From NCBI RefSeq assembly GCF_988242995.1, contig NZ_OZ547043.1: a stretch of DNA of 64,000 nt. One strand, 5' to 3'. Both the position numbers and the translations under genes were made by a program. Shown one piece after another: positions 1 to 64,000 of the stretch; positions within the stretch are counted from its first letter, which is position 1, and each line of letters opens with the position of its first letter. The notes beneath the pieces were generated by a model. That model worked only from the letters and a program-made list of their open reading frames with translations. It was not told the DNA's origin and did not search any database.

Positions 1-648
1 CATGACGGGCGTGCTAAATACCATTTCTGGTTGTGGCGTGAGAAAATAGTAAACCCACAGACTTGCTCCCGTTAGTAGGACAAAAACGGTAATTCCGTTA
101 AATCCGCGTGCGTATTTATTCGTTACTGTGCAATAGGCTGCCCAGATAAACGCACCAATAAACGCCAGGAAATAACTCAATGGGCTGGTGGTGATATTAT
201 TGATGATTTCATCATAATGTAACCCATTGTCACCACCTAACACCCAGCAGACGCCAACCAGGGCTAATAATAATCCTGGTACAATCAGCCAGTTGGTTTT
301 CTGACCATTAAACAGAATGGCAAAGAGAATTGTCAGGCTGGGCCACAGATAGTTCACCATACCCACTTCAATCGCCTGATGACGGGTCGCCGCATATCCT
401 AAGGAAAGCGCCAGACAGATTTCATAGCTGACGAATAACAGACACCCGGCGAGTAAATAGCCTTTCGGGATCTGCCGAATACGCGGAAATCCAACCGTGA
501 AGATTAACAGCAGCCCGCTTAATGAATAGATAGCAGCTGCACCGCCGACCGGGCCGAGCCCCTCACTGACACCGCGAATCAATCCTACCATCGTGCTCCA
601 CAGGACGATCGCTATTAGCCCTATGAGCGTTGCTTTTTGTCGTGTCAT
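1..648 (-). CDS. yddG: Aromatic amino acid exporter YddG (DMT/EamA family), N-terminal part; gene runs off the window start
   Basis: Minus-strand ATG at 646-648; manual translation gives MTRQKATLIGLIAIVLWSTMVGL..., a hydrophobic multi-helix protein matching YddG as recalled. Not in the ORF track because no stop lies inside the window. Confidence 0.8.
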   Translation of the reverse strand, partial: MTRQKATLIGLIAIVLWSTMVGLIRGVSEGLGPVGGAAAIYSLSGLLLIFTVGFPRIRQIPKGYLLAGCLLFVSYEICLALSLGYAATRHQAIEVGMVNYLWPSLTILFAILFNGQKTNWLIVPGLLLALVGVCWVLGGDNGLHYDEIINNITTSPLSYFLAFIGAFIWAAYCTVTNKYARGFNGITVFVLLTGASLWVYYFLTPQPEMVFSTPVM

Positions 649-879
649 GCTCGCTGTTTTGTCTCTCTTGCCGTTAAAAATTAAGCTGAATTTTATAGCA
701 TTTTTTTAACTGGCCTGTCAGGCAGTGGTGCGTTTTTCTACCGCTATTGAGGTAGGTCAATTTGCGCAGGCGGATTATTTTGTGGCAAACACGTGTTCTT
801 TTTGATTTCGCGCAAAAAGATTCAGAATTTTACTGTTAGTTTCCTCGCGCAGTAATACCCCTGAAAAAAGAGGAAAGCA

Positions 880-3800
880 ATGGACGTCAGTCGCAGACAA
901 TTTTTTAAAATCTGCGCGGGCGGTATGGCTGGAACAACGGTAGCGGCATTGGGCTTTGCCCCGAAGCAAGCACTGGCTCAGGCGCGAAACTATAAATTAT
1001 TACGCGCGAAAGAGATCCGTAACACCTGCACATACTGTTCCGTAGGTTGCGGGCTATTGATGTATAGCCTGGGTGATGGCGCGAAAAACGCCAGAGAAGC
1101 GATTTATCACATTGAAGGTGACCCGGATCATCCGGTAAGCCGTGGTGCGCTGTGCCCGAAAGGGGCCGGTTTGCTGGATTACGTCAACAGCGAAAACCGT
1201 CTGCGCTACCCGGAATATCGTGCGCCAGGTTCTGACAAATGGCAGCGCATTAGCTGGGATGAAGCATTCTCCCGTATTGCGAAGCTGATGAAAGCTGACC
1301 GTGACGCTAACTTTATTGAAAAGAACGAGCAGGGCGTAACGGTAAACCGTTGGCTTTCTACCGGTATGCTGTGTGCCTCCGGTGCCAGCAACGAAACCGG
1401 GATGCTGACTCAAAAATTTGCCCGCTCCCTCGGGATGCTGGCGGTAGACAACCAGGCGCGCGTCTGACACGGACCAACGGTAGCAAGTCTTGCTCCAACA
1501 TTTGGTCGCGGTGCGATGACCAACCACTGGGTGGATATCAAAAACGCTAACGTCGTAATGGTAATGGGCGGTAACGCTGCTGAAGCGCATCCCGTCGGTT
1601 TCCGCTGGGCGATGGAAGCGAAAAACAACAACGATGCAACCTTGATCGTTGTCGATCCCCGTTTTACGCGTACCGCTTCTGTAGCGGATATTTACGCACC
1701 TATTCGTTCCGGTACGGACATTACGTTCCTGTCTGGCGTTTTGCGCTACCTGATCGAAAACAACAAAATCAATGCCGAATACGTTAAGCATTACACCAAT
1801 GCCAGCCTGCTGGTGCGTGATGATTTTGCTTTCGAAGACGGTCTGTTCAGCGGCTACGACGCTGAAAAACGCCAGTACGATAAATCGTCCTGGAACTATC
1901 AGTTCGATGAAAACGGCTATGCGAAACGCGATGAAACACTGACTCATCCGCGCTGTGTGTGGAACTTGCTGAAAGAGCACGTTTCCCGCTACACGCCGGA
2001 CGTCGTTGAAAACATCTGCGGTACGCCAAAAGCAGACTTCCTGAAAGTGTGTGAAGTGCTGGCCTCCACCAGCGCGCCGGATCGCACAACCACCTTCCTG
2101 TACGCGCTGGGCTGGACGCAGCACACCGTGGGTGCGCAGAACATCCGCACCATGGCGATGATCCAATTGCTGCTCGGTAACATGGGTATGGCTGGTGGCG
2201 GCGTGAACGCATTGCGTGGTCACTCCAACATTCAGGGCCTGACCGACTTAGGTCTGCTCTCAACCAGCCTGCCGGGTTATCTGACGCTGCCGTCAGAAAA
2301 ACAGGTTGATTTGCAGTCGTATCTGGAAGCGAATACGCCGAAAGCGACGCTGGCTGATCAGGTGAACTACTGGAGCAACTATCCGAAGTTCTTCGTTAGC
2401 CTGATGAAATCTTTCTACGGTGATGCTGCACAGAAAGAGAACAACTGGGGCTATGACTGGCTGCCGAAGTGGGACCAGACCTACGACGTCATCAAGTATT
2501 TCAACATGATGGATGAAGGCAAAGTCACCGGTTATTTCTGCCAGGGCTTTAACCCGGTTGCGTCCTTCCCGGACAAAAACAAAGTGGTGAGCTGCCTGAG
2601 CAAGCTGAAGTACATGGTGGTTATCGATCCGCTGGTGACTGAAACCTCTACCTTCTGGCAGAACCACGGCGAGTCGAACGATGTCGATCCGGCGTCCATT
2701 CAGACTGAAGTATTCCGTCTGCCTTCGACCTGCTTTGCTGAAGAAGATGGTTCTATTGCTAACTCCGGTCGCTGGTTGCAGTGGCACTGGAAAGGTCAGG
2801 ACGCGCCGGGCGAAGCGCGTAACGACGGCGAAATTCTGGCGGGTATCTACCATCATCTGCGCGAGCTGTACCAGGCCGAAGGTGGTAAAGGCGTAGAACC
2901 GCTGATGAAGATGAGCTGGAACTACAAGCAGCCGCACGAACCGCAATCTGACGAAGTAGCTAAAGAGAACAACGGCTACGCGCTGGAAGATCTCTATGAT
3001 GCCAATGGCGTGCTGATTGCGAAGAAAGGTCAGTTGCTGAGTAGCTTTGCGCATCTGCGTGATGACGGTACAACCGCATCTTCTTGCTGGATCTACACCG
3101 GTAGCTGGACAGAGCAGGGCAACCAGATGGCTAACCGCGATAACTCCGACCCGTCCGGTCTGGGGAATACGCTGGGATGGGCCTGGGCGTGGCCGCTCAA
3201 CCGTCGCGTACTCTACAACCGTGCTTCGGCGGATATCAACGGTAAACCGTGGGATCCGAAACGGATGCTGATCCAGTGGAACGGCAGCAAGTGGACGGGT
3301 AACGATATTCCGGACTTCGGCAATGCCGCGCCAGGTACACCAACCGGACCGTTTATCATGCAGCCGGAAGGGATGGGACGCCTGTTTGCCATCAACAAAA
3401 TGGCGGAAGGTCCGTTCCCGGAACACTACGAGCCAATCGAAACGCCGCTGGGCACTAACCCGCTGCATCCGAACGTGGTGTCTAACCCGGTTGTTCGTCT
3501 GTATGAACAAGACGCGCTGCGGATGGGTAAAAAAGAGCAGTTCCCGTATGTGGGTACGACCTATCGTCTGACCGAGCACTTCCACACCTGGACCAAGCAC
3601 GCGTTGCTCAACGCAATTGCTCAGCCGGAACAGTTTGTGGAAATCAGCGAAACGCTGGCGGCGGCGAAAGGCATTAATAATGGCGATCGTGTCACTGTCT
3701 CAAGCAAGCGTGGCTTTATCCGCGCGGTGGCGGTGGTAACGCGCCGTCTGAAACCGCTGAATGTAAACGGTCAGCAGGTTGAAACGGTGGGTATTCCAAT

Positions 3801-3927
3801 CCACTGGGGCTTTGAGGGTGTCGCGCGTAAAGGTTATATCGCTAACACTCTGACGCCGAATGTCGGTGATGCAAACTCGCAAACGCCGGAATATAAAGCG
3901 TTCTTAGTCAACATCGAGAAGGCGTAA
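880..3927 (+). CDS. fdnG: Formate dehydrogenase-N alpha subunit (selenocysteine-containing molybdoenzyme); in-frame UGA at 1465-1467 read as Sec
   Basis: Track ORFs 880-1467 and 1516-3927 are in the same frame, separated only by TGA at 1465-1467. N-terminus has a twin-arginine motif (SRRQFFK). Total length 3048 nt equals 1015 codons plus stop, matching FdnG. Confidence 0.93.
1465..1510 (+). promoter_or_regulatory. Selenocysteine UGA codon plus putative downstream SECIS hairpin
   Basis: TGA at 1465-1467 followed by sequence with hairpin potential (agcaag-tc-cttgct core; ggacc/ggtc outer arms). Bacterial SECIS elements sit directly 3' of the UGA. Confidence 0.7.
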
Positions 3928-3939
3928 GGGGGCGAACAG

Positions 3940-4824
3940 ATGGCTATGGAAACGCAGGACATTATCAAAAGGTCCGCAACTAACTCCATCACGCCGCCTT
4001 CTCAGGTGCGTGATTACAAAGCAGAAGTCGCGAAACTTATCGACGTTTCCACCTGTATCGGCTGTAAAGCCTGTCAGGTGGCGTGTTCAGAGTGGAACGA
4101 CATCCGTGATGAAGTGGGGCACTGCGTCGGGGTTTACGATAACCCCGCCGATCTGAGCGCCAAGTCCTGGACGGTGATGCGCTTTAGCGAAACCGAACAG
4201 AACGGCAAGCTGGAGTGGCTGATCCGTAAAGACGGCTGTATGCACTGTGAAGATCCGGGCTGCCTGAAGGCGTGCCCGTCTGCTGGTGCAATCATTCAGT
4301 ACGCTAACGGGATTGTCGATTTCCAGTCGGAAAACTGCATCGGCTGTGGTTACTGCATTGCCGGGTGTCCGTTTAATATTCCGCGCCTCAACAAAGAGGA
4401 TAACCGGGTATATAAATGCACGCTCTGCGTCGATCGCGTCAGCGTCGGCCAGGAACCGGCTTGTGTGAAAACCTGTCCGACCGGGGCTATCCACTTCGGC
4501 ACCAAGAAGGAGATGCTGGAGCTGGCGGAACAGCGCGTGGCGAAACTGAAAGCGCGTGGTTACGAACATGCTGGCGTCTACAACCCGGAAGGGGTCGGTG
4601 GTACGCACGTTATGTACGTGCTGCATCACGCCGATCAGCCGGAGCTGTATCACGGTCTGCCGAAAGATCCGAAGATCGATACCTCGGTAAGCCTGTGGAA
4701 AGGCGCGTTGAAACCGCTGGCAGCGGCTGGCTTTATTGCCACTTTTGCCGGGTTGATTTTCCATTACATCGGTATTGGCCCGAATAAGGAAGTGGACGAT
4801 GACGAGGAGGATCATCATGAGTAA
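3940..4824 (+). CDS. fdnH: Formate dehydrogenase-N beta subunit (4Fe-4S ferredoxin-type, C-terminal membrane anchor)
   Basis: 294-aa ORF with several CxxCxxCxxxCP ferredoxin motifs; lies 12 nt after fdnG. Confidence 0.93.
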
Positions 4825-5470
4825 GTCGAAAATGATTGTGCGCACCAAATTTATTGATCGCGCCTGTCACTGGACCGTGGTGATTTGCTTCTTTCTGGTG
4901 GCGCTGTCCGGGATTTCGTTCTTCTTCCCGACGCTGCAATGGCTGACGCAAACCTTCGGTACGCCGCAGATGGGGCGCATTTTGCACCCGTTCTTCGGCA
5001 TTGCGATTTTCGTCGCGCTGATGTTTATGTTTGTGCGTTTTGTGCATCACAACATCCCGGATAAGAAAGATATTCCGTGGCTGTTGAACATTGTCGAAGT
5101 ATTAAAAGGCAATGAGCACAAAGTGGCGGATGTTGGTAAGTACAACGCCGGGCAAAAGATGATGTTCTGGTCGATCATGAGCATGATTTTCGTGCTGCTG
5201 GTGACCGGGGTGATTATCTGGCGTCCGTACTTTGCGCAGTACTTCCCGATGCAGGTTGTTCGCTACAGCCTGCTGATTCACGCGGCTGCGGGTATCATCC
5301 TGATCCACGCCATCCTGATCCATATGTATATGGCATTCTGGGTGAAAGGATCGATTAAAGGGATGATCGAAGGGAAGGTGAGCCGTCGCTGGGCGAAGAA
5401 ACACCATCCACGCTGGTATCGTGAAATCGAGAAGGCAGAAGCGAAAAAAGAGAGTGAAGAAGGGATATAA
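4817..5470 (+). CDS. fdnI: Formate dehydrogenase-N gamma subunit (cytochrome b556)
   Basis: Internal ATG of track ORF 4775-5470 ([12 protein letters not shown]...) gives 217 aa; start overlaps the fdnH stop by 8 nt; polytopic membrane protein with conserved His residues. Confidence 0.9.
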
Positions 5471-5490
5471 TCTCTTTTGAACTTTAAGCT

Positions 5491-5524
5491 GAAAATGGCG
5501 CTTTAAGAAGCGCCATTTTTTTTA
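5491..5524. terminator. Rho-independent, probably bidirectional terminator between fdnI and yddM
   Basis: Inverted repeat aaaatggcgc...gcgccatttt flanked by A-run and T-run (aaaatggcgctttaagaagcgccattttttttatt). Confidence 0.75.
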
Positions 5525-5806
5525 TTGCGTAACCAGACGGCGCAGTCGCGACACATCCACCGTTTTTTCTGCCTCTGCCAGACTCCAGGCGTTTTGCAGA
5601 TTCAGCCACATTTGCGGCGAACTGCCGATCACCACGGAAAGTTTAATCGCCATTTCTGGTGTCAAAGCTGCTTTTCCGGTCAGCAATCGGCTTGCCGTTG
5701 AGGGCGCAATTTCCATTGCTCTGGCAAACTCGCGCAGGCTGACATTAAGTTCGTCCAGTGATTCCTGAATAATGTCCCCCGGGCGGGGATGATTGGCCAT
5801 TTTCAT
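5522..5806 (-). CDS. yddM: HigA-like XRE-family helix-turn-helix protein (putative antitoxin or regulator)
   Basis: Track ORF 5522-5884; start placed at the internal Met ([20 protein letters not shown]...) to give 94 aa as recalled for YddM. Position between fdnI and adhP matches K-12 order. Confidence 0.75.
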
Positions 5807-5951
5807 TAGTGTCTTTACTCTCAGTAGCGTTCCTTCTCTGGGAACACTATCATTATTGTTCCTTCCTACGCAACAATAATCCATTTAGCCATTTCGTGTT
5901 GGAGAGTGTGCGATGCTGCGACCCGAACATGGCAGTCGCAGCAAAGGATTC

Positions 5952-6962
5952 TTAGCGGCGGAAATCAATCACCATACGGCCACGGATTTTGCCTTCTTCC
6001 ATCTCAGTAAAGATGGTGTTGATGTCCGCTAACGGACGCAGGGCGACTTTCGGCACCACTTTGCCTTCGGCGGCAAACTGGAAGGCTTCGGTGAGATCCT
6101 GGCGCGTGCCGACCAGCGAACCGACCACTTCAATACCATCCAGCACAAGGCGTGGGATGTCCAGGCTCATAGACTCCGGCGGCAGACCGACAGCCACAAC
6201 ACGACCGCCTGCTCGTACAGCATCAACCGCCGAGTTAAACGCAGCTTTAGCTACCGCTGTCACCACCGCAGCGTGAGCGCCACCGGTTTTTTCCTGCACA
6301 ATTTTGGCGGCGTCTTCAGTGCGTGAGTTAATCGCTAAAACAGCGCCCATTTCGGTTGCCAGTTTTAACTGCTCATCATTGACATCAATGGCGATCACTT
6401 TCGCGTTAAAGACATTCTTCGCGTATTGCAGGGCGAGGTTACCCAGACCGCCAAGACCGTAGATAGCAATCCACTGCCCTGGACGAATTTTTGACAGCTT
6501 AACGGCTTTGTAGGTGGTGACCCCCGCACAGGTAATGCTGCTGGCCGCCGCCGAGTCCAGAGCATCTGGCACTTTTACCGCGTAATCGGCGACCACGATG
6601 CACTCTTCCGCCATCCCGCCATCAACGCTGTATCCGGCATTTTTAACAGAACGGCAGAGGGTTTCGTTACCACTATTACAGTATTCGCAATGACCGCATC
6701 CTTCGTAAAACCACGCCACGCTGGCACGATCGCCTGGTTTTAATGAGGTGACACCTGGGCCAACTTCTGCCACCACACCAATACCTTCATGGCCCAGAAT
6801 TACGCCGGTTTTGTCACCAAAATCGCCATTCTTAACATGAAGATCGGTATGACATACACCACAACACTCCATTTTTAGCAGGGCTTCGCCATGTTTCAGT
6901 GAGCGCAGTGTTTTATCCGTAACGTCAACATGATGATCCTTCGTAACAACTGCAGCCTTCAT
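5952..6962 (-). CDS. adhP: Zinc-dependent alcohol dehydrogenase (propanol-preferring)
   Basis: Track ORF 5952-6992 with internal start [11 protein letters not shown] giving 336 aa; GHEGIGVV zinc-ADH motif and GLGGLG Rossmann motif. Confidence 0.9.
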
Positions 6963-7095
6963 AGTTCCTCCTTTTCGGATGATGTTCTGCATAGCAGGTG
7001 AGGCAAATGAGATTTATTCGCCACTACCCAGTATGGATGAGATCTGAAAAAGAGAGAGGAAAATTGCCCGGCAGCTTTCACCACCGGGCGCAGGC

Positions 7096-8793
7096 TTAGA
7101 TGGAGGTACGGCGGTAGTCGCGGTATTCGGCGTGCCAGAAATTATCATCAATGGCCTGTTGCAGAGCTTCGGCGGAGGTTTTCACCGCCACGCCTTGCTG
7201 CTGCGCCATTTTGCCAACCGCAAAGGCAATTGCGCGGGAGACTTTCTGAATATCTTTCAGTTCCGGTAGTACCAGACCTTCGCCGTTCAGGACCAGCGGC
7301 GAATACTGAGCAAGCGTTTCACTCGCCGACATCAGCATCTCATCGGTGATACGTGACGCGCCGGAAGCAATAACGCCCAGCCCGATGCCCGGGAAAATAA
7401 AGGCGTTGTTACACTGGGCGATAGGGTAGATTTTATCTTTCCATACCACTGGGTTAAACGGACTGCCAGTGGCGACCAGCGCGTTACCTTCGGTCCAGGC
7501 GATAATGTCCTGCGGTGTGGCTTCCACGCGTGACGTCGGGTTAGACAGCGGCATCACGATCGGACGCGGACAGTGTTTATGCATCTCACGGATGATCTCT
7601 TCCGTAAACAGCCCGGTCTGTCCTGAGACGCCAATCAGAATATCTGGTTTTACATTACGCACCACATCCAGCAGTGACAGCACATCGCTGTCGGTATCCC
7701 AGTCACTGAGGTTTTCGCGCTTCTGCACCAGTTTGGTCTGGAAAGGCAGCAGGTTCGGCATCTTGTCGGTCAGCAGGCCAAAGCGATCAACCATAAAGAC
7801 TTTCTGCCGCGCCGCTTCCTCGCTTAATCCTTCACGCTGAGTCTGGGCGATGATCATTTCGGCAATCCCGCACCCCGCAGAGCCTGCGCCGAGGAAGACA
7901 ATCTTTTTCTCGCTCAGTTGACCACCCGCCGCGCGGCTGGCTGCGATCAGTGTGCCGACCGTTACCGCCGCGGTGCCCTGAATGTCATCGTTAAAAGAAC
8001 AAATTTCATTGCGATAGCGGTTAAGTAACGGCATCGCATTTTTTTGTGCGAAGTCTTCAAACTGCAACAGTACGTCCGGCCAGCGTTGTTTCACAGCCTG
8101 GATAAATTCATCAACGAATTCATAGTATTCGTCGTCAGTGATACGCGGATTACGCCAGCCCATATACAGCGGATCGTTAAGCAGCTGTTGGTTGTTCGTC
8201 CCGACATCCAGCACCACCGGAAGGGTATACGCTGGGCTGATGCCGCCACAGGCAGTATAGAGTGACAGTTTACCGATAGGAATGCCCATCCCGCCGATGC
8301 CCTGGTCACCAAGCCCCAGAATACGTTCACCGTCAGTCACCACAATCACTTTAATATTATGGTTCGGCACGTTTTGCAGAATATCGTCCATATTGTGGCG
8401 GTTCTGGTAAGAGATAAACACGCCGCGTGAACGGCGGTAGATCTCAGAAAAACGCTCACAGGCTGCGCCGACGGTTGGGGTATAAATAACAGGCATCATC
8501 TCATCAAGATGATTGTTTACCAGACGGTAGAAGAGGGTTTCGTTAGTGTCCTGGATGTTACGCAGGTAAATGTGTTTGTCGATTTCGGTTTTGAATCCCT
8601 GATACTGGATCCATGCTCGTTCCGCTTGTTCTTCGATGGTTTCGACCACTTCCGGCAGTAACCCCAGCAGGTTGAAGTTACGGCGTTCTTCCATGCTGAA
8701 GGCACTGCCTTTATTCAACAACGGAAATTCCAGCAGTACAGGGCCAGCGTAAGGAATATAAAGCGAACGCTGTTTTTTTGTTTTTGGTTCCAT
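7096..8793 (-). CDS. maeA: NAD-dependent malic enzyme
   Basis: Track ORF 7096-8829; start placed at [23 protein letters not shown] (565 aa); malic enzyme signature regions; follows adhP as in E. coli. Confidence 0.9.
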
Positions 8794-8889
8794 GTCACTC
8801 ACTCTTTTTTGAATATCCATCCCTGGCACGCTTTTATCGTCTTTGCTTTACCGCCAGGGCGTCGGCCCCAAGTATAAAGCAGATAAAAA

Positions 8890-9600
8890 TAAATATCCTC
8901 CGGCATAGCCGGAGGTTTTTCAAATGCGCCTGTAAGGCTCTGTTACCAGCCGCGCCCTAACAGGCGCACACGATCTGACATTTGCATCCAACTTCGTTAC
9001 TTACGGCCCGTAAACGGGCTGCCCGGATAGGGAATCGATAACTGCTCTCCCATTTTATCCTCTTCAAGCTGGTGCTTTATGTAGTCCTGTATCTTCGCCG
9101 TGTTCTTACCCACCGTATCGACATAGTACCCTCGGCACCAGAACTCCCTGTTTCTGTATTTGAATTTCAAATCCCCAAACTGCTCGTAAAGCATCAGACT
9201 GCTTTTCCCTTTCAGATATCCCATAAAGCCGGATACGCTCATTTTGGGTGGGATTTCCACAAGCATATGGATATGATCTGCGCAGCACTCTGCTTCCAGA
9301 ATCCGTACGCTTTTCCACTCACACAGCTTTCTCAAAATACTGCCTATCGCCCTACGCTTCTCTCCGTAAAACGCCAGTCTTCGGTATTTCGGCGCAAAAA
9401 CTATGTGATATTTACAGTTCCAGCGGGTGTGCGCTAAGCTCTTTTCGTCCCCCATTGGGACCCCCTTTTGATTTCTTGTTTGACACTTGCAGTTGCCAGA
9501 CCGCAAGGTGTTTTAACAAATCAAAAGGGGTTTTAATAACTGGCTCAAAGCTGAAAGCTTTCCGGAACCCCCAGCCTAGCTGGGGGTTTTCTGTGCACAA
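8890..9600 (-). mobile_element. IS200-type insertion sequence (IS200/IS605 family), about 0.7 kb; boundaries approximate
   Basis: Contains a 152-aa Y1 transposase gene flanked by subterminal hairpins at both ends (8897-8915 and 9566-9588), plus a long inverted repeat at about 9461-9529 over the tnpA start region (assumed to occlude the RBS). Not present at this position in K-12 as I recall. Confidence 0.7.
8997..9455 (-). CDS. tnpA: IS200 transposase TnpA (HUH / Y1 single-strand transposase)
   Basis: Track ORF 8997-9506; internal start MGDEKSLAHTRWNCKYHIVFAPKYRR...HIHMLVEIPP (HuH motif)...Y, 152 aa, typical IS200 TnpA. Confidence 0.85.
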   Translation of the reverse strand: MGDEKSLAHTRWNCKYHIVFAPKYRRLAFYGEKRRAIGSILRKLCEWKSVRILEAECCADHIHMLVEIPPKMSVSGFMGYLKGKSSLMLYEQFGDLKFKYRNREFWCRGYYVDTVGKNTAKIQDYIKHQLEEDKMGEQLSIPYPGSPFTGRK

Positions 9601-9604
9601 CAAA

Positions 9605-9630
9605 AACACCATTGCGCAGGCAATGGTGTT
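9605..9630 (-). terminator. Rho-independent terminator of sra
   Basis: Inverted repeat aacaccattgc / gcaatggtgtt; on the minus strand it is followed by tttttgttg, immediately 3' of the sra stop. Confidence 0.65.
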
Positions 9631-9659
9631 TAATCGTCATTGAGGACTGATGGTTATGA

Positions 9660-9797
9660 ATTACTTTTCAGAGGGGCGTTTTCTGCCGGTTGGGTTATTT
9701 ACCACGCTGGATTTGTCACCTTCGGTAACTATTTTGCGCTGGTTAGAAATTTTATGGTCCAGTCCAAGAATATGACGTGCCTGACGGTTCGATTTCA
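9660..9797 (-). CDS. sra: Stationary-phase-induced ribosome-associated protein (30S subunit protein S22), 45 aa
   Basis: Manual translation of the minus strand gives [45 protein letters not shown]; absent from the track (under the size cutoff). Confidence 0.85.
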
Positions 9798-9899
9798 TTT
9801 TAACTCCTCAATCCTGTTGCTAGTTTTAAGGACAACATCGCCGTAGCGAAGAAACACGTGCTAAACCCCTAAATTAGGTTGCCGATCAAGCATAGCACC

Positions 9900-10115
9900 T
9901 TAAAGCGTAGGGTGCTGGCCACTGACCACATAATTGATCGTTTGCTGGTAGATATCACTGAGGATGTCGTTATCAGAAGCTTCCACCCATTTGGTCAGCT
10001 CCATGAGAATGTCATCTTCAGTGACAACACCGTGCTCTGCCCGAAGGCCTTGCTCAATGGCATTAACCAGAGCGGGTTCTGCTGTTGAATTTTCTGCCTG
10101 ATAATAAGTAAACAT
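9900..10115 (-). CDS. bdm: Biofilm-dependent modulation protein, 71 aa
   Basis: Track ORF 9900-10178 with internal start MFTYYQAENSTAEPALVNAIEQGL...; located between sra and osmC as in E. coli. Confidence 0.85.
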   Translation of the reverse strand: MFTYYQAENSTAEPALVNAIEQGLRAEHGVVTEDDILMELTKWVEASDNDILSDIYQQTINYVVSGQHPTL

Positions 10116-10459
10116 AGCGATTCTCCGTGTCTGTGTATTTTTGGTGTCTGCTACGGATCGCAGATTTATAAAGCACATTCAGCATGGCAAATATTTGCCG
10201 CTTCGTTGTTAAGATTAGTCCTGGTTGATAATTTTTATATTATAACACCATGATATTCATAGGGATTGTAATTTGGGCGATCCGATTAATATTGATACAA
10301 TATCTTTTGGATTATATATTCCCCGTTATCTATTGTGGGAATTTAATTTAAGTACAGAGATAATGTTTTCGCCGGATTTTATTCGGAATATCCTGCTTAT
10401 CCTCGTGCGGTTTCTCACGTAGTCTATAATTTCCTTTTTAAGCCCACAGGAGAGCAACA

Positions 10460-10891
10460 ATGACAATCCATAAGAAAGGTCAGGCACACTGGGAAGGCGA
10501 TATCAAACGCGGGAAGGGAACTGTATCCACCGAGAGCGGCGTGCTGAACCAACAGCCGTATGGATTTAACACGCGTTTTGAAGGCGAAAAAGGAACCAAC
10601 CCTGAAGAACTGATTGGCGCAGCGCATGCCGCATGTTTCTCAATGGCGCTTTCATTAATGCTGGGGGAAGCGGGATTCACGCCAACATCGATTGATACCA
10701 CCGCAGATGTGTCGCTGGATAAAGTGGATGCCGGTTTTGCGATTACTAAAATCGCACTGAAGAGCGAAGTTGCGGTGCCGGGTATTGATGCCTCTACTTT
10801 TGACGGCATTATCCAGAAAGCAAAAGCAGGATGCCCGGTTTCTCAGGTACTGAAAGCTGAAATTACGCTTGATTACCAGTTGAAATCGTAA
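10460..10891 (+). CDS. osmC: Osmotically inducible peroxiredoxin OsmC (organic hydroperoxide reductase family)
   Basis: 143-aa ORF MTIHKKGQAHWEGDIKRGKG... with the two conserved Cys; AT-rich promoter region 10180-10459 upstream. Confidence 0.93.
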   Translation: MTIHKKGQAHWEGDIKRGKGTVSTESGVLNQQPYGFNTRFEGEKGTNPEELIGAAHAACFSMALSLMLGEAGFTPTSIDTTADVSLDKVDAGFAITKIALKSEVAVPGIDASTFDGIIQKAKAGCPVSQVLKAEITLDYQLKS

Positions 10892-10946
10892 AGCGTTGCC
10901 GTATGACGCGTCAGGCGCGTGATTGCCTGATGCGTTGTTAGCATCT

Positions 10947-11873
10947 CTACAGCGCCCGCCAGCACCGGATCTCACGTCCGTCCTCCCTTATTGTTAATGA
11001 TTGCCGGACTTCACATCCGTCGGTTGCCAGAGGGCAGCGTTCGCGGAAAAAACAGCCTTGTGGCAACGTGCGGTTTCCTGGTAGATCCGTTTTACGTAAT
11101 GCCCATTCTTCCTCCAGCGGTTTATCAATGGCGGGGAGGGAATCCAGCAATAATCGGGTGTATGGATGTGCCGGAGCTGTCAGCACCTGTTGCGCGTCTC
11201 CTAGTTCCACAATCTGCCCGAGATACATCACCGCCACCCGATCGCTCATATGACGTATCACCGAGACATTGTGTGAAATCAGCACATAAGTCAGCTCGCG
11301 ATTTTCCTGTAGCGTTACCAGTAAATTGAGGATCTGCGCCTGCACGGAGATATCCAGCGCCGAGGTTGGTTCATCAAGCACAATCACGTCAGGCTGCGAA
11401 GAGAGTGCTCTGGCAATGGCGATACGTTGCCGCTGCCCGCCTGAGAACGCATAAGGCAAGCGGTCGAGATACTCCGGACGAATACCCACCTGCACAGCCA
11501 GCTCCTCTGCCAACGCTCGCCGCTGTTGTTCACTACTACGCTTAGCAATCCAGAGCGGTTCCGTGATGATGCGCCACACCGGTAAGCGCGGATTAAGCGA
11601 AGAGAGCGGGTCCTGAAACACCATCTGCATAATGCGTTGTGATCCTGAACGGATGTACTGCCCGTGGCTCGGTTGCAGCATACCCATTAAAAGCTGTGCG
11701 AGGGTGCTTTTGCCGCAGCCTGACTCACCGACGATCCCTAAGGTTTCGCCACGACGGATCTGTAAATCAATACCATTGATGGCATGAACATGTTCCGTAG
11801 TTTTACCAAGCCAGTTTTTTCGGCCCGGGAAATTGATATGGACGTCGCGTAACGTTAATAACGTGTCAGACAC
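10947..11873 (-). CDS. ddpF: D,D-dipeptide ABC transporter ATP-binding protein
   Basis: Walker A GESGCGKST and ABC signature SGGQRQR; start placed at an internal GTG to give 308 aa, overlapping the ddpD stop by 8 nt. Confidence 0.85.
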   Translation of the reverse strand: MSDTLLTLRDVHINFPGRKNWLGKTTEHVHAINGIDLQIRRGETLGIVGESGCGKSTLAQLLMGMLQPSHGQYIRSGSQRIMQMVFQDPLSSLNPRLPVWRIITEPLWIAKRSSEQQRRALAEELAVQVGIRPEYLDRLPYAFSGGQRQRIAIARALSSQPDVIVLDEPTSALDISVQAQILNLLVTLQENRELTYVLISHNVSVIRHMSDRVAVMYLGQIVELGDAQQVLTAPAHPYTRLLLDSLPAIDKPLEEEWALRKTDLPGNRTLPQGCFFRERCPLATDGCEVRQSLTIREDGREIRCWRAL

Positions 11874-12852
11874 TAATGACCTCCTGCTGAGGATACCAAC
11901 AGGCGCAGCGGTGGTTGTTGTCACTACACGCTGTCAGCGCCGGGACGTTTTCACACTGTGCACCTGCCGCATAGCAACGATCGCGAAAAGCGCAGCCGTC
12001 AGGCAAATGGGTGAGGTTTGGTACCGTCCCCGGAATAGCGGGTAATGGCTGGCGCGGTATTCCATGTTCCGGTGCGCATTGCAGCAAACCAATGGTATAC
12101 GGATGCCGGGGATGATGGATAACGTCTGCCGTCACGCCGCTCTCAATCACGCTTCCGGCATACATCACGTAAACGCTATCGCACAGTTGCGACACCACGG
12201 CCATATCATGGCTGATGAACAGTACCGCAGTTCCACTGGCGCGGGCTTTATGTTTAAGCAGACGCAGTACCTGCAACTGTACCGTGACGTCCAGCGCCGT
12301 AGTCGGTTCGTCGGCAATAATCAATTGCGGCTCGCAGGAGAATGCCAGCGCAATCATTACCCGTTGGCGCATACCACCTGAAAGCTCAAACGGATAGCGC
12401 GACATAACTTCCACGGCATCCGGGATTTGCATCTCTTCCAGCAGGGCAATCGCTTTAGCTCTGGCTTCCCGACGACTTATTGGTTGATGATGGCGGATCA
12501 CGTCCATCATCTGAAGACCTATTCGACGTGTCGGATTAAGGGCGGTCATCGGTTCCTGAAAGATCATCGCCACTCGTGCGCCGCGCCACTGACGAAGCTG
12601 CTTTTCCCGAGCGTTAAGAGCATCTTCTCCCAGCAGTGAAATATGTCCCCGATCTACGCAATAACTGCCCGTCGGTAGCAGACGCATAATCAACATTGCA
12701 GTGACTGATTTACCTGAGCCGGATTCTCCCACCAGACCGACAATTTCACCGCGGTTAATCTGCAAGGACACATTGTTGAGCGCGTGAACATCACCGTTAA
12801 AACCGGGGAAACTCAAATGCAGCTGTTGAATGTCCAGAACGGGTTGGGTCAT
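11866..12852 (-). CDS. ddpD: D,D-dipeptide ABC transporter ATP-binding protein
   Basis: 328 aa; Walker A GESGSGKS and signature SGGMRQR; start overlaps the ddpC stop by 4 nt. Confidence 0.9.
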   Translation of the reverse strand: MTQPVLDIQQLHLSFPGFNGDVHALNNVSLQINRGEIVGLVGESGSGKSVTAMLIMRLLPTGSYCVDRGHISLLGEDALNAREKQLRQWRGARVAMIFQEPMTALNPTRRIGLQMMDVIRHHQPISRREARAKAIALLEEMQIPDAVEVMSRYPFELSGGMRQRVMIALAFSCEPQLIIADEPTTALDVTVQLQVLRLLKHKARASGTAVLFISHDMAVVSQLCDSVYVMYAGSVIESGVTADVIHHPRHPYTIGLLQCAPEHGIPRQPLPAIPGTVPNLTHLPDGCAFRDRCYAAGAQCENVPALTACSDNNHRCACWYPQQEVISV

Positions 12853-13745
12853 GACTGCTTTCCTCCTGCTTTCGGGTCAAGCAGATCGCGAATACCATCA
12901 CCAAAGAGATTAAACCCGACGGCGGTAAGCAAAATCGCTGCCCCCGGAAATGCGCAATACCACCATTGATCGAGCACATAGTTGCGACCATTCGCCACCA
13001 TCGCTCCCCATTCAGCACTCGGTTGTTGAGCACCCAGGCCAATAAATCCCAACGTGGCGGCCATTAAAATCGCGCTACCAATATCCAGCGATGCCTGCAC
13101 AATCAGCGGCGGCAGCGAGTTACGTAAAATATGCCAGTTGATCAGATGCCAGCGTGACGCACCAAAGGTTTTCGCCGCCTGAACGTAAGTGTACTGGCGG
13201 ACAACTAATGTTTGCCCCCGCGCCAGGCGCACATAAAAGGGAATTCGCACAATAGCAATCGCCAGCATGGCGTTAAACAAACTCGGCCCGAGAGCGGCTG
13301 CCAGTGCCATTGTCAGCACCAGCGAAGGAATCGACAGCATAATGTCCATGATGCGCATGATAATCGCGTCTGCGCGTCCGCCAAGCACACCGGATAGACA
13401 CCCGAGTAGCGACCCCATCATACCTGCAATGGCGACCACCACTAATCCGGCGAGAATTGATTGCTGACTGCCGACCAGTACGCGGCTAAACAGATCGCGT
13501 CCCACTTCATCGGTGCCAAACCAGTGCGCCGCAGAAGGCGGCAAAAGGCGGGCGGTTAAATCAATGGCGTTGGGATCATGCGTCGCCAGCCACGGTGAAA
13601 AAATCATCATCAGTAGCATTAATACAATGATGACTGCGCCGGTCACGGTAAGCGGGCTGCCTTTCAGCATCCATACCAGTTTTGCACCGTTAAATCGCGT
13701 TTGTTTTTGTGGGCGTACGGCGGACGTTTCCTCGCTTAGCATCAT
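12849..13745 (-). CDS. ddpC: D,D-dipeptide ABC transporter permease
   Basis: 298 aa, multi-TM, Opp/Dpp-type permease; 4-nt overlap with ddpB. Confidence 0.9.
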   Translation of the reverse strand: MMLSEETSAVRPQKQTRFNGAKLVWMLKGSPLTVTGAVIIVLMLLMMIFSPWLATHDPNAIDLTARLLPPSAAHWFGTDEVGRDLFSRVLVGSQQSILAGLVVVAIAGMMGSLLGCLSGVLGGRADAIIMRIMDIMLSIPSLVLTMALAAALGPSLFNAMLAIAIVRIPFYVRLARGQTLVVRQYTYVQAAKTFGASRWHLINWHILRNSLPPLIVQASLDIGSAILMAATLGFIGLGAQQPSAEWGAMVANGRNYVLDQWWYCAFPGAAILLTAVGFNLFGDGIRDLLDPKAGGKQS

Positions 13746-14764
13746 TCACCACCTCCACGTCCGATACGCGGATCAATCCACAAATAGAGCAAATCCACCA
13801 CCAGGTTCACCAGCACATAAGCAAACGAAACCACGACGGCAAATCCCATCACCGCAGGGAAGTCGAGCGCCTGTATTGATGTCACTACCCATGCCCCCAT
13901 TCCGGGCCAGGCAAAAACGGTTTCGGTGAGCACTGCGCCATACAACAAATCGCCCAGCGCCAGCCCCAATACGGTAATCGAGGGGATCAACGCATTCGGT
14001 AGCGCATAACATAAAACGATATACCAGCCGGGCAAGCCGCTGGCCCGGGCGGTACGAATGTAATCTTCACTCAATTGTTCCAGCATCGCTGAACGGATCT
14101 GGCGAGCGACAATTCCCAGGTGAACGAACGCCAGCGTTAATGCCGGTAAGATGAGATGTTGCAGCGCATTGAAGAAGACTTCACCGTTGCCTTCAAGCAG
14201 CGCATCGAGCAGATAAAAGCCGGTAACGTGCGTTGGTGGATCCAGCCAGTCATCAAGCCTTCCGCCGCCGGGAAGAATTTGCAGATGACCATAAAACAGC
14301 ACAATGACACCCAGCCCAAGCCAGAACGCAGGTGTGGAGATTCCGGTAATGGCCATTATTCGCACCAGATGATCCAGCCAGCGATTTCGCCAGACTGCAG
14401 AGAGTATGCCCAGCGGGATGCCAATCAGGAGTGCCAGCAGCAGGGCACAAAAAGCCAGTTCCAGCGTCGCCGGGAAAAATATGCGCAACTCTTCCAGCAC
14501 CGGACGCCCGGTACGAATGGATGTTCCCAGGTCACCCTGAAACAGGTCGCTGACGTAGCGGTAAAACTGTACATACAGTGGCTGGTCCAGTCCCAGTTGC
14601 TGGCGAATATTATCCACGATAGCATCGCTGGCGCGGTCACCCGCCAGTAACCGCGCCGGATCGCCGGGGATCAGGTGCGAGATAATAAACGTAATCACAC
14701 AGACGCCCGCCACCACGAGCACCAGCCCCCAGCAGCGTTGGCGTAAAATACTCCAGAAGGTCAC
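13742..14764 (-). CDS. ddpB: D,D-dipeptide ABC transporter permease
   Basis: 340 aa, multi-TM, Opp/Dpp-type permease. Confidence 0.9.
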   Translation of the reverse strand: MTFWSILRQRCWGLVLVVAGVCVITFIISHLIPGDPARLLAGDRASDAIVDNIRQQLGLDQPLYVQFYRYVSDLFQGDLGTSIRTGRPVLEELRIFFPATLELAFCALLLALLIGIPLGILSAVWRNRWLDHLVRIMAITGISTPAFWLGLGVIVLFYGHLQILPGGGRLDDWLDPPTHVTGFYLLDALLEGNGEVFFNALQHLILPALTLAFVHLGIVARQIRSAMLEQLSEDYIRTARASGLPGWYIVLCYALPNALIPSITVLGLALGDLLYGAVLTETVFAWPGMGAWVVTSIQALDFPAVMGFAVVVSFAYVLVNLVVDLLYLWIDPRIGRGGGE

Positions 14765-14765
14765 G

Positions 14766-16316
14766 TTATTTACTCATGGTATTGATATTGAAGACCTGTT
14801 CCAGCATGGGATTGAACACAAAGCCTTTCACCTCTTTGTTCATCGCCAGTTGGTAGTTTTTCTGGAACAGGTACACATAAGCAGCGTCATCAATGACGAT
14901 TTTCTGTGCCTGCTGGTAGTCCCGGGTACGCTGCGTCTGGTCGGTGGTCGCTAGCGCATTGCGCAGTAACTTATCGACCTCACTGTTTTCATAGAACGAG
15001 CGGTTACCCGGCAGACCTTTTTTGTCTGACTCAAACCAGTAATTCATAAACATATACGGGTCGGCAAAATCCGGACTCCAGTTGCCAATCGCAATGTCGT
15101 AATCACCTTTACCCACTCTGTCGCGCATGGTGGCGTTCGCCAGTTTTTCCAGCTTCACATTGATGCCCAGCTTGTTGAGACTGGATTGTGTCGCCAGAGC
15201 GATCGGTTCCCAGTTCGGGTCGTTATCGGAGTAGAGAAACGTCAGGCTGGTGGGTTTGCTCGTCACTTTATCCCATTCGGCTTTGGCTTTCGTTTCGTCA
15301 TGGTTGTATTGCATTGCCGTCGCATCGTATCCCCACATGCCTTCCGGAATCGGGCCGCGCATTTGTTTTCCGTTACCACTCAGAATGCCGTTAACCATAC
15401 CCTGATAATCGGTAGACCAGGAAATGGCCCGACGCAGATCCGCCTGATTAAGCGGCGCTTTGCTGTTATTCAGATACAGATAGGTGACGCGTAGTGACGG
15501 ATACTCTGCCACGTTGACTTTGTTTTCCTGCTTCAGTGCGTTGAGTTGATCCACCGGCAGCGCATCGGCAATGTCAATGTCGCCACGGGAGAGTTGCAGG
15601 CGACGGGAGGCACTTTCACCGATAATTTTTACCGATACCCGTTTAAAGTTCGGTTTATTGCCAGGGTAATGCGGATTTGGCACCAGAACTAATTGCTGAC
15701 CTTTTTGCCAGCTTTTCAGCATAAACGGTCCGGAGCCAGCGGTATTTTGCGCGAGGAAACCACGGGCATCATCGGCCGCATGTTCCTTTAAGACCGCCGG
15801 ATTGATAATGGATGCACCGTCATTCGCCAGCGTATAGAGGAACGGTGCGAATGGCTGGCTAAGGGTAAACCTCACTGTATGTTCGTCGGGAGCATCAATC
15901 TTTAAATCTTTGGGAAATGCTTCTGCTGGCCCCTGGCCGATTTTTAGTAACCGCTCAAAAGAGAGTTTTACTGCTTCGGCAGTGACAGGTGTGCCATCGG
16001 CAAATTTAGCATTGTCCTTCAGGGTGAACGTCCACTCTTTTTGATCGTCAGACGCTTTCCAGCTACTCGCCAGATCGCCTTCAACGTCGGTTGAGCCTTT
16101 ATCACCGTCCGTTTTGTACTGAACCAGTCGCTGATAAGACGGGTAGGTCACTGTCCAGTCGTTATTATCAATTGTCACCGCTGGGTCGAGGGTTTGTGGG
16201 TCGGCAGCTTTACCGATCACCAGCATATCTTTCGGTACGGCGGCGTGCGCAACCGGCATTGTTGTGGCAAGGACGATCGCGAGCAATGTAGGACGAAACG
16301 AAATCGATCTCTTCAT
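14766..16316 (-). CDS. ddpA: D,D-dipeptide periplasmic substrate-binding protein
   Basis: Track ORF 14766-16451; start placed at MKRSISFRPTLLAIVLATTMPVAHA (signal peptide) giving 516 aa; family 5 solute-binding protein. Confidence 0.88.
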   Translation of the reverse strand: MKRSISFRPTLLAIVLATTMPVAHAAVPKDMLVIGKAADPQTLDPAVTIDNNDWTVTYPSYQRLVQYKTDGDKGSTDVEGDLASSWKASDDQKEWTFTLKDNAKFADGTPVTAEAVKLSFERLLKIGQGPAEAFPKDLKIDAPDEHTVRFTLSQPFAPFLYTLANDGASIINPAVLKEHAADDARGFLAQNTAGSGPFMLKSWQKGQQLVLVPNPHYPGNKPNFKRVSVKIIGESASRRLQLSRGDIDIADALPVDQLNALKQENKVNVAEYPSLRVTYLYLNNSKAPLNQADLRRAISWSTDYQGMVNGILSGNGKQMRGPIPEGMWGYDATAMQYNHDETKAKAEWDKVTSKPTSLTFLYSDNDPNWEPIALATQSSLNKLGINVKLEKLANATMRDRVGKGDYDIAIGNWSPDFADPYMFMNYWFESDKKGLPGNRSFYENSEVDKLLRNALATTDQTQRTRDYQQAQKIVIDDAAYVYLFQKNYQLAMNKEVKGFVFNPMLEQVFNINTMSK

Positions 16317-16329
16317 GACAGTTTCCTGA

Positions 16330-16911
16330 TTAACTGGCGTGCTGTGTGCCAGGGGATATAAAACAGGTGAATTGATCAGCGAGTAGTGGGTAACTCGCTG
16401 CCTGGGGTAATTCGAAGTGCCACCATTCGCTCGGGATACCGACAAAGCCACCGCCAGTCATAATCGCATTCAGCAACAGCCGATTGCGCTGAGCGGCGGG
16501 CGGGACGGAAGGGTGATAAGCATGGGAACGTTCGTGCATTTCATCGAACTCTGCACCCATATCCAGTATGTTCCCGTGCTCATCACGAAGCGTCAGGTCG
16601 ATCGCCGTGCCACGGCTGTGATTAGAACCGACCGTCACATCAACAACATATTGCGGGTCTGGGCAGGCTTGCCACAACATCGCCTGTGCTTGTTGTGGGC
16701 GATACGCATCGTAAATCACCAGTTGTAAGCCTGACAGCTGGGCGATACTGATACTTTTCGCCAGCGCGGTAATCGCATCCTTGTGTAACAGACAACGCGC
16801 TTGCTGATAAATAGCTTTACCTGTGATGTTATCAGCGCAGGCGTATTTCAATTCGATCTCCAGATCAGGGAAGATCACGGCTAAATCAACCAGTTCGGTG
16901 GTATCCGACAT
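16330..16911 (-). CDS. ddpX: D-alanyl-D-alanine dipeptidase (VanX homologue)
   Basis: 193 aa with zinc-peptidase-like SNHSRGTAIDL and EWWHFE segments; first gene of the ddp operon. Confidence 0.9.
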   Translation of the reverse strand: MSDTTELVDLAVIFPDLEIELKYACADNITGKAIYQQARCLLHKDAITALAKSISIAQLSGLQLVIYDAYRPQQAQAMLWQACPDPQYVVDVTVGSNHSRGTAIDLTLRDEHGNILDMGAEFDEMHERSHAYHPSVPPAAQRNRLLLNAIMTGGGFVGIPSEWWHFELPQAASYPLLADQFTCFISPGTQHAS

Positions 16912-16955
16912 AAACGGTTCCTGTATAAGACAAAAATTGCTGCGCTTTCCGCTTA

Positions 16956-16971
16956 TGCAGATCTCATGCCA
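16956..16971 (-). promoter_or_regulatory. Putative sigma54 (-24/-12) promoter for ddpX
   Basis: Minus-strand sequence TGGCATGAGATCTGCA has GG and GC at the canonical spacing (consensus TGGCAC-N5-TTGCA), about 45 nt upstream of the ddpX ATG. Confidence 0.5.
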
Positions 16972-17168
16972 TGCCGGGATAAGCGCCAGAATGCTGGCTT
17001 AAAGTTATATTTTTTAACTTTTGATCAACATTTGTGCAGCGTAGTGCAGTTTTGGTGCAAGAGGGGAAGTTAAGGAAGGAATCTCCCGGAATCGTAGCTG
17101 AAATCACAGTATTTAAGTGACAGTGTCACGTTAAAGGAAAACCCGCGAGTGCGGGCGAGAGGAATTTG

Positions 17169-19568
17169 TCAGATTTTCAGCGGTAACACGCTGCTCATCC
17201 AGCCTGGAATTTCTTCGGCGGGTAGGGGGCGGGAAAAGAAATATCCCTGAATAACGCGACAGTGGATCTTGCGTAGCATCTCAAATTGCTCTTTGGTTTC
17301 GACGCCTTCCGCCACGACGGTTAAATTAAGGCTTTGCCCAATGCTGGTAATGGCTTCAAGTAAGGCAAGGATGCGTTTTTCGGTCAGACAACGATCGACA
17401 AAACTTTTGTCAATTTTGATTTCCGTCACCGGAAGACTGACTAAGCGGGATAATCCGGAAAAGCCCGTGCCAAAATCATCTACCGATAAACCCACGCCCA
17501 TATCGCGCAGGATCTGAATGCGCTTAAAGATTTCGGTATCGTGTTCCATCATCATGCTTTCCGTGATTTCCACCGTCAGCTGGTGGCCGTCAATACCCCA
17601 GGCGTGCATTGCATCAGACACCTGATTAGGCAGTTGATTACTGCGAAAGTGCAGCGCCGACAAGTTAACGGATAACGCCGGGATATGAATATTCTGGCTA
17701 CGCCATTCTGCTAACTGACGACAAGCTTCCGCGATGACCCAGCGTCCAATATTTTCGATTTCACCGATCTCTTCTGCGAGAGGAATAAACCGTGAAGGGG
17801 GCACATGACCATGCAGGGGATCGTGCCAGCGAGCAAGGGCTTCGATGCCGTAGAGTTCACCCGTTTCTGCGAAGATTTGCGGCTGGTAAACCAGTTTTAG
17901 TTGGTTATTGCTAATCGCTTCTTTCAGCGCCGCGCCTAAAACCAAACGCTCTTTTACCATTTCGTTCATCGCCGGGCTGAAGAACTGCCAGCCGTTACCG
18001 CCATTCTTGCGAATATAATCCATTGCATTGTGAGCAGTGGAGAGCAGGTAATCGCGGTTTTTACCCACGTCGTAGCTGATGCCAATGCTCAAGGTGAGCG
18101 GGAATGGTTTATCGTCAATCATTATCGGCTTGCTGACCACATTCCGTAGCTCATCGGCGATTTGGGTTATGTTACTGACGTCGTTTTCCAGGCTCACGAG
18201 GACAAACTGCGTACCTTCGATACGACAGAGATACTGATCCGGTTTGAGTTTTTCACGAAAGCGATTGACCACTTCCAGCAATGCCTGATCGGCCCACGCA
18301 TAGCCAAGGCTATCAATCACATCCTGAATATGGTCAACACCGATGAGATACACCACCGGAGAGACGGCTTTGTCGACCAGGTCATCGAGGTAATTGTGCA
18401 GGTTATTGCGATTTGGCAGACCGGTCATCGGATCAAATTGGATGAGTTGTTCAATATGCTGACGGCTTTTTTCCTGTTCCAGCGCCAGCGCGGCCATATG
18501 CTGGCTGATATCTGCCACGCGTTCGATAAAGGCGCTGGTTTCTGCTCCTGACGAGGTTTTAATTTGCAGGATCCCCGCCGGCGCGCCATCACGCTGACGA
18601 ATGGTCGCTGACCAGCTTTGCGCATTTTGAACTTCTGTACCGTGCGAAGATGACGCCCAGTGTATCGGCATCCCGTTGCGCAGCGCGAACAGCGAAACAT
18701 GCGATTCGTTGAGTACAGATTCGATGTTACGACAAATGATTTCCCCCATTTCATGAAATGGCGGGCTGCTGCACATGGCGGCGAGAATATTGCCTTCAAG
18801 CTGGCGGATTTGCCGTTCTTCGGTGATATCCGAGAAAGTCATTACCAGGTTCTGCAGATGCGCGAGCACGTCATAAACCGGGCTGATAGAGGCTTTAATC
18901 CAGATTTTTTCACCGGTGCGCGTCAACAGCAGAAATTCATCCTGATCGCGGGCGGTTTTCCATAGCAACTGTTGTAAACGAATGCGGTTATCGGCAGGGA
19001 ATTCAGGAATGTTCAGGAGTGAATCGGGCTGCATACCGCTGGCTTCGCTAATGCAGTAACCAAACATTTCGGTAAATGCGCGATTGCACTGCACAATATG
19101 GCGTTCCGGATCGAGGACAATCACCGGTCGGTCGAGATGGTCAACGGCAATAATCAATTGTCGGGTCTGTTCTTTTTGCGCCATTTCTACGCTGGCATCC
19201 CGTACCAGCGCCAGGTAATAAACTTTCCCCTCGGCGCTCACTTTCGATAGCGCAAAACGGGTCCAGATTTTACTGCCGTCTTTTTTCTCCAGCTGCAGCT
19301 CCCGACTCATCCCCTCGACGCGCGCTTTACCGCCTTCACGGTTGTGACGGATGTATTCAGGATGCGCAGGACGCAAATCCCGCGGAATCAGCATATCAAT
19401 GTTATTGCCAATGACTTCTTCACGTTTGTACCCCCAGAGCTTCTCTGCGGCTGGGTTGAAAAACATCACTTCATCATTTTCGTTAATTAACACCGCGCCC
19501 ATCATATTTTGCTCAAGGGCGGGGAAAAAAATGCCATCGGCGGCATTATCCGCATCGGTTAGCTTCAT
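17169..19568 (-). CDS. dosP: Heme-regulated c-di-GMP phosphodiesterase (PAS-PAS-GGDEF-EAL), direct oxygen sensor
   Basis: Track ORF 17169-19592 with start at MKLTDADNAADGIFFPALEQNMMGAVLIN (799 aa); EAL-domain motifs in the C-terminal part. Confidence 0.9.
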   Translation of the reverse strand: MKLTDADNAADGIFFPALEQNMMGAVLINENDEVMFFNPAAEKLWGYKREEVIGNNIDMLIPRDLRPAHPEYIRHNREGGKARVEGMSRELQLEKKDGSKIWTRFALSKVSAEGKVYYLALVRDASVEMAQKEQTRQLIIAVDHLDRPVIVLDPERHIVQCNRAFTEMFGYCISEASGMQPDSLLNIPEFPADNRIRLQQLLWKTARDQDEFLLLTRTGEKIWIKASISPVYDVLAHLQNLVMTFSDITEERQIRQLEGNILAAMCSSPPFHEMGEIICRNIESVLNESHVSLFALRNGMPIHWASSSHGTEVQNAQSWSATIRQRDGAPAGILQIKTSSGAETSAFIERVADISQHMAALALEQEKSRQHIEQLIQFDPMTGLPNRNNLHNYLDDLVDKAVSPVVYLIGVDHIQDVIDSLGYAWADQALLEVVNRFREKLKPDQYLCRIEGTQFVLVSLENDVSNITQIADELRNVVSKPIMIDDKPFPLTLSIGISYDVGKNRDYLLSTAHNAMDYIRKNGGNGWQFFSPAMNEMVKERLVLGAALKEAISNNQLKLVYQPQIFAETGELYGIEALARWHDPLHGHVPPSRFIPLAEEIGEIENIGRWVIAEACRQLAEWRSQNIHIPALSVNLSALHFRSNQLPNQVSDAMHAWGIDGHQLTVEITESMMMEHDTEIFKRIQILRDMGVGLSVDDFGTGFSGLSRLVSLPVTEIKIDKSFVDRCLTEKRILALLEAITSIGQSLNLTVVAEGVETKEQFEMLRKIHCRVIQGYFFSRPLPAEEIPGWMSSVLPLKI

Positions 19569-19592
19569 GATTACCTCTGCATCCTGGCGCAT

Positions 19593-20975
19593 CTAAAGAC
19601 TGGCTTTCCAGAGTTCAACACGGTTTCTACCTCGTCTTTTGGCGATATACAGAGCTTCATCGGCTATTTGAATGAGGCGCTCATAGTCAGGATGACCATT
19701 AAACATGGCGGCACCGATGGAAAGTGAGAGGGCAATATCTTCGCCGTTTGCGGCTTTCAGTTTGGTTTTCTCCACCCGACTGCGAATACGTTCTGCGGTA
19801 CGTAACGTTTCGTTTTCAGAAGCTTCAGTCAAAACAATGATAAATTCATCGCCCCCGTAGCGGAAAACATAATCACTACTGCGGACGTTGTCATAAAAGG
19901 CCTGAGAGACTTTACGCAGAATTTCATCGCCAGTGTTATGGCCCCACGTATCGTTGATCTCTTTGAATTTATCAACGTCAATAATCAGCACTGACAGCGG
20001 TGTACCGGTCCGGTTGGCATGGGCAATTTCGCGTTTGAAGATCGTCGGCAGGAAACGGCGGTTAAGTAATTTCGTCAGTACATCCATACCGACTTCGTGG
20101 CGCGATACTTCTTCAAACAATTCACGCAGCAAGGTAATAATTTGCGATACGGTATTTCTTATCTGTAATAAAAATTTCACCCGTAAACTTCTGTTATTCA
20201 AATTCCTGGTGTTACGCATGGTTTGATTGAAAATACCGTCAAAATCCTGAATCAGACGGGAGATATGGCCCACTTCGGCTATGCCGCTAAAATAATGTCG
20301 ACCTTTATGGTTAAACCACAGGCCAAAATCAGCCTGGCTTAAAGGCAAACTACTGCCTAAATCAGAATCCAGCAGGACTTTATAGATAATATCTATTTCC
20401 CATGAAAGTAATGAGGCTATTTGCCGCTCTTTTTCTTCTTCGGCATTTTCCAGTAACGAGAAGATACGATAGTTTTCATCTTCTTTTGAGGCACTACTGT
20501 CACTAAAGGTAAACGCGCGGGTCATCACTTCCATAGCGATATCAATACTGTTAATAGAGAAATGGTAGACCTGAAGTTTTTCTGCGGCGGAATAATCCGA
20601 AGAGAAGATGACCGGATAGAGGATTTTTTTCAGCACCCGAAACCCCATCTCGACAATTTCTACCGGAATTCCTATGCGGGCATGCACTTCCGCAACGGTA
20701 TGCTGGATTTGTATTAGCCTTTCGACATCGTCAACCTGGGCAGAAAGCACGTTAATAATCCAGCGTTCCATCGCACTTTTCAACTGCCGCTCAACTTGTT
20801 CATTACTCAAGAATTCTTCGGCATGCGGGTCGATACGGACAATTCGGTAAAACTCAATACTCAGATAATGGGCATGCGCAACGGCAATTTCCGCGGCTTT
20901 AGCACGAATGAGCGGATCTGCTTGTTCGACAAGCCCGGTCCACTCATCTTTCATTCTTTTAAAATACATCTCCAT
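19593..20975 (-). CDS. dosC: Globin-coupled diguanylate cyclase
   Basis: 460 aa; N-terminal globin sensor region and C-terminal GGDEF (RYGGDEFIIVL). Confidence 0.9.
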   Translation of the reverse strand: MEMYFKRMKDEWTGLVEQADPLIRAKAAEIAVAHAHYLSIEFYRIVRIDPHAEEFLSNEQVERQLKSAMERWIINVLSAQVDDVERLIQIQHTVAEVHARIGIPVEIVEMGFRVLKKILYPVIFSSDYSAAEKLQVYHFSINSIDIAMEVMTRAFTFSDSSASKEDENYRIFSLLENAEEEKERQIASLLSWEIDIIYKVLLDSDLGSSLPLSQADFGLWFNHKGRHYFSGIAEVGHISRLIQDFDGIFNQTMRNTRNLNNRSLRVKFLLQIRNTVSQIITLLRELFEEVSRHEVGMDVLTKLLNRRFLPTIFKREIAHANRTGTPLSVLIIDVDKFKEINDTWGHNTGDEILRKVSQAFYDNVRSSDYVFRYGGDEFIIVLTEASENETLRTAERIRSRVEKTKLKAANGEDIALSLSIGAAMFNGHPDYERLIQIADEALYIAKRRGRNRVELWKASL

Positions 20976-21350
20976 AATTCACACCCTTATAAGGCTGGGA
21001 AAGCAGACGGAATCAAAACGAAACGCAACGTGCGAGATCGACTAACTGCACCATATTCTCCTGAAATATGAAGATATACTGAAAAGAAATAAGCGACTTA
21101 GGACAGTTTCAATCTACGCTACTGTTCTTCAGAAGAGTATAGCCCATCGTAATTATTTTTCGGTGACAGCGAATATCGTATGTTTTTTCATATTCATACA
21201 TTTTTATTAGGGGATTTATGACTGTTTAACTAAGTGTGGTTAATTGCGTAGTTAATTTGACTTAAGTAAGCATGATTACTAGTGGGATATTTCAAGAGGG
21301 TAACAAGCCGGGGGGAAAGCACCGGCTTGTTACAAAGTAAGAATGGGAGT

Positions 21351-22670
21351 TTAACTGCCCCAACGACTTTGCAGATAGCTGACCGCTTGTTGAGTCTGTG
21401 GCTTATTCAGATAGTCCTCACGGAACAAGATTGTGCCGCTAATTTCTGGCACGGCATCGTTAAGATCGAGCTGCTTTTTCAGTTCCGGTACGCCGCCGTT
21501 AATCATCCAGTCTGGCTCTATCTTTGAAGGTTCACCCACTTTATAGAAGGCGATACCGATATACAGGCGGGTCCTGGTCGGTTTAACGACATCTGCCCAC
21601 CATTTTGCCAAAACGTCATAACGTGCGGCACTCCGTGAGAACGGCCAGTAAATTTGGGGAGCAATGTAATCCAGCAATCCTTGTTCCACCCATCGACGGG
21701 TGTCAGCGTAGGATTCGTCATAGGCTGCCGCGCCTCGGGTATCGGAACCGAGCGGATCGTGTGATCGGTTACGCCACACGCCTGCCGGGCTAACGCCAAA
21801 TTCGACTTCCGGCTTAATGCTTTTAATGGTGTGCGATACCTTCGCAATTAACTGCTGAGTATTGTTGCGCCGCCAGTCTGCTTTTGACGCAAATGCGCCT
21901 CCGTATTTGCGGTACGTTTCGTTATCATTTAGCCGTGAACCCGGTGACTCAGTATAGAAATAGTCGTCAAACTGCACGCCATCTACCGGATAGCGGGAAA
22001 CCACTTCCGCGACTATTGATGTGATCCAGTCCTGAACTTCAGGGATGCCCGGGTCGAGGACAAAGCGATCGCCGGACGTTCTGATCCAGTCGCGGTGTTG
22101 CACATAGACGCTCGCTGGTTGTTGAGCCAGAGTGCTATTCAGTTCCCTGATAGTACCGGGCTTCGTATTAACCGATACGCGATAGGGGTTAAACCAGGCG
22201 TGTACTTTCATCCCACGCTTGTGGGCTTCGTCGAGCATAAATTGCAGCGGATCGTAACCTGGATTTTCACCAATCTTTCCGGTCATAAGATCGGACCACG
22301 GCAAAATTTTTGATGGCCACAGGGCGGTACCGTCCGGCTTGACCTGGAAAAAGACCGTGTTGATGCCGAGACGTTGCAGATGATCCAGTTTGTCGACCAT
22401 CGCCTGTTGTTGTACACGGGCCCGGCTGGTGGGGTTACTAATGTTAACCGAGGAAACCGGTGGCCAGTCGAGGCGAGACACTGTGGCCAGCCAGATGCCA
22501 CGCATCGGTTGTGACGATTGTTGCGTCGTAGCTGGTGGCTTCGAACCTGTTGGTGGTGTCACCATTGACTCTGGAGGCGTGCTTTTGCAACTACACAGTA
22601 AAAGTGCCAGTGCAACCAGTACCGCTGGTCTTCTAATCGCTAATTTCTCGTTTCGGGAGCAGATATCCAT
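21351..22670 (-). CDS. yddW: Predicted outer-membrane lipoprotein, glycoside hydrolase-like
   Basis: 439-aa ORF with N-terminal signal and a Cys-containing lipobox-like segment (LLLCSCKS); position between dosC and gadC. Confidence 0.8.
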   Translation of the reverse strand: MDICSRNEKLAIRRPAVLVALALLLCSCKSTPPESMVTPPTGSKPPATTQQSSQPMRGIWLATVSRLDWPPVSSVNISNPTSRARVQQQAMVDKLDHLQRLGINTVFFQVKPDGTALWPSKILPWSDLMTGKIGENPGYDPLQFMLDEAHKRGMKVHAWFNPYRVSVNTKPGTIRELNSTLAQQPASVYVQHRDWIRTSGDRFVLDPGIPEVQDWITSIVAEVVSRYPVDGVQFDDYFYTESPGSRLNDNETYRKYGGAFASKADWRRNNTQQLIAKVSHTIKSIKPEVEFGVSPAGVWRNRSHDPLGSDTRGAAAYDESYADTRRWVEQGLLDYIAPQIYWPFSRSAARYDVLAKWWADVVKPTRTRLYIGIAFYKVGEPSKIEPDWMINGGVPELKKQLDLNDAVPEISGTILFREDYLNKPQTQQAVSYLQSRWGS

Positions 22671-22751
22671 ATATGCTGGTTTCCGGTAAACAGATGTGCG
22701 CTCATTCTCGTACTTATCCCGGTTAAGTCAATACGACAGCGAGCACGAAAA

Positions 22752-22785
22752 AGGGAGCGATGAATTATCGCTCCCTTATCTTATA
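22752..22785 (-). terminator. Rho-independent terminator downstream of gadC
   Basis: Perfect inverted repeat agggagcgat / atcgctccct; on the minus strand it is followed by a T-run. Confidence 0.7.
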
Positions 22786-22800
22786 ACCATTCATACATGG

Positions 22801-24336
22801 TTAGTGTTTCTTGTCATTCATCACAATATAGTGTGGTGAACGTGCACGCGGGTGCAGGAAGAAGTGACCTTTTGGTGCGTTCTGACTGTTGATTGGCTCC
22901 AGAGTGACGCCGGTATTCCCTTTGCCTTTACGATCATGAACAGCATAGAGAATAAAGGGCAGGGCAAGTACCACCAGGAAACTCACGACCAGTAATTCAA
23001 CATACATATCGGTAGAGTCACCCTGGATGTTATCCGGCGGCAGGAAGGAAACAATAAACGCCATAATTGAAGTCAGCAGACCGACAACAGCCACGACCAG
23101 TTTCACCCCTTTACCACCAGGGATATTAAATGTGCGTTTTAAGTCAGGATGTTTAAGAACCAACACAATGTAGCCAATAAACAGCATGAAATAAGCACAC
23201 AGATAAATCACCACCGTCAGCGCCAGTGCGATCAGGAAGGACATGTTGTTACCGCCACCGGTATTGGTGAGGATGATCAACGCGATAGAAGTAATCACCA
23301 ACTGCGAAATGACCAGCGTTACCGGTACGCCATTTTTGTTCATTTTAGCGAATGCTGCTGGCAGCAGGTTTTTCTGCGCTGTGACATACATCCCGCGAGA
23401 AGGACCAACAATCCAGGAGGCGATTTCCGCCAGAACACCCAGCAACAGCAGTGCGGAGATCACGCGAACCGTCCACTCAATTTCCGGTGCCACATGGGAC
23501 ATCAGAACGGTAAAGGTTTGCATTACCCCTGCGGAGAGGTTGATTTCATTACCCGGAATGACCATCGCAATAGACAAACCGCCAACAGAGCTTAAGCAGA
23601 TTGCCGCCACCATCAGCAGTAACATAGCCAGTGGATAGTCGCGCCCTGGATTGCTCATTTCATTGACGTGGGTTGCGGAAGCTTCAACGCCCATATAACT
23701 CAAAATGAAGGCAACAAATACAACCAGGGTGCCCACTTTAGAGAAGTCAGGGAAGAAGGTCTTCGAATCCATTTCGATAGCAACGGGGGCACCGGAGTGC
23801 AGATAAATAGCCGCTAATGCGATCAAAATAAATGCAGGTAACAGGATACCGGCGAAGAAGCCAACTTTAGCAATTCGCGCCGTGTATTTCGTGCCACCAA
23901 ACTGCGTTAATGCCAGCGCCCAAAGAATGATGAGTGCTGCAATAGTTTTGGTAATAGGGTCTTCATTCAGCGCTGGCCATTTCAGGATGTAGGAGAGTGC
24001 CCCTAACACGAAATAGAGCATCGGAATAAAACCAATGGCGATTTGCAGATAGCCAAATGAGATCGCTGCAAATCCCCATCTCGGCCCCAGAGTATTTGAT
24101 ACCCAGGCGAAGACACCACCTTCTTCCCAGCCGTCGACGGTAGCCATTTCCGCAGCACAAAGTCCCACGGGAATAAACCATAAAATCCCGCCTAATAGCA
24201 GGAAGAAGACTAATGAAAAGCCCGATGTTGCGAAGGTAGGGTATTCATAAACAGCCATTACCATCGATGCCGTTATGGCAAAAAATCCGAGTAATGTGAG
24301 CTGCTTAGCTTTACCTGTCTGTACTGATGTAGCCAT
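22801..24336 (-). CDS. gadC: Glutamate:GABA antiporter
   Basis: 511 aa, APC-family transporter with about 12 TM segments, directly downstream of gadB. Confidence 0.92.
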
Positions 24337-24491
24337 ATTATCCCCCTAAAACGGTATTCCTGTCGGAACCGCACCTGTTTTGTTCTGTAGCGTATTCAGA
24401 ACAATATTTTCCGTTGCTAATGCCAGTGAACAGACTTTAGAAATTGTCCCGAAACGGGTGCGTTTCGGGACACCGTTACCGTTAAACGTTA

Positions 24492-25892
24492 TCAGGTATG
24501 TTTAAAGCTGTTCTGCTGGGCAATACCCTGCAGTTTCGGGTGATCGCTGAGATATTTCAGGGAGGCTTTGTAGTCTTCCAGCAACAGTTCAGCAAAGTCC
24601 ATTTCGAAGCCGCGACGACACATAATGCGCATCACCACGATGTCGGTGGCTTCACCGCCGAGAGTGAAGGCCGGAACCTGCCAGCCGCGCAGACGCAGAC
24701 GTTCAGAGAGGTCGTAGAGGGTGTATCCCGGGTCTTCACCATCTTTCAGTTTGAAGCAAACCGCCGGGATGCCTTCGTCCGGGCGACCGGTACAGATGAA
24801 CTCATACGGCCCCAGTTTGGCGATTTCATCCGCCAGATAAGCGGCAACCTGGTAAGAGGCGTTCTGTACTTTGGTATAGCCTTCACGACCGAGGCGCAGG
24901 AATTCATAGTACTGTGCAATTACCTGACCCGCCGGGCGGGAGAAGTTGATGGCGAAAGTACCAATCTGACCACCGAGATAGTCAACGTTGAACACCAGTT
25001 CCTGCGGCAGCGCTTCTTCATCACGCCAGATAACCCAGCCGCAGCCCAGCGGAGCCAGACCGAATTTATGGCCTGAAGCACTGATCGATTTCACACGCGG
25101 CAGGCGGAAGTCCCAGACGATATCCGGGGCGACGAACGGTGCCAGGAAGCCACCGCTGGCGGCGTCGATGTGCATGTCGATGTCGATACCGGTGTCGGCC
25201 TGGAATTTATCCAGCGCATCGTGCAGCGGTTGCGGGAACTCATAGTTACCGGTGTAGGTCACGCCGAAAGTCGGCACCACGCCGATGGTGTTTTCGTCGC
25301 AGGCTTCAATCATGCGTTTCGGGTCCATAAACAACTGACCGGGGCGCATAGGGATCTCACGCAGCTCCACATCCCAGTAGCGGGCGAATTTATGCCAGCA
25401 GATTTGCACCGGACCGCACACCAGGTTTGGTTTATCCGTTGGTTTGCCTGCAGCTTCCATACGCTTGCGCCAACGCCATTTCATCGCCATCCCGCCGAGC
25501 ATACAGGCCTCGGAAGAACCAATGGTGTTGGTGCCAACGGCCTGACCATTTTTCGGCGCAGGCGCATGCCACAGATCGGCAACCATGTTTACGCAACGCA
25601 GGTCGATTGCTGCAGATTGCGGATATTCTTCTTTGTCGATCCAGTTTTTGTTAATGGATAAATCCATCAACTTATGGACATTTTCGTCGTCCCAGGTCTG
25701 GCAGAAAGTGGCCAGGTTCTGACGAGCGTTGCCATCAAGATATAATTCGTCATTGATAATCTGGAATGCGACATCATCGCGCATTTCGTGCAGCGGAAAT
25801 CGTTTTGATTCTGCGATAGTGGAAATAGACTTCGCACCAAAACGTGAATCGAGTAGTTCCGACCTTAAATCCGTTACTTGCTTCTTATCCAT
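24492..25892 (-). CDS. gadB: Glutamate decarboxylase beta (PLP-dependent)
   Basis: Track ORF 24492-25961 with start at [21 protein letters not shown] (466 aa); PLP-lysine motif [10 protein letters not shown]; adjacent gadC marks it as gadB rather than gadA. Confidence 0.92.
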
Positions 25893-25972
25893 TTTAAACT
25901 CCTTAAAATGATTGGATCGCATTAAAAAAGTAGGATTTATCGATAAAGTAAGCAAGTGCAAAGGACTCTGGT

Positions 25973-25992
25973 TTAAATAACAAAATCCTAAT
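25973..25992 (-). promoter_or_regulatory. GAD box (GadE-binding site) in the gadB promoter
   Basis: Minus-strand sequence TTAGGATTTTGTTATTTAAA, about 80 nt upstream of the gadB ATG, matches the 20-bp GAD box as recalled. Confidence 0.7.
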
Positions 25993-26253
25993 GTTATTTA
26001 TCGTGAAATATTACGAGAATAATGTTTTTTCATTAAAAAACAATACAATAGAGAATTGCTTGGTGGTAGTAAGGTGTTTTATGTTGTTATTTTTATGCGC
26101 TTTCTATGTCTCCTGAATTATCGCGTAAAAATCAGACATTAAAATATCATTATTAGCACTCGACTATTATTTTGAACGCATTTATAAAATTATTACATAA
26201 AAATGTCGAATATTGCTAAAATCCCCGCCAACGAGGTGTTGACGGGGCTGTTA

Positions 26254-29049
26254 TTATTTTGGCAATAATACTCCGGTATAGGTATTCACCGGATGAGAAA
26301 GATATTGTTTAACGGCAGTGTTAACATTCTCTACCGTCATTTGTTTCAATAATTGCTCCTGCTCAGTCCATGCTGCAGGATCGTCATATTGAATAAGACT
26401 ATTTACAATGGTGTTCGCTAATTGTTGAACGCTACGCTGTTGGATATCGAGGCTGCGCTGAACGTTTTGCTGGTATTCGTTCAGTTCTTGCTCACTGATC
26501 CCTTTAGCCAGACGCTTAACCATCACTTCATTCGCTAACGTTAACAGTTCATCATGTCGTTCTGGTTGACAAGTAAAAGCCAGCAAATGACTGATATCTT
26601 TGGCCTGAGGATCAACCGAGAGGCGAGAAGAAACGCTGTATGCCCCAGAGGCCTGTTCACGAATATTAACGCGTAGATCTTTTGCCAGTGCGACGTTAAA
26701 AGCATCGAGCGCCATACGCGTCTCCAGATTTACAGGTGTCCGGGAATCATAACGCTTCCACTGTGAAACCTGTGCCACAGGTTCATTTTGTTCTTTTACA
26801 GTAACCGATGCGTTGTCCGTCGCGCGAGTTAATGGTTTACCTGCGGCTAATGGCGAATCAGAGTGTTTGATTGATCCTAAGTAACGCGTAATTAACGGCA
26901 GGAGTTTGTCTTCTGCGACATTACCGACAATGACAAACGTGATATCCGCTGGAGATGAAAACAACTGGCGATCGGCAGCCAGCGCATCTGCGGCAGTAAA
27001 CTGTGCAATCTGATTTTCTTGCAGTAATTTCGTGCGGTCATCAGCATAGCGCGTCTCATACATCTGCTGGGCGAATTTCTCCGCTGGACGCTGGTCGAGC
27101 GTTTTCAACGCCTGAATTTGAGCATTTTGTAGCGATGCCCAAATATTATCATTAATCGTGCTGTGAGTGATTCGCTGGTTAATCAACTGGAAACCAGGTT
27201 CAGGGTTATTAGTCCGCGCGCTAACAGAGAGCAATGTATTCATGCCACTGACTTTACTGCTCATGGTTACCGAGTTTTCCGCACTCCAGCGTTTCAGGCT
27301 GGAAGAGGAGAGTTCACCAACGCCGCTTCCGCTTACTGCTTTATTTGCCAGCGCGATAAGTGATTTTTGCTGCGCAGGGAAACTTAAATCGCCTTTATTA
27401 GATACGGCAGTAATTTGTAGCTTTTGCTCTTCACCCGCGGATTTTGCCAGAATAACCCTGGCACCATTGGAAAGTGTTAATGATGTCAGATTCTCAGCCA
27501 GCGTTTCTTTGCTGCTAATTTCCGCCTGTGGGTCAACGTCTACTGTTAACGATAAATTTCTGCCTGGGAAGATGTAAGCCGCCAGCTTTTTGTTGGCGTA
27601 CTCTTTTTCCAGCGCCAGGATAGCCGCAGGAGACAATGCTTTTTTGGCGGCAACCTCATTGTTTACCATTTGCTCCCAAAATGCGTCCTGGTTCTTTCTT
27701 AACTGCTGCCATTTTTCCGCCAGACTTTGCACGGTAATTTGCTGCCACAGACGTTTCGAAAGTTGATATGTCTCTTCCGGCGACAAGAACGGCGTATTAT
27801 TTAATGAGCTGGATGCCAGGCGACTGGTCAGCATACGTAAATCACGTTCAGCTTGCTGATCAACCGCATTTTTCAGCCAGGTGAGACGGGTAGATTTGAC
27901 ATCATCGAGTTCTTCAGCAGAAAAACCATGCTGATCAATAGTTGCCAACTCTGCCATTAATGCATTCGCAGCATCCTGCATATTATCGTCTCGTGCATTT
28001 ACACGGAAAAACAGCGATTGATAATCGGGTGCAATTCTAACGCTGCGCGCAGTGCCGCCAGAAATAGTCTTCAACTCGCCCGACTGTATACGTTCCTGCA
28101 GACGTTGATTGAACAGCTGAACTAACATGCTCCATTCAGCTTGTTCGATAAAGCTTTGCTCATCGCTCACTTGCACCATTGGCAGGCGATAATAGAGTGC
28201 GATGCCGTTCACCCGGTTTTCTTTATCATTAATGATATTAAAGCGCAGGTGGTTTTCGGCTTTTGTCGGCCAGACGCGATTTTCAGCTGCTTTGTTAGCC
28301 GGAAGCTTACTTAAATTGTCCTTTATCAGCGCCAGCGCTTCTTTACTGTCGATATCGCCGACCACGATAAAGGTCATATTATTTGGTTGATACCAGCGTT
28401 GATAAAATTGGCGCAATTGTGCCGGTGTGACCGTGGCGACAGTATCCATCAGGCCGATAGGTTCACGGTCTAAATTACGGGTATTTGCCAGCAGGAAAGG
28501 GCGGCGCGCCTGAGAGGTGCGCCATTTCACATCCTGATGGGCACGCCATTCCTCAGTAATTACGCCGCGTTCAGCGTCTACTTCGAGTTTATCAAAGGTC
28601 GCGGCATTACCCCATTCACTGAATATTGCCATCACTTGTTGCAGATTTTGTTTCTGCGTAGTCGGCAAACTTACCTGATACACCGTTTCGTCATAGCTGG
28701 TATAGGCATTAACATCGCGACCAAAGCGCAGACCCATCGACTCAAATGTTTCGATGACTTTATTACCCGGCCATGTTTTTGTGCCGTTAAACATCATATG
28801 TTCTACAAAATGAGCCACGCCGCGCTCATTGTCCTCTTCCTGCAATGAACCGGTATGAATTTGCAGCCATAAATTTACCTGATCCTTTGGTTGAGCATGC
28901 GGATAAATCATATATCGCAAGCCATTGTCCAGTTGCCCGGTAATTAACTTTTCATCCTGCGGTAAGGCGGCGGCAATCAGTCGCCCGGGGAGCAACAGAG
29001 TTACCACTAACGTCAGTAAGAAACAGAGGTTTCTCATAATTATCTCCAT
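26254..29049 (-). CDS. pqqL: Periplasmic M16-family zinc metallopeptidase
   Basis: Roughly 930 aa with signal peptide and inverzincin motif HFVEHMMFNGT; start approximate (track ORF extends to 29064). Confidence 0.88.
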   Translation of the reverse strand: MEIIMRNLCFLLTLVVTLLLPGRLIAAALPQDEKLITGQLDNGLRYMIYPHAQPKDQVNLWLQIHTGSLQEEDNERGVAHFVEHMMFNGTKTWPGNKVIETFESMGLRFGRDVNAYTSYDETVYQVSLPTTQKQNLQQVMAIFSEWGNAATFDKLEVDAERGVITEEWRAHQDVKWRTSQARRPFLLANTRNLDREPIGLMDTVATVTPAQLRQFYQRWYQPNNMTFIVVGDIDSKEALALIKDNLSKLPANKAAENRVWPTKAENHLRFNIINDKENRVNGIALYYRLPMVQVSDEQSFIEQAEWSMLVQLFNQRLQERIQSGELKTISGGTARSVRIAPDYQSLFFRVNARDDNMQDAANALMAELATIDQHGFSAEELDDVKSTRLTWLKNAVDQQAERDLRMLTSRLASSSLNNTPFLSPEETYQLSKRLWQQITVQSLAEKWQQLRKNQDAFWEQMVNNEVAAKKALSPAAILALEKEYANKKLAAYIFPGRNLSLTVDVDPQAEISSKETLAENLTSLTLSNGARVILAKSAGEEQKLQITAVSNKGDLSFPAQQKSLIALANKAVSGSGVGELSSSSLKRWSAENSVTMSSKVSGMNTLLSVSARTNNPEPGFQLINQRITHSTINDNIWASLQNAQIQALKTLDQRPAEKFAQQMYETRYADDRTKLLQENQIAQFTAADALAADRQLFSSPADITFVIVGNVAEDKLLPLITRYLGSIKHSDSPLAAGKPLTRATDNASVTVKEQNEPVAQVSQWKRYDSRTPVNLETRMALDAFNVALAKDLRVNIREQASGAYSVSSRLSVDPQAKDISHLLAFTCQPERHDELLTLANEVMVKRLAKGISEQELNEYQQNVQRSLDIQQRSVQQLANTIVNSLIQYDDPAAWTEQEQLLKQMTVENVNTAVKQYLSHPVNTYTGVLLPK

Positions 29050-29093
29050 GCGAAAACCGGGCAAATTTACCCGGTTAAGTAAAATCCGAACTA

Positions 29094-31466
29094 TTAAAAT
29101 TTCATGCTGACATCAAGCCAGAAAGTACGGCCACTGGCGTAGGTCGCCACACCGGTATTCGTTGTATCAACCGCGGTTTTGCTATCCAGTACATTGAGAA
29201 TATCGGCACTGATCGTCAGGTTTTGTTGTTTCAGAAATTGTGGCGTCCAGGACAAGCGGGTGTCCCAGGTCAGGCTGCTATCCAGTTTTTCGTCAACATA
29301 CTGCTTGTAATCTGAATATTCGCTGATGTATTGCGCATTCGTCTTACCCAGGATAATGCGAGCTTTACGCGCTTCTTGCCAGGCTAGCGTATTCGCCCAC
29401 ACCAACCCGCTCGGTTGATGCGTGAAATCCATGTTTAAGGAGATCTTTAATGGGTTATTAAAATCTGCCACTGGAACGCTATCGTAAGAGACCAGATTAC
29501 GGTTATAAACCACCTGGTTATCACCGGTATTGCTTTCCTCATAACCATTGTTTAACGACAAGTTGCCCTTGCTCTTGATATAGCTAAAGACAATTTGCGG
29601 GTTAATATCTACCTGGCTGATATGCAGGGGTTCGGCCAGTTCAAAACTGAGGTTGAACGAATGCGTTTTAGTTTTGCCGTCGTTGTTATATTCAGTAATG
29701 GTGGTTTTAGTCGCGCTGTCGGTACGACTGCTTTTACTGATTTGATCATGCGCTTCACGATAAACATAGTTTGCACGCGCAATAACGTTCTTACCGATTT
29801 TCTGCTGCAACCCCATTGCCAGTTCATCGTTATAAGGCGTTTTCAAATCCTGATAACGCGTCAGGGTTTTATTGCCTGATACCGATTCCGTCCAGCTATT
29901 GCGGATATCACGTAATCCCATATCAAGAATATTACCGCCATAGTAACGGTTATAACCTGCGGTAATCATTGAGGTTTGATCAGCAAAAATATCCCATTCC
30001 GTCATAAAGCGCGGGGAGATATTGTGGTTTGACAGATAGTTGTCATAGTCATACCGCACGCCGGGCATTAATGACACATTACGCCAGCTAATGCGATCCG
30101 CCATATACAGCGTGTAGTTGTCAATTCCCAGGCTGCCTTTACCTTTATGGTAAATGGTATGGTTAGTTTTCTTTCCGGCAGCATTAATCACATAGGATTC
30201 TGACTGGTTATGGCGTTCAGTCCATGCATCGGAATAGATGTATTCCGCGCCGAAGTAGGGTTGATGAGAAACATTACCCACGGTGAATTTTTGCCAGTCC
30301 AGGCGTGTTTTGAAGGTGTAATTATCTACAGCCTGGGAAATGTGTCCTAATCCGCCACGGGTGCAACGCCCTATAATATCACCATATGTACATGAAAGTT
30401 CGGTGTACCAGATGTCATGATCGTGACGGGTATAATCACTAATATGATCCCAACCAACGGTGGTACGTAGTTTGGCCCATGCGAGCTGCGTATCCATATC
30501 CCATGCCAGACCGTAGGATTTATTACCCATTTCACGATCAGACTGCGGGAAGGTGCTGGTATTATAATCACGACTGGAGCCGGTATATTTTAATGTTAAA
30601 TCGTGGGTAAAGCGGTCGCTGGCAAACCAGGTAAATTTGCTCACTGCGGTATCGATAACGTTTTTATACTGTGCCCGACCGGCGACAATGCCGTCATTCG
30701 AAACATAATCCGCGCGGGTGATATCAGACTGGCGGCGCGATAAACCGGCGGTAACGCCGAAGTTATCAGCGAGTTCCTGATTCAACGCCAAAGTATAAAA
30801 GTTCTTTTTAAAATCTGGAGAGTAATAAGTACTTCCTGAAGAACCTTGATTAAATGCGCTCTTGTTATTCTCATCGATATGCGATGTTAACCAGTCCGAA
30901 CGCGTAGTGCGATAACCCAGTTTCACGCTGCTATCATCAGCATTGAAGCGTTTGATCTTTGCATCAATTACCCCGCCATTGAAGCGACCAAATTCAACCG
31001 GCACAAAACTGTCATAAAGCGTCACATTGTCAAGTAAGCTGACATCTAGATAATACCCCTGTGACATCCCGCTAATATTGGTTGCACTACTGGCATCGGA
31101 CTCATTCGCTGGGTTCAGGTTATTAGTTGCACTAATACCATCAATCAAATAGGCATTCTGGTAGGGCGACGCACCGTGAATAGAGATTTTCTCCGGGCGA
31201 ATATCTCCCTGGTTCAACGAGGTACTTTGCGTTGAATCCATGCGCACAGCAGGGTTGGTTCTCAGCAGATCGCTGATATTGCCATTCCCGGTCGGTAAAC
31301 GCTCGATGCTTTCACTGGTGTAATGCGTGTTGCCGTTTACGGGTACAGGGACAGGAGCATAGACCGTCATCTCTTCAAAAACATGCATGTACATATTTTT
31401 GTCATCGACGGCCTGCGCCACATCAGCGCCACATAAAATGACGCCAGGAATAAGAACTCGCTTCAT
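29094..31466 (-). CDS. yddB: TonB-dependent outer-membrane receptor
   Basis: 790 aa; signal peptide, plug and barrel, C-terminal ...WLDVSMKF ending in Phe. Confidence 0.88.
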   Translation of the reverse strand: MKRVLIPGVILCGADVAQAVDDKNMYMHVFEEMTVYAPVPVPVNGNTHYTSESIERLPTGNGNISDLLRTNPAVRMDSTQSTSLNQGDIRPEKISIHGASPYQNAYLIDGISATNNLNPANESDASSATNISGMSQGYYLDVSLLDNVTLYDSFVPVEFGRFNGGVIDAKIKRFNADDSSVKLGYRTTRSDWLTSHIDENNKSAFNQGSSGSTYYSPDFKKNFYTLALNQELADNFGVTAGLSRRQSDITRADYVSNDGIVAGRAQYKNVIDTAVSKFTWFASDRFTHDLTLKYTGSSRDYNTSTFPQSDREMGNKSYGLAWDMDTQLAWAKLRTTVGWDHISDYTRHDHDIWYTELSCTYGDIIGRCTRGGLGHISQAVDNYTFKTRLDWQKFTVGNVSHQPYFGAEYIYSDAWTERHNQSESYVINAAGKKTNHTIYHKGKGSLGIDNYTLYMADRISWRNVSLMPGVRYDYDNYLSNHNISPRFMTEWDIFADQTSMITAGYNRYYGGNILDMGLRDIRNSWTESVSGNKTLTRYQDLKTPYNDELAMGLQQKIGKNVIARANYVYREAHDQISKSSRTDSATKTTITEYNNDGKTKTHSFNLSFELAEPLHISQVDINPQIVFSYIKSKGNLSLNNGYEESNTGDNQVVYNRNLVSYDSVPVADFNNPLKISLNMDFTHQPSGLVWANTLAWQEARKARIILGKTNAQYISEYSDYKQYVDEKLDSSLTWDTRLSWTPQFLKQQNLTISADILNVLDSKTAVDTTNTGVATYASGRTFWLDVSMKF

Positions 31467-31503
31467 TTATTTTTATCTCCGTACAGCAGGGCTTTTATTG
31501 TTT

Positions 31504-33189
31504 TTATAAAACCGCGCTAATGTCACAAATATCATCGGCCAGGTTCCAGACACCGGGTTGATGTGTAACCATAATGACGCCGCTTGTGGGTAGTTTTTCA
31601 CGCACTAAACGCAGTAAGCGGATAGCCTCTTGTTCCTCAAGATGAGAGGTAGTTTCGTCAAGAAATATCCATTTCGGACGTCGTAAAATTAATCGTGCCA
31701 GGGCGATACGTTGTTTTTCGCCGCTGGAAAGAATATCTCCCCAGCGATCGTGGTCATGAATACGCGCAGCCAATTTCCCCAGACCAACCTGATGCAGTAT
31801 TTCGCTCAACGATTTATCGTCTACGGGCAGGGGAAGTGCTTTACAAATAATCTCTTTCAGTAAGCCGGTTTTGATTAACGGTGTTTGTGACACATACCAA
31901 CTGTCAGCAGGAGAAGAAATATCACCTTTGAACCACGGCCAGCAGTGGGATAATGTTTTAAGCAGTGTGGTTTTTCCCGCACCAGAGTAACCTTTCAGTA
32001 ATAGCCATTTGCCTGGCGAAACATGAAAGTTCAGGTTCTCTAATATGATCTTATTATCAGGAGTACGAATACTCGCGTCAGCCACTTGTACCGCATGTTG
32101 GCAATTTTTAGGCTTATTCGTAGGGCGCTGTTCGGTGAGTTGATGGAACTCATACAAACGATCGATAACCGCAGCCAGTTCAGCAAGTTCGTCATATTTA
32201 TAAATAAACCAGCTTAAATTGTTCGATACCAGCATAAATGCCTGGCGCGATTTCATCAGTCCGCCCAGATTGATCTGTCCGCTAATAAACTGTGGCAATA
32301 ACAGAAAGTAGGGAAGAACGCTAAGCGAGCGCGAATAAATATTCTGCCAGTAATCAAGCCAGCGCTGACGATTCATTAAACGATGCCAGTTCTCTTTAAT
32401 GGTATGAAAATTGTCGCTCAACTCCTGGCGTTGTAGAGACTCAGCATTGCTTAGCGCAATCAGTTCAGCCTGCTTATTATGCTGCACAAGATTAGTTCGA
32501 AATGTCGCTTCGCTACGTTGTTTTTCCACATTAAGCGGACGAATACGTTTACCCACCTTATGAGTAAATAAAGTTCCACCGATCACAATGAGCACGACGG
32601 TATAGACCATATACCCCTGGATATTCCATTCTGTTCCACCAACAGTGAATGAGAGCGTACCCGCGCTTTGCCAAAGAATAACGGTAAAGGTGATCAGCAT
32701 GCTAAGCGACTGGATGAAGCCAAATGAAAGGCTGAGCGTTTTACTGATCAGCAAGAGAATGTCCTCAGCGATACGTTGGTCAGGGTTATCTGTATTTTTA
32801 TGCTCGCCGTAGATTTGCGTGAAGTAGTAGTTTTTATCTGCAAACCAGCGATTAAGGTAGTAATCTGTTAACCATTCGCGCCAGCGAATAGTCAGTAGTT
32901 TAATTAACCATGTTTTGTTTACGGATATTAATACAAAGATCCCCAGCAGGGCAGGGAACCAAAGAACAAGCTGCCAAAGCTTATCGGTTTCTTTCTGGCT
33001 TAGCGCATTGAAAAAATCATTATTCCAGTCGTTTAACCAGACCTGAATTTTAACAACGCCAAGGATCATGGCGAGGATAATAATGATTAACAGCACTGAA
33101 GTTTTATTATTCTTACGCAGCCAAAAGGGCTTCAGCAGACAGAGATACTTTGCTATCAACATACAAAACGTAATGGGAATGGTTATCAT
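31504..33189 (-). CDS. yddA: ABC transporter, fused permease/ATPase
   Basis: 561 aa; N-terminal TM domain, C-terminal Walker A GYSGAGKTT and signature SSGEKQR. Confidence 0.88.
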   Translation of the reverse strand: MITIPITFCMLIAKYLCLLKPFWLRKNNKTSVLLIIIILAMILGVVKIQVWLNDWNNDFFNALSQKETDKLWQLVLWFPALLGIFVLISVNKTWLIKLLTIRWREWLTDYYLNRWFADKNYYFTQIYGEHKNTDNPDQRIAEDILLLISKTLSLSFGFIQSLSMLITFTVILWQSAGTLSFTVGGTEWNIQGYMVYTVVLIVIGGTLFTHKVGKRIRPLNVEKQRSEATFRTNLVQHNKQAELIALSNAESLQRQELSDNFHTIKENWHRLMNRQRWLDYWQNIYSRSLSVLPYFLLLPQFISGQINLGGLMKSRQAFMLVSNNLSWFIYKYDELAELAAVIDRLYEFHQLTEQRPTNKPKNCQHAVQVADASIRTPDNKIILENLNFHVSPGKWLLLKGYSGAGKTTLLKTLSHCWPWFKGDISSPADSWYVSQTPLIKTGLLKEIICKALPLPVDDKSLSEILHQVGLGKLAARIHDHDRWGDILSSGEKQRIALARLILRRPKWIFLDETTSHLEEQEAIRLLRLVREKLPTSGVIMVTHQPGVWNLADDICDISAVL

Positions 33190-33213
33190 TAGCGAAAATT
33201 GATTGTGCCATCC

Positions 33214-33237
33214 AATGATTATCTATGGCAATGATTT
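33214..33237 (-). promoter_or_regulatory. Putative Fur box upstream of yddA
   Basis: Plus-strand sequence aatgattatctatggcaatgattt; the minus strand contains GATAATCATT, matching the Fur consensus core, about 30-50 nt upstream of the yddA start. Confidence 0.45.
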
Positions 33238-33479
33238 ACTGATGAAATTTATTTAAGTATCATTTAACAATATGAAATATAAAGGAATATTTCATTTTCA
33301 GTGGTTATGGTTATGCTATTGATAATCAAGGATATTGCTAATGCCCTGACGCATACCACGTAAGCCAGGATTTTCGCAAGGGAAGATGATGATGACGAAA
33401 CACCCGACAGGAATATGTGTCAGGTGCATTGTTAAGGTCATAAGAAGGAGGCTAAGACTGGAGCTAAGAGGGAGCGTTA

Positions 33480-34637
33480 TTAATTATTCTCCATTTGTCT
33501 TGCAACATCCATGATGTGGTAAAGCGGTACTCTGTTCTTAGCTAACTCCACCATGGCGTTCATATAAGGCACCATGGTTGAAAAAAGGATTTTATAACCT
33601 TCACAAAAATAGGAAACAGTCTCATTGTTTACTTTAGTAATACGATGCTTAGGACAACCGCCATTGCAGATAGGTTTATATGCACATTGCTGACATTTCG
33701 CTGAAATCCGTTTTTTTTGCGCTGTCAGTTGTACACTGTTCATCGTTTTGAGTTCAGATTTATTAATGTTTCCAATTTTGTACTGTGGATAGACAAAATG
33801 GTCGCATTCGTAAATGTCTCCATTACTTTCAACAACCAGATTATCCTTGCAGGACTCCTGGAAAATACAACTGGTATGCCCATTCCCTAAAAAACGGCTG
33901 ACAAAGCTTTCAAACTGACGGATGAAAATTTCACCCACATCGTTTTTAACCCATTGCATAAAAATGGTTGACATAAACTTGCCATAAGCCGTGGGAGGCA
34001 CAGAAAAATCAATGATACGGAATGTGTTCTCACTATGACCACTGAAATCAATATTCGGCGTCCCGGTTTCTAGCAATTCGATAAATTGCATATGTTTACT
34101 GCCGATAGATTTTAAAAAATGATAAACCTCAAGAGGGTAATGGACATTAACGTTATTAATGACGGTTAACGTATTAAACTCAACTTGATATGATTTCAGA
34201 CGCTCGATGGCTGCTATCACTTTTGCAAAAGTACCGTTACCTGAATTACTGCGTCTGTAACGGTCATGTAGCTCCTGGGGGCCATCGATCGAGATACCAA
34301 CCAGAAACTCATGTTCTTTGATAAAAGCACACCATTCATTATTCAATAAAATGCCATTCGTTTGTAATGCATTAAAAATACGTTTTTGGCCTGCATAGCG
34401 TTGTTGATAGTGAATAACTTTACGGAAAAAATCCAGGCCAGCCAGAGTGGGTTCACCGCCTTGCCAGGTAAAATAGACCTGATTGCCAGACGCTGCGATA
34501 TATTGTTTGATGAACTCTTTCAGAGTACTGTCATCCATCCATTTTTCATGAGTAAACTGCGACTCTTTTTCAAGGTAAAAACAGTAATCACATTTGAGAT
34601 TACATTGAAAACTGGAGGGCTTGGCTGTAACGTGCAT
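33480..34637 (-). CDS. ydeM: Radical-SAM anaerobic sulfatase-maturating enzyme homologue
   Basis: CNLKCDYC (Cx3Cx2C) radical-SAM motif near the N-terminus plus extra Cys clusters (SPASM-like) near the C-terminus; start approximate. Confidence 0.85.
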
Positions 34638-34688
34638 CGCTATCTCGCTCAATAAGGCGGCGGAAAATTCCGCCGCATGAAGGTTTAG

Positions 34689-36371
34689 TTATTTCGCTTC
34701 GCTTAGTGCTTTCTTGATATTGTTAAACTTCTCCTGATTTACCTCGCTAAGCGGTGGCTGGCTGCTGTCGATAAACTCTCTTACCACGCCTTGCATCTCT
34801 TTAACGACCTGCGGATTGGCGGCGGCAAGGTTATCTTTTTGCTGTAGATCCGTCAGTTTGTAGAGACCTAACTGATTGTTTTCTACTGTATAGACAAGCG
34901 AATAATCGTTATTTCTCACCGTATAAGAGAATTGGCTTAAGTCCTCAGTGTTGGGGTTATGCGGGTAATCGTCTGACTGATGGCGAACAAATTTGTGGTA
35001 ATTATCCCAGAATGGAATATTTTCCTCGTCAAACCAGTGAGAATAAGAGGTTATCCAGGTCAGATTTTTATGTGGCTCGCCTTGTTTCTTATCTTGCAAC
35101 CAGGGCAGCAAGGAAACGCCATCCAGCTTAAGGTCTTTTGGAATGCTGATATCGGCTGCATCAAGAGCTGTCGGGTAGAAATCCATTGCGGAAATCAGCT
35201 TGTCATAATTACCGGGTTGAAGTTTTCCTTTCCACCACATAAACATTGGGGTGTGAGTACCGCCAGGATAGGTCTGACTCTTATAGCCTTTTTGCGCCCC
35301 GTTCAGCGGCAGAGGACCATCGATAACCGCACCATTATCGGAGGTAAAGAGAATAATTGTATTGTCATACTGTCCGTTTTTCTTCAGTTGTTCGAGAATG
35401 CGTTTTACACCCTGATCAACAGAATAAACGGAAGCGTAGTAGTTATCTGCTGTTTGACTACCGGTATTAAATTGCTTCTGATATTGCTCCGGTGCAGGAT
35501 TATCATTTGGCAGGTGCGGAGCATTATAAGCCAGGTAAAGCATAAAAGGCTGGTCAAGTGTTTTGGCACGATCAACAACGCCAATTGCCTCATCGGTTAA
35601 CTGATCGCTGATATAACCTTTTGCGGGGACGCGTTCACGGTTTTTGAACAGTGAAGGGGAGTTGTAATATGCCGTTCCTGCAGCGTGGAATCCCATAAAG
35701 TAATCAAAGCCACGGTTTTGAGGTTGCCATTCTTCCGCAGAAAATGTGGTGAAGTTGTCATGATAGTCACGCGTTTGTTTATCTTCCGGTACCGGCACAT
35801 TACTGATTTTTGACAAGTGCCATTTACCTACTGCTGCAGTGTAATAACCATGATTCTGGAATAATTCAGGCAAGAAAGTTTCTGTTAGCGGAATACCATC
35901 CTGAGCATCGGTATTGGAATAGACACCAAAGCGGGCGGGCGCTCGACCGGTCATTATTGCGGCGCGGGAGGGGCCGGAAACACCGTGCGCCACATAGCCG
36001 TTAGTAAAACGTACGCCTTCATCCATTAATGAAAGGAGCGTCGGCGTTGATTTTTGCGCAGCTTCAATGGCTTTATCTATCCCTATTTTGTAGGTATCGA
36101 CAACTTCACGATTTTCCATTGTTTTTGGGTCAAAAGATCCCTTATCAAAAGGAAGTTGTCCATAACCAAGATCATCCATGGTCAGTACGATAATATTTGG
36201 CTTTCCTTTGGTACTGTATTCAGTCGGCGTAAAGTCTGAGAAAGCAACGTTTGTTTTGGTTGCTTTCAGCTTTACATCATCTGCCGCATGAGCAGCAAAT
36301 GCAGCCATACCAGATGCCAGTATCAAAGATATCGAGGTACTTACGACACTTTTCTTTAATGCAGACTTCAT
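34689..36371 (-). CDS. ydeN: Periplasmic sulfatase (type I sulfatase family)
   Basis: Track ORF 34689-36551 with start at MKSALKKSVVSTSISLILASGMAAFAAHA (signal peptide), 560 aa; sulfatase active-site region and DDLGYGQ metal-binding region. Confidence 0.85.
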   Translation of the reverse strand: MKSALKKSVVSTSISLILASGMAAFAAHAADDVKLKATKTNVAFSDFTPTEYSTKGKPNIIVLTMDDLGYGQLPFDKGSFDPKTMENREVVDTYKIGIDKAIEAAQKSTPTLLSLMDEGVRFTNGYVAHGVSGPSRAAIMTGRAPARFGVYSNTDAQDGIPLTETFLPELFQNHGYYTAAVGKWHLSKISNVPVPEDKQTRDYHDNFTTFSAEEWQPQNRGFDYFMGFHAAGTAYYNSPSLFKNRERVPAKGYISDQLTDEAIGVVDRAKTLDQPFMLYLAYNAPHLPNDNPAPEQYQKQFNTGSQTADNYYASVYSVDQGVKRILEQLKKNGQYDNTIILFTSDNGAVIDGPLPLNGAQKGYKSQTYPGGTHTPMFMWWKGKLQPGNYDKLISAMDFYPTALDAADISIPKDLKLDGVSLLPWLQDKKQGEPHKNLTWITSYSHWFDEENIPFWDNYHKFVRHQSDDYPHNPNTEDLSQFSYTVRNNDYSLVYTVENNQLGLYKLTDLQQKDNLAAANPQVVKEMQGVVREFIDSSQPPLSEVNQEKFNNIKKALSEAK

Positions 36372-36772
36372 AAATGTTCCTCTTCTTATTGTACTTAATT
36401 CCAAAGTAATTTTACGAAGAGAAATAAGTGGATGTAAGTGAAGTGAGTCACATAAAGAGATAGCAGATTTAGCTAAAAAAAGGGAAATAACAGTCCATAA
36501 AGCGTTGACATTACTTTCTGTTCTACTAAGTAATTTCTCGCCGATAAACAACTAATCTATTGATATTTAATAAATTATTGCATTTTAATGACAAAATGCC
36601 GAATTGAGATCATAAATAATCATGCAACAGGTTATGCAAATGCATAAATATGTGATGAATGTCACTTATTTATTTCAAGAAATATATCGCCTAAAAACAA
36701 CGCGGGGCAGGAAATGGCTGCCCCATTTAATTCTTACGTAGCGTGTGTGGTTGACTACTCGTTAGCAAATAA

Positions 36773-37534
36773 TCAAATAGCTAAAGCACTCATCGTGTTG
36801 TCCGTGTTCATACCGGTGTGCCTTTGACAACGGTACTCCTTCGAAACTCTCTTCGGACTGTTGCCGAAATGTTTGCGGAACGCATAAATAAAATATGATG
36901 TACTCGCATAACCACATTGTTCGGCAATTTTATTGACTGAACCTTCTACGCGTATCAAATTTTTTGCGTGCTGCATTCTGGCATCTAAAAGAATCTGTGA
37001 GAATGTCGTTTGCTCTTGCTTTAGTTTTTTCTTCAACAGGCTTTCACTGATGTACAGGCAGTCACAAATATCTTTCAGCTTCCATGGGTGCGCCAGCTTC
37101 ATGTTGACAATATTTCTCACTTTCCCGGAAACGGATAGCACACCGTTAGTTAATAGTGTAATGAAACCTTTGCATGCGGCAAAAATAGACAGGCAAGAAA
37201 AAAGCAAAAGTTCTGAAAAGTTATGATGATTGCGTTCTTCCGAGTTGAGATAAGCAATCATTTCATTAAGCAATCCCGTCGGTACATTTGAAGCACGTAA
37301 AAACTTCGCAGGAACAGGCACCGTCACTGTCTGGATGTTAGTGCATTGTAGATATTTTTTAATGGTGTTTTCATTAAATCCGATTTCTTTGAAATGCCGC
37401 TCATAAGGTTCAAAATGCGTACGAACAGCGTTATCTACCATCAGGATCTCGCCGTCAGAGAAGGCGTAATCTTTATCTAAAATGTTAGCGTTGAAGGCAT
37501 GATGAATAAATATAACAGAACAAACGAGCGACAT
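36773..37534 (-). CDS. ydeO: AraC-family transcriptional activator of acid resistance
   Basis: 253 aa with C-terminal AraC HTH; downstream of safA in the same orientation. Confidence 0.88.
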   Translation of the reverse strand: MSLVCSVIFIHHAFNANILDKDYAFSDGEILMVDNAVRTHFEPYERHFKEIGFNENTIKKYLQCTNIQTVTVPVPAKFLRASNVPTGLLNEMIAYLNSEERNHHNFSELLLFSCLSIFAACKGFITLLTNGVLSVSGKVRNIVNMKLAHPWKLKDICDCLYISESLLKKKLKQEQTTFSQILLDARMQHAKNLIRVEGSVNKIAEQCGYASTSYFIYAFRKHFGNSPKRVSKEYRCQRHTGMNTDNTMSALAI

Positions 37535-37602
37535 TTTATCTCCTTAAAACAATAAAGTTTTTATCGATACTTTTTTAACATTTCACATTTATAATTTGCT
37601 GT

Positions 37603-37806
37603 TTATTTCCAGTCTTGCAAACTATTGATAATGAAATGTGTAAGATCTCTTGCCATGCGACCCATTTCTGAAATGCCCTGCTGATCAATTGCCGAAAAAA
37701 TGGCTATCAACGTAAGTGTCAGCAACAAGACAACCACAATTACAGACATGATTTCTTTATAGTTGTCTCTTTGCATGATTTTGTTTTTCACTGTGGTCGC
37801 ATGCAT
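37603..37806 (-). CDS. safA: Small membrane protein connecting the EvgS/EvgA and PhoQ/PhoP systems
   Basis: About 65 aa with a single TM segment (IVVVLLLTLTLIAIFSAI); immediately upstream of ydeO. Confidence 0.8.
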   Translation of the reverse strand: MHATTVKNKIMQRDNYKEIMSVIVVVLLLTLTLIAIFSAIDQQGISEMGRMARDLTHFIINSLQDWK

Positions 37807-37917
37807 TTCAAATGTGTTTATTTAGCGGATAACGTTAAAAATCGTTAATCAGTATGATTAATATAACAGGCTGGATAAAAGAGGAAATAGGACTGGCACT
37901 TCAGTACTGAGCGGAGT

Positions 37918-37935
37918 TTCTTACAACTGTAGGCA
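37918..37935 (-). promoter_or_regulatory. EvgA-box-like inverted repeat upstream of safA
   Basis: TTCTTACAACTGTAGGCA resembles the EvgA consensus TTCYTACA-N2-TGTARGAA; about 110 nt upstream of the safA ATG. Confidence 0.55.
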
Positions 37936-38053
37936 GAGGTTTATATCTTATAGTGTGTATTTTAATTTAATCCATGTGAGCAAATTGCGCGATAATAGTC
38001 AATGAGGAATTCTTCTGCTGTGCGGATGACAGCAGAAGAAATGAGGAGGCGAA

Positions 38054-40333
38054 TTAATTTGATGGCTCTAATTCAACAGGAATACTTTTATAGCCAGGAA
38101 TGCCACTTAATGGATCGTGGTTATCAAGTGTTAGCATGTGATTCGATTCTGGAAAATAGGTCACCAGTGAGCGGTCAGCCATAGGGTAAATGACCACTTT
38201 TAATCTATCCATGCGGCGTGAGCTTCGCTTACCGTCTGGCGTAAGCGCAATAAGATTAACTCTTTCGCCGTTTTTTACACGGCAAATTTTAGCTTGTTTA
38301 GCACTCATAAAGACCACATCTCGTTGACCGAATACCCCTCGATAGCGATCATCCATACCATAAATCGTCGTGTTGTACTGATCGTGACTGCGTACTGTCG
38401 CCATGACTAGCTTACTGTTAAACGCTGAAGAGGGATCTTCTAACAGCCCTTTACTGGTAATGAAATTAGCCTTACCTGACGGCGTCATCCAGCGCCTTTC
38501 AGCAGCTGCGTTTATCAGGTGAAAACCTCCAGTATGTCGGATGCGCTGGTTATAGTCGGCGAACTCTGGCAGCACAGCTTCAATGTCATTGCGAATGCGA
38601 TCATAATCTTCCACCAGATACTCCCAGGCTACCACGCTCTGGGGTAGTGCCGCCTGCGCGATACCCGCGACCACTGCACACTCTGATTTCAGCATTACAC
38701 CGGCGGGTTTTAACACGCCACGCGAGGCATGAATCATCGACATTGAATCCTCAACGGTTACCGCCTGCGCACCGCTTTTTTGCATGTCAATCTCGCTACG
38801 TCCCAGAACCGGCAGAATATAGCTATGCCGTGCGGTCAGCAGATGAGAGCGGTTAAGCTTAGTGGCTACGTGTACCGTCAGATCTAATTGTGTTAACGGT
38901 ACAGCGCTCGCTTCCCGATCTGGCATTGCCAGTGCAAAGTTGCCCCCCATGCAGATCAATGCTCGAGCCTGCCCCGTACATATTGCTTGCATGCTGGCAA
39001 TTGCAGCATGTCCAGGTGCATGAGGTGGGGTGAAACCATAGCGCTCACCCAGGCGAGCCAGAAACTCTGCAGACGGTTTCTCGGTGATACCGACGGTTCG
39101 GTCGCCCTGTACATTAGAGTGACCTCGTAGTGGGCAGATACCCGCACCAGGCTTGCCAATGTTACCTTTCATCAACAGCAGATTGACCAGTTGCTGTACA
39201 TTCTGGGTACCATGTTCGTGCTGAGTGATCCCCATTCCGTAACAGATAATGGTGCGTTCGGCAGCGGCATATGCATCAGCCAGTTCGGCGATTTGAGTCT
39301 GACTTAGTCCAGAAATACGTTCGATATCTTTCCACTCGGAATTGAGCACGTCACGGCGTAGCTCGTCAAAGCCGACGGTATGCGTTTGAATAAATTCGTC
39401 ATCCAGCAATGAGGGCCGACCTGCGGCGCTTGCAGCATCATCGCGCTCAATTAACAGGCGCATCATCCCCTTGAGCAATGCCATATCGCCACCAATGCGC
39501 ACGTTATAGTAGGCACTGGCCAACTGAGTCTCAGAGTTCGTCAGCATTTCAAACGGGTTTTGCGGTGCGGTAAATCGCTCCAGGCCACGTTCCTGTAGAG
39601 GGTTGATAGCGATCATTTTCGCTCCCCGTTTCACTAAAGCGCGCAACGAAGTCAGCATGCGAGGGTGGTTTGTACCAGGGTTATGCCCAATGCAAATGAC
39701 TAAATCGCATTTCTCAAAGTCTTCCAGCAACACGGTCCCTTTACCCACACCGATACTCGCTGCCAATCCCACACTGGTCGGTTCATGGCACATGTTGGAG
39801 CAGTCGGGAAAGTTATTGCTCCCGTATTCACGGGCAAAAAGCTGATAAAGAAAGGCAGCTTCATTGGAAGTGCGCCCCGAAGTATAGAATTCAACCTGAT
39901 TGGGATCACTATAGCTTTGAAGGCGAGCGCCAATTTCGTCGAAAGCTTGTTGCCAGCTTAATGGCTTGTAACAGTCGCTGACGTCATCATATTTCAAAGG
40001 CTGAGTGAGACGTCCCGCAGCCTCAAGCTCGTGATCTCCCCAGGTAAGTAATGATTGAACCGTATTCTCAGCAAAGAAAGAGGCATTTACCTGCTTATCC
40101 GTGACTTCCCAGGCGATTGCTTTTGCGCCGTTTTCACAAATGTCGAATGACGCACTGTGCTTAGGATCTGGCCATGCACATCCCGGACAGTCAAAGCCCT
40201 CTGGCTTATTCATGTCAAACATGGCAATAACATCCTGGCGTATATCCATCTGCTTACGTACTGCATTCGCTACGGATTTAACAGCACCCCAACCACCGGC
40301 AGCTCCCTGGTAGGATTCAATTTTTTTCTTCAT
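38054..40333 (-). CDS. ydeP: Molybdopterin-dependent oxidoreductase (formate dehydrogenase-like, acid resistance)
   Basis: 759 aa; N-terminal Cys cluster (CPGCAWPDP), molybdopterin oxidoreductase fold. Confidence 0.88.
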
Positions 40334-40581
40334 CTGCTTATCCTGTGTGGAAATGAATTATTAGGATTTGTAATAGCGATGATGCAAAGTATATACAAAG
40401 GGTTTATCGTCAACATGAATATATAAGAGTAGGGGACTACTCTCTTACTATTTTTACTCTATTATCGTTAAATAATAGAGTAGTATAAATACGATAAGTT
40501 AAGCATCATCTCTCATAGGGTTTAAATTAACATAATTCTCAATATAAAAAATAAGACTCTGGCTTCAATTGTGCGCGGATT

Positions 40582-40599
40582 TTCTTACAAGTGTAGGAT
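40582..40599 (-). promoter_or_regulatory. EvgA-box-like inverted repeat upstream of ydeP
   Basis: TTCTTACAAGTGTAGGAT matches the EvgA box pattern; about 250 nt upstream of the ydeP ATG. Confidence 0.55.
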
Positions 40600-40671
40600 A
40601 ATAGCCTTCACAAAATAATTATCCGCGCAATTTTCATGAATGGAGCGCATAGACTAATGTCAAAATCACAA

Positions 40672-41586
40672 TTATTCATAGATAAAAGTGACACCAATGA
40701 CTGACTGGACGGCTCCGGCTGCAACCTTGTTTCCTGTTTGTCCATAGGTTGCGCTTAAACCCAGAGGTACTTTGCTTTTATTTACTGTCCCCAGGGAGAC
40801 ATTTTCTCCTGTTGCCAGTGTTTTTCCATTACGCATCAGAGAGACACCCACGCCCGATGCTTTTGTTGCATCTGGTGCTGTGTTAGCAAACACTTGTCGG
40901 GCACTGTCAGTGGTGGCACCCGAAAGATAAAATGAGAGCTTTTGTTCGCTAGAGCAATATACACCAAGGGGTATTTCTGCGCTTCCAGGAAAGTCCGGGA
41001 GATTCACGGTGACATTACGACTATCAACGGTGCAACCGCCTGTTGGCATAACAACACTGTTATTTGAAATAATATTCCACGTAAAATTACGCGGATTTCC
41101 GCTTCCTAACGTGGCAATTTTATACATATGAATACGGGCAATAACTTCCCCTGCTTTTATGACAACTCCACCAGCCGCTCCGACTGGGGTAATATAGAGT
41201 TTTAACGGTAATGGCATCGGTGTCTTATCACCAATATCCAATACGTTGGTATTTGTCGTCAACGGGAAAGGGTAGGTCACATTATTCCAGTACAGTGATC
41301 CTTTATATGACTGTAGGGAGCCTGCGAAAGCTGATCCTTGTACCAGGTTTATATGATCAGTGTCGTACCAGCCGCCGTAATCATTCCAGCAACTTATATG
41401 CTGAGACAAGTCTACAACCAGATTCTGGCCCGGTTGTATTACAGGATCGAGATTAACATAAACAGAGGTTGTACCTGCTCCAATACTTGACCCGCCATCG
41501 ACATTACAACTGAAGGCAAAAACTTTGCCTGCCATTAATAGAAGATAAATACCGAACAGGACCTTTATACTGAATGTTTTACCCAT
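40672..41586 (-). CDS. ydeQ: Fimbrial tip adhesin, FimH-like two-domain
   Basis: 304 aa with signal peptide; last gene of the chaperone-usher operon; C-terminal pilin domain motif. Confidence 0.8.
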
Positions 41587-41645
41587 GATATATCCTAAGG
41601 TTAAAAAATTGATTTAAAAAGGAGGAAAATAAAATCAAATTGATG

Positions 41646-42149
41646 TTATTGCCAGGTATAGATCACATTGATTAGCGCCTCGATCGTACCCTGGCTTGCG
41701 TTTCCATTCACCGTGATAGCTCTTGCCTTAAGTGGAAACTGTGCATTACGAGTGATCTCATCAACAATAACCGTTTTGCTATCGCCATTTTTTAACGTCG
41801 CATCCTGGTCATCCCTTAGCTCTATCTGAATATTTTCGGCAGTACCTTCATTTTTGTAATAACCCGTATTGTCAGTTGAACCTGTCACGATTGCCGTCAC
41901 TGCACTTGTTTCAACCGGACAATCGGTTAATGACAAAGTAATATTGTGCCAGCCTGATGCAGAACCAGGTTGTTGCAGATTGCGCGTATAAAGATCCCCG
42001 AGATTAACGTTAGCTTCTTTGGTTTGAATAGTGCAGGGTTTAGCGACTACCCGACCATTAACAGTGATAGTGACATCGGCGGCCTGGAGAGTTACTGTGA
42101 ATAACGCGCAAAACGTAGCTAACAGGAACCTCTTGTGAAGTCTTTTCAT
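41646..42149 (-). CDS. ydeR: Fimbrial minor subunit (FimG-like)
   Basis: 167 aa, signal peptide, pilin fold with C-terminal aromatic residues. Confidence 0.8.
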   Translation of the reverse strand: MKRLHKRFLLATFCALFTVTLQAADVTITVNGRVVAKPCTIQTKEANVNLGDLYTRNLQQPGSASGWHNITLSLTDCPVETSAVTAIVTGSTDNTGYYKNEGTAENIQIELRDDQDATLKNGDSKTVIVDEITRNAQFPLKARAITVNGNASQGTIEALINVIYTWQ

Positions 42150-42161
42150 ATCTGACTCTGA

Positions 42162-42692
42162 TTATTGAAATTCAAGGGTAAAGGTTGCCGAAGCCCTCAC
42201 CAGTCCCGGATTGACGGACTTCTGAGTTGACTTCAGACGAGCGGAGTAAGGCAAAATATTGTTCTGTTCTGGTATCAGTGGGATCCACTGCATCCCGGCA
42301 TGAAGGTCATTCAATTTCACCGGACGCATATTTCCGTCCAGTATTTCTATACCCAAACCGGAGGCCGTATTGCTTCCTTCATCCAGTTTCAACAGAGTAT
42401 TATTTTCTGCATCCTCAATACCGTTAAATGCAACCCGAACCCCCGTTGTCTCTTTACTGCATTCACTTAACGTAATCTGAAAAGGGACGGCTGGACTTGT
42501 GCTACCGGTCGTTGGAAATTGTCTGGCACTGTTTTTTTGGAGATCTACGGTAAAATTAAGCGAATCCGATGAGACTGTGCAGCCATAATCGAGGACGCGC
42601 CCGCTAATTTTAATAACGCTATCTGCGGATAAAGCAGAATAGGTGGTTAACCCCAGACATAAACCGAGGAAAATAATGTTATTGTATTTCAT
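42162..42692 (-). CDS. ydeS: Fimbrial minor subunit (FimF-like)
   Basis: 176 aa, signal peptide, pilin-like. Confidence 0.8.
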   Translation of the reverse strand: MKYNNIIFLGLCLGLTTYSALSADSVIKISGRVLDYGCTVSSDSLNFTVDLQKNSARQFPTTGSTSPAVPFQITLSECSKETTGVRVAFNGIEDAENNTLLKLDEGSNTASGLGIEILDGNMRPVKLNDLHAGMQWIPLIPEQNNILPYSARLKSTQKSVNPGLVRASATFTLEFQ

Positions 42693-42705
42693 AATCTATT
42701 GTTCC

Positions 42706-45357
42706 TTAGCGACAGATTGCTGTCTGCTGGTTCAGTAAGGTACCAGGAGAAACTTCAGGAAGCTTGTACTCGACAATACAGTTTGAGTTTTTATCTTTGC
42801 CCCATGAAACCTGTAATTTCCCTGACTGTGGAAGTCCAGTCAGATAAACCTGACCGTTTTCCGCGACAATGCTGCCATTTTTATTCTCACCATGTATGAC
42901 AATTGCACCGAATGGAACGCTCTTATTACCGTACTTCAACGTCATTAATACTTTCCCGCCGATTTGTGCATTAAATGTTGCTCTGGCAATAGCACCGTGA
43001 GTTGGGATGACAGTGACAACGGTTTCATCCAGTTCAACATTATCTGCAAGGGAATTCGCGTTAAGAGCGACACGATTTTCTCTATATTCTGTCGCAAATG
43101 GTAATATGGCATAGCCACGCCAGTCGGTATGAATTCCGGTCTGGTTCTCTATTTTGACATTATCAGCGCCAGGAGCCTTAACCAGAACCATTGTGTCGCC
43201 CAGCGGCTGACCAAAGGTGATGCCATCAGCATGAGCAATAATCCCACCACTCATTCCGTAATAAATCTGGCTGCTGTCACCACTCCGACTGTAACCGACA
43301 TTAGTATTACCGTAAGCTCCACGATAATTAAGAGAACTGTAACCACTGGTGGCAGACGATGTATTACCCCCGTGGGTGTTACCGACCTGAACGCTATAAT
43401 TCAGGTTATTATCCGGCAGCAGAGTGCCATAAACCCCCGATAGATTGGTCATACCGCCTTTCAAATCGTTTGACATACTGTAACTGGCGTTTGAATTACG
43501 AAATGCCGACTGACTGTCTGTACGCATCCAATGACTGAAGGGAACATTAAGCGTAAAAGCAAGTAAATGATCCCGATCGTTTTGCCATATATTATTGGAA
43601 TAGCTGTAATTCAGCGAAGTCGTAATATCACCAAACGGCACATTTAATCCAAATGATATTTGCTGGTCGCTGCGTGACGTGTTCCAGTAACTTTGGCGAC
43701 TGGCACTGAAAAATGTCGTACCGTAATTTCCAAGCTGCTGAGAGATGCTTATTTGTTCCTGACCACGCTTACTGTAGAACAGATTAAAATAATCAATAAA
43801 TTGTGTCTGCTCATTGCTGTCTCCGGTAGGAGGCTTGACGGTGTAACCACTCATTCGACTGTAGGCACTGTCGGATAAGTTATAAAAACCTTGCGTAGAA
43901 TAGCGATATCCTGCGACCTGGATATTGGTTCCCGTCTGGTAGAAGGATTTGCTGTAGACGGATTTAATCGATTGCCCGCTGTGACGGGTGCCATCTGCAA
44001 GTGTCGTATTGGCCTGCGTGATATCGAAAGAAAAGGCACCAAAAAGTCCTAAATCTTTACCAATACCAAGGTTGAAGGCTTGATAATCTTCTGCAATTTG
44101 CATTCCGCCATAAGGTGTCCAGTTTCCTTCCAGTCCATGCATCAAGCTACCTTGTATGAACTTGGGGGAGCTTTGCAGGTTATTTCCACTACGATATTCC
44201 CCCATGGCAAGCGCATAACGCGTATATCCAGCACGTTGGAGAACCGGAACAGACGAATAAGGAACATATAATGTCTGAATACTGCCGTCTGCCTCTTTTA
44301 TGGTTACTTGCAGATCACCACCATTGGCCGCAGAGTTGATATCATCAATAGTAAAAGGGCCGGGTGGGACAGTAGTCTGATAAACATCGTATCCATTCTG
44401 TTTTACACTCACTTGTGCGGTGCCGCGGGCAATACCATGAATCACCGGAGCGAAACCATGTTGGCTATCGGGCAACATCGCTTCTGTTGAATTTATTTTG
44501 AGGCCACGAAAGTTCACACTATCAAAAATATCGCCATCGGTATAACTATCACCTACCGTTAAGCGTGAGCGTAAGGGAATAATGTCACGTTCAGCCGACG
44601 TATTGATGTGCTGCCATTTATTGCTGTCAGATGAATTGCTACTCCCACTGTTATAACTCCACGTTGAGTTATCGCGCAGTCGCCAACTACCAATGTTGAT
44701 GCCACTCTGTAAATTCAAATATGCATAGTTGGATTTTCCTGCATTATGGTTACTACGATTATTAATAGAATTACCATTAAAACTATAGTTTAGAAGCCCA
44801 GCATTTATTCCTTCTTCCCACAGATCAGGAGAAACATAGCCGCGAGCCATTCTGCCAACATAAATTTGCGGAACGGAGAGTGACAAATGTTGCTGACCAA
44901 CATCAAACTCAGTTGATGCGTCGGCCAAACGATCCTGAAGTGGTGTGCATGCGCTGTTGTCCGGCACATGTTTTTCTGCCAAATGTTCTTTATTGTCTAA
45001 TAACGCTGATTTTTTTATGCCAAGACTGACAAGAAGATCTGTACTCAGGCATGGGATGAGATCTGCGTTATTATCATCTGCAATAAAAGTAATATCCCGA
45101 CTAGTCATAAATTCGTCGTTCAAATAAATGTCGACCCGATATGTACCAGGTGGTGCCTCGCGTCCCTTAGTAAAGGCGGATAAATCGACAGATTCAGCAA
45201 GATCATTGCTTAAAAACCGTGGATTAAAATAATACTCTGCGTCAACGGGAAATACCGCAGTTGCTAAGCCAAGGGCAATGGTAAGCCGTGCAAAGCGAGG
45301 CAGTAGTAACACCTGATGCATACGATATGCCTTAAATGCGGCACGAAAGGCTGTCAT
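42706..45357 (-). CDS. ydeT: Fimbrial outer-membrane usher, full length (FimD/PapC family)
   Basis: 883-aa uninterrupted ORF; as I recall ydeT is a truncated pseudogene in K-12, so here the usher appears intact. Confidence 0.8.
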   Translation of the reverse strand: MTAFRAAFKAYRMHQVLLLPRFARLTIALGLATAVFPVDAEYYFNPRFLSNDLAESVDLSAFTKGREAPPGTYRVDIYLNDEFMTSRDITFIADDNNADLIPCLSTDLLVSLGIKKSALLDNKEHLAEKHVPDNSACTPLQDRLADASTEFDVGQQHLSLSVPQIYVGRMARGYVSPDLWEEGINAGLLNYSFNGNSINNRSNHNAGKSNYAYLNLQSGINIGSWRLRDNSTWSYNSGSSNSSDSNKWQHINTSAERDIIPLRSRLTVGDSYTDGDIFDSVNFRGLKINSTEAMLPDSQHGFAPVIHGIARGTAQVSVKQNGYDVYQTTVPPGPFTIDDINSAANGGDLQVTIKEADGSIQTLYVPYSSVPVLQRAGYTRYALAMGEYRSGNNLQSSPKFIQGSLMHGLEGNWTPYGGMQIAEDYQAFNLGIGKDLGLFGAFSFDITQANTTLADGTRHSGQSIKSVYSKSFYQTGTNIQVAGYRYSTQGFYNLSDSAYSRMSGYTVKPPTGDSNEQTQFIDYFNLFYSKRGQEQISISQQLGNYGTTFFSASRQSYWNTSRSDQQISFGLNVPFGDITTSLNYSYSNNIWQNDRDHLLAFTLNVPFSHWMRTDSQSAFRNSNASYSMSNDLKGGMTNLSGVYGTLLPDNNLNYSVQVGNTHGGNTSSATSGYSSLNYRGAYGNTNVGYSRSGDSSQIYYGMSGGIIAHADGITFGQPLGDTMVLVKAPGADNVKIENQTGIHTDWRGYAILPFATEYRENRVALNANSLADNVELDETVVTVIPTHGAIARATFNAQIGGKVLMTLKYGNKSVPFGAIVIHGENKNGSIVAENGQVYLTGLPQSGKLQVSWGKDKNSNCIVEYKLPEVSPGTLLNQQTAICR

Positions 45358-45398
45358 TTTTAATTCCGATTGAGTTTATTATTAATTAGGTCACTGGC

Positions 45399-46118
45399 TT
45401 ATTGCATGGTTGCCTTAATACGCGGAGTTAATGCACCGTAATCATTGATCGTCTGAAAACTGATATCCCCGGTTGCAGCATGCGGGATATCCACCGATAC
45501 TTCACCTTTTGGCGGCACCATGGTGTTTGGGAGATTGCTATTTCCTGCTTTCATATTTGTTACGGTAATGAAGTAGGGCGTTGGATTAATAAGAGTGAGT
45601 TTGCTGCCGCTGCGACGAAACCGAAGCATTGCAGGCGCTTCTTCAGGTGCCATTGCCAGGTTCGTGGGGCGATAAAACATTTTTATGCGGCTAATAATTG
45701 CCAGCTGTAATGTATTCTCATTCTTCTGATCTTTTTCCATAGCAGGAATAGCTTTAACATTAACCCAGAACAGGCTTTCACGGTCGCCTGGTAACTGATG
45801 ATTAGTGGCGTTGATTATCCGCAGCGTATTCTCTTTTTTACCTTGCATGGAAAAAAGCGGTGGCGTAATGACAAACTGGGTGTCTTTTTGGTCACCCTCA
45901 TTTTCTATCCATGACTGAATGAGATAGACACTGGCAGGATCATTATTCGTGACAGGCAATAAAACCTGTTTCTGGTTTGCCGGATAAATTACCCGCGTCG
46001 CACCCAGTGCGACAGCTGCGTTGGCAACGGTGCTATGGCAAGCAAAGAGCAATAAAAGTAACACTGTCGCCATAAAGGAAATAGAGTAGGGGGTACGCCT
46101 AGTTTGCATCTGATGCAT
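45399..46118 (-). CDS. Periplasmic fimbrial chaperone (PapD/FimC family)
   Basis: 239 aa; signal peptide; chaperone-like N-terminal region and C-terminal domain. Confidence 0.8.
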   Translation of the reverse strand: MHQMQTRRTPYSISFMATVLLLLLFACHSTVANAAVALGATRVIYPANQKQVLLPVTNNDPASVYLIQSWIENEGDQKDTQFVITPPLFSMQGKKENTLRIINATNHQLPGDRESLFWVNVKAIPAMEKDQKNENTLQLAIISRIKMFYRPTNLAMAPEEAPAMLRFRRSGSKLTLINPTPYFITVTNMKAGNSNLPNTMVPPKGEVSVDIPHAATGDISFQTINDYGALTPRIKATMQ

Positions 46119-46471
46119 TCTCCATGTGTTAAGAGGATAAGCGGGGAAACCGTTACATCAGACAATCGGTAAATGTTGCTAATACATTGGCGACTCGCCG
46201 GGTTTCCAGACTTAATGCGTTTGTAATAAATGTTGGTTCTCTTTTAATAGGAAAACATTGCTACAAAGTAAATATTTTAAATAACAGTAAGTTTAACTAC
46301 TGTTGTTTATTGATCGTTTAGATATTATGTGATTTTTTCATGCCGCTCCAAAACACAAACTATTCCTCATTAATAATGAGATGAACATTGGTGAATTGCT
46401 CGGGTGTGCGTAGCCATGCCACACACACCCTGTTTCAATTTCAGATGACGTATAGCCACCTTAAGATTGAA

Positions 46472-47035
46472 TTATAGATATTGAACTTTGAAGGTCGCAT
46501 CAGCGTTTGCAGTACCAGCTACTGACTGCCCGAGAGCAATATAACGAGCCTGGAACGGCAGTATATTCGTGCCATCAATCAAGTCAGTTTTAGCGCTAAA
46601 AGTGGCACCATCAAGTATTAATACCTCACCCGTACGGTCCAAAATTTGAATACCGACATTTTGGGCAGAGCCTGCCGCTGAACTCTGCAGCGCTAACGTA
46701 TCGTCATTACTGGTGACAGTAGTACCCAGGAATGCAACAGCTGCATTACTGGAAACATTGGTATCACAATCATTCAGCTTGATATTGAAGCCAACGGCGG
46801 AGCTGAGGTCACCCGCTTTAGCCAGACGAGAAGAACGGACCTGACCCAGCTCAACCGTTTGGTTCATTGATTCTGAATCAATCGCACAAGCGGCATTTAC
46901 CACTTCACCTTTAAAATGAATAACACCGCCATTAACAGTGGTCGTTACTGATTCATCACCCTCGGCTGCGCTTACCGCAGCAGACGACATCGCCAACACA
47001 GAAACGACAATCATACCGACATGTTTGAGTTTCAT
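46472..47035 (-). CDS. Major fimbrial subunit (type 1 / F9-like pilin)
   Basis: Track ORF 46472-47083 with internal start [23 protein letters not shown]; Cys pair and C-terminal ...TFKVQYL typical of FimA-like pilins. Confidence 0.8.
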
Positions 47036-47468
47036 AATTCTCCAGAATTTATATTTAAGTAGCTGAATAAAGAAAGTTAACAATTAAGTCATTCTGTTAT
47101 TGCTTATAAAACAAGAATCATTCTTGATGGGATATTGCCCTGAGAATATAGTTTCCAGGGTTATTACATTTCACGAAGAACGATAATATCTTTAAATTAC
47201 AAGGACACCTAATCACAACAAGTTTATTGCAGCACTTGTTGTAGAGGGTATTTGCAAAGACATTTTATGTCGCTAAATAACATTACGATTTCATTATGCA
47301 TGTTATTTATAAACAGCGACTAAACAGAATATTATTGCGAACAAGGGAAGTGTCAGGAAAGGTCAAGAGCGGCCAATGGTTTATATGGCTATAAAACATT
47401 AGCTATGGTTAATGTTTGACTGGTGTAACTAACACGGAATTGCTCTAAACAGATAAGTGCAGGGTTTA

Positions 47469-47723
47469 TTAAAGCTGACCGACAGACTTTCTTAACCCGG
47501 TAATATCTCTCTTAGGTGACTCTCCAAACATCCGCGAATATTCCCGACTGAAATGGGATAAGCTTTCGTAACCGACAGCATAGGCTGCAGTGGTGACATC
47601 GTAATGTTCATTCAGCATCAGTCGCCTGGCTTCATTGAGGCGTAGCCATTTCTGATACCGGAGTGGACTCATTCCCGCAAGCTGTCTGAAGTGTTGATGG
47701 AAAGTGGGGGTGTTCATTTGCAC
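47469..47723 (-). pseudogene. yneL: Remnant of an AraC-family regulator (C-terminal HTH only)
   Basis: 84-aa ORF is only the AraC C-terminal HTH domain (LRYQKWLRLNEARRLM...GYESLSHFSREYSRMFGESP); no N-terminal domain ORF upstream. Confidence 0.65.
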
Positions 47724-48003
47724 GCGGTTTGCCAGCCTGACTCTTCAACGCAGGGAAGATGCGGCAAACGGCAAACCTGCATACCAGCCAGCCTATATCC
47801 GGTATGCACAGGCCAATCATGAAAGAGGAGAGGCTTTATGTTCTGGAACCCTGAAGTAATAACGACGACTGGAAAATCGCTTCGCATCACTCAAATTCCA
47901 TTTAACTATTCTGGGTTTGAGGGATATACATAATTGACTTCAGCACCAGAAACAGCATAACAAACTGTTTTAAATGGATATTAATCAAATGGCGATTCAA
48001 ACT

Positions 48004-48038
48004 CACAGTTATGAACTCAGTTTTGGTTCATAACTGTG
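48004..48038. repeat. Perfect 13-bp inverted repeat with 9-bp spacer
   Basis: cacagttatgaac-tcagttttg-gttcataactgtg; a related palindromic 10-mer gttcatgaac lies about 40 nt further on. Confidence 0.8.
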
Positions 48039-48137
48039 TTAAACGCTGTCCATAAATCACTCGATGTTACGCTTATTGGTTCATGAACTGTTCGTTCTAA
48101 TGTTGTGATGTGCGTCAGGTTTTAGTGTTCGGTAATG

Positions 48138-48941
48138 TTACCTTTTACTCGATGATCGATTGTTTAGCACCTCTCCCACAACCGGAGCAGCGGTAAATGC
48201 GTTTGGCCAGCCAGCATAGAAGGCGGCCTGGGTAACGATCTCACCAGCTTCCTCAACAGAAAGTCCATTATCCATTGCTCTGTTAAGGTGATAGCCAATC
48301 TGCGCGCTCTGTCCGGATGCGATTAAGGCGCTGACCGTAATCAGGCTTCTGTCGCGGGGTTTCAGCGCGGGTCTTTGCCAGAGATCCAGGAAGAGTGGAT
48401 CAGCAGTGAATTTAACCAGGCCTGGAGATATTGGGCCAACATTTTTTTCCACTGTTTCTGAACGCTGCTTTTCTGCTTCCTGATTGAGAGGAAGCAGGTC
48501 CGGAGAAGCGTCAGGAAGTGCATCTGCCGTGACGCCACGAGTTTCAAATACTGCTTTGGTCACGCTGACGGCTGACATTGCATTTGGCCAACCTGAGTAG
48601 AACGCCAGATGGGTAATGATTTCTGATAATTCCGCTGGCGTCACGCCGCTATCGAGAGCGACGTCAATATAGTGCTTAAGCTGGGCAGGCTGGTTGCGGG
48701 CAATCAGCATGGCGACGGTCACCACACTACGATCCCTCGGTGAGAGGGCGTCGCGTGTCCACAGATCTTCAGTAATAGCTTCGCGACCAAAGCGCGCGAG
48801 AGCCGGTGAGACGGAACGAATATCAGCTTCCGAAATCGCTGACGGTTCTATTTTCATCATAGCTTTACCTCTTGTTTCCTCAGCATTGGCAAAATCAGAA
48901 ATAACAAGCGACATAGCCGCTGCTGCAAGTACGCTTTTCAT
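48138..48941 (-). CDS. Tandem carboxymuconolactone decarboxylase-like (AhpD-like) protein with predicted signal peptide
   Basis: 267 aa; two repeated modules each with a ...ITHLAFYSGWPNA... type segment (CMD/AhpD fold); N-terminus MKSVLAAAAMSLVISDFANA looks like a Sec signal. Confidence 0.7.
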   Translation of the reverse strand: MKSVLAAAAMSLVISDFANAEETRGKAMMKIEPSAISEADIRSVSPALARFGREAITEDLWTRDALSPRDRSVVTVAMLIARNQPAQLKHYIDVALDSGVTPAELSEIITHLAFYSGWPNAMSAVSVTKAVFETRGVTADALPDASPDLLPLNQEAEKQRSETVEKNVGPISPGLVKFTADPLFLDLWQRPALKPRDRSLITVSALIASGQSAQIGYHLNRAMDNGLSVEEAGEIVTQAAFYAGWPNAFTAAPVVGEVLNNRSSSKR

Positions 48942-48956
48942 GTTAATCCTTACTGG

Positions 48957-49682
48957 TCAACGTTGCTGCTCCTGTTTGATTCCGCCTTTGTTACGAAGAA
49001 ATACCGGTTTTACCGGGATTGCGTCCTTCCTGGCGCTCATATGCGCCGTTTGCCTGAGGTAATCCAGGAAGTGCGGCGTTTGTCGGTGCAGTTGATAATC
49101 CTCCTCACTGGCGTAAATCTCATAGAAATACCAGCGTTTTGGAGTCTCTGAATCTGTACCGGCATACATGGCTAACACGCCTTTCTCTACTTTGAGCGAC
49201 TCGACCATTTCAGGAAGGACGATGTTTCTAAATTCGCTCTGAAATTCAGGCTTTACTTCGACGATCACCAGATTATTGATAGTTCGTTCATTCGGTATGA
49301 TGTGTTTGTCGCCCAGAAACTGTGGCTCCAGGGTAATTTTCTTCTTCCTGTCAATAATGTCAGGTGCACGAGCAGCGAATGCTTTGTATGGGGCGGCATT
49401 GAGATGTTTGCGATAAGCACGCTCATTTTCATAGAGTTCGAACATGAATGCCTTATGTGGATTGTCGCTGTGGTGCAGGGCGTACATCGCCAGCGTACCT
49501 ACTTCATGATCAACCGAAGCGGAAATCGTCTGTCTGGCTACGTCTGCAAAGTCGTTGTCCCGATCGGGTCTGATGCCGAGCTCGAAGATATTCATCTCCG
49601 GCTTATTCGGCGCGTCCGGTTTTGTTGCAAAGACAGGGCTGCTTATTAGCATGCAAATTAAAAGCATAAAAGTCTTTTTCAC
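48957..49682 (-). CDS. Tandem ABM-type (antibiotic biosynthesis monooxygenase-like) protein with predicted signal peptide
   Basis: 241 aa; two halves each with LAMYA...FYEIY / FELYENE... features of the ferredoxin-like ABM fold; N-terminus MKKTFMLLICMLISSPVFA. Confidence 0.6.
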   Translation of the reverse strand: MKKTFMLLICMLISSPVFATKPDAPNKPEMNIFELGIRPDRDNDFADVARQTISASVDHEVGTLAMYALHHSDNPHKAFMFELYENERAYRKHLNAAPYKAFAARAPDIIDRKKKITLEPQFLGDKHIIPNERTINNLVIVEVKPEFQSEFRNIVLPEMVESLKVEKGVLAMYAGTDSETPKRWYFYEIYASEEDYQLHRQTPHFLDYLRQTAHMSARKDAIPVKPVFLRNKGGIKQEQQR

Positions 49683-49797
49683 GATGATCTTTTTACTGAC
49701 ATTACTGTTTAAGACGTTCGATCAACTGGTGCTGGTAGGAACGTAACCGACCGCTACTGGCGCTCTCAAAGACTAGAGGAGGAAAAGTGAATAAGGG

Positions 49798-50817
49798 CTA
49801 TCGCGTCCATACCTGCTTAACATCTTTCGTTTGCGGCGTATTTTGCGCCATGATCCCCGTCAGAACATGCGGCTGGTAGGTTTCTTCCAGAAACTGAATT
49901 TCCTCCGGACTTAGTTGAAGATTTACTGCGTTTACCGCGCCATCGACATGAGCTTTTTTTGTAGCCCCTACGACAGGTGATGTGACTTTTGTCAGCAGCC
50001 AAGCGAGAGATATTTCCGTCATTGACACCAGATGGCGTTCGGCCAGTTCGGCTACACGCTCAATAATGCTGCGATCCTGTTCAGCCGTGCTGTCATATTT
50101 TCCACGCGCATAGTCATCCTCTGTGGCTCGCCGCGTATAGCCTTCTTTACGAGAGAGGCGGCCGCTGGCCAGCGCGCTATAGGGGGTCATTGCGATATTA
50201 TCCTCAGTGCACAGGCCGAAGAGCTCCCGTTCATCTTCGCGCATAATTAGATTGTAGTGGCTCTGTACGGAAACAAAGGGCGTCAGCCCTTCGCGTTCAG
50301 CAAGGGCGTTCGCCTTCGCCAGCTGCCAGGCATAGCAGTTTGAAATACCAACAGCTCGTACTTTGCCAGCAGTAACAGCGGTATGTAACGCTTCAAGCAC
50401 GTCGATAATGGGCGTGTTGTAATCCCAGATGTGGTAGATGTAGAGGTCGATATAGTCCATCCCCAGATTCTTCAGGCTCTGGTCAAGGGATTGAGCGATT
50501 GCCTCTTTTCCGCTGATCCCTCCGGCAATTTGTGCGGGGGTTCGCGGCAGAAACTTGGTGGCCAGGACGATATCATCGCGTTTCGCCATCTCCCGTAATG
50601 CCCGGCCAACGTATCGCTCACTGGAGCCATTCTGGTAGGCTATAGCGGTATCGTAAAAGTTGATGCCCTTTTCAAGGCCATAGCGAATGATGTCGCGGCT
50701 TGCTGTTTCGTCCAGCGTCCAGCTATGCTGACCCGTCGACGGATCGCCAAACCCCATGCATCCCATGCAGATGCGGGAAACAAGTAAGTCACTTTTACCG
50801 AGCCGGGTATACTGCAT
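49798..50817 (-). CDS. Aldo/keto reductase
   Basis: 339 aa; AKR motifs (GINFYDTAIAY, catalytic Tyr/Lys context). Confidence 0.8.
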   Translation of the reverse strand: MQYTRLGKSDLLVSRICMGCMGFGDPSTGQHSWTLDETASRDIIRYGLEKGINFYDTAIAYQNGSSERYVGRALREMAKRDDIVLATKFLPRTPAQIAGGISGKEAIAQSLDQSLKNLGMDYIDLYIYHIWDYNTPIIDVLEALHTAVTAGKVRAVGISNCYAWQLAKANALAEREGLTPFVSVQSHYNLIMREDERELFGLCTEDNIAMTPYSALASGRLSRKEGYTRRATEDDYARGKYDSTAEQDRSIIERVAELAERHLVSMTEISLAWLLTKVTSPVVGATKKAHVDGAVNAVNLQLSPEEIQFLEETYQPHVLTGIMAQNTPQTKDVKQVWTR

Positions 50818-50819
50818 TG

Positions 50820-51392
50820 TTATTCTCCCTCTGGATTATTCACGACGGAATTGAGCAGTTCGACAAGCCTTGAAGCGTGTTCCCGGGCAAGCGTTTTTTG
50901 CTGCGCGATTTTGTCGGCATCCCGGTCGGCATAGCTGATACCGCAGGTATAAACCGGCGCCAGCAGCTCAAGATTGCACAGCCTTGCCGTGGTTTCGAAC
51001 GGAATAAGATACTCTTCAATGGTATTGCCAAAGAAACTGTCGACGGTATAGAGCTCCTCTGGCGCTCCCGTTGTAAAGGAGAGGATCAGCTTTTTACCGC
51101 CCAGTTTCGCCGTTGAGCCATGCGCGAAGCCGTGAACAAAGACCTCGTCCAGCCATTTTTTCATTAATCCTGGCAGCCCATACCAGGAAAAAGGGAACTG
51201 CCAGACAATCACATCGGCCCTGAGCAGGCTTTTCTGCTCCGCCGCGATGTTGAATTTGCCATCCGGATAGAGCCTGTCCAGACGACGAATCTCAACATCG
51301 GGAAGGGCGGTCTCCACTTCATCAAGAATAGTGGCATTGGCGACGGAATGGGTAAGCTCAGGATGACCTGAAATAACAAGGATATTTTTCAT
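50820..51392 (-). CDS. Flavodoxin-like NAD(P)H:quinone oxidoreductase family protein
   Basis: 190 aa; MKNILVISGHPE... N-terminus and WQFPFSWYGLPGLMKKWLDEV typical of NAD(P)H dehydrogenase (quinone) family; 3-nt gap to the downstream AKR gene. Confidence 0.75.
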   Translation of the reverse strand: MKNILVISGHPELTHSVANATILDEVETALPDVEIRRLDRLYPDGKFNIAAEQKSLLRADVIVWQFPFSWYGLPGLMKKWLDEVFVHGFAHGSTAKLGGKKLILSFTTGAPEELYTVDSFFGNTIEEYLIPFETTARLCNLELLAPVYTCGISYADRDADKIAQQKTLAREHASRLVELLNSVVNNPEGE

Positions 51393-51542
51393 TTCAATCA
51401 GTTAAACATCTTTGGTGAATATTAAATCCAGTATAGAGTGACAACATTATTTTTTTAGAGCAGTAAAGGCTCATTCACTTTTAGGCAAAAACTAATAATT
51501 GTCGGCTGATCACAATGTGCTCAGTCATCATGAAACGGTGAA

Positions 51543-52220
51543 CTAAACCGTGATGCCCAGTAAACGTTCTGCATTGCGAAACGCGATGGCCTCTTTTTCA
51601 GCCTTGTTGACGGGCAGACTGTCTATAAAGGTTTTTACACCGTCCAGGGGTCTGATAGGGATAACCGACGGAGAACAGGATCCTTTCAGCACCCATTAAC
51701 GCGTAGATAAACTGGAAGTGCGGCAGTGTTAGCATATGACGGGGTAACGTAAACGTGTTCCTGGAAGGTTCTCGTTAGCGTGCGTGACAGACCCGTTGCA
51801 GCCAGTGCTAGGCTGTCATCAAGACGCTGGAGCCAGAAGGGTAACATCTCCCCCCAGTGGCCACTGATTACCTGCAGGTTGGGATATTTATCAAATGCGC
51901 CCGATAACATCAGCCGCAACAAATGGATCCCCGCTTCGTGATGCCAGCCCCAGGCAAACATAGAAAGCCTGGCGTTGACCTCTGCGCTGAAGCCCGTGAA
52001 GTAGGCCTGCTGTACGCTTTTAAGCGGTAACCCGGGATGAAGATAGAGTGGCACATTCAGTTTATTAAAGCGGGAAAGCAGGGAGTCGGTCAGGATTATG
52101 ACCATCAGCGACGGTTTTCCCCCTGTCGCCAAGGAAAGGTGCCTGCTCAAGCGCAACAGGCATACACGCGCGCCCTAACTCGCTGTCGAGATAATTTTCT
52201 TCGAGGCAAATGATTTTCAT
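51543..52220 (-). pseudogene. Frameshifted amidohydrolase-2 (TIM-barrel metal-dependent hydrolase) gene
   Basis: Coding potential is split over three frames: MKIICLEENYLDSELG... (from ATG at 52220), a 156-aa middle ORF (51686-52156) containing ISGHWGEMLPFW, and a C-terminal piece ...AEKEAIAFRNAERLLGITV* ending at 51543. Confidence 0.55.
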
Positions 52221-52322
52221 ATTCTCACCATTCATACAAAGCAGTAAAAGTGATACAGATTAGAATCACCCGGAACAGCCCGTTCGTGTGTGTCATTCAT
52301 GACAGTCTGTTCCGGACGGGCT

Positions 52323-53270
52323 TTACACCATCGGTTTTTCCCAGGCGCCTCGTGTATCCACTCTGGTCTCTGCGGCGAGTTGTTCCAGCAGGATGATTTC
52401 CTCATCGCGTAACTGGATGTCTGAAGCGCAGGCGGCGTCCAGAACGTGATGGACTTTAGTCGCACCAACGAGGGGAAGGGTACCTTTCACAATAGCCCAT
52501 GCGATGGATATCTGTGCCACGCTGGCATTCCTTTCGGCTCCCATTTTTTTCATGGCGGCGGTTAGTCTTTCTATCTGCGGCAGTACGGCGTTATAACTTT
52601 CGGCCCGGCCACTCCCGGCAGGCATGGGATGATTTGAATCATAACGACCACTGAGCGCGCCTTGCTCCAGGACCATGTAAGCAAAGAACGTGATGTTATT
52701 TTGTCGGCAATAATCAAGGATCCCGGCCTCTTCAGAAGCGCGATAGAGCAGGCTGTAGTGATTTTGTACTGCACTGAGGGAATAACCGGAAGCGTTAAGG
52801 ATTTCATTGGCGCGTCTGATTTGTGCCAGATTGTGGTTGGAAACACCTACGCGTTTTACCTTACCGCTTTGTAAAAGTGGGATCAGTCCTGGCGTCCATT
52901 TTTCGACGTCGAGGGGATTATGGATCCAGTAGATATCAATCGCGTCCACGCCCAGGCGCCCAAGGCTGGCCTCAAGCATATCGCTGACAGGCTGCGCAGA
53001 CTGCTTGTCCGCAATCTGCGGCGTGAATTTGGTGGATAAAATTATGTTCTCGCGGGGAAACTGACGGACTAATGCTCCCAGCGCAGTCTCGGAACTCCCC
53101 ATACCATATACTGCTGCGGTATCCCAGAGATTGAGGCCCTTACTCATGGCCGCAGTGAACACTTCTGCCATCTGAGTATCAGAAAGATGATTACCAAAGA
53201 CGGTGTCGCCGCCGGCAAAGCCTGTGCCCCAGGACCATGTACCTAGTGCGACTGGAGGTAGTGTTTTCAT
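52323..53270 (-). CDS. Aldo/keto reductase
   Basis: 315 aa; AKR motifs (LWDTAAVYG, IDIYWIHNP). Confidence 0.8.
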   Translation of the reverse strand: MKTLPPVALGTWSWGTGFAGGDTVFGNHLSDTQMAEVFTAAMSKGLNLWDTAAVYGMGSSETALGALVRQFPRENIILSTKFTPQIADKQSAQPVSDMLEASLGRLGVDAIDIYWIHNPLDVEKWTPGLIPLLQSGKVKRVGVSNHNLAQIRRANEILNASGYSLSAVQNHYSLLYRASEEAGILDYCRQNNITFFAYMVLEQGALSGRYDSNHPMPAGSGRAESYNAVLPQIERLTAAMKKMGAERNASVAQISIAWAIVKGTLPLVGATKVHHVLDAACASDIQLRDEEIILLEQLAAETRVDTRGAWEKPMV

Positions 53271-53343
53271 ATTCAGCTCCTGAAAAAAGGCCGGATCGTG
53301 GCTGACTTAAACCGGCCAAGTAAGGTGAGTAACGATGAATTAA

Positions 53344-54033
53344 TTAAGCTGTCCGGCGGAGTGCATTTAACAGCGCCACACCAACCCCATGTGCTGAAGC
53401 GGGATTCTGCCCCGTGATAAGGCGATCGTCGGTAACCACGTTTTCAGACCAGTTTGGAGCTTCATGATAAAGCGCACCATGCTCGCGAAGTGCGGTTTCA
53501 AGCAGGAAGGGAACCACATCTGTTGTGTGAACTTCTTCCTCTTCCTTGTTGGTAAAGGCCGCCACATTTTTCCCTTTTATCAGGTATTCGCCGCTACTGA
53601 GTTTTGCGTCAACCAATGCCGCAGGCCCGTGGCAGACGGCTGAGACAATCCCATCACTTTCATACACTTCGCGGATAATACGCTGGGCATCCTGATTATC
53701 ACGGAAATCCCACATGGTCCCATGACCACCTGCAAAGAAAACTGCGCTGTAATCGGCACCTTTCAGCTCGGATAACGCAGGTGTTGTTGCCAGGCGCTGC
53801 TGAAAATCGGTTTCGTTCCAGTACCAGGCGTTAACAGGGTCGCTGAGGTCAAATCCATCCACCGGTGGCTGCCCCCCGCGAATACTGGCTATTGTTGTTT
53901 TTATTCCGGCATCTTCCAGTACTTTCAGCGGATGAGTCAGCTCGGCCAGGAAAAAACCGGTTGGTACACCGGATGCGCCTTTAATCGGATGGCTGGAAAC
54001 GACACATAGCACTGGTTTATATGCAGGTTTCAT
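53344..54033 (-). CDS. DJ-1/PfpI (class I glutamine amidotransferase-like) family protein
   Basis: Roughly 229 aa; nucleophile-elbow-like AVCHGP; start uncertain (track ORF extends to 54045). Confidence 0.75.
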   Translation of the reverse strand: MKPAYKPVLCVVSSHPIKGASGVPTGFFLAELTHPLKVLEDAGIKTTIASIRGGQPPVDGFDLSDPVNAWYWNETDFQQRLATTPALSELKGADYSAVFFAGGHGTMWDFRDNQDAQRIIREVYESDGIVSAVCHGPAALVDAKLSSGEYLIKGKNVAAFTNKEEEEVHTTDVVPFLLETALREHGALYHEAPNWSENVVTDDRLITGQNPASAHGVGVALLNALRRTA

Positions 54034-54041
54034 ATCGGTCC

Positions 54042-54353
54042 TCACTCTTTATTTTTAAATTCATCGGCGAAGAGATTTTCCCAGTTAATAAAGGAGCCAA
54101 GCGGTATACACTCGAAGCTTAGTAAGCCTGCTTTTGCCAACGGGAATTCGGCCATAACGTTCATCGCTTCATCGACAGAGTCACATTCAAGAAAAATAGC
54201 GACGCCAGGTCTGTCCTGACGGAAGTAGATGTCGCGGATGAAGCCTGATTTATACAATCCCCAGGCGTGCAGCGCTTCAGCGTTGAGGTGCGGAGCATAT
54301 TTCTCCAGCGATGCTCCAGGGGCAGGGATATCCAGACATAAAATTCGCATCAT
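54042..54353 (-). CDS. Small alpha+beta-barrel protein, possibly muconolactone-isomerase-like
   Basis: 103-aa ORF first in the operon; weak pattern similarity to muconolactone isomerase and other dimeric alpha/beta-barrel proteins; assignment tentative. Confidence 0.45.
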   Translation of the reverse strand: MMRILCLDIPAPGASLEKYAPHLNAEALHAWGLYKSGFIRDIYFRQDRPGVAIFLECDSVDEAMNVMAEFPLAKAGLLSFECIPLGSFINWENLFADEFKNKE

Positions 54354-54489
54354 AGTCTCCTGAACTCAGGTCGTTGTAGAAAGAGACTAAAGTATAAGAG
54401 GCGTATTTCAGGAAGATTAGAGGGTCATTGACTTAAGCATTTTTAGACTGTACTTAATAATCAGGCGAGAATTGCTTTAGGAAAACATT

Positions 54490-55389
54490 ATGAATAACGC
54501 TCTTTATAACCAGATTCGCATCTTCCAGAGCATTGCGCGGGAGGGCAATATTTCGGCAGCCGCAAGGAAACTGGAAATTACGCCTCCCTCCGTCAGCAAT
54601 GCACTAAAGCTGCTGGAAGAGTATATCGGCCATCCGCTTTTTGTGCGTACGACCCGCCGTATAGAGCTGACGGAAACCGGTCAATTATTGCTGGAACAGA
54701 CCGCTGCGGCGGTGGAGTCGCTGGAAAACTCACTTGAAAGCATTCGCGACCAGCATCAGGAGCCCTCTGGGATGGTGCGAATTACGCTCTCGCGTTTTGC
54801 CTACCTGTTAATTCTTAAGCCTGCGATGGCAGAATTCTGTCAGCAATATCCGGGTATACAGTTAGAAATTTCGGTCTACGACGGTACCGTGAATATCATC
54901 AAAGAGCGTTTTGATCTGGGGATCCGTTTTGGCGATATTCTTGAGGGAGGGGTGGTGGCCCGACCGTTAATGAAACCGTTTCGTGAAGGATTATATGCAT
55001 CCTCAGCGTATCTCTCCCGACATGGAACGCCTGAAGTGCCGGCAGATCTCTGTCATCACCAGCTGATTGGTTACCGTTTTATCACCAACAACCGCATCCT
55101 TCCGCTGCTCCTGAACGATCGCGGTGAGCAGTTGACCGTTGAGATGCCGGGGCAGTTAATCAGCAACGATATTGACGTTATGGCAGACGGGATCCGTAAC
55201 GGGCTGGGAATTGGGCGCTTGTTTGAGCCTGTCTGGCAGTTACAGCCGGACAGGGAGCGCTTTATTCCGGTGATGGAGAGCTACTGGAAAACCTACCCGC
55301 CAGTGTATCTCTATTACCCCAAAAACGCGGGTAAAACGAAAAGAGTGAAGGCCCTGATTGATTTTCTGATATCCACTACGGGGCGATAA
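54490..55389 (+). CDS. LysR-family transcriptional regulator
   Basis: 299 aa; N-terminal HTH (ISAAARKLEITPPSVSNALKLLEE) and LysR substrate-binding domain; divergent from the redox operon. Confidence 0.85.
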   Translation: MNNALYNQIRIFQSIAREGNISAAARKLEITPPSVSNALKLLEEYIGHPLFVRTTRRIELTETGQLLLEQTAAAVESLENSLESIRDQHQEPSGMVRITLSRFAYLLILKPAMAEFCQQYPGIQLEISVYDGTVNIIKERFDLGIRFGDILEGGVVARPLMKPFREGLYASSAYLSRHGTPEVPADLCHHQLIGYRFITNNRILPLLLNDRGEQLTVEMPGQLISNDIDVMADGIRNGLGIGRLFEPVWQLQPDRERFIPVMESYWKTYPPVYLYYPKNAGKTKRVKALIDFLISTTGR

Positions 55390-55787
55390 AGACGATAACG
55401 CCTCGTTCAGTATGGAGATGCATCGAATGGCATTGTGAGTTTTTTTTCACAGATGGGCGTAATCGTCAGTGGATTTTACATACGAGGATAGCGCCCACAT
55501 ACTGACATCATTAATTAACGTTGGGTGAGGTTTACCGGGGGGGAGGGGAACGCGAACCAGGAGATGGAGGTGGCCAATCTGGTACGAACCGCCGCGTAGC
55601 TTGCACGGCAAGAGCTGCTGACTGATTCATCAGTTAAGCTACTGAAAGAGCGGAACACATGAACTTAAGAACAAACCACCACATTTAACATAATATACAT
55701 TATGCGCACCAGCATAAACCAAGGAAGAATCCAGTCGTTGGCGGCCATAATTGTCCTGCTCATTAACAACGACCAAAACCCCATATC

Positions 55788-57110
55788 TTACTTAATACCG
55801 TATTCTCGGCTTAACCGGCCGTGCAACCTCAACACATTGGTTTCAACTGCCGTCACCACGTTCTCCGGAAAATCTGTCGGTAACGAAGTCTTCACGTTAT
55901 CCAGTGCTGCCGGAATCATTCTGGCAAAGTAATTCAGGATTTCATGCATCTGCACTTCCGGGAATCTCAGCACCTTTGCTGTCGCCAGAAAATGTCGCGG
56001 ATAAATTTTATCGATTGCCGTTTTTTTGCCTTTGGATGCGTTAAGCCCCATTGCCAGTTTGAGATCGCTGATGTGTATTCCTGCGCCACCCAATACCGGA
56101 AATGCTGAAATGATGTCGTAAAATGGCGTGAGTCGATAACTGCCGCCAGCCTGAATAAATACGGAGAAGTTTTTTGCATGGCCATCCGTTGCGCCAATCA
56201 ACCACTGGAACACCTGAAACTTCATAAAATCATAGCGATCTTTCAGCGCCTCGCTGGACCCCATCAAAAAAGCCATGATCCGCGCGATGCCTGGGCCTCC
56301 ATCTGATTCATATTTCACCGATGAAGGTAAACCGAATGTCTGACACATATCCTCCTGTGGCAAGCGAAGTAAAACCGTTCGCTCAGCATTCCAACGCCTG
56401 TCAAAACGTTCGACCGCTAACGCGCGCACATTTCCCGCTTTAATGATTTCTGCGTCCGGCACATTCAACCCAAGTTCTTTCGCCAGCAGCAGACAGTAAT
56501 ACTCATTATCAACGCTTTGGCTGAGATCGAGCGTCGCATTGGGCTGCCTGATTTCGCCAATCGGTAATTTAATGATGTGCGTCGTCGGCGTTATTCCTTT
56601 CGGAATGCACCAGTCATTGCCTATTCTGAGCAGCGCTGTCTTCTCCTGCGCGCCAGCAACCGAGATGCGAAAGTCATTTTCTTCTCTAATCATGCCCAGA
56701 GGGATATCTGCTTTATAAGCCGTTAATACTTCTTCAAGCCTGGCTTCAGTGAGCTGTTCCCATGCCATTATCGGGCGCGTTATGGTTTCATTTTCGGGTA
56801 ATAACGTTACGGCACCAACGCTATCTCGCCCTATTTCTGACAATAAATCAAACGGTTGTCTGGATTTAGCATGATAACGTTTAACGATCCGGTCACGTAC
56901 AATCGGGCTATCGGGTAGCAGGTTATCGAAGAAGTTAAATACAGCATCAGAGGTGATATTCCCCCTCTGCAATGGCAGCGAAAGTGATAACGGTCTGGCA
57001 TAACGGTTGGCTAACCACTCCGGTGCATACTTAAAGGTGTGCGCGCCATTGGCTAACTTCGTTAACTCGCCTACCCGCTGGTTGTTCATCCAAGTGACAA
57101 GTTTAGGCAT
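55788..57110 (-). CDS. hipA: Serine/threonine kinase toxin HipA
   Basis: Track ORF 55788-57167 with start MPKLVTWMNNQRVGELTKLANGAHTFKYAPEWLA (440 aa); start overlaps the hipB stop by 1 nt. Confidence 0.93.
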   Translation of the reverse strand: MPKLVTWMNNQRVGELTKLANGAHTFKYAPEWLANRYARPLSLSLPLQRGNITSDAVFNFFDNLLPDSPIVRDRIVKRYHAKSRQPFDLLSEIGRDSVGAVTLLPENETITRPIMAWEQLTEARLEEVLTAYKADIPLGMIREENDFRISVAGAQEKTALLRIGNDWCIPKGITPTTHIIKLPIGEIRQPNATLDLSQSVDNEYYCLLLAKELGLNVPDAEIIKAGNVRALAVERFDRRWNAERTVLLRLPQEDMCQTFGLPSSVKYESDGGPGIARIMAFLMGSSEALKDRYDFMKFQVFQWLIGATDGHAKNFSVFIQAGGSYRLTPFYDIISAFPVLGGAGIHISDLKLAMGLNASKGKKTAIDKIYPRHFLATAKVLRFPEVQMHEILNYFARMIPAALDNVKTSLPTDFPENVVTAVETNVLRLHGRLSREYGIK

Positions 57111-57376
57111 TACCACTCCAGATCTTGCTGTTCTGTTGATTCTGGCGAGGCATTTTTCGTGTCGCATAGCGTCATTGAGAGTTCAAGCGACTGTAAAATC
57201 TTAAAAAATGTCGTCAGCGTGGTATTGTCAGGGTTGTTTTCGAAATTGGAAATTGTCGCCTGCTTAATGCCGATTTTTTTCGCCAGCTCGCTCTGCGTCC
57301 AGCCATTTTGCTGACGAACCAGTTTCATTGCATTCGCTAATTGCGTTGGGCTATAGATCTTCTGAAAGCTCATCAT
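57110..57376 (-). CDS. hipB: HipB antitoxin (Xre-type HTH repressor)
   Basis: Track ORF 57110-57394 with start MMSFQKIYSPTQLANAMKLVRQQNGWTQSELAKKIG (88 aa). Confidence 0.93.
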   Translation of the reverse strand: MMSFQKIYSPTQLANAMKLVRQQNGWTQSELAKKIGIKQATISNFENNPDNTTLTTFFKILQSLELSMTLCDTKNASPESTEQQDLEW

Positions 57377-57397
57377 GTCATACGTCCACAGCAAATT

Positions 57398-57511
57398 TAT
57401 CCGCTCAAGGGGATATTATCAGTTTTATCCTTTAGTGAGGATAAAGTCAATCTGGAAACACATCTTATCCGCTCTACGGGATAAACGCTGCGATATCCGC
57501 GATCGCGGATA
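57398..57511 (-). promoter_or_regulatory. hipBA promoter/operator region with four HipB operators (TATCC-N8-GGATA)
   Basis: Four copies of TATCC-N8-GGATA at 57398-57415, 57426-57443, 57466-57483 and 57494-57511, all upstream of the hipB ATG. Confidence 0.85.
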
Positions 57512-57586
57512 AAAAGGAGGATTTAAAAGTCGTTTGAAGTCGGCAATATTAAGCCGCATGCATCTTCGACATGCGGCTTATACGGT

Positions 57587-60500
57587 TTACCAGCTATATT
57601 TCACACCCAGCATGCCCTGAGTATCGCTATAGCCTTTATCACCTAGTTGCACACCGACATTCCCCCACAGGCTAAGGTTGTTATTTACTTTCGCCTCAAC
57701 CCCGGTACGTACTTCACCGAGATTACGCGCACCATCACGGCTTACGGTTTGACCATTCATCTTCACGGCGTAGACTTTGCTGTTGTTGATCCAGTTCGCT
57801 TCAATGTAAGGCTGGAACTCACGCTGTTTACCATTGTCACGCTGGTGATGACTGTTCAGGTAGGTTTTCACCCCAAGTCGCGTTTGCACGTTTCCGTCGC
57901 CTTCCGTTTCAATGCGTGTTCCGTCTTTCCGGGTATGGTCAGAATCTTTCACACCCATCCAGGTGATTTGTACCTGTGGCTGGACGTACCAGGTATTCAG
58001 CGTCCCTTCGCTGCCGCTAAAAGTTCCCGCTTCAAAGGTATACCCACCCTCAACAGAGGCCGTCACACCGCGAGAATCATAGTCGTCAGCAGAACGGTTA
58101 TCGGAACTGACGCTGTTATCAAACCAGTTATACAGCGCCCAGCTGTCAACATAAGCGCCGGTCTTATTCGCATCGTTCTGATACCAGGTCGCGTACAGTC
58201 CTGCGCTGTAACCGCTGATGCGCCCATCCGATTTATAACCCACACGATTACTCTGAGTATTACTGTGCTGATTGGCGTAGCCTGCCATCACGCCAAGATG
58301 CCAGCGATCCTGCGCGTTGCTACTCCACTGCGCCAAATCGCCTCCTAGCTGCAATACATAGCGGTTAGCCTGAGTATTTAGCTGCCCGTCACCGGTCCTG
58401 AAACGTTCGTGCCCCCCGACATGACGCATCCACATACTGCTTGCCGAACCCTGAGAATGCAGTGAATCTGTATACTGCGGCTCACCCAGACGGTCGTGTA
58501 AGCGATGGCTAAACAGCGAGTTGGCTGCGGCAATGTTGCTGATATAGCTTCCGGCCTCCGGGCGATAAACTGATGGGCCTTCCGGATCCACAACAGGGGG
58601 ATTATTGATGGGATCGGGTGTATCCGCTGGCGTTACGCCGTCCCATTTACTGGTCAGATACCAGTTTTTCTCGTCATTCCCCTTCCCTTTAGCCAGCGTG
58701 TAGACGTAAGCCCCAGCTTCGACAGTTCCGGTGGTCAGCGCGAAGTTACCTGCAGAATTACCGCCAACCTCAATGAGTTCAATACCGTTGACCGTTTGTG
58801 CACCGACGCCGCCAATGTTATCAACCCGAACGCGAGTGTTCCCTTGGGTATCGCCTTTCACGTTCATTTTATCCGTGGGTGAATTATCGCCGCCCAGCGT
58901 CGCGTTGAACGTCATCAGGCCATTGTTTCCGGTATAGTTGCCGTTAACGGTCAGTACATTCCCCGGTTTTCCTCCTTCACTATTCATTTGAACCGTGCCG
59001 CCATTCTCCAGGTTACCGCCGACAGTGGTTTTAGCGACACGCAGTGTCCCCCCTGGCATAACGTTCACATCACCTGCAGTAGTGACATTTCCCGACATCA
59101 CACCGCTGTTATGGATATTAATGTGCTGACTTGCCATATTAATGGCAGAGTCGGAACCGAAAGCAATTTCACCACCCACGATATCCGTCGTACCCTGATA
59201 CGCCGCGGAATCTTTGTTAAGAGTCAGGATCCCGGTCCCCAGTTTTGTCACATCACCGCTACCGCTGATACTGTGCGTCATCGCCCAGCTACGCTCAGTG
59301 GAGATGGTGAGCAGGCCATTATTGATAACGGAAGCATCACCCAGGTTTTTCTGCTCGTTGACGCTGAGCGCGCTGCCTGTATCAATGTTGAATTGCCCCA
59401 CAAAGCGGCTATTATCGCCATCCAGCTCTACGTCTGTCCTGGCGGTTGCGCTCACGATACCCTTCCCGCTTATGCTATTACGCAGTTCGCCGGTCACATT
59501 TTTTAGCGTTAACAGACCGTCATTGGCAATATTTCCTCTACCTAACCCCTGCGTATTATCGAGGCTGACTTCCGCATTTGGGCTAATGCTGGTTAACGCA
59601 TTGTAGCGTGCATTAAGCCCCTCGATAGCCAGCGTTCCCCCTGTAACATTCAGGTTTCCGCCACCTGTCAGTTCGCCCTGACTGATCCCACCTTTATTCA
59701 CCGTCAGCGACCCCTCTTTAAACAAAACAGTCGAACCCATCAGCCCGGTGAATGTCTCTACCGTCTGGGCCGATCCATTAAGATCGACGATGGCCGCGTT
59801 GCTGATGTTCAGTTCCCGAGTATTGCCCAGCGCGCCATCCGCATCGGTACGTAATGTCCCCATCTGAACGTAGGTTGCCCCCTGATAGTCGTTCTGACCG
59901 TTGGAAAGCGAAACCTGTCGCACCGTATTGATTGCCAGATCCCCTTCACCACCGATTTTTGCCGACATATCGGCCGTTGCGCCATAGGCTCCGCCATGTT
60001 CGGCTAACGTCAGCTTTTGCCCACCATGGATGTTCAGCGCTTTCAGCCCATAGTTAACGTACAAACCATCACCTGGTGCGGTCGTGAGGCGGAATCCATA
60101 ATCACCCTCGGCGACCACTGTCCCGTTTTGTGCAATATGTAACGTTTTGTCCGCTTCCACCTCGTCGCCCTGTAAATCACGTAACGTTAATGAGCCACCC
60201 GACCCAATAACCGTTTGCGCCTTCACCAGTTGAACGCCGACATGACTATCATCGTGTTCCAGCAAATTGAGCGTCGTCAGAGGGTTATTCGCCATGGGAT
60301 CATTCCACGGTTTAGGCACGTCGATAAGCACGTCGCCCGTCCCGTTTACCTGATAGTTACGGCCTTTCCAGGTGTAGTCACCCGCGCCGACAACCAGCGT
60401 ATCGACGCTGATATATCCCTCCGCGAGCGTCGCAGCAGGAATATCCGTATCGAAAATGAGCGTACCGCCATTCATGGCCAGTCCACCAATGGATTGCTCT

Positions 60501-63007
60501 CCCACGTTTACCGATGTGGTATTTTCACTGTCAGACTGCAACATCGCGTGAGTAAGCGCAGCGGTGTTGTCGCGTTCCAGCGTGAAGGTACTATCTTTCA
60601 GTTGGGCAACACCGGCGAATTCAGTCCCTGTTGCATGGGTAAAGCCAAACATCTTGTCGGAGGATGACAGCTGCACTCGCATCAAGCCATCGCCTTTGAG
60701 CGCATTGGTCAGCGTGTAATCTCCTGCACTGTTCGTTGATGCGAGAATGTCGAGCGTACCGGGGTTTGCAATGGTTACTTCACTCGAACCCATGCCCGTT
60801 ACCCCATCTGCCGTATGAGACGCAATGGTCAGGAGGCCGTCATTGACCAGCGTTTTACCGCTATAAGTATTCCCTGCATTGAACACCGTATGGCCTGCAT
60901 CATGGATCACTTTTCCGTCTTTATCGTCACCTGTAATCAGCATATCGACCTGGTAGCCGGCATCACTGTTATTAGTATGATTAAAGACAAAAACACCTTC
61001 GCCAGAGCCAAACTCTATTTTCGTCGCGTTGGTGATAAATCCGGCATCTGCCGCCGCCTCACCGTGAGCTGCACCAATGTTTAGCGTTCCTACAGCAGGT
61101 TCAAAAACACCTAAGTAAACTTCTCCACCTTCGACATTCAGCGTACCGTTATTCGTCAGTGTTAACGTACCTGTGCCAGTCGTCCCTACATTCATATTGA
61201 ATGTTTCAAGAAGAGAGTTCTGCCCATCCACCCGCACGTCGCCCTTACTTTTGTCATTGAGAGCTATCTGTGTATCACGCGCTTTAACTATACCTCCGGT
61301 GGTAATATTCAGTTCACCCGCGCCTAATACACCGACCTGTAGCAATTGGGCGTTAGTAGATGACGTTTTTAAATTCCAGAGACTATCCGTTGAAATATTA
61401 ACTATCCCCTTACCGGAGGCATTTCCTCCGATAAATCCATAGCCCGTTGAATTAAGAGTGGCACCATTACTGACATTTACGATGCCGCTACCAAAATTAC
61501 CGACATTAATACCTACAGTATCGAACAATGATGTCGCATCCATCAGGTTCAGTGTGCCGATACCGCTTGCTTTATCGCCCAAAAAAGTAATATTTTGCGA
61601 TACAAACTTACCGCCATCGCTAATATTGAGGTTTCCGACACCCGCAACACCAATGGTGGTATAGACATTCTTATTGACCTCCCACATCCCCCCCGTGGTG
61701 ATGCTGACATTCCCGACGCCGGTTTCTCCATAACCGAGTGAGCTTCCTCCGTTGCTGACAACAAGCCCCTCATTACTGATATTCATTTCGCCGTGGCCGT
61801 CATAACCAAGATTAGTTCCGAGATTAGTGATAACGGAGTTCTTATCCTTAATAGTAATGTTGCCTGTGCCTGTTTCTTTCATCCCCGCAGTGATAATTCC
61901 CGAATCTACTTTTCCTTCACTCGAGACATTAAGTTCACCGTCGCCAGCATCACCGATATAGATATAGCGGAAAGCTTCGCCCGTTCCGAGGAAATTCCAA
62001 TGCCCTTTATCAGTCACGTTGACGACACCGTGGGAACCGTCCTGAACGCCCACCAATGAATATTCTTTGTTATTAATCAGTCCATTATTGGAAATATTGA
62101 CTTTGCCATTACCGAAATATCCATTATAGAGTCTGCGTACCGTGATGACAGAGTCTTGATCCTGCACATTCAGGGTTCCGATACCGGTGGCATTGCCACC
62201 GATAATCGTATTTTCAGCCGTAATCAGCCCACCCTCGCGAATAGTCGCTTCCCCAGTTCCTTGATTGCCAATTTGAAATTCAATTGAGGAATCATTATTT
62301 TTTATTAGCCACTCGCCACCCTTTTCAACGACAACCTTACCATTACTGTTCGCCTGATATCCTACAATGGCGACGATTGAACTCGTGACGTAACCCTTAT
62401 CCGTAATATTTAATGAGCCTGTACCGTAACTCCCTATTTCGAATAATTCGGTCATCAGAACCGAGTCCTCTCCCTCAACATTGACCGTCCCGACGCCTCC
62501 TGTCGAAGAACCTATCCTTAAATATCCTCCGTCAACGTGCCCCTTCTGTTTAATATTCAGCATCCCCGTTCCGGATTGGCCCACATTTAAAGGCCTTGCA
62601 TTATTTCCGCTATCATACAATCGCCAGGTGCCACCCAAAACATTAACGGTGCCCTTCGAGTTCTCATTACCACCAATGACGCTGGTAGTAATAGTGGTTA
62701 AGGAGGCATTACCGCCAGCCAAAATATTAAGCACTCCAGTGCCATACCACCCAACCAGGTAGGCATCATAAGCAATATCAGTATTAATATTGGTAATCTG
62801 ATCATTATCAACTTCCAGACTCGCACCAGACGCTGAACCGCTTAGTGCCAGCAAAACACCCAGCGACAATCTACTGAATTTCGTTGTCAGTCCAGAGGAT
62901 TTACGCAAATTAACCGTCGATGTTTTACCTACTCTGCGAGTTAATTCCGAGCAGACCTGAAATACCTGTAGGGTGCAATTCCATATCACGCGATAGATTC
63001 TATTCAT
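57587..63007 (-). CDS. yneO: AIDA-I-type autotransporter adhesin, intact, 1806 aa
   Basis: Extended autotransporter signal region (MNRIYRVIWNCTLQVFQVCSELTRR...), long passenger with reiterated G-x-G / NxG beta-helix-like modules, and a C-terminal beta-barrel ending ...GVKYSW; position between hipB and lsrK matches K-12 yneO. Confidence 0.85.
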   Translation of the reverse strand: MNRIYRVIWNCTLQVFQVCSELTRRVGKTSTVNLRKSSGLTTKFSRLSLGVLLALSGSASGASLEVDNDQITNINTDIAYDAYLVGWYGTGVLNILAGGNASLTTITTSVIGGNENSKGTVNVLGGTWRLYDSGNNARPLNVGQSGTGMLNIKQKGHVDGGYLRIGSSTGGVGTVNVEGEDSVLMTELFEIGSYGTGSLNITDKGYVTSSIVAIVGYQANSNGKVVVEKGGEWLIKNNDSSIEFQIGNQGTGEATIREGGLITAENTIIGGNATGIGTLNVQDQDSVITVRRLYNGYFGNGKVNISNNGLINNKEYSLVGVQDGSHGVVNVTDKGHWNFLGTGEAFRYIYIGDAGDGELNVSSEGKVDSGIITAGMKETGTGNITIKDKNSVITNLGTNLGYDGHGEMNISNEGLVVSNGGSSLGYGETGVGNVSITTGGMWEVNKNVYTTIGVAGVGNLNISDGGKFVSQNITFLGDKASGIGTLNLMDATSLFDTVGINVGNFGSGIVNVSNGATLNSTGYGFIGGNASGKGIVNISTDSLWNLKTSSTNAQLLQVGVLGAGELNITTGGIVKARDTQIALNDKSKGDVRVDGQNSLLETFNMNVGTTGTGTLTLTNNGTLNVEGGEVYLGVFEPAVGTLNIGAAHGEAAADAGFITNATKIEFGSGEGVFVFNHTNNSDAGYQVDMLITGDDKDGKVIHDAGHTVFNAGNTYSGKTLVNDGLLTIASHTADGVTGMGSSEVTIANPGTLDILASTNSAGDYTLTNALKGDGLMRVQLSSSDKMFGFTHATGTEFAGVAQLKDSTFTLERDNTAALTHAMLQSDSENTTSVNVGEQSIGGLAMNGGTLIFDTDIPAATLAEGYISVDTLVVGAGDYTWKGRNYQVNGTGDVLIDVPKPWNDPMANNPLTTLNLLEHDDSHVGVQLVKAQTVIGSGGSLTLRDLQGDEVEADKTLHIAQNGTVVAEGDYGFRLTTAPGDGLYVNYGLKALNIHGGQKLTLAEHGGAYGATADMSAKIGGEGDLAINTVRQVSLSNGQNDYQGATYVQMGTLRTDADGALGNTRELNISNAAIVDLNGSAQTVETFTGLMGSTVLFKEGSLTVNKGGISQGELTGGGNLNVTGGTLAIEGLNARYNALTSISPNAEVSLDNTQGLGRGNIANDGLLTLKNVTGELRNSISGKGIVSATARTDVELDGDNSRFVGQFNIDTGSALSVNEQKNLGDASVINNGLLTISTERSWAMTHSISGSGDVTKLGTGILTLNKDSAAYQGTTDIVGGEIAFGSDSAINMASQHINIHNSGVMSGNVTTAGDVNVMPGGTLRVAKTTVGGNLENGGTVQMNSEGGKPGNVLTVNGNYTGNNGLMTFNATLGGDNSPTDKMNVKGDTQGNTRVRVDNIGGVGAQTVNGIELIEVGGNSAGNFALTTGTVEAGAYVYTLAKGKGNDEKNWYLTSKWDGVTPADTPDPINNPPVVDPEGPSVYRPEAGSYISNIAAANSLFSHRLHDRLGEPQYTDSLHSQGSASSMWMRHVGGHERFRTGDGQLNTQANRYVLQLGGDLAQWSSNAQDRWHLGVMAGYANQHSNTQSNRVGYKSDGRISGYSAGLYATWYQNDANKTGAYVDSWALYNWFDNSVSSDNRSADDYDSRGVTASVEGGYTFEAGTFSGSEGTLNTWYVQPQVQITWMGVKDSDHTRKDGTRIETEGDGNVQTRLGVKTYLNSHHQRDNGKQREFQPYIEANWINNSKVYAVKMNGQTVSRDGARNLGEVRTGVEAKVNNNLSLWGNVGVQLGDKGYSDTQGMLGVKYSW

Positions 63008-63530
63008 ATAAACGCTCCATATACAAACAATACAGCCACGAAAGAGATGAGTCGTCAGACATTAAAAATGAAACTTATTAAATTGTCAGAGGTCTGTATT
63101 GAGTGTTGGTTGGAGGTGGGAAGGTGTCAATTTGGCTAATTTGCTAATACTTTCGAATTGATAGATTAAAAATTGCATAGTTCTTATTTTATTTAAAAAT
63201 GAACCATGAGTTATTGTTGCTTAATAAGAAAAATGTTTCTTTTAATAAGAAAATTACCATCATCATATTTAACAAAGAATAGCATTAATTGCTAAAAAAG
63301 AACTCTATTAAAACTCTTTTTCATTCATTTATGCCTTTAGGAATATTCGCTATAAAATAAGGGTTATGCTTAATATTTTAAGAAAAATAGCAATTTCCCC
63401 TTGAATATATTACTGGCGATGGAACGATGAATCTGCAAGCTGGCATTTAACAAACCAGCTCTAAAAGAAGGGAAATAAGAATACTCAAAAACTAACAGCC
63501 ACGGTCATCATGATGTGGCTGTCAATGAAA

Positions 63531-64000
63531 CTATAACCCAGGCGCTTTCCATAACGACGTCGTCAGCCCGTGATCAACCAGCCCCAGCTGATCCTGATAA
63601 ACTGCCTGCCACTTATCGCGTGAATCCTGATAAAGTTCATGTTTTTCCGGGTCTGGTGTGTGCGTCCGTTCCCAGCGAACCAGGCGTTCTCCGGTTTCTG
63701 CCATTGATGAAAAAATTCCGGCACCGACGCCAGCTGCAATGGCACATCCTAATGCGGTGGCTTCTTTGACCACCGGAATATTGACAGGTAATCCCGAGAC
63801 ATCAGCGAGAATTTGACTCCATAATTTCCCTTTTGAACCTCCGCCTGCAAAGACTAACGATGAAGGATGAATATCCGAGAAATCAGCGATTTGCTGCAAG
63901 TTACACGCTGATACAATCGCCGCATTTTCTTCCAGCGCACGGAACAACGTCGCTTTGTTACATTTATCCGGATCAATAGACAAATTAATAAAGGAAGGCG
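63531..64000 (-). CDS. lsrK: Autoinducer-2 kinase (FGGY carbohydrate kinase), C-terminal part; gene runs off the window end
   Basis: Track ORF 63531-63983 contains FGGY-kinase C-terminal motifs ([20 protein letters not shown]...); the reading frame continues past position 64000. Confidence 0.85.

Follow-up and report, generated by a model that had tools for sequence, protein, structure and literature searches.

The in-frame UGA codon 196 of fdnG and its 3′ hairpin as an almost certain selenocysteine recoding site with a bacterial SECIS

Introduction

Formate dehydrogenase-N is a nitrate-inducible respiratory enzyme that faces the periplasm, and fdnG encodes its catalytic subunit. The selenocysteine (Sec) site of this gene was reportedly described in Escherichia coli K-12 by Berg and colleagues in 1991, and SelB-dependent Sec insertion is said to have been reported there. 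We take the UGA196 site, its hairpin and the structure of the enzyme with Sec196 on the molybdenum to have been established for E. coli between 1991 and 2002. The bacterial SECIS that has been dissected experimentally is that of fdhF. Recoding of fdhF has an efficiency of 30–40% in vivo and of about 40% in a reconstituted translation system, and where Sec is not incorporated RF2 brings translation to an end.

The E. coli SECIS has been described as a 17-nt upper stem-loop, running from nt 15 to nt 31 and placed 11 nt from the UGA, with a lower stem that is reported to be dispensable for function (PMC8659212). In that source, which summarises Liu et al. (1998), U17 and G23 are given as the sites of contact with SelB. 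A consensus for bacterial SECIS elements (bSECIS) is provided in PMC13188914, and that paper cites Berg, Li, Heider and Stewart (1991) and Berg, Baron and Stewart (1991) (J Biol Chem 266:22380, 22386). Here we compare with these systems an fdn locus contained in a 64,000-nt stretch of DNA, referred to below as the window.

Results

Comparison with fdnG, fdoG and fdhF of E. coli

When set against K-12 fdnG (b1474), the gene in the window showed 59 nucleotide differences (98.06% identity) and 3 differing residues out of 1015. None of the 59 falls in the SECIS or anywhere in gene nt 560–660, the two genes agree at every base of the 48 nt that begin with the UGA, and codon 196, the operon and the flanking genes are alike. 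To judge from the sequence, nothing functional differs between the two genes. K-12 fdoG (b3894, Sec196) carries its UGA at the same codon number and shares the 48 nt from the UGA with fdnG of the window, but it lies at another locus (fdhD / fdoGHI / fdhE) and encodes a protein of 1016 amino acids. The SECIS of fdhF (Sec140) is of the same design, with a UGA, an 11-nt spacer, an upper stem-loop, a bulged U17 and G23-U24 in the loop, and the peptide context, ARV-U-HGP, is also the same. However, the stem sequence differs, for example with U18-A29 in fdhF and A18-U30 in fdnG of the window, and the host protein of the fdhF site, formate dehydrogenase-H, is a distinct cytoplasmic enzyme of 715 amino acids.

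The two paralogues were also compared along their length. Over the first 900 nt, fdnG of the window and K-12 fdoG are 77% identical, and this region contains one perfect run of 71 nt (gene nt 583–653, window 1462–1532) that begins 3 nt before the UGA; the second-longest perfect run is 20 nt. Within the 48 nt from the UGA all of the synonymous third positions are identical (16/16), against 55.6% elsewhere (P about 8e-5). The run reaches approximately 22 nt past the 3′ end of the SECIS hairpin, over synonymous sites that are freely variable between species. Perhaps Escherichia is subject to an extra constraint at the RNA level in the stretch that follows the hairpin, such as a longer structure or a contact with the ribosome or SelB, but we consider this very improbable, and a short gene-conversion tract between the fdnG and fdoG paralogues is the plainer explanation.

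Gene identity and reading frame

On the plus strand, a single frame of 1016 codons leads from the ATG at 880 to the TAA at 3925–3927, and the sole stop codon inside it is the TGA at 1465–1467, which is codon 196 of that frame (880 + 195 × 3 = 1465). The same frame then continues through 819 further sense codons before the TAA is reached. By our own estimate the chance of 819 stop-free codons in random sequence is about (61/64)^819, or about 1e-17, and the frame past TGA196 is therefore not a product of chance. A mechanical list of open reading frames nevertheless cuts fdnG into two, 880..1467 (195 amino acids) and 1516..3927 (803 amino acids).

The translation aligned with PDB 1kqf_A ("formate dehydrogenase, nitrate-inducible, major subunit") from residue 1 to residue 1015 on both sides with a score of 2400 bits, and a non-standard residue (X) stands at 196 of the crystallised protein, opposite the UGA. 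The alpha subunit scored 1624 bits with the NCBIfam equivalog model TIGR01553 (cutoff 814), the fdnH beta subunit 482 bits with TIGR01582 (cutoff 335) and the fdnI gamma subunit 487 bits with NF007558, the model for the gamma subunit of FDH-N (cutoff 339); with the FDH-O model NF007924 the same gamma subunit reached 268 bits, which is under the cutoff of 341. The order of the genes, yddG (minus strand), fdnG, fdnH, fdnI, yddM and adhP, is that of the fdn locus, and fdnG is annotated at matching coordinates in E. coli genomes. An assignment to fdoG was considered and was ruled out by the synteny, which is not that of fdhD / fdoGHI / fdhE, by the length of the protein and by the family of the gamma subunit. 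The first-pass annotation, made from the sequence alone, had named the gene fdnG, had counted the in-frame TGA as codon 196 and had warned that naive ORF finders would split the gene there; the name is borne out by the synteny, 1kqf_A, TIGR01553 and the N-type gamma subunit, and the count from ATG 880 and the two mechanical pieces agree with the other two statements.

Residues 4–10 of FdnG read S-R-R-Q-F-F-K, which we take to be the predicted Tat export signal expected of a periplasm-facing enzyme. A candidate FNR-like box lies upstream of the gene (Table 1), and one NarL-type heptamer, TACCCCT, was noted at 856–862; both are consensus matches only and, as candidate sites, they would fit what is known of the regulation of fdnGHI by anaerobiosis and nitrate.

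Positions 700–4000 of the window, which hold fdnG and the start of fdnH, found matches in 5425 of the 5426 complete E. coli genomes searched (identity up to 99.7%). The best identity among these 5,426 genomes was 99.7% for the fdnG segment and 98.7–99.2% for longer segments, and none was identical to this Escherichia-type chromosome. Around the UGA site, a stretch of 72 nt is shared without change by E. albertii and others.

Table 1. Positions of fdnG, its predicted recoding signals and neighbouring features in the window
Feature	Position	Strand	Basis
Candidate FNR-like box and possible anaerobic activator site, TTGAGGTAGGTCAA, upstream of fdnG	747..760	+	2 mismatches to TTGAT-N4-ATCAA; consensus match only
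fdnG CDS, formate dehydrogenase-N alpha subunit, 1015 aa including Sec196	880..3927	+	single frame, 1kqf_A, TIGR01553, E. coli annotation
Tat motif S-R-R-Q-F-F-K, FdnG residues 4–10	889..909	+	read from translation
SECIS_3 (RF01989) match, model 1–59 of 59, not truncated	1462..1520	+	covariance model
UGA codon 196, predicted selenocysteine, Mo-ligand position	1465..1467	+	aligns with 1kqf_A X196; TGA/Cys homologue pattern
Full SECIS hairpin, paired region of minimum-free-energy fold	1470..1510	+	-12.7 kcal/mol; 92% paired cells in 40 homologues
Upper stem-loop, predicted minimal SelB-binding element, 11 nt past UGA	1479..1496	+	fdhF register, PMC8659212 features, covariation
fdnH, Fe-S beta subunit	3940..4824	+	TIGR01582; E. 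coli annotation
fdnI, cytochrome b gamma subunit; 8-nt overlap with fdnH	4817..5470	+	NF007558

The SECIS hairpin

The Rfam model SECIS_3 (RF01989) matched at the site with a score of 84.3 bits (gathering score 63; E = 1.4e-18 over the entire window), well beyond anything expected by chance. Membership of the fdhF-type family, SECIS_2 (RF01988), was tried and rejected, as the score of 28.8 bits falls short of the gathering score for that model, 70. From the TGA onwards, 46 nt fold at -12.7 kcal/mol into a hairpin at 1470–1510. The stability of this hairpin is not above chance (z = -1.37): dinucleotide-shuffled sequences had energies of -9.1 +/- 2.6 kcal/mol (mean), and 21 of 200 shuffles folded as well or better. 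Fold energy was thus set aside as insufficient evidence for a SECIS, and because the energy of the hairpin does not suffice alone, the case rests on the covariance model, the sequence identity and the comparative data. The earlier description of a hairpin-forming sequence after the TGA holds true, yet its fold energy is not significant by itself, and the span that had been assigned to the site, 1465–1510, takes in the UGA and the entire paired region. It had also been proposed that the sequence be folded and compared with the SECIS of fdhF and fdnG; the comparison returned identity to K-12 fdnG and a U17/G23/U24 register as in fdhF.

Numbered from the U of the UGA, the upper helix pairs G15-G16 with C31-C32 and A18–A22 with U26–U30, with the bulged U17 at window position 1481 and the loop bases G23-U24 at 1487–1488. 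The hairpin is placed as an E. coli-type SECIS is, within the coding region and straight 3′ of an in-frame UGA, in the frame of fdnG, and it has the E. coli-type features of PMC8659212, namely an upper stem-loop of 17–18 nt, the 11-nt spacing, the bulged U17 and G23-U24. It also lies within the bSECIS consensus (PMC13188914): the loop, GUC, is 3 nt long (consensus 3–9 nt) and has G as its first base (consensus, G as the first or second base of the loop), the upper stem comprises 7 bp interrupted by one bulge (4–16 bp), the distance from UGA to loop is 19 nt (16–37 nt) and the minimum free energy is -12.7 kcal/mol (-7.5 kcal/mol or lower). The lower stem (1468–1482 with 1502–1513) contains A-C and A-G mismatches when an Escherichia-type sequence is put in the Rfam consensus register. 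A shift of 1 nt gives better pairing in Escherichia-type sequences but worse pairing in the beta-proteobacterial homologues, which fit the Rfam register.

Homologues and covariation

GTDB species-representative genomes were scanned for DNA encoding G-A-M-T-N-H-W, which returned at least 120 stretches; since the hairpin ends just 5′ of this pattern, it was not itself selected for. Enough upstream sequence was present in 117 of these at least 120 stretches, and the codon 45 nt upstream was read in each. Among the matches listed, which come from many phyla, the aligned codon was TGA in 114 of 117, TGT in two and TGC in one, and the context at all 117 listed sites was of the form AR[VIL]-U/C-H. 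The occurrence of TGA versus TGT or TGC among the listed homologues follows the Sec/Cys alternation that is classic for selenoprotein families.

An ungapped alignment was made of the window sequence and 39 distinct TGA-bearing sequences of the HGP type, mostly proteobacterial, taken from the matches listed. Among these 40 distinct sequences the upper helix was paired in 97.9% of cells. Two pairs were compensatory in this set of listed matches: the G-C of columns 24–36 (31 sequences) is replaced by A-U in 8, and the A-U of columns 27–33 (34 sequences) by C-G in 5. The two pairs lie at synonymous third codon positions (Val/Ala and Ala/Leu). The covariation score observed in the same alignment of listed matches was reached by none of 500 shuffles (0/500), a test that is to be read with the relatedness of the sequences in mind and with the fact that one of the aligned sequences supplied the structure. 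Pairing over the full hairpin was 92% in these 40 listed sequences and fell to 25–59% when the 3′ partners were slid by 1–3 columns.

The Cys codons among the matches listed are found in Shewanella xiamenensis, a Dehalococcoidia MAG and one further genome. The three listed Cys forms are without G23-U24, and in two of them just 2 of the 7 upper-helix pairs are left, a weak control given n = 3.

Discussion

UGA196 and the hairpin 3′ of it are almost certainly the selenocysteine recoding site of fdnG with a bacterial SECIS. The first-pass annotation had called this a genuine recoding site, and the call is backed by the open frame, the SECIS_3 match, the identity to K-12 and the homologue pattern. 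The codon, its frame, the identity of the gene, the SECIS match, the K-12 identity, the Sec/Cys pattern and the covariation of the helix were all established computationally, and for SelB binding and Sec insertion we rely on the literature. By the mechanism described there, SelB with GTP and Sec-tRNA(Sec) would bind the upper stem-loop at 1479–1496, the lower stem would be melted by the time the ribosome arrives at UGA196 and the 11-nt spacer would set the SelB complex at the ribosomal A site. Sec would then be inserted at UGA196 in place of termination by RF2, and translation would run on to yield the 1015-amino-acid protein, with Sec196 ligating the molybdenum cofactor. By analogy, a truncated FdnG product of 195 amino acids would be expected under selenium limitation.

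One alternative explanation is that the codon is an ancestral Sec codon in a genome that has lost its Sec machinery, in which case UGA196 would terminate translation and fdnG would be functionally dead. No tRNA gene and none of selA, selB, selC and selD is visible within the 64-kb window, the source is identical to none of the complete E. coli genomes in the collection of 5426, and an IS200 is present where the closest E. coli reference has none. As the window is without sel genes and the genome is identical to none of those searched, the decoding machinery of this genome is inferred at the species level only. With the K-12 genes as queries and as a species-level proxy, selC was found in 5424 of the 5426 genomes and selAB and selD in 5425 each. 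The chance that this strain lacks the sel genes is small, though not zero. Set against machinery loss, too, is an intact fdnGHI under evident purifying selection, as shown by the 59 nucleotide changes relative to K-12, which spare the SECIS and alter just 3 amino acids. We therefore regard loss of the machinery as very improbable.

Another possibility is that a nonsense mutation gave rise to the TGA, or that it marks a true boundary between two genes, which would make of the locus a pseudogene or a pair of frames, 880–1467 and 1516–3927. A mechanical ORF finder does give two frames, and the energy of the hairpin alone is not above chance. However, the same TGA is carried by K-12 fdnG and fdoG and by 114 of the 117 homologues listed, from many phyla; the crystallised protein is one chain of 1015 amino acids across the site; the frame stays open for 819 codons, and the protein departs from that of K-12 at just 3 residues; and both the covariation and the match to the SECIS model speak against it as well. 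This reading is effectively refuted already, and the probability left to it is negligible. That UGA196 is read by a near-cognate standard tRNA (for example that for Trp or Cys) and not by Sec-tRNA(Sec) draws nothing from this analysis beyond the general low-level misreading of UGA, and is vanishingly unlikely given that the non-TGA homologues listed use Cys codons in the classic Sec/Cys signature, that the SelB-binding determinants are conserved and that residue 196 of the 1kqf sequence is non-standard.

Selenocysteine recoding at this site has been known since 1991, and the present case adds nothing to the biology of selenocysteine decoding. It matters for the quality of annotation only: gene callers that take TGA as a stop split or truncate fdnG, and UGA196 should therefore be flagged as a translational exception (Sec).

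Other features of the window

An IS200C-like element occupies 8887–9606, between maeA and sra, with its tnpA ORF at 8997–9455 on the minus strand. In the closest E. coli reference there is no insertion between maeA and sra, and IS200 is found at fdnI/yddM and at digH/gadC. The only other Rfam match in the window was STnc490 (146 bits, 9465–9588, minus strand), which lies inside the IS200 copy. The match is directly upstream of tnpA and on the same strand, which places it in the leader region of the IS200 and means that it does not represent a chromosomal sRNA gene of its own. Positions 50001–64000 form a variable region that is covered to at least 80% by only 417 of the 5426 E. coli genomes; it matches hipA, an autotransporter of the ECSE_1600 family and aldo/keto reductases, to which some strains add a SIR2-family gene and an ISNCY transposase.

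Follow-up and report, generated by a model that had tools for sequence, protein, structure and literature searches.

The orphan antitoxin gene yddM of Escherichia coli: a HigA that has lost its HigB partner

Why should a gene for what looks like a HigA-type antitoxin lie between fdnI and adhP with no toxin gene at its side? The window (the whole stretch of DNA analysed, 64,000 nucleotides of contig NZ_OZ547043.1) is a segment of the E. coli chromosome, with fdnG-fdnH-fdnI on its plus strand and yddM, adhP and maeA on its minus strand. The initial annotation, made from the sequence, had proposed that yddM is an orphan antitoxin, that the DNA upstream might hide a degraded toxin, and that translation might begin 26 codons earlier than the chosen start. 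The coordinates on which these proposals were built (an ORF at 5522-5884, 26 upstream codons, 145 bp to adhP) are accurate by the ORF list, the RefSeq start and the adhP stop: in all E. coli RefSeq records examined yddM starts at the ATG at 5806, giving a protein of 94 aa preceded by exactly 26 in-frame codons (5807-5884), and the adhP stop codon occupies 5952-5954, so that the yddM-adhP spacer, 5807-5951, is 145 bp long. The features of the locus are collected in Table 1.

Table 1. Features of the yddM locus, in window coordinates
Feature	Coordinates	Strand	Description	Basis
Terminator hairpin	5491..5520	.	between convergent fdnI and yddM, A and T runs on both sides	consensus scan
Longest minus-strand ORF	5522-5884	-	120 codons, ATG at 5884	ORF listing
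yddM (higA), real coding sequence	5522..5806	-	94-aa HigA-family antitoxin with Xre-type HTH	
26 in-frame codons, apparently non-coding	5807..5884	-	leader plus promoter/operator	conservation across genera and free variation
22-nt leader	5807..5828	-	between last half-site and ATG, with weak SD-like GAGAG (5818-5822)	stands where 5'UTR and higB lie in toxin-bearing alleles
Putative HigA operator	5829..5862	-	three half-sites, GGAAC-N12-GTTCC-N7-GGAAC	conservation; binding inferred
-10-like hexamer	5846..5851	-	GATAGT, between half-sites 1 and 2	conservation
Inverted repeat	5852..5880	.	perfect 9-bp repeat, ATTATTGTT / AACAATAAT, with 11-nt spacer 5861-5871	repeat search
-35-like box	5868..5873	-	TTGCGT; TTGCG invariant in related hig promoters	conservation
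34-nt distal spacer	5881..5914	-	replaces ~88 nt of toxin-bearing allele	alignment
Hairpin after adhP	5914..5943	-	TGCTGCGAC/GTCGCAGCA	inverted-repeat search and alignments with toxin-bearing alleles

On its other side yddM faces fdnI across a short spacer (window 5471-5521), whose hairpin alone is reflected in the matches, all sub-threshold, returned by an Rfam search. This spacer shows copy-number polymorphism of a 178-bp unit consisting of two REP-like palindromes and a duplicated terminator hairpin: the window has no copy, strain VG1046 one and K-12 MG1655 two in tandem, and some strains carry an IS200 there instead of the unit. The listed fdnG ORF (window 1516-3927) is 803 aa long and starts well within the gene, which in related RefSeq records has 3048 nt (1016 codons); its shortness fits with the in-frame TGA codon, read as selenocysteine, for which formate dehydrogenase-N is known.

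Membership of the HigA family and the missing toxin

YddM matches the equivalog profile TIGR02607, 'HigA family addiction module antitoxin', at 92.7 bits (E 9e-27; curated cut-off 47.7) over profile positions 1-80 of 81, the alignment beginning at residue 29 of the 120-aa form, that is, at residue 3 of the 94-aa form. Pfam HTH_3, with its Cro/C1-type helix-turn-helix fold, is matched at 38.9 bits (cut-off 23). The protein is 100% identical, over 94 of 94 residues, to PDB entries 2ICP and 2ICT, 'antitoxin HigA', both identified in a review as the YddM protein from E. coli CFT073 and classed there as a HigA-like antitoxin (PMC3968373); the next best PDB match is HigA of the Proteus vulgaris plasmid Rts1. 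Orthologues lie directly downstream of a HigB (RelE-fold) toxin in more than 20 species, and within E. coli one and the same protein, WP_000781370.1, is common to toxin-bearing and toxin-less strains. The proposal of a HigA-type antitoxin that stands alone, no intact toxin gene adjoining it, is thus borne out, by the TIGR02607 match and by the pairing of the identical protein with intact HigB in other strains; the profile search that the initial annotation had named as the means of overturning it puts YddM in the HigA toxin-antitoxin family and in no other family of regulators. A generic Xre-family regulator unconnected with toxin-antitoxin systems was considered and rejected in view of the direct evolutionary link to a HigB partner. 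We conclude that yddM is a genuine HigA antitoxin gene, and that its partner toxin gene, higB, has been lost in this strain. The identity of the gene was already known: RefSeq names the product a HigA-family antitoxin and the crystal structure was deposited as 'antitoxin HigA'.

The toxin itself was sought by tblastn at the most permissive settings (word size 2, no filters), with the E. coli chromosomal and Rts1 HigB proteins as queries. Only chance-level fragments were returned, the best having an E value of 0.16 (16 aa) in 5300-6200 and 0.39 in the whole 64-kb window. The degraded toxin suggested for 5807-5951 or its flanks therefore left no remnant detectable by tblastn with either HigB or by local alignment judged against shuffled sequences. 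Nor does the window hold a complete type II HigBA module, the alignments showing the toxin ORF to be missing. Since neither the spacer, nor its flanks, nor the 64-kb window contains HigB-like sequence, the locus is the antitoxin half only and not a toxin-antitoxin module.

Toxin-bearing alleles and the ancestry of the locus

Where the toxin went became visible from a census of 5426 complete E. coli genomes. Megablast of 5400-6100 revealed several length variants of the locus, in some of which yddM and adhP are separated by a gene annotated 'RelE/ParE family toxin'. Strain A10 has an intact ORF of 92 aa (WP_000605676.1) that ends one base into the yddM ATG, a stop/ATG overlap of 1 nt, and scores 64.4 bits with Pfam HigB-like_toxin and 112.6 bits with Rts1 HigB. 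Both the lhpl histidine and the C-terminal DYH are retained in it; we take them to correspond to catalytic residues of Rts1 HigB. Intact HigB is found directly upstream of an identical YddM in eight E. coli, A10 and seven others.

DNA of higB is present in 1331 of the 5426 genomes, and the toxin-less junction, scored as coverage of a 90-bp probe at >=80%, in 4002; roughly, the toxin-less state characterizes ~74% of complete E. coli genomes and the toxin is carried by about a quarter. The higB-bearing genomes were broken down by allele from 40 evenly spaced rows. In 22 of these higB is full length or nearly so, and the seven inspected from among them, like A10, are all annotated intact. In 16 the copy is 278 bp long and corresponds to the frameshift that is annotated for EC958 and ZH193, both of ST131; another has lost 9 bp in frame; and the last, O157:H7 TR01, retains only a 47-bp remnant.

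The TR01 allele (L006 1402-1546) is a rare mosaic, seen in two genomes, in which a toxin-type distal spacer is followed by the window-type palindrome ATTATTGTTGCGTAGGAAGGAACAATAAT, the terminal ~50 nt of higB and then yddM of the toxin type. In total length its spacer equals that of the window, and typical O157:H7 strains have the window allele.

The direction of change was read from a scan with YddM of one genome per species, which gave 41 loci. A full-length HigB adjoins the YddM orthologue on its upstream side in E. albertii, cryptic Escherichia, about 12 Citrobacter species, Cedecea, Buttiauxella, Enterobacter, Pluralibacter, Chimaeribacter and Erwinia; fdnI usually lies downstream of these orthologues, and in Escherichia and some Citrobacter adhP lies upstream. 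Because the orthologue follows HigB next to fdnI across genera, higBA was evidently the original occupant of the fdnI-adhP locus in Escherichia and its relatives, and the toxin-less state is derived. Decay has occurred independently in five further species or strains, higA staying intact each time: higB has an internal deletion in Citrobacter sp. FP75, a frameshift in C. portucalensis, and a frameshift and a stop in Xenorhabdus lircayensis, and what is left of HigB is residues 64-92 only in X. khoisanae and the last 19 residues only in Chimaeribacter californicus.

Aligned with toxin-bearing alleles, the window spacer is seen to comprise the adhP hairpin, a 34-nt segment (5914-5881), a conserved core (5880-5829) and a 22-nt leader (5828-5807). 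It is certain that some 300 nt, the 5'UTR together with higB, have been replaced by 22 nt in the window. Local alignment of the 22-nt and 34-nt segments with the toxin-bearing allele, on both strands, gave similarity no better than that of shuffled sequences. The core of the window differs from that of A10 (L004) at 10 of 45 positions, all but one of them unconstrained spacer positions, and yddM differs by ~2%. As a whole, the toxin-less and toxin-bearing spacers of E. coli are much more divergent than the flanking genes, with two segments unalignable, and the spacer of E. albertii is almost the same as that of toxin-bearing E. coli; this pattern suggests that the toxin-less spacer was imported from an unsampled lineage or arose by a complex rearrangement, rather than by simple deletion. 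The 10 toxin-bearing E. coli and 28 related species compared yielded no toxin-bearing allele with a window-type promoter.

One alignment had been read as showing a deletion between copies of ATGAA at the second ATG of higB and at the ATG of yddM. We withdrew this base-level junction because CACT(A/G)ATG could equally be the 3' end of higB and because the segments match no better than shuffles. Deletion by microhomology would be consistent with the repeated ATGAA, but the 22 nt beside it resemble the 5'UTR and the 3' end of higB no more than chance allows.

In toxin-bearing alleles the adhP hairpin is followed by CTGTTTTG, with a GTTTTG run after the hairpin; the window has ATCGCACAC instead, and the U-rich tail is missing. 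As a result, transcripts of adhP might run on into yddM in strains without the toxin. A simple consensus scan called the hairpin at 5914-5943 a terminator in neither allele type.

The DNA upstream of yddM

If the 26 codons conceal no toxin, do they extend the antitoxin? Comparison with related loci points to another origin. About 12 nt before the higB ATG these loci carry a core pattern, TTGCG-N6-GGAACA-N10-TGTTCC-N7-GGAAC, which is intact in the window at 5873-5829. The three half-sites are present in 21 of 28 related loci (in Escherichia, Citrobacter, Buttiauxella, Xenorhabdus, Chimaeribacter and Erwinia), and the half-sites together with the TTGCG box in 18 of the 28, most of the others being near-variants. 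In the window the three-half-site pattern is unique in 64 kb, with 0 expected from shuffles. At the position of GATAGT, which is separated from TTGCGT by 16 nt, other genera have TATACT, TATGAT or GATAAT. A consensus scan of the spacer found no sigma-70 promoter in either allele type; the constitutive RpoD promoters listed from genomic SELEX include one for yddM, positioned at adhP-yddM and given the label 'Internal Promoter' (Shimada 2014, PMC3946193).

The variation of these codons among nine toxin-less alleles is of the kind seen in non-coding DNA. One extension codon reads R, S, D or G; an inversion turns CCVG into CSFL; and the frame is broken by a 29-bp deletion in K_EC180, where yddM is intact, and by a 1-bp deletion in W444. 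No Shine-Dalgarno sequence precedes the ATG at 5884, and the one upstream of 5806 is weak, a GAGAG at a distance of 11 nt; all toxin-bearing relatives have the start codon of yddM overlapping the stop codon of the toxin gene. Because the extension varies like non-coding DNA, lacks a Shine-Dalgarno sequence at 5884, and is followed by an ATG that overlaps the toxin stop in relatives, the 94-aa start at 5806 is, by this comparison, the real one. The upstream start envisaged at the outset gives way to a simpler description: the 26 codons appear to be the retained promoter/operator of the ancestral hig operon, regulatory DNA that varies freely, indels included, and not an N-terminus.

We therefore regard it as highly improbable that a 120-aa product is made from 5884, or that the spacer encodes an unrecognised toxin such as that of a 48-aa plus-strand ORF (5809-5955). 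The 26 codons are open in 7 of the 9 toxin-less alleles and the 48-aa ORF does exist on the opposite strand; an open run of 26 codons has, however, a chance of (61/64)^26, or ~0.29, and is unremarkable. Against the longer product, the extension DNA is promoter/operator in all toxin-bearing relatives, its variation is non-synonymous, with 1-bp and 29-bp indels and an inversion, the HigA profile starts at residue 29, and the crystallised protein has 94 aa. The 48-aa ORF was rejected as a candidate toxin: the same indels break it, and it has neither a Pfam signal nor similarity to toxins.

The inversion just mentioned involves the perfect inverted repeat of Table 1. Its 11-nt spacer is inverted (GCGTAGGAAGG -> CCTTCCTACGC) in 1062 of the 5426 E. 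coli genomes (~20%), as seen in ST2350, with removal of the TTGCG box and conversion of the first GGAAC half-site to GCAAC. The orientation found in the window is also that of toxin-bearing relatives, so that the inverted form is derived. In the one inverted-spacer allele examined yddM is intact and, as ~20% of E. coli carry the inversion, autoregulation through the full operator cannot be essential everywhere.

Retention of yddM and its likely function

Taken together, these observations make it very probable that yddM is the HigA half of an ancestral chromosomal higB-higA operon, from which higB and its 5'UTR have gone and the core promoter/operator and higA have been kept, the codons upstream of yddM being regulatory. 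That the survivor is still of use is suggested by its polymorphism. Among 20 yddM alleles, hand-picked from spread lists, there are 24 segregating sites, of which 23 are synonymous, none is missense and one is nonsense; from these figures yddM is evidently still under purifying selection. The nine toxin-less alleles have 10 synonymous sites, no missense and one nonsense (P ~7e-6 under neutrality, 76% of sites being nonsynonymous), a sample into which recombination with toxin-bearing lineages could import synonymous variants already filtered by selection. The nonsense site belongs to strain W444 (L016 745-1029), in which codon 74 is changed from TGG to TAG and the operator has a 1-bp deletion; with yddM a pseudogene in this strain, the orphan can evidently be lost.

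The most likely role for YddM is that of an autorepressing HigA dimer that works without a toxin. The protein would be made from the ATG at 5806 and form a dimer; the dimers would occupy the GGAAC/GTTCC repeats on either side of the -10 region and likely transcription start, and YddM so bound would repress the transcription of its own gene, in the manner of toxin-free Rts1 HigA. The Rts1 protein, an obligate dimer in which each subunit has a complete HTH, alone represses Phig ~211-fold via two operators overlapping the -35 and -10 (PMC12266136). It is by analogy with this system that we infer autorepression by YddM through its putative operator. YddM should also still be able to neutralise the HigB of toxin-bearing strains were it reintroduced, because its sequence is identical to that of HigA in strains with intact HigB.

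That identity underlies a different explanation of retention, that the orphan is kept as an immunity or anti-addiction protein to neutralise HigB arriving on a plasmid or by recombination from toxin-bearing E. coli. Anti-addiction by orphan antitoxins is established for CcdA and has been discussed for orphans generally (PMC7354431), and 99 Escherichia plasmids carry HigB-family toxins. However, no plasmid HigB relative exceeds 56.5% identity to the chromosomal HigB (an apparent 100% match is a 4.9-Mb record, a chromosome), cross-neutralisation is doubtful with YddM only 40% identical to Rts1 HigA, and an incoming chromosomal higB would normally bring its own higA. We consider this explanation improbable.

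Somewhat better placed, though still doubtful, is the idea that YddM has been domesticated, being kept as a regulator of host genes (tsr, motility and chemotaxis) and acting mainly as an ordinary transcription factor. The purifying selection on toxin-less alleles fits this idea. YddM is also counted among uncharacterised K-12 transcription factors with reported ChIP-exo binding sites (PMC6237786); CRISPRi of yddM lowered motility and chemotaxis genes, with tsr cited as a binding target (bioRxiv 10.64898/2025.12.20.695731); and the Keio yddM deletion is hypersusceptible to epetraborole, a phenotype recorded without complementation (PMC12457515). But the published evidence is high-throughput and uncomplemented, and the K-12 tsr-btsT intergenic region contains no GGAAC/GTTCC pair even when one mismatch per half-site is allowed, so that a YddM regulon beyond its own promoter is unproven. 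Such a role would in any case add to autoregulation and does not exclude it.

A fuller version, to which we give a similarly low probability, has the orphan HigA domesticated, its amino-acid sequence unaltered while most E. coli lineages radiated, for a host role in chemotaxis, motility or stress regulation or in immunity against HigB, as its promoter was remodelled stepwise. In this scheme the toxin and 5'UTR would have been replaced by an unrelated 22-nt leader, and the distal spacer replaced also; later, the palindrome-mediated 11-nt inversion would have removed the ancestral -35 box and one half-site in ~20% of genomes.

Comparison with known systems

The analysis clarifies for annotators and for users of the K-12 'orphan transcription factor' sets that YddM is the surviving half of an ancestral higBA operon. 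The gene's identity being already in RefSeq and the PDB, what is new here is the description of the toxin loss across the E. coli population and in comparison with related species. The locus offers a natural series for toxin-antitoxin decay (toxin intact, frameshifted, partly deleted and cleanly deleted, and operator inverted), useful for asking whether leftover antitoxins are retained for a reason.

The closest well-described relative is HigB-HigA of the Proteus vulgaris plasmid Rts1 (PDB 4MCT/4MCX). The ancestral yddM locus resembles it in having the toxin gene first, with its stop overlapping the antitoxin ATG, in the folds of the two proteins, and in palindromic operators over the promoter, putative in the case of YddM; the likeness of the two HigB proteins is that given above for A10, and YddM scores 70 bits against Rts1 HigA, with 40% identity over 86 aligned residues. 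It differs in being chromosomal and vertically inherited next to fdnI, with the toxin absent in the window, whereas Rts1 is plasmid-borne. The Rts1 operator, GTATTACA-N5-TGTAATAC, is also unlike the GGAAC/GTTCC half-sites at yddM, as expected with protein identity of only 40%, and YddM (94 aa) lacks the ~10-residue C-terminal tail of Rts1 HigA (104 aa). From YddM of E. coli CFT073, whose 94-aa sequence is identical, there is no difference at the protein level, and any difference could lie only in the genomic surroundings of the gene.

Among orphan type II antitoxins of decayed modules, yddM follows the common course of toxin lost first and antitoxin kept, with parallels in Citrobacter, Xenorhabdus, Chimaeribacter and the ST131 frameshift. 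It stands apart in the cleanness of the loss, which has left no recognisable toxin codons, and in its age, sufficient for the toxin-less state to have become that of the species majority with no amino-acid change in the antitoxin. YbaQ of E. coli K-12 (PDB 2EBY; E 5.6e-9 as a PDB match) is likewise a small, solitary HigA/VapI-like Xre-HTH protein of the same superfamily, and it was studied with YddM as an uncharacterised transcription factor (PMC6237786); it is, however, a distinct and more distant paralogue at another locus.

Follow-up and report, generated by a model that had tools for sequence, protein, structure and literature searches.

The 64,000 nucleotides of DNA analysed here (hereafter the window) contain only one IS200 copy, located between sra and maeA, and this copy is almost certainly an intact, autonomous IS200C-like element that arrived by TnpA peel-and-paste transposition and was ligated precisely into the T-tract of the sra terminator. 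Insertion at a site such as that of sra is typical of the IS200 group rather than a coincidence.

Position and ends of the insertion

The inserted segment occupies 8890..9600 on the minus strand (711 bp), with the left end (LE) at 9600 and the right end (RE) at 8890. These limits were derived by exact string comparison with the empty sites of E. coli K-12 and E. coli AF39, and not from a gapped alignment, and they coincide with the coordinates that had been proposed for the element from the letters of the sequence. In K-12 the sra–maeA spacer has a length of 156 nt and is empty at the insertion position, in agreement with the statement in the initial annotation that this strain has no IS there. 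When the two flanks are joined they equal the AF39 spacer at 160/160 nt and the K-12 spacer at 156/160. The complete identity with the AF39 empty site indicates that no host base was duplicated or lost, and confirms that the insertion is precise, without target duplication or deletion. Read on the minus strand, with a slash at each junction, the sequence runs ...GCAATGGTGTTTTTG / TTGTGCACAG ... GGATATTTA / TTTTTATCTGC.... The ends are precise to +/-2 bp, because the tip of the element (TT) and the flanking T-run look alike and the boundary can therefore slide by up to 2 bp. Among 40 matches sampled evenly down the E. coli ranking, the best 21, all at other loci, have query positions 1 and 711 as their exact limits, and these full-length matches thus provide an independent fix of the IS ends.

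Within the region 8400–10100 the three genes maeA, a 152-aa ORF and sra are co-oriented on the minus strand. The sra gene (45 aa; 9661..9798), which is co-oriented with tnpA, has its stop codon 60 nt upstream of LE, whilst the start codon of maeA (565 aa; 7096..8793) is situated 96 nt downstream of RE, so that the element does lie between maeA and sra as first described. The gene order adhP-maeA-sra-bdm-osmC-ddp is the same as in E. coli K-12, and to the right of the IS the alignment of the window with K-12 is one unbroken 34-kb block of ~97–98% identity, which lends no support to a Shigella origin of the DNA.

Transposase and family identity

The only credible ORF in the 711 bp is an intact tnpA (8997..9455, minus strand) encoding a 152-aa Y1/HUH transposase with the motif H61-I-H63 and a catalytic Tyr125. 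The protein matches Pfam Y1_Tnp (PF01797) over residues 11–129 with E=9e-37 and the NCBIfam equivalog NF033573 ('IS200/IS605 family transposase') with 144.4 bits against a cut-off of 55, which upholds the assignment to an IS200-type Y1/HuH transposase in the initial annotation. An IS200/IS605 match for the ORF and flanks, on which that annotation had made its reading depend, was obtained (NF033573; Rfam RF01405). The TnpA core aligns over its full length with the solved structures 2EC2, 2F4F, 2A6M (IS608) and 2XM3 (ISDra2), and its HUH motif and Tyr125 are aligned with the motifs of PDB 2EC2; Tyr125 is the residue changed in the catalytically dead IS200 TnpA Y125F (PMC4513863). Since the inserted segment is just 711 bp long and has one gene, there is no tnpB. 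Terminal inverted repeats are also absent, the ends TTGTGCACAG... and ...GGATATTTA not being inverted copies of each other. The features found are those of the IS200 group, namely a Y1 HUH transposase of ~150 aa, subterminal hairpins, a length of ~0.7 kb with tnpA only, no target-site duplication, a short target at LE and an IS200-specific 5' region. In every tested respect, the element belongs to the IS200 group of the IS200/IS605 family.

We also considered whether the locus could be a REP-associated tyrosine transposase (RAYT) or an IS605-type two-gene element, given that TnpA has weak similarity to NCBIfam REP_Tyr_transpos. This similarity amounts to 30 bits, far under the cut-off of 80 for that model, compared with 144 bits against 55 for the IS200 equivalog, and a discrete 711-bp insertion with defined ends and a single gene leaves no tnpB. 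Both identities were rejected on these grounds, and we give them practically no weight.

The closest known systems are IS200 of Salmonella enterica and IS200C of E. coli, which share with the window element a length of ~707–711 bp, a single 152-aa tnpA with Tyr125, an LE terminator hairpin at nt 12–34, a Shine-Dalgarno (SD) stem-loop at ~nt 69–138, an STnc490/art200 region and an RE hairpin, and which also have neither terminal inverted repeats nor target duplication. The element differs from copies labelled 'IS200C family' by PGAP in being ~3% divergent in nucleotides (96–97% identical), and from IS200 and IS200C in its sra–maeA location, which is occupied in no other genome searched.

Hairpins and RNA features of the element

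Folding recovered both of the subterminal hairpins that had been claimed for the element. The LE hairpin, AACCCCCAGC-TAG-GCTGGGGGTT, spans 9566..9588 on the minus strand and corresponds to positions 1–23 of the Rfam RF01405 model. The RE hairpin, CCTCCGGC-TAT-GCCGGAGG, spans 8897..8915 on the same strand and is followed by ATATTTA, the end of the IS, and then by the T-run of the flank. Both fold far better than shuffled sequences (z -5.2 for LE and -3.9 for RE), and the RE hairpin is terminator-like on both strands in a terminator scan. A further stem-loop, at 9462..9530 on the minus strand, buries the SD sequence of tnpA (RNA fold -64.1 kcal/mol, z -5.0). The 5' part of the element thus folds into both of the published IS200 left-end structures, a terminator hairpin and a long SD-hiding stem-loop.

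The IS200 LE hairpin has been described as a terminator acting in both directions against impinging transcription and as the presumed TnpA-binding hairpin (PMC4513863, PMC5435999), and in Salmonella IS200 this terminator stops ~85% of impinging transcripts (PMC5435999). The Salmonella stem-loop cuts translation ~20-fold, with further repression by art200 and Hfq (PMC5435999, PMC4513863). According to Ellis et al., the art200 sRNA (formerly STnc490) is antisense to the tnpA 5'UTR (PMC4513863), and from this description the art200 region of the present copy is predicted at ~9447..9536 on the plus strand. Expression of tnpA from this copy is expected to be minimal, because the gene would be nearly silent behind two terminators in series (that of sra and its own), the SD stem-loop, art200 and Hfq.

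The Rfam RF01405 (STnc490) match is full length (model positions 1–124) and scores 146.4 bits against a gathering score of 56. It runs from 9588 to 9465 on the minus strand, which is the tnpA-sense strand, and includes the LE terminator hairpin. In practice the Rfam STnc490 family describes the strand of the 5'UTR and not that of art200.

Distribution of the element and rarity of the site

A search with the 711-bp sequence gave a match in 3,094 of 5,426 complete E. coli genomes; in 2,063 of the 5,426 a copy reaches at least 80% coverage of the element, and a single genome may have up to 35 places. The element falls within a subgroup of at least 99% identity comprising 216 records, and a 100% identical copy is present in E. 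coli TUM1886 between yedP and yodD. As it is identical to copies in public genomes, the element itself is already known; it is the location that is rare. A 1.1-kb query over both junctions, at a coverage of at least 80%, detected an occupied sra–maeA site in 0/5,426 complete E. coli genomes. None of these genomes exceeds 99.2% identity in the flanks, which places the source strain outside this set, and there were no exact matches to the LE junction in JGI metagenome contigs. In all 10 distinct neighbourhoods listed, from 95 contigs with an identical MaeA (a protein too widespread to be diagnostic of a strain), sra and maeA are directly adjacent. The insertion is therefore useful mainly as a lineage marker, as the sra–maeA site is empty in every other genome searched.

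These observations indicate that the insertion is rare, lineage-specific and probably recent. The region could also have been acquired by recombination with the IS already inside, and not by transposition in the present strain. Another explanation is that the copy is an immobile relic retained for its RNAs (the 5'tnpA sRNA or art200), in keeping with the near dormancy of IS200 in Salmonella (PMC4513863, PMC5435999) and with the regulation of Salmonella virulence genes by its 5'UTR-derived sRNA (PMC5435999). We regard a relic as improbable: the ORF, catalytic residues and both ends of the copy are intact, the site is polymorphic and unique to the present lineage, and identical copies occupy different loci in other strains, all of which fits with recent movement.

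In other E. coli strains an IS200 copy is found ~3 kb away, between fdnI and yddM (e.g. locus L140, 6381–6839). The window has no IS200 between these genes (~5490–5520) and also lacks a 330-bp K-12 segment there.

Insertion into the T-tract of the sra terminator

The sra intrinsic terminator hairpin (9604..9631, minus strand) is host DNA and the same hairpin is present in K-12; it reads AAACACCATTGC-CTGC-GCAATGGTGTTT and is followed by a T-run. The sra terminator had been named as the neighbour of the element, and the IS indeed abuts this hairpin and sits within its T-tract, in the arrangement GGTGTTTTTG/IS/TTTTTATC, with the flank TTTTTG at the LE junction. The first five T's of the tract are retained and the tip of the IS then continues as TTGTG, and for this reason termination of sra should survive. 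On the RE side, the hairpin and ATATTTA join the remaining host T-run, so that terminator-like structures stand at both junctions.

Association of IS200-group copies with terminators

The same arrangement was seen at 8/8 independent E. coli sites, where LE adjoins a GC-rich hairpin with its T-run, and the RE flank opens with leftover T's. These sites are that of sra, the aas-galR spacer and positions downstream of yedP, nuoN, sseA, lom, xylA and emrB. A scan for the 23-nt LE hairpin, in which each species was represented by one genome, gave at least 120 loci in at least 16 taxa. The matches listed include Yersinia pestis (IS1541), Vibrio, Brenneria, Dickeya and Edwardsiella, together with metagenome-assembled genomes (MAGs) assigned to Oxalobacter, Mailhella, Bacillota, Peptococcaceae, Saccharibacteria and Elusimicrobiaceae.

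A flank was scored as having a stable hairpin when its last 40 nt folded with an energy of -10 kcal/mol or lower and the stem ended within 8 nt of the IS tip. Among the matches listed, 122 of 126 unique LE flanks from 16 taxa (97%) have a stable hairpin plus T-run, whereas in the same loci the hairpin criterion was passed by 19% of random points and by 11% of points anchored behind any TTTT run. The median folding energies for these matches were -17.9 kcal/mol for IS flanks versus -6.9 for random points and -5.3 for T-run controls. A strict perfect-stem finder gave a hairpin at 100/126 flanks; this finder undercounts, hence our use of the folding-energy criterion. The spacing is also constrained among the matches listed, with the last G:C pair of the hairpin 4–7 nt from the IS tip in 104/122 flanks and T at flank positions -4, -3 and -2 in 103, 121 and 106 of 126 independent copies, respectively. 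For Y. pestis alone, 52 of the 54 flanks listed conform to the hairpin plus T-run rule. A terminator T-tract at a fixed distance from a hairpin offers a simple annotation rule for fixing the ends of IS200 copies, and the rule predicts that IS200-group insertions are nearly neutral for both neighbouring genes.

IS1541 of Y. pestis, at 710 bp, has the same 23-nt LE hairpin and the same RE hairpin plus ATATTTA as the window element and shares the habit of abutting hairpin plus T-run sites, but its LE tip is TTGTGCCCAG versus TTGTGCACAG and it reaches more than 50 copies per Y. pestis genome, some of them in tandem. A Yersinia IS1541 lies between pheL and pheA, the location of an attenuator terminator (PMC3082878), and therefore fits the terminator pattern.

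Head-to-tail tandem copies of IS1541 were observed at several Y. pestis loci (L074 ~300–370, L075 2661–3393, L077 12605–13337, L121 and L091). In these the LE of the second copy starts directly after the RE hairpin and ATATTTA of the first copy, or one extra T later, as if the right end of IS1541 were itself a target, to judge from the sequence of these junctions.

Two of the E. coli sites differ in their gene context. The aas-galR spacer copy of strain RIVM_C019217 (L002 3215–3245) adjoins a terminator hairpin without a co-oriented protein gene upstream, an arrangement apparently also present in many similar top matches of the junction-spanning search. The omrA and omrB sRNA genes lie in this spacer, and the target of the copy may be an sRNA terminator. 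In FDAARGOS_1289 (L007 1447–2230) an IS200C copy is located between xylA and xylB, after a hairpin and T-run inside the xylAB operon, and could be polar on the downstream gene.

The exact 23-nt LE hairpin also occurs, in many cases close to the end of a contig, in MAGs assigned to very distant phyla (Bacillota, Peptococcaceae, Mailhella/Desulfovibrio, Oxalobacter, Saccharibacteria and Elusimicrobiaceae), which suggests either very wide horizontal spread or binning contamination.

Mechanism and target choice

In IS608 and ISDra2, a single strand is cut out by TnpA in circular form and then joined to the 3' side of a short single-stranded target, and no duplication results (PMC5027513, PMC2806898). 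The same reaction would account for the present copy, with ligation into the T-tract behind the sra terminator hairpin and tnpA co-oriented with sra, and its products match the observed junctions. For this copy we infer both the single-strand mechanism and the silencing of tnpA from the work on IS608 and Salmonella IS200. So close to the terminus, the GC skew across the window as a whole is too weak to tell the leading from the lagging strand, or to place the active strand of the element on the lagging-strand template.

The likeness to IS608 of Helicobacter pylori and to ISDra2 extends to a homologous Y1/HUH TnpA (2A6M, 2XM3), subterminal hairpins and strand-specific insertion 3' of a short LE-adjacent sequence without duplication (PMC5027513, PMC2806898). 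These elements differ in carrying tnpB and in that a tetra- or pentanucleotide target suffices (TTAC, TTGAT), whereas almost all IS200-group copies among the matches listed adjoin a stable hairpin with a T-run behind it. We tentatively suggest that IS200-group transposases home to a structured single-strand target, consisting of a hairpin with insertion 4–7 nt later in a T-run, which amounts to an intrinsic terminator that mimics the RE of the element. Base-pairing logic for target recognition comes from work on IS608. By this logic the T-run target would pair with A-rich bases immediately before the 5' foot of the LE hairpin (...GAA/AACCCCC). The target hairpin would also be read by the transposase, because the geometry of the site (hairpin and a T-rich tail of 4–7 nt) copies that of the element's own RE (hairpin and 7 nt).

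Alternatively, the terminator association may have arisen through purifying selection only, by the loss of insertions at other places, with a transposase for which a short T-rich target is enough. Such a process would accord with the IS608 paradigm, in which a tetranucleotide in single-stranded DNA suffices (PMC5027513, PMC2806898), with intergenic locations downstream of genes being the least harmful, and with a preprint in which terminator-like sequences upstream of ISs are read as a niche limiting transposase expression. The T-run control, the constant spacing and the Y. pestis counts all speak against selection as the sole cause, which we consider unlikely: among the matches listed, hairpins occur at 11% of T-run-anchored points versus 97% of IS flanks, insertion takes place at a fixed 4–7 nt from the last G:C pair, and the rule holds at 52/54 flanks in Y. 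pestis, despite the relaxed selection against IS damage in that genome. Tandem IS1541 copies, moreover, use the RE hairpin and ATATTTA of another copy.

If homing to terminators is true, IS200 and IS1541 are 'terminator-homing' elements with a niche analogous to that of group IIC introns, and this habit would explain their harmlessness, persistence and wide transfer. Group IIC introns reportedly home just after intrinsic terminator stem-loops (Robart, Seo and Zimmerly in PNAS, 2007). They occupy the same niche at a similarly low host cost, but are retroelements with a different chemistry, and the likeness is in niche only. The mechanistic question raised is by what means so small an HUH transposase would recognise a hairpin in the target DNA. 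In the searchable literature we found terminator targeting just as a statistical remark, in a preprint, on terminator-like sequences upstream of IS200/IS605 elements, and Ellis et al. 2015 contains no mapping of de novo insertion sites; we do not claim novelty for terminator targeting.

Possible effects on maeA

The insertion is a candidate cis-effect on maeA, a possibility already raised in the initial annotation, and any such effect is inferred from the layout of the site. The 96 nt between the IS junction and the maeA ATG are unchanged, and the RE hairpin together with ATATTTA and the host TTTTTATC is terminator-like on both strands in the terminator scan. With these 96 nt untouched and terminator-like hairpins at both IS ends, the element is more likely to be an insulator than an activator. 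The net effect would be insulation, with less read-through from sra into maeA and everything upstream of -96 displaced by 711 bp. If maeA expression changes, loss of sra read-through is the likeliest change.

Whether the insertion measurably alters maeA expression, either because the gene is cut off from upstream promoter elements or from sra read-through, or because a hybrid promoter arises at the RE junction, is doubtful. The IS end is just 96 nt from the maeA ATG, and the LE terminator, by comparison with the ~85% termination of impinging transcripts in Salmonella IS200 (PMC5435999), would cut any sra read-through. The sole TAnnnT hexamer in the 96 nt is TATACT, starting 13 nt from the junction, and its -35 would therefore fall in replaced sequence; the candidate -35 position reads GGTGTT in the empty site versus AGGATA in the occupied site, which would matter if TATACT is the maeA -10, a reading made from the sequence only. 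Against an altered expression, a consensus scan predicted no sigma-70-like promoter in either the occupied site or the K-12 empty site, and the RE hairpin with its T-run resembles a terminator facing maeA. We know of no outward promoters carried by IS200. A published maeA transcription start was likewise not found in the accessible literature, including the PMC4161252 supplement and PMC4288677, and the sigma-S SELEX peak inside maeA serves adhP (PMC5493296).

Other features of the window

The yde fimbrial operon at 42706–47083 looks complete, with an 883-aa usher, a chaperone and a major subunit; K-12 lacks ~3.3 kb at this operon and has a much shorter usher gene, ydeT. Another segment absent from K-12, of 8 kb (47678–55683), separates the yde fimbrial genes from hipA. 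Judged from the translations, it encodes two aldo/keto-reductase-like proteins, a flavodoxin-like NAD(P)H oxidoreductase, a DJ-1/PfpI-like protein, a carboxymuconolactone-decarboxylase-like protein and a LysR-type regulator, and no IS or integrase was seen in it.

Follow-up and report, generated by a model that had tools for sequence, protein, structure and literature searches.

The dosP–ddpX intergenic region and the ddp operon

The window, the whole 64-kb stretch of DNA analysed here, is from E. coli. Positions 16912-17168 form a 257-nt noncoding spacer between dosP and ddpX, both of which are encoded on the minus strand (Table 1). Megablast found this region in 5,392 of the 5,426 complete E. 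coli genomes, where the flanking genes are annotated as dosP and ddpX. The original prediction, made from the letters alone, had named the downstream gene ddpX and placed it in the ddp operon, and the RefSeq annotation under the megablast match confirms this assignment. Downstream of ddpA, the second gene of the operon, lie ddpBCDF, which reach about 10.9-11.4 kb in the window, an extent taken from deletion junctions described below. The strain of the window differs from its best database matches at a few bases of the flanking 700 nt (99.7% identity), and the spacer alone is 100% identical to that of strain AR_0013. An internal constitutive RpoD promoter within ddpXABCDF, between ddpA and ddpB (in the window, around 14766), is listed by Shimada 2014.

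The ddp control region is bounded upstream by a terminator-like hairpin at the end of dosP. The hairpin is modest, and its U tract is interrupted (UUUUCCUUU). Between this terminator and the conserved part of the spacer, we observed an Escherichia-specific palindrome, TTAACGTGACA-C-TGTCACTTAAA (17112-17134, minus strand), which faces a gap in the alignment of the other genera and matched no known binding site.

Table 1 Coordinates of features at the dosP–ddpX locus of the window and of related features at other ddpX loci (L numbers)
Feature	Position	Strand	Description
dosP	17169-19592	minus	807-codon ORF
dosP terminator-like hairpin, GCCCGCACUCGCGGGU, then UUUUCCUUUA	17131..17156	minus	-10.9 kcal/mol, z = -1.95; upstream boundary of the ddp control region
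Upstream activating block (putative), TGCACCAAAACTGCACTACGCTGCACAAATGTTGATCA	17059..17022	minus	38 nt, three TGCAC half-sites
NtrC-like site I	17059-17043	minus	perfect TGCACCA half-site, 9/14 to consensus, centre ~-106
NtrC-like site II	17038-17022	minus	10/14 to consensus, centre ~-85
Spacer between block and promoter	16973..17021	minus	61% A+T; conserved GTTAA at 17017-17013
Sigma-54 (-24/-12) element, aTGGCATGAGATCTGCA = ATGGCATGAGATCTGCA	16972..16956	minus	best matrix hit; identical 17-mer published
Predicted transcription start	16945	minus	from motif geometry: C of GC taken as -12; 19 nt downstream of motif centre 16964
5' leader, short and unstructured	16912..16944	minus	34 nt predicted; Shine-Dalgarno AGGA at 16922-16919
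ddpX, D-alanyl-D-alanine dipeptidase, operon gene 1	16330..16911	minus	193-codon ORF, starts MSDTTELVDL, ATG at 16911; RefSeq annotation under match
ddpA, substrate-binding protein, operon gene 2	14766..16316	minus	ORF end from ORF list; start by analogy with the RefSeq annotation of L082
SapR-like MurR/RpiR gene (examples)	L016:1561-2488; L003:1546-2486		between sigma-54 promoter and ddpX
Palindrome abutting the -12 element (examples)	L003:1559-1579; L016:1574-1594		also in 47 other loci
Sigma-54 motif without regulator gene	L036:2445-2461; L043:2346-2362; L046:2329-2345		three lineages: an Enterobacterales MAG, Pantoea sp. BAV 3049 and [Erwinia] mediterraneensis

A sigma-54 promoter element upstream of ddpX

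The feature that had drawn attention to this spacer was a sequence read as a sigma-54-type promoter, TGGCAT-N5-CTGCA on the coding strand at the right distance from ddpX. We confirmed this motif at 16971..16956 of the minus (coding) strand; the 17-mer ATGGCATGAGATCTGCA adds one flanking base, and the context on the same strand reads ...cccggcATGGCATGAGATCTGCAtaagcgg.... The GG (16970-16969) and GC (16958-16957) dinucleotides show the canonical 10-nt separation (GG-N10-GC). The element, TGGCATGAGATCTGCA, departs from the TGGCAC-N5-TTGCW consensus at two positions (T for C and C for T), and both departures also occur in validated sites, e.g. those of argT and norV (Bonocora 2015, PMC4591121). 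The motif is intergenic, lies on the same strand as ddpX and ends 44 nt before its ATG. Motif geometry places the predicted start 34 nt before ddpX, in agreement with the 'distance 34' of Bonocora 2015.

For scoring by weight matrix, which the original prediction had proposed, a log-odds matrix was built from 41 ChIP-validated 'intergenic sense' sigma-54 sites (Bonocora 2015, Table 1), with ddpX left out. The ddpX site reached 15.9 bits, the highest score among the 128,000 positions on both strands of the window (the next being 12.8), and ranked 15th of 42 among the ChIP-validated sites, i.e., in the middle of their range. The motif by itself is not significant at the scale of the window: a score of 15.9 bits has a per-position probability of 2e-6, which amounts to 0.26 expected occurrences per window, and 102 of 300 dinucleotide-preserving shuffles reached it. 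The simple pattern TGGCAYN5YTGCW behaves in the same way: it has a single match in the window against 0.43 expected, and at least one match was present in 37 of 100 shuffles. Within the 257-nt spacer on the coding strand, the expectation of a 15.9-bit score is 5e-4. Together, conservation across genera and published experiments, both described below, put the ddpX site well beyond chance.

The ATGGCAT...CTGCA variant recurs in other promoters of the Ntr regulon, likewise nitrogen-scavenging targets to which sigma-54 binds in ChIP-seq. The argT (ATGGCATAAGACCTGCA) and yeaG (ATGGCATGAGAGTTGCT) motifs, like that of ddpX, carry a T at position 7 instead of the consensus C, and argT also shares with ddpX the C before TGC; the genes downstream of the three motifs differ.

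The runner-up in the sigma-54 matrix scan of the window, CTTGCACCAAAACTGCA (17061..17045, minus strand; 12.8 bits), lacks the GG dinucleotide and overlaps NtrC-like site I. As a second promoter this hit was rejected; we read it as a by-product of an NtrC half-site resembling a -24 element. The predicted leader folds at -4.4 kcal/mol, no better than shuffled sequences, and a search of 14000-21000 returned no Rfam match at E <= 1; a reading of the leader as a riboswitch or small RNA was therefore dropped.

A conserved upstream block with NtrC-like half-sites

When the E. coli spacer was aligned with its counterparts in Citrobacter, Enterobacter, Lelliottia and Huaxiibacter, the only parts strongly conserved across the five genera were the -24/-12 elements, in which CATGGCA and CTGCAT are retained in Escherichia and in all four other genera, and a 38-nt block further upstream. 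This block is 86-99% identical across the five genera, with an alignment footprint of 17059-17013, while the rest of the spacer and the flanks of the block fall to 20-50% identity. The block–promoter distance in E. coli is 11 bp shorter than in Citrobacter and Enterobacter (-66 versus -77); this difference corresponds to one helical turn, and the phasing is therefore kept. No match to the IHF consensus WATCAANNNNTTR with at most one mismatch was detected in 16940-17120.

The block contains two NtrC-like sites whose centres are 21 bp apart, or about two helical turns. They agree with the NtrC consensus at 9 and 10 of 14 positions, and matches of this quality are common by chance. A search with the consensus TGCACCANNNTGGTGCA, allowing at most three mismatches, returned no 17-mer in the spacer and three hits elsewhere, a number at chance level. 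The check for upstream NtrC-type sites that the original prediction had proposed thus turned up a conserved NtrC-type element, the TGCAC-repeat block, but no dyad within three mismatches. The assignment of the E. coli half-sites to NtrC is putative and rests on their conservation and on published binding of NtrC to a 400-bp fragment that contains them.

Orthologous positions in other bacteria point in the same direction. In more distant genera, site II aligns with near-consensus NtrC palindromes, TGCACCTTCATTGTGCA of Raoultella and TGCACCGATTTTGTGCA of Enterobacteriaceae bacterium 89, which both match the consensus at 12 of 14 positions. Serratia (TGCCCAATTGTTGTGCA, 11/14) and Pantoea (12/14) have NtrC-like sites of their own at similar distances, and in most ddpX loci an NtrC-like 17-mer (10-12/14) is located 60-145 bp upstream of the sigma-54 motif.

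The reference promoter of this type is glnAp2, at which NtrC sites on one face of the helix mediate activation by phosphorylated NtrC under nitrogen limitation. Like ddp, glnAp2 (glnA motif TTGGCACAGATTTCGCT) combines a -24 GG and a -12 GC with an upstream NtrC enhancer. However, the glnAp2 enhancer consists of two strong, complete dyads located near -140 and -108, whereas the ddp spacer harbors only half-site-like elements (9-10/14, at ~-106 and ~-85), with no dyad within three mismatches.

A smaller conserved patch, (A)TGTGAT...ACGA...AGAT, is located upstream of the NtrC-like block (17081-17110, minus strand), and E. coli shares it with Citrobacter and Enterobacter. We found no CRP-type dyad in this patch, though ddpX is reported to be lower in a cya mutant.

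Published evidence and a proposed mechanism for ddpXp

The ddpX sigma-54 site has already been published with exactly this sequence. Zhao, Liu and Burgess 2010 (PMC2831329, Table 2) listed ggcaTGGCATGAGATCTGCATAagcg at -60 to -43 of b1488/ddpX as a sigma-54 promoter, and observed that ddpX expression rose 2.7-fold with sigma-54 overexpression and fell 2.1-fold in an rpoN deletion. Bonocora et al. 2015 (PMC4591121, Table 1) reported ATGGCATGAGATCTGCA as sigma-54 ChIP-seq peak OS16, 10-fold above threshold, with a PSSM score of 10.5 and a predicted start 34 nt before ddpX; at that time, the promoter was marked 'P' in EcoCyc, for predicted, not 'confirmed'. Moreover, NtrC ChIP-seq in nitrogen-starved cells yielded a 24-fold peak at ddpXABCDF (Brown 2014, PMC4066584). 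The spacer was also recovered by gSELEX, and a ddpX fragment was shifted in gels by NtrC, by RpoN holoenzyme and by the two together (Shimada et al. 2021, PMC8743547). We mapped the primers used for those gel shifts to about 16838-17243 of the window, a fragment of ~400 bp. With RpoN holoenzyme, the ddpX probe gave two or three bands (Shimada 2021, PMC8743547). In the same study, which included rpoN and ntrC mutants, ddpX mRNA increased 104.5-fold on nitrogen depletion, and the authors concluded that activation needs both RpoN and NtrC. Later papers credit the original assignment to NtrC and nitrogen limitation to Zimmer et al. 2000. No transcription start mapping for ddpX was found in the literature searched.

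These data support the nitrogen-limitation control of D-Ala-D-Ala dipeptide uptake and hydrolysis that the original prediction had put forward as uncertain. The ddpXp promoter of E. coli K-12 (EcoCyc/RegulonDB; Zhao 2010, Bonocora 2015, Brown 2014, Shimada 2021) shares with the window the locus, the 17-mer, the predicted start and the assignment to NtrC and RpoN, and the promoter itself shows no difference. We thus take the flagged motif, with a probability of about 0.93, to be ddpXp, an enhancer-dependent sigma-54 (RpoN) promoter of ddpXABCDF that is activated by NtrC under nitrogen limitation.

Based on these findings, we propose the following course of activation. First, sigma-54 RNA polymerase would form a closed complex on ATGGCATGAGATCTGCA (16972..16956, minus strand). 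Upon nitrogen limitation, phosphorylated NtrC (GlnG) would assemble on the TGCAC-repeat block at 17059..17022, 50-87 bp upstream of the motif. NtrC would subsequently contact the closed complex via DNA looping, and ATP hydrolysis would open the promoter. Transcription would then start near 16945 and proceed into ddpX, so that D-Ala-D-Ala is taken up and cleaved to scavenge nitrogen. In this scheme, we infer the bases contacted by NtrC, the looping geometry and the exact start site.

Other inputs and alternative explanations

Sigma-54 and NtrC are not the sole input to ddp, since ddpXA are strongly RpoS-dependent in stationary-phase EDL933 (39- and 31-fold) and ddpX expression is lower in a cya mutant. 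RpoS-dependent expression of ddpX is also said to have been described by Lessard and Walsh, and dosCP is itself sigma-S dependent. Read-through from dosP is a plausible route for the RpoS effect, adding to the sigma-54 promoter without replacing it, because the end of dosP lies only 257 nt away on the strand of ddpX and the dosP terminator combines a modest hairpin with an interrupted U tract. A stronger version of this explanation holds that the operon is driven mainly by sigma-S or sigma-70, from a promoter of its own in the spacer or by dosCP read-through, and that the sigma-54 site belongs to the class of non-productive binding sites described by Bonocora et al. We consider this version improbable. 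A scan of 16700-17400, a range that includes the spacer, detected no sigma-70-type promoter, and conservation is poor from the block to the -24 element. Deletion and overexpression of rpoN shift ddpX expression in the directions expected of a sigma-54 promoter, and the 104-fold rise on nitrogen depletion was attributed by its authors to RpoN and NtrC. In addition, many genera without dosP upstream retain the motif at the start of the operon. The sigma-S/sigma-70 route probably adds to the sigma-54 promoter and does not replace it.

The identity of the activator is a separate question. The E. coli block lacks a full NtrC dyad, and its conservation (up to 99%) exceeds the apparent need of a weak site, which hints at extra constraints; both would suit a sigma-54 promoter that is driven by another enhancer-binding protein and to which NtrC binds incidentally. 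This explanation is weakened by the NtrC ChIP-seq peak in starved cells, by the gel shifts and ternary complexes formed with NtrC on the ddpX fragment, and by the reported requirement of ntrC for induction on nitrogen depletion. The perfect TGCACCA half-site in the block and the NtrC dyads (11-12/14) at orthologous positions elsewhere also argue against it, and we judge it very improbable. Finally, a functionless chance match, which the expectations of 0.26 and 0.43 per 64-kb window and the 102 of 300 shuffles would by themselves permit, deserves next to no weight given the right position and orientation of the motif, its retention across genera, and the published in vivo sigma-54 occupancy and expression data.

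A SapR-like regulator gene follows the sigma-54 promoter in most other ddp loci

A scan of one genome per species yielded 80 ddpX loci across Enterobacterales, two from Escherichia (L001 and L002) and 78 from other genera. In 65 of these 78 loci, a sigma-54 motif of at least 12 bits (12-18.6) heads the operon and precedes a regulator gene, an ORF of about 285-290 codons that begins ~60-75 nt after the motif and, in most loci, ends 8-37 nt before ddpX. The ORF encodes an RpiR-type HTH_6 domain. Against NCBIfam NF046014 'SapR', it scores 376-426 bits, short of the family's cut-off of 500 bits, and we refer to it as SapR-like. In the Escherichia loci (the window, L001 and L002), the regulator gene is absent and the motif directly precedes ddpX. 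The same arrangement, with motifs of 13.8-15.5 bits, was found in 3 more of the 78 loci (L036, L043 and L046), which suggests that the regulator was lost more than once.

A palindrome of the form TTGTTA-N6-TA(A/T)CA lies immediately next to the -12 TGC in 49 loci from many genera, a position at which it would cover the predicted transcription start. This palindrome may be the operator of the SapR-like regulator. E. coli lacks both the regulator gene and the palindrome.

A comparable cluster exists outside Enterobacterales. In Burkholderia pseudomallei, sapR adjoins a ddpX/ddpABCDF-like cluster encoding a D-Ala-D-Ala dipeptidase and a dipeptide ABC transporter, and expression of the cluster falls in a sapR mutant (PMC9884982). 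The order of regulator, dipeptidase and transporter in this cluster matches that in the 65 non-Escherichia Enterobacterales loci. By contrast, E. coli has no regulator between promoter and ddpX, and a sigma-54 link is not reported for Burkholderia.

On the simplest reading, the order of promoter, regulator, ddpX and ddpA onwards would be ancestral, and Escherichia would have lost the regulator together with its candidate operator. We lean, with some reservation, towards a broader history in which the E. coli ddp promoter is the remnant of an older and widespread NtrC/sigma-54 control region that was followed by the palindrome and then by the SapR-like gene. Escherichia would have lost both (~0.9 kb), fusing the promoter to ddpX and leaving nitrogen control alone, and about a fifth of strains would later have lost the whole unit. 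The junctions of the presumed regulator loss could not be placed: local alignment of the 44-nt E. coli leader with the Citrobacter and Enterobacter sequences was no better than with shuffled ones, except for the ribosome-binding region beside the ATG, which scored above the shuffles.

For E. coli itself, our analysis re-derives a textbook member of the Ntr regulon and offers the specialist nothing beyond the soundness of a reading made from sequence only. The comparative gain is modest. It consists of a phylogenetic footprint of an otherwise unmapped upstream activating sequence, of evidence for ancestral sigma-54 control of ddp across Enterobacterales, and of the indication of a second, specific SapR-like regulator with a candidate operator, both absent from E. 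coli. The absence of such a regulator could account for the failure of E. coli studies to identify any specific signal for the ddp operon. In the literature searched, we found no description of ancestral sigma-54 control, of the upstream footprint or of a lost SapR-like regulator and palindrome. The conserved 38-nt block, the sigma-54 promoter before a SapR-like gene in 65 of 78 loci and the 49 palindromes are the modest addition made here.

Loss of the control region and operon in E. coli strains

In about 22% of complete E. coli genomes, the match to the spacer extends no further than its first 76-79 nt, and dosP is followed by osmC. The missing segment corresponds to the window from 17089 to about 10936, such that these genomes lack the upstream block and the promoter along with the operon. 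At the ddp-less junction (L081:5001-5250), the match ends after GCTACG at 17090, and a 62-nt remnant resembles 11438-11377 of the window.

A different rearrangement was observed in strain N25 (L082). Here, a deletion with junctions at 17085 and 20728 removes dosP and joins a truncated dosC, annotated as 'globin family protein', directly to the ddp control region at 17085, in which the upstream block and the promoter are both kept.

Follow-up and report, generated by a model that had tools for sequence, protein, structure and literature searches.

The question raised by this locus is whether it carries an intact pair of oxygen-responsive c-di-GMP enzymes. The original prediction placed a globin-coupled diguanylate cyclase and a haem-PAS phosphodiesterase back-to-back at positions 17169-20975, as a self-contained control unit. 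The window, by which we mean the whole stretch of 64,000 nucleotides analyzed, comes from an E. coli chromosome; it is collinear with 1.546-1.599 Mb of K-12 MG1655 and 97-98% identical to it. The open reading frame listing places two long tandem ORFs, dosC followed by dosP, at exactly the limits predicted (Table 1), and the second of them spans 17169-19592 (807 aa) when it is read from its first ATG. Back-to-back here means head-to-tail, with both genes on the minus strand; dosC lies directly upstream of dosP and is separated from it by a short spacer bearing a ribosome-binding site, as expected of the dosCP operon. The locus is flanked by ddpX and digH, as in K-12. Of 5426 complete E. coli genomes, 5413 have a match to the 4.5-kb dosCP region, at 95-99.4% identity and with dosP and dosC as the annotation.

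The similarity of the predicted proteins to DosC and DosP is far beyond chance. The NCBIfam equivalog for DosP, NF008467, reaches 1643.6 bits, well above its cutoff of 857, with residues 9-807 aligning to model positions 1-800; the full-length DosP structures PDB 9cdr, 9bgv, 9cmf and 9clo match at E=0, and the DosC domain structures (PDB 4zva-4zvh, "Diguanylate cyclase DosC") match at E=8e-104 to 4e-77. Nothing in the sequence contradicts the identification. Given the collinearity with K-12, the equivalog score, the Pfam architectures, the near-identity to solved structures and the integrity of the ORFs, the region is almost certainly the intact chromosomal dosCP operon of E. coli (dgcO-pdeO, formerly yddV-yddU), with DosP starting at MKLTDAD and an inferred promoter at CTATACT.

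Table 1. Features of the dosCP locus, in window coordinates; DosP domain residues follow the 807-aa numbering.
Feature	Position	Strand	Basis or remark
CTATACT, putative sigma-S-type -10 element	21136..21142	-	161 nt upstream of dosC ATG
yddY small ORF, 13 aa, dosC leader	21013..21054	-	b4746 in K-12; peptide identical here
dosC (dgcO, yddV), globin-coupled diguanylate cyclase, 460 aa	19593..20975	-	ORF, Pfam, PDB 4zva-4zvh
DosC sensor globin domain, residues 26-155	20511..20900	-	Pfam PF11563 Protoglobin, E=1.8e-10
DosC middle domain, residues 180-289	20109..20438	-	Pfam PF21118 DosC_2nd, E=1.1e-49
DosC GGDEF catalytic domain, residues 297-452	19620..20087	-	Pfam PF00990, E=4.8e-51
dosC-dosP spacer, 24 nt	19569..19592	-	carries dosP RBS AGAGGT, 19578-19573
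dosP (pdeO, yddU, Ec DOS), haem-PAS c-di-GMP phosphodiesterase, 799 aa	17169..19568	-	NCBIfam NF008467, PDB
DosP haem-binding PAS-A, residues 33-132	19197..19496	-	Pfam PAS_9; PDB 1v9y, 1s66
DosP second PAS (PAS-PAC), residues 150-261	18810..19145	-	Pfam PAS_4, E=6.4e-14
DosP degenerate GGDEF domain, residues 386-533	17994..18437	-	Pfam GGDEF, E=6.3e-22
DosP EAL phosphodiesterase domain, residues 555-789	17226..17930	-	Pfam EAL, E=1.3e-69; PDB 4hu3
Hairpin and T-rich tail	17131..17156	-	13 nt past dosP stop; GCCCGC-ACTC-GCGGGT, then TTTCCTTT

All the domain types predicted (globin, GGDEF, PAS and EAL) were found by Pfam in the two proteins. The globin domain of DosC is near-identical to PDB 4zva/4zvb, with one substitution (P22L) within the aligned range, and its haem-pocket residues are all present: His98 on the proximal side, Tyr43 and Gln60 on the distal. 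The middle domain aligns over the full length of the DosC_2nd model and is matched by PDB 4zvc. Residues 297-460 are identical to the crystallized domain PDB 4zve, and this identity, together with the GGDEF motif at 374-378 (RYGGDEF, 372-378), indicates a catalytically competent GGDEF domain; an RxxD sequence, RSSD at 365-368, lies five residues upstream of the motif. DosP combines a PAS-PAC domain, a degenerate GGDEF domain and a complete EAL domain. In the 807-aa numbering, its haem pocket has proximal His77, distal Met95 and the O2-stabilizing Arg97, each in the expected sequence context. The motif of its GGDEF domain reads EGTQF at 459-463, a silent cyclase domain that is the normal state for DosP (PMC11543664). 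The catalytic set of its EAL domain is complete, with EALAR at 584, SVNLS at 641 (N643), EITE at 675 (E675), DDFGTG at 705, KIDK at 726 (K726), EGVE at 762 and QGY at 782 (Q782). The motifs whose loss was to refute the prediction, the GGDEF of DosC (374) and the EAL of DosP (584), are in place, and so are the haem ligands of both proteins, which were to be checked.

The closest known system is that of K-12, where DosC (DgcO/YddV, b1490) and DosP (PdeO/YddU/Ec DOS, b1489) share with the window the locus, gene order, strand relation and spacer; protein lengths, domains and key residues are also equal, and nucleotide identity is 98.5% and 97.9%. The only differences are conservative amino-acid substitutions, three in DosC (P22L, I189L and I200V) and four among the 799 residues of DosP (T183S, A311T, I313V and L501V), and none of the seven hits a haem ligand or catalytic motif. 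Since L22 of DosC is also present in E. albertii and other Escherichia loci, P22 of K-12 is probably the derived state.

DosC is composed of a haem-globin sensor, a helical middle domain and an active GGDEF cyclase converting two GTP into c-di-GMP, and DosP is a dimeric protein with a haem-PAS, a second PAS, the silent GGDEF and an EAL phosphodiesterase converting c-di-GMP into pGpG. For the K-12 proteins, published work describes deoxy DosP with Met95 as the sixth haem ligand; O2 displaces it, Arg97 stabilizes the bound O2, and the distant EAL domain turns on (PMC11543664, PMC4263535). DosC has a higher affinity for O2, with a Kd of about 20 uM (PMC11543664). DosC and DosP bind each other and are found together with RNase E and PNPase (PMC5635695, PMC8846402), and they would therefore supply and remove c-di-GMP locally, tuned by oxygen, during stationary phase, the operon being RpoS-induced at that time. 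For this allele, haem binding, O2-stimulated c-di-GMP hydrolysis and cyclase activity are expected by analogy, carried over from the K-12 proteins.

Published reports conflict on how DosC responds to O2. According to one proposal, O2 flips the pair between net synthesis and net degradation, DosC being on under anoxic conditions, with no ligand on its haem, and DosP on under oxic conditions; unliganded DosC, whose Kd for O2 is about 20 uM, has been described as making c-di-GMP, and a push-pull rheostat around PNPase has been put forward (PMC11543664). Against this polarity, O2 is listed as an activator of both DosC/DgcO and DosP (PMC4263535; census review PMC8846402). The alternative is that both enzymes are O2-activated with different affinities. 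We regard the opposed polarity as possible but less likely than not. The sequence is compatible with either model, since the same haem-pocket residues are expected in both.

BpeGReg (Bordetella), AvGReg (Azotobacter) and DgcO (Pectobacterium) share the globin, middle and GGDEF domains and are O2-dependent cyclases (PMC8846402, PMC5549716), but they lack a partner phosphodiesterase, whereas the window holds the paired form. AxPDEA1 from Komagataeibacter (Acetobacter) xylinus resembles DosP in that a haem-PAS sensor controls an EAL phosphodiesterase (PMC4263535, PMC8846402); its published polarity is opposite, as O2 inhibits AxPDEA1 and activates DosP. Rhizobial FixL shares the haem-PAS fold, its NCBIfam model matching DosP residues 34-144 at E=3.3e-15, far below the cutoff, but its output is a histidine kinase instead of an EAL domain, and FixL stands outside the DosP family.

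RpoS control of the dosCP operon has been published (PMC5635695, PMC11543664). The sequence GATGG(G/A)CTATACT is conserved in K-12, in three divergent Escherichia loci and in two Citrobacter loci (L010 and L011), while the surrounding intergenic region has diverged. A scan for the sigma-70 consensus found no promoter between digH and dosC, and in the whole region only 3 sites against 7.3 expected; a literature search for a mapped dosCP transcription start site returned nothing useful. We infer the CTATACT promoter from its conservation plus a sigma-S-like reading of it. The terminator scan showed no strong terminator between dosC and dosP, which fits co-transcription, and the hairpin beyond dosP, with a folding energy of -10.9 kcal/mol, likely marks the end of the operon. 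Transcription would begin near CTATACT, about 160 nt upstream of dosC, and run through the yddY mini-ORF, dosC and dosP to end at that hairpin. Together, the conserved element, the lack of a strong terminator between the genes and the terminal hairpin are consistent with RpoS-controlled co-transcription. An Rfam scan of the whole window at gathering thresholds found nothing in or beside dosCP; its only matches were a SECIS element at 1462-1520 (in fdnG) and STnc490 at 9465-9588.

A second terminator-like hairpin, at 19547-19530, is followed by a run of seven T inside the dosP coding sequence. We do not claim it as an internal attenuator: it is weak (-8.5 kcal/mol, three GC pairs), coding and absent in Citrobacter, and the scan gave 6 such elements in total against 4.9 by chance. 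That this hairpin and its T run, which span codons 8-15 of dosP, limit read-through and so fix the DosC:DosP ratio is less likely still than a regulatory role of the dosC leader.

The dosC leader might be a regulatory device and not a small-protein gene. The ribosome-binding site of yddY and its ATGGTG are conserved across Escherichia, but the ORF has 13 codons in E. coli and just three in the divergent Escherichia loci L006-L008 (MVP, MVL and MVR, each followed by a stop), so that translation of a minimal uORF, and not the peptide made, might tune dosCP expression. We consider this unlikely. Induction of yddY through PhoQP at low Mg2+ has been reported, and uORF tuning, if true, could link dosCP to that induction.

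The start of DosP depends on which of two ATG codons is used. The stop codon of dosC, TAG (19595-19593), directly abuts an ATG (19592), and a second ATG, preceded by AGAGGT, follows eight codons on (19568), so that the spacer also encodes the first eight codons (MRQDAEVI) of the historical 807-aa DosP. The 24-nt gap originally predicted is correct for the annotated MKLTDAD start and becomes 0 nt for the historical form. Since the ORF reaches the first ATG in the same frame as dosC, a TAGATG junction with strict translational coupling could be envisaged, and the 807-aa form, which begins with MRQDAEVI, was the construct behind the haem-domain and cryo-EM structures (PDB 9bgv) and sets the historical residue numbering. 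However, the first ATG has no good ribosome-binding site before it, and L008, a divergent Escherichia locus, has ATT in its place; the sole other change within the 24 nt, CAG to CCG, would alter the amino acid; and Citrobacter has a spacer of 29-30 nt that lacks this ATG and is out of frame. Apart from GGGG in L010 and ATGAATCTA in L011, the GAGG box and ATGAAGCTA are conserved throughout the loci compared. Furthermore, both the NCBIfam model and the NCBI annotation begin at MKL, dosP being annotated in E. coli strain MEW and K-12 MG1655 from the second ATG (2400 nt, 799 aa). The whole spacer is identical in K-12, and its core GCAGAGGTAA recurs in Escherichia and in most of the Citrobacter loci, L010 having GCAGGGGTAA. 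On this cross-species comparison, which favours the annotated start, we rejected the 807-residue product with its 0-nt coupling as very improbable; translation of DosP would start at the MKLTDAD ATG, with the spacer's conserved GAGG as its ribosome-binding site. A DosC-DosP read-through fusion is suggested by the shared frame and the single TAG between the genes, but Citrobacter loses this frame relation and we therefore treat it as coincidence.

It is extremely unlikely, and refuted at the sequence level, that this copy is decaying or has become inactive, as the locus has in Escherichia lineages with the NU14-type dosC remnant or the deletion of the E. albertii type strain: both ORFs are as long as in K-12, all catalytic and haem-pocket residues are present, dN/dS measured against K-12 and three divergent Escherichia lineages lies at 0.025-0.035 for dosC and dosP alike, and a promoter-like element, a ribosome-binding site and a terminator hairpin are all in the window.

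The two-gene unit stood up to analysis, but its self-containment was overstated, because the pair associates with RNase E and PNPase, contacts PdeR (PMC5635695, PMC8846402) and has known partners and outputs encoded elsewhere, and because each gene also occurs singly in other lineages. The dosC-dosP arrangement is found in K-12, other Escherichia, Citrobacter, Phytobacter and one Trabulsiella paralogue. In contrast, DosC orthologues in Enterobacter, Kluyvera and some Trabulsiella loci, 60-78% identical over their whole length, stand alone, with no gene resembling dosP within 5 kb. Conversely, roughly one complete E. coli genome in five has dosP without dosC; B2-type strains keep dosP with dosC almost fully deleted, and in NU14, as in some 1150 complete genomes, dosC is reduced to 165 nt. 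The type strain of E. albertii carries a deletion of 1.7 kb that fuses dosC to dosP out of frame.

As the original prediction held, dosCP is well characterized, among the best-characterized oxygen-to-c-di-GMP pathways, with crystal and cryo-EM structures for both proteins. This copy is wild type, with nothing unusual about it; it carries little weight as a discovery, and its practical value is a clean annotation. The start codon of dosP can be assigned to MKLTDAD by comparison, and the haem numbering of the literature (His77, Met95 and Arg97) refers to the 807-codon ORF, which exceeds the annotated protein by eight residues. The dosC-dosP pair is complete in this strain, whereas most of dosC is missing from B2-type E. 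coli.

The interval 17169-20975 lies on an E. coli chromosome that is collinear with K-12 MG1655 1,546,522-1,599,086 at ~97-98% identity, and it is filled exactly by two long ORFs in a mechanical ORF listing, so that the limits originally predicted for dosCP are borne out. The pair is flanked by ddpXABCDF on one side and by digH, gadC and gadB on the other, and the 4.5-kb dosCP region is matched in 5413 of the 5426 complete E. coli genomes, the top match having 99.4% identity. G+C content is 0.41-0.46 across dosC and its upstream region (window 19750-21250), compared with about 0.50-0.55 in the flanking genes.

Pfam domains place a globin and GGDEF protein beside a haem-PAS and EAL protein, as had been proposed, and the residues expected to serve these functions are present. 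The haem pockets contain His77, Met95 and Arg97 in DosP (numbering of the 807-aa protein) and Tyr43, Gln60 and His98 in DosC. DosC retains GGDEF at 374 and, five residues before it, RSSD, and DosP retains its EAL domain, with the phosphodiesterase motifs EALAR 584, SVNLS 641, EITE 675, DDFGTG 705, KIDK 726, EGVE 762 and QGY 782. The GGDEF-like domain within DosP has the motif EGTQF, its normal silent state (PMC11543664). DosP matches the NCBIfam equivalog "oxygen-sensing cyclic-di-GMP phosphodiesterase DosP" at 1643.6 bits, where the cutoff is 857. The closest solved structures, all near-identical to the window proteins, are full-length 9cdr, 9bgv, 9cmf and 9clo, EAL domain 4hu3 and haem domains 1v9y and 1s66 for DosP, and globin 4zva and 4zvb, middle domain 4zvc and GGDEF domain 4zve for DosC. 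Both proteins equal their K-12 counterparts in length and differ from them by T183S, A311T, I313V and L501V in DosP (799-aa numbering) and P22L, I189L and I200V in DosC. Comparison with K-12 and with three divergent Escherichia lineages gives Nei-Gojobori dN/dS values of 0.025-0.035 for dosC and dosP alike, which indicates strong purifying selection on both genes. The analysis confirms the original observation and supports its interpretation; dosCP is a known system, the window copy is wild type, and only three points are slightly new: the comparison of dosP start codons, a conserved CTATACT upstream of dosC, and the length pattern of yddY.

Features of the window, with domain positions in protein residues
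Feature	Position	Strand	Description
SECIS_3	1462-1520	+	Rfam, 84 bits, inside fdnG
tnpA ORF	8997-9506		Y1_Tnp; IS200-family insertion
STnc490	9465-9588		Rfam; in IS200-family insertion
dosP ORF	17169-19592	-	807 aa from first ATG
dosC	19593-20975	-	460 aa
yddY small ORF	21054-21013	-	dosC leader; annotated in K-12
CTATACT element	21142-21136	-	161 nt before dosC ATG
DosC domains	26-155; 180-289; 297-452		Protoglobin; DosC_2nd; GGDEF (Pfam)
DosP domains	~33-132, 150-261; 386-533; 555-789		two PAS; GGDEF; EAL (Pfam)

The junction reads ...CTT TAG ATG CGC CAG GAT GCA GAG GTA ATC ATG AAG CTA..., and DosP might begin at either of two codons. The first ATG adjoins the dosC stop codon directly and yields the 807-residue DosP of the literature, with a gap of 0 nt. 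The second (19568) lies eight codons on, preceded by AGAGGT at normal ribosome-binding distance; NCBI annotates dosP from it in E. coli MEW and K-12 MG1655 (2400 nt, 799 aa), leaving 24 nt between the genes, and the NCBIfam DosP alignment begins at ORF residue 9. The predicted 24-nt gap is therefore correct for the annotated start. For comparison, DosC relatives were scanned at one genome per species, 5 kb was taken on each side, DosP was located by tblastn and the junctions were read. The spacer is also 24 nt in the three divergent Escherichia loci, in one of which (L008) the upstream ATG is ATT; the only other Escherichia substitution turns CAG into CCG, a non-synonymous change were the spacer translated. 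Four Citrobacter loci have a spacer of 29-30 nt that is out of frame and lacks the upstream ATG. Apart from single-base variants in two Citrobacter loci (L010, L011), every junction keeps both the GCAGAGGTAA box and the ATGAAGCTA start. Taken together, the junctions look like a non-coding spacer that holds a ribosome-binding site and unlike a stretch of eight translated codons, and the MKLTDAD start with its 24-nt gap is the better-supported reading. The 807-aa protein is a historical construct, explicitly so in the cryo-EM paper (PMC11543664), and because it was used, published DosP residue numbers are shifted by 8. The dosC and dosP ORFs share a reading frame, one TAG apart (window 19593-19595, minus strand); amber read-through would give a DosC-DosP fusion, but the shared frame is probably coincidence, since Citrobacter does not keep it.

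Downstream, 13 nt after the dosP stop, a GC-rich hairpin (GCCCGC-ACTC-GCGGGT, -10.9 kcal/mol) is followed by TTTCCTTT. Upstream, digH ends in its own strong hairpin (-19.6 kcal/mol), beyond which, toward dosC, the intergenic region is AT-rich. A sigma-70 consensus scan of this digH-dosC region found no promoter, and an alignment of Escherichia and Citrobacter, including L010 and L011, shows a conservation island there, GATGG(G/A)CTATACT. Its CTATACT resembles the sigma-S-type -10 consensus, and we infer that it is a candidate -10 element of this type for the operon. Published work describes dosCP as dependent on RpoS, with induction in stationary phase (PMC5635695, PMC11543664). The leader ORF yddY, reported to be PhoQP-dependent and induced by low Mg2+ (PMC11429745), is 13 aa long in K-12, MEW and the window, and only 3 codons long in the divergent Escherichia loci L006 (3567), L007 (3681) and L008 (4920), namely MVP*, MVL* and MVR*. 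Its ribosome-binding site and ATGGTG start are retained despite this shortening, which suggests that the peptide itself is not conserved and would fit a regulatory mini-ORF. Within dosP codons 8-15 (window 19524-19547, minus strand) lies a further hairpin, AATGCCG-CCGA-TGGCATT followed by T7, which resembles a terminator, though a weak one (-8.5 kcal/mol). Escherichia loci retain it, with a stem-strengthening synonymous GAT-to-GAC change, and Citrobacter lacks it.

The module is less self-contained than had been claimed, as dosC occurs alone in other genera and dosP without an intact dosC in some E. coli. DosC orthologues at 60-78% identity are found in Kluyvera, Enterobacter and several Trabulsiella loci, where tblastn detected no dosP-like gene within 5 kb. 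Nine comparison loci (L012, L015-L019, L021, L022, L024), including one Citrobacter isolate, carry a dosP-less dosC; Enterobacter has an apparent tRNA gene on the opposite strand directly after dosC, and Trabulsiella has several dosC paralogues, with dosP beside only some. In the B2-type E. coli NU14, window 19758-21016 is deleted except for a 47-nt fragment, leaving a 165-nt dosC remnant (L003 5504-5668) upstream of intact dosP, and the whole ddp operon (window 10936-17089) is absent. The same 69%-coverage pattern occurs in ~1150 of the 5413 complete genomes, and DosC is described as frequently absent in E. coli isolates in a passage of PMC5635171 that cites Povolotsky and Hengge 2016. In the type strain of E. 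albertii, NBRC 107761 (L014 5001-7091), a ~1.7-kb deletion corresponding to window 18195-19919 has fused the GGDEF region of dosC, out of frame, with the GGDEF-like region of dosP, and on this sequence its dosCP is a pseudogene. The ancestral pair is complete in the window.

Elsewhere, an IS200-family insertion (window 8893-9599) lies between maeA and sra, a site at which none of the 5426 complete E. coli genomes has this element. An 8-kb cluster absent from K-12 (47678-55683, between yneL and hipA) is complete in 428 of the 5426; it comprises a LysR regulator and divergently oriented genes for two aldo/keto reductases, a carboxymuconolactone decarboxylase-family protein, an ABM monooxygenase, a flavodoxin-like protein and a DJ-1/PfpI protein. 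Window 42706-47214 encodes a fimbrial subunit, a PapD-type chaperone and an 883-aa fimbrial usher of full length, at the position of a 3.3-kb deletion that truncates ydeT in K-12. SECIS_3 in fdnG is as expected, because formate dehydrogenase N has a selenocysteine codon.

Architecture and residues are read from the sequence, and the probable mechanism is carried over from publications on the near-identical K-12 proteins. In deoxy DosP the iron is coordinated by His77 and Met95; O2 displaces Met95 with the assistance of Arg97, and the conformational change is relayed to the active site of the EAL domain over ~180 Å of connecting helices, raising catalysis and not substrate binding (PMC11543664). 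The Kd of DosC for O2 is ~20 uM, and DosP responds from ~75 uM up (PMC11543664). Papers differ on the polarity of DosC, O2 being its activator in some (PMC4263535, PMC8846402) and unliganded DosC making c-di-GMP in a push-pull model in another (PMC11543664); the sequence is compatible with either. DosC and DosP form a complex and are found in association with PNPase and RNase E (PMC8846402, PMC5635695), and they would therefore supply and remove c-di-GMP locally, tuned by oxygen.
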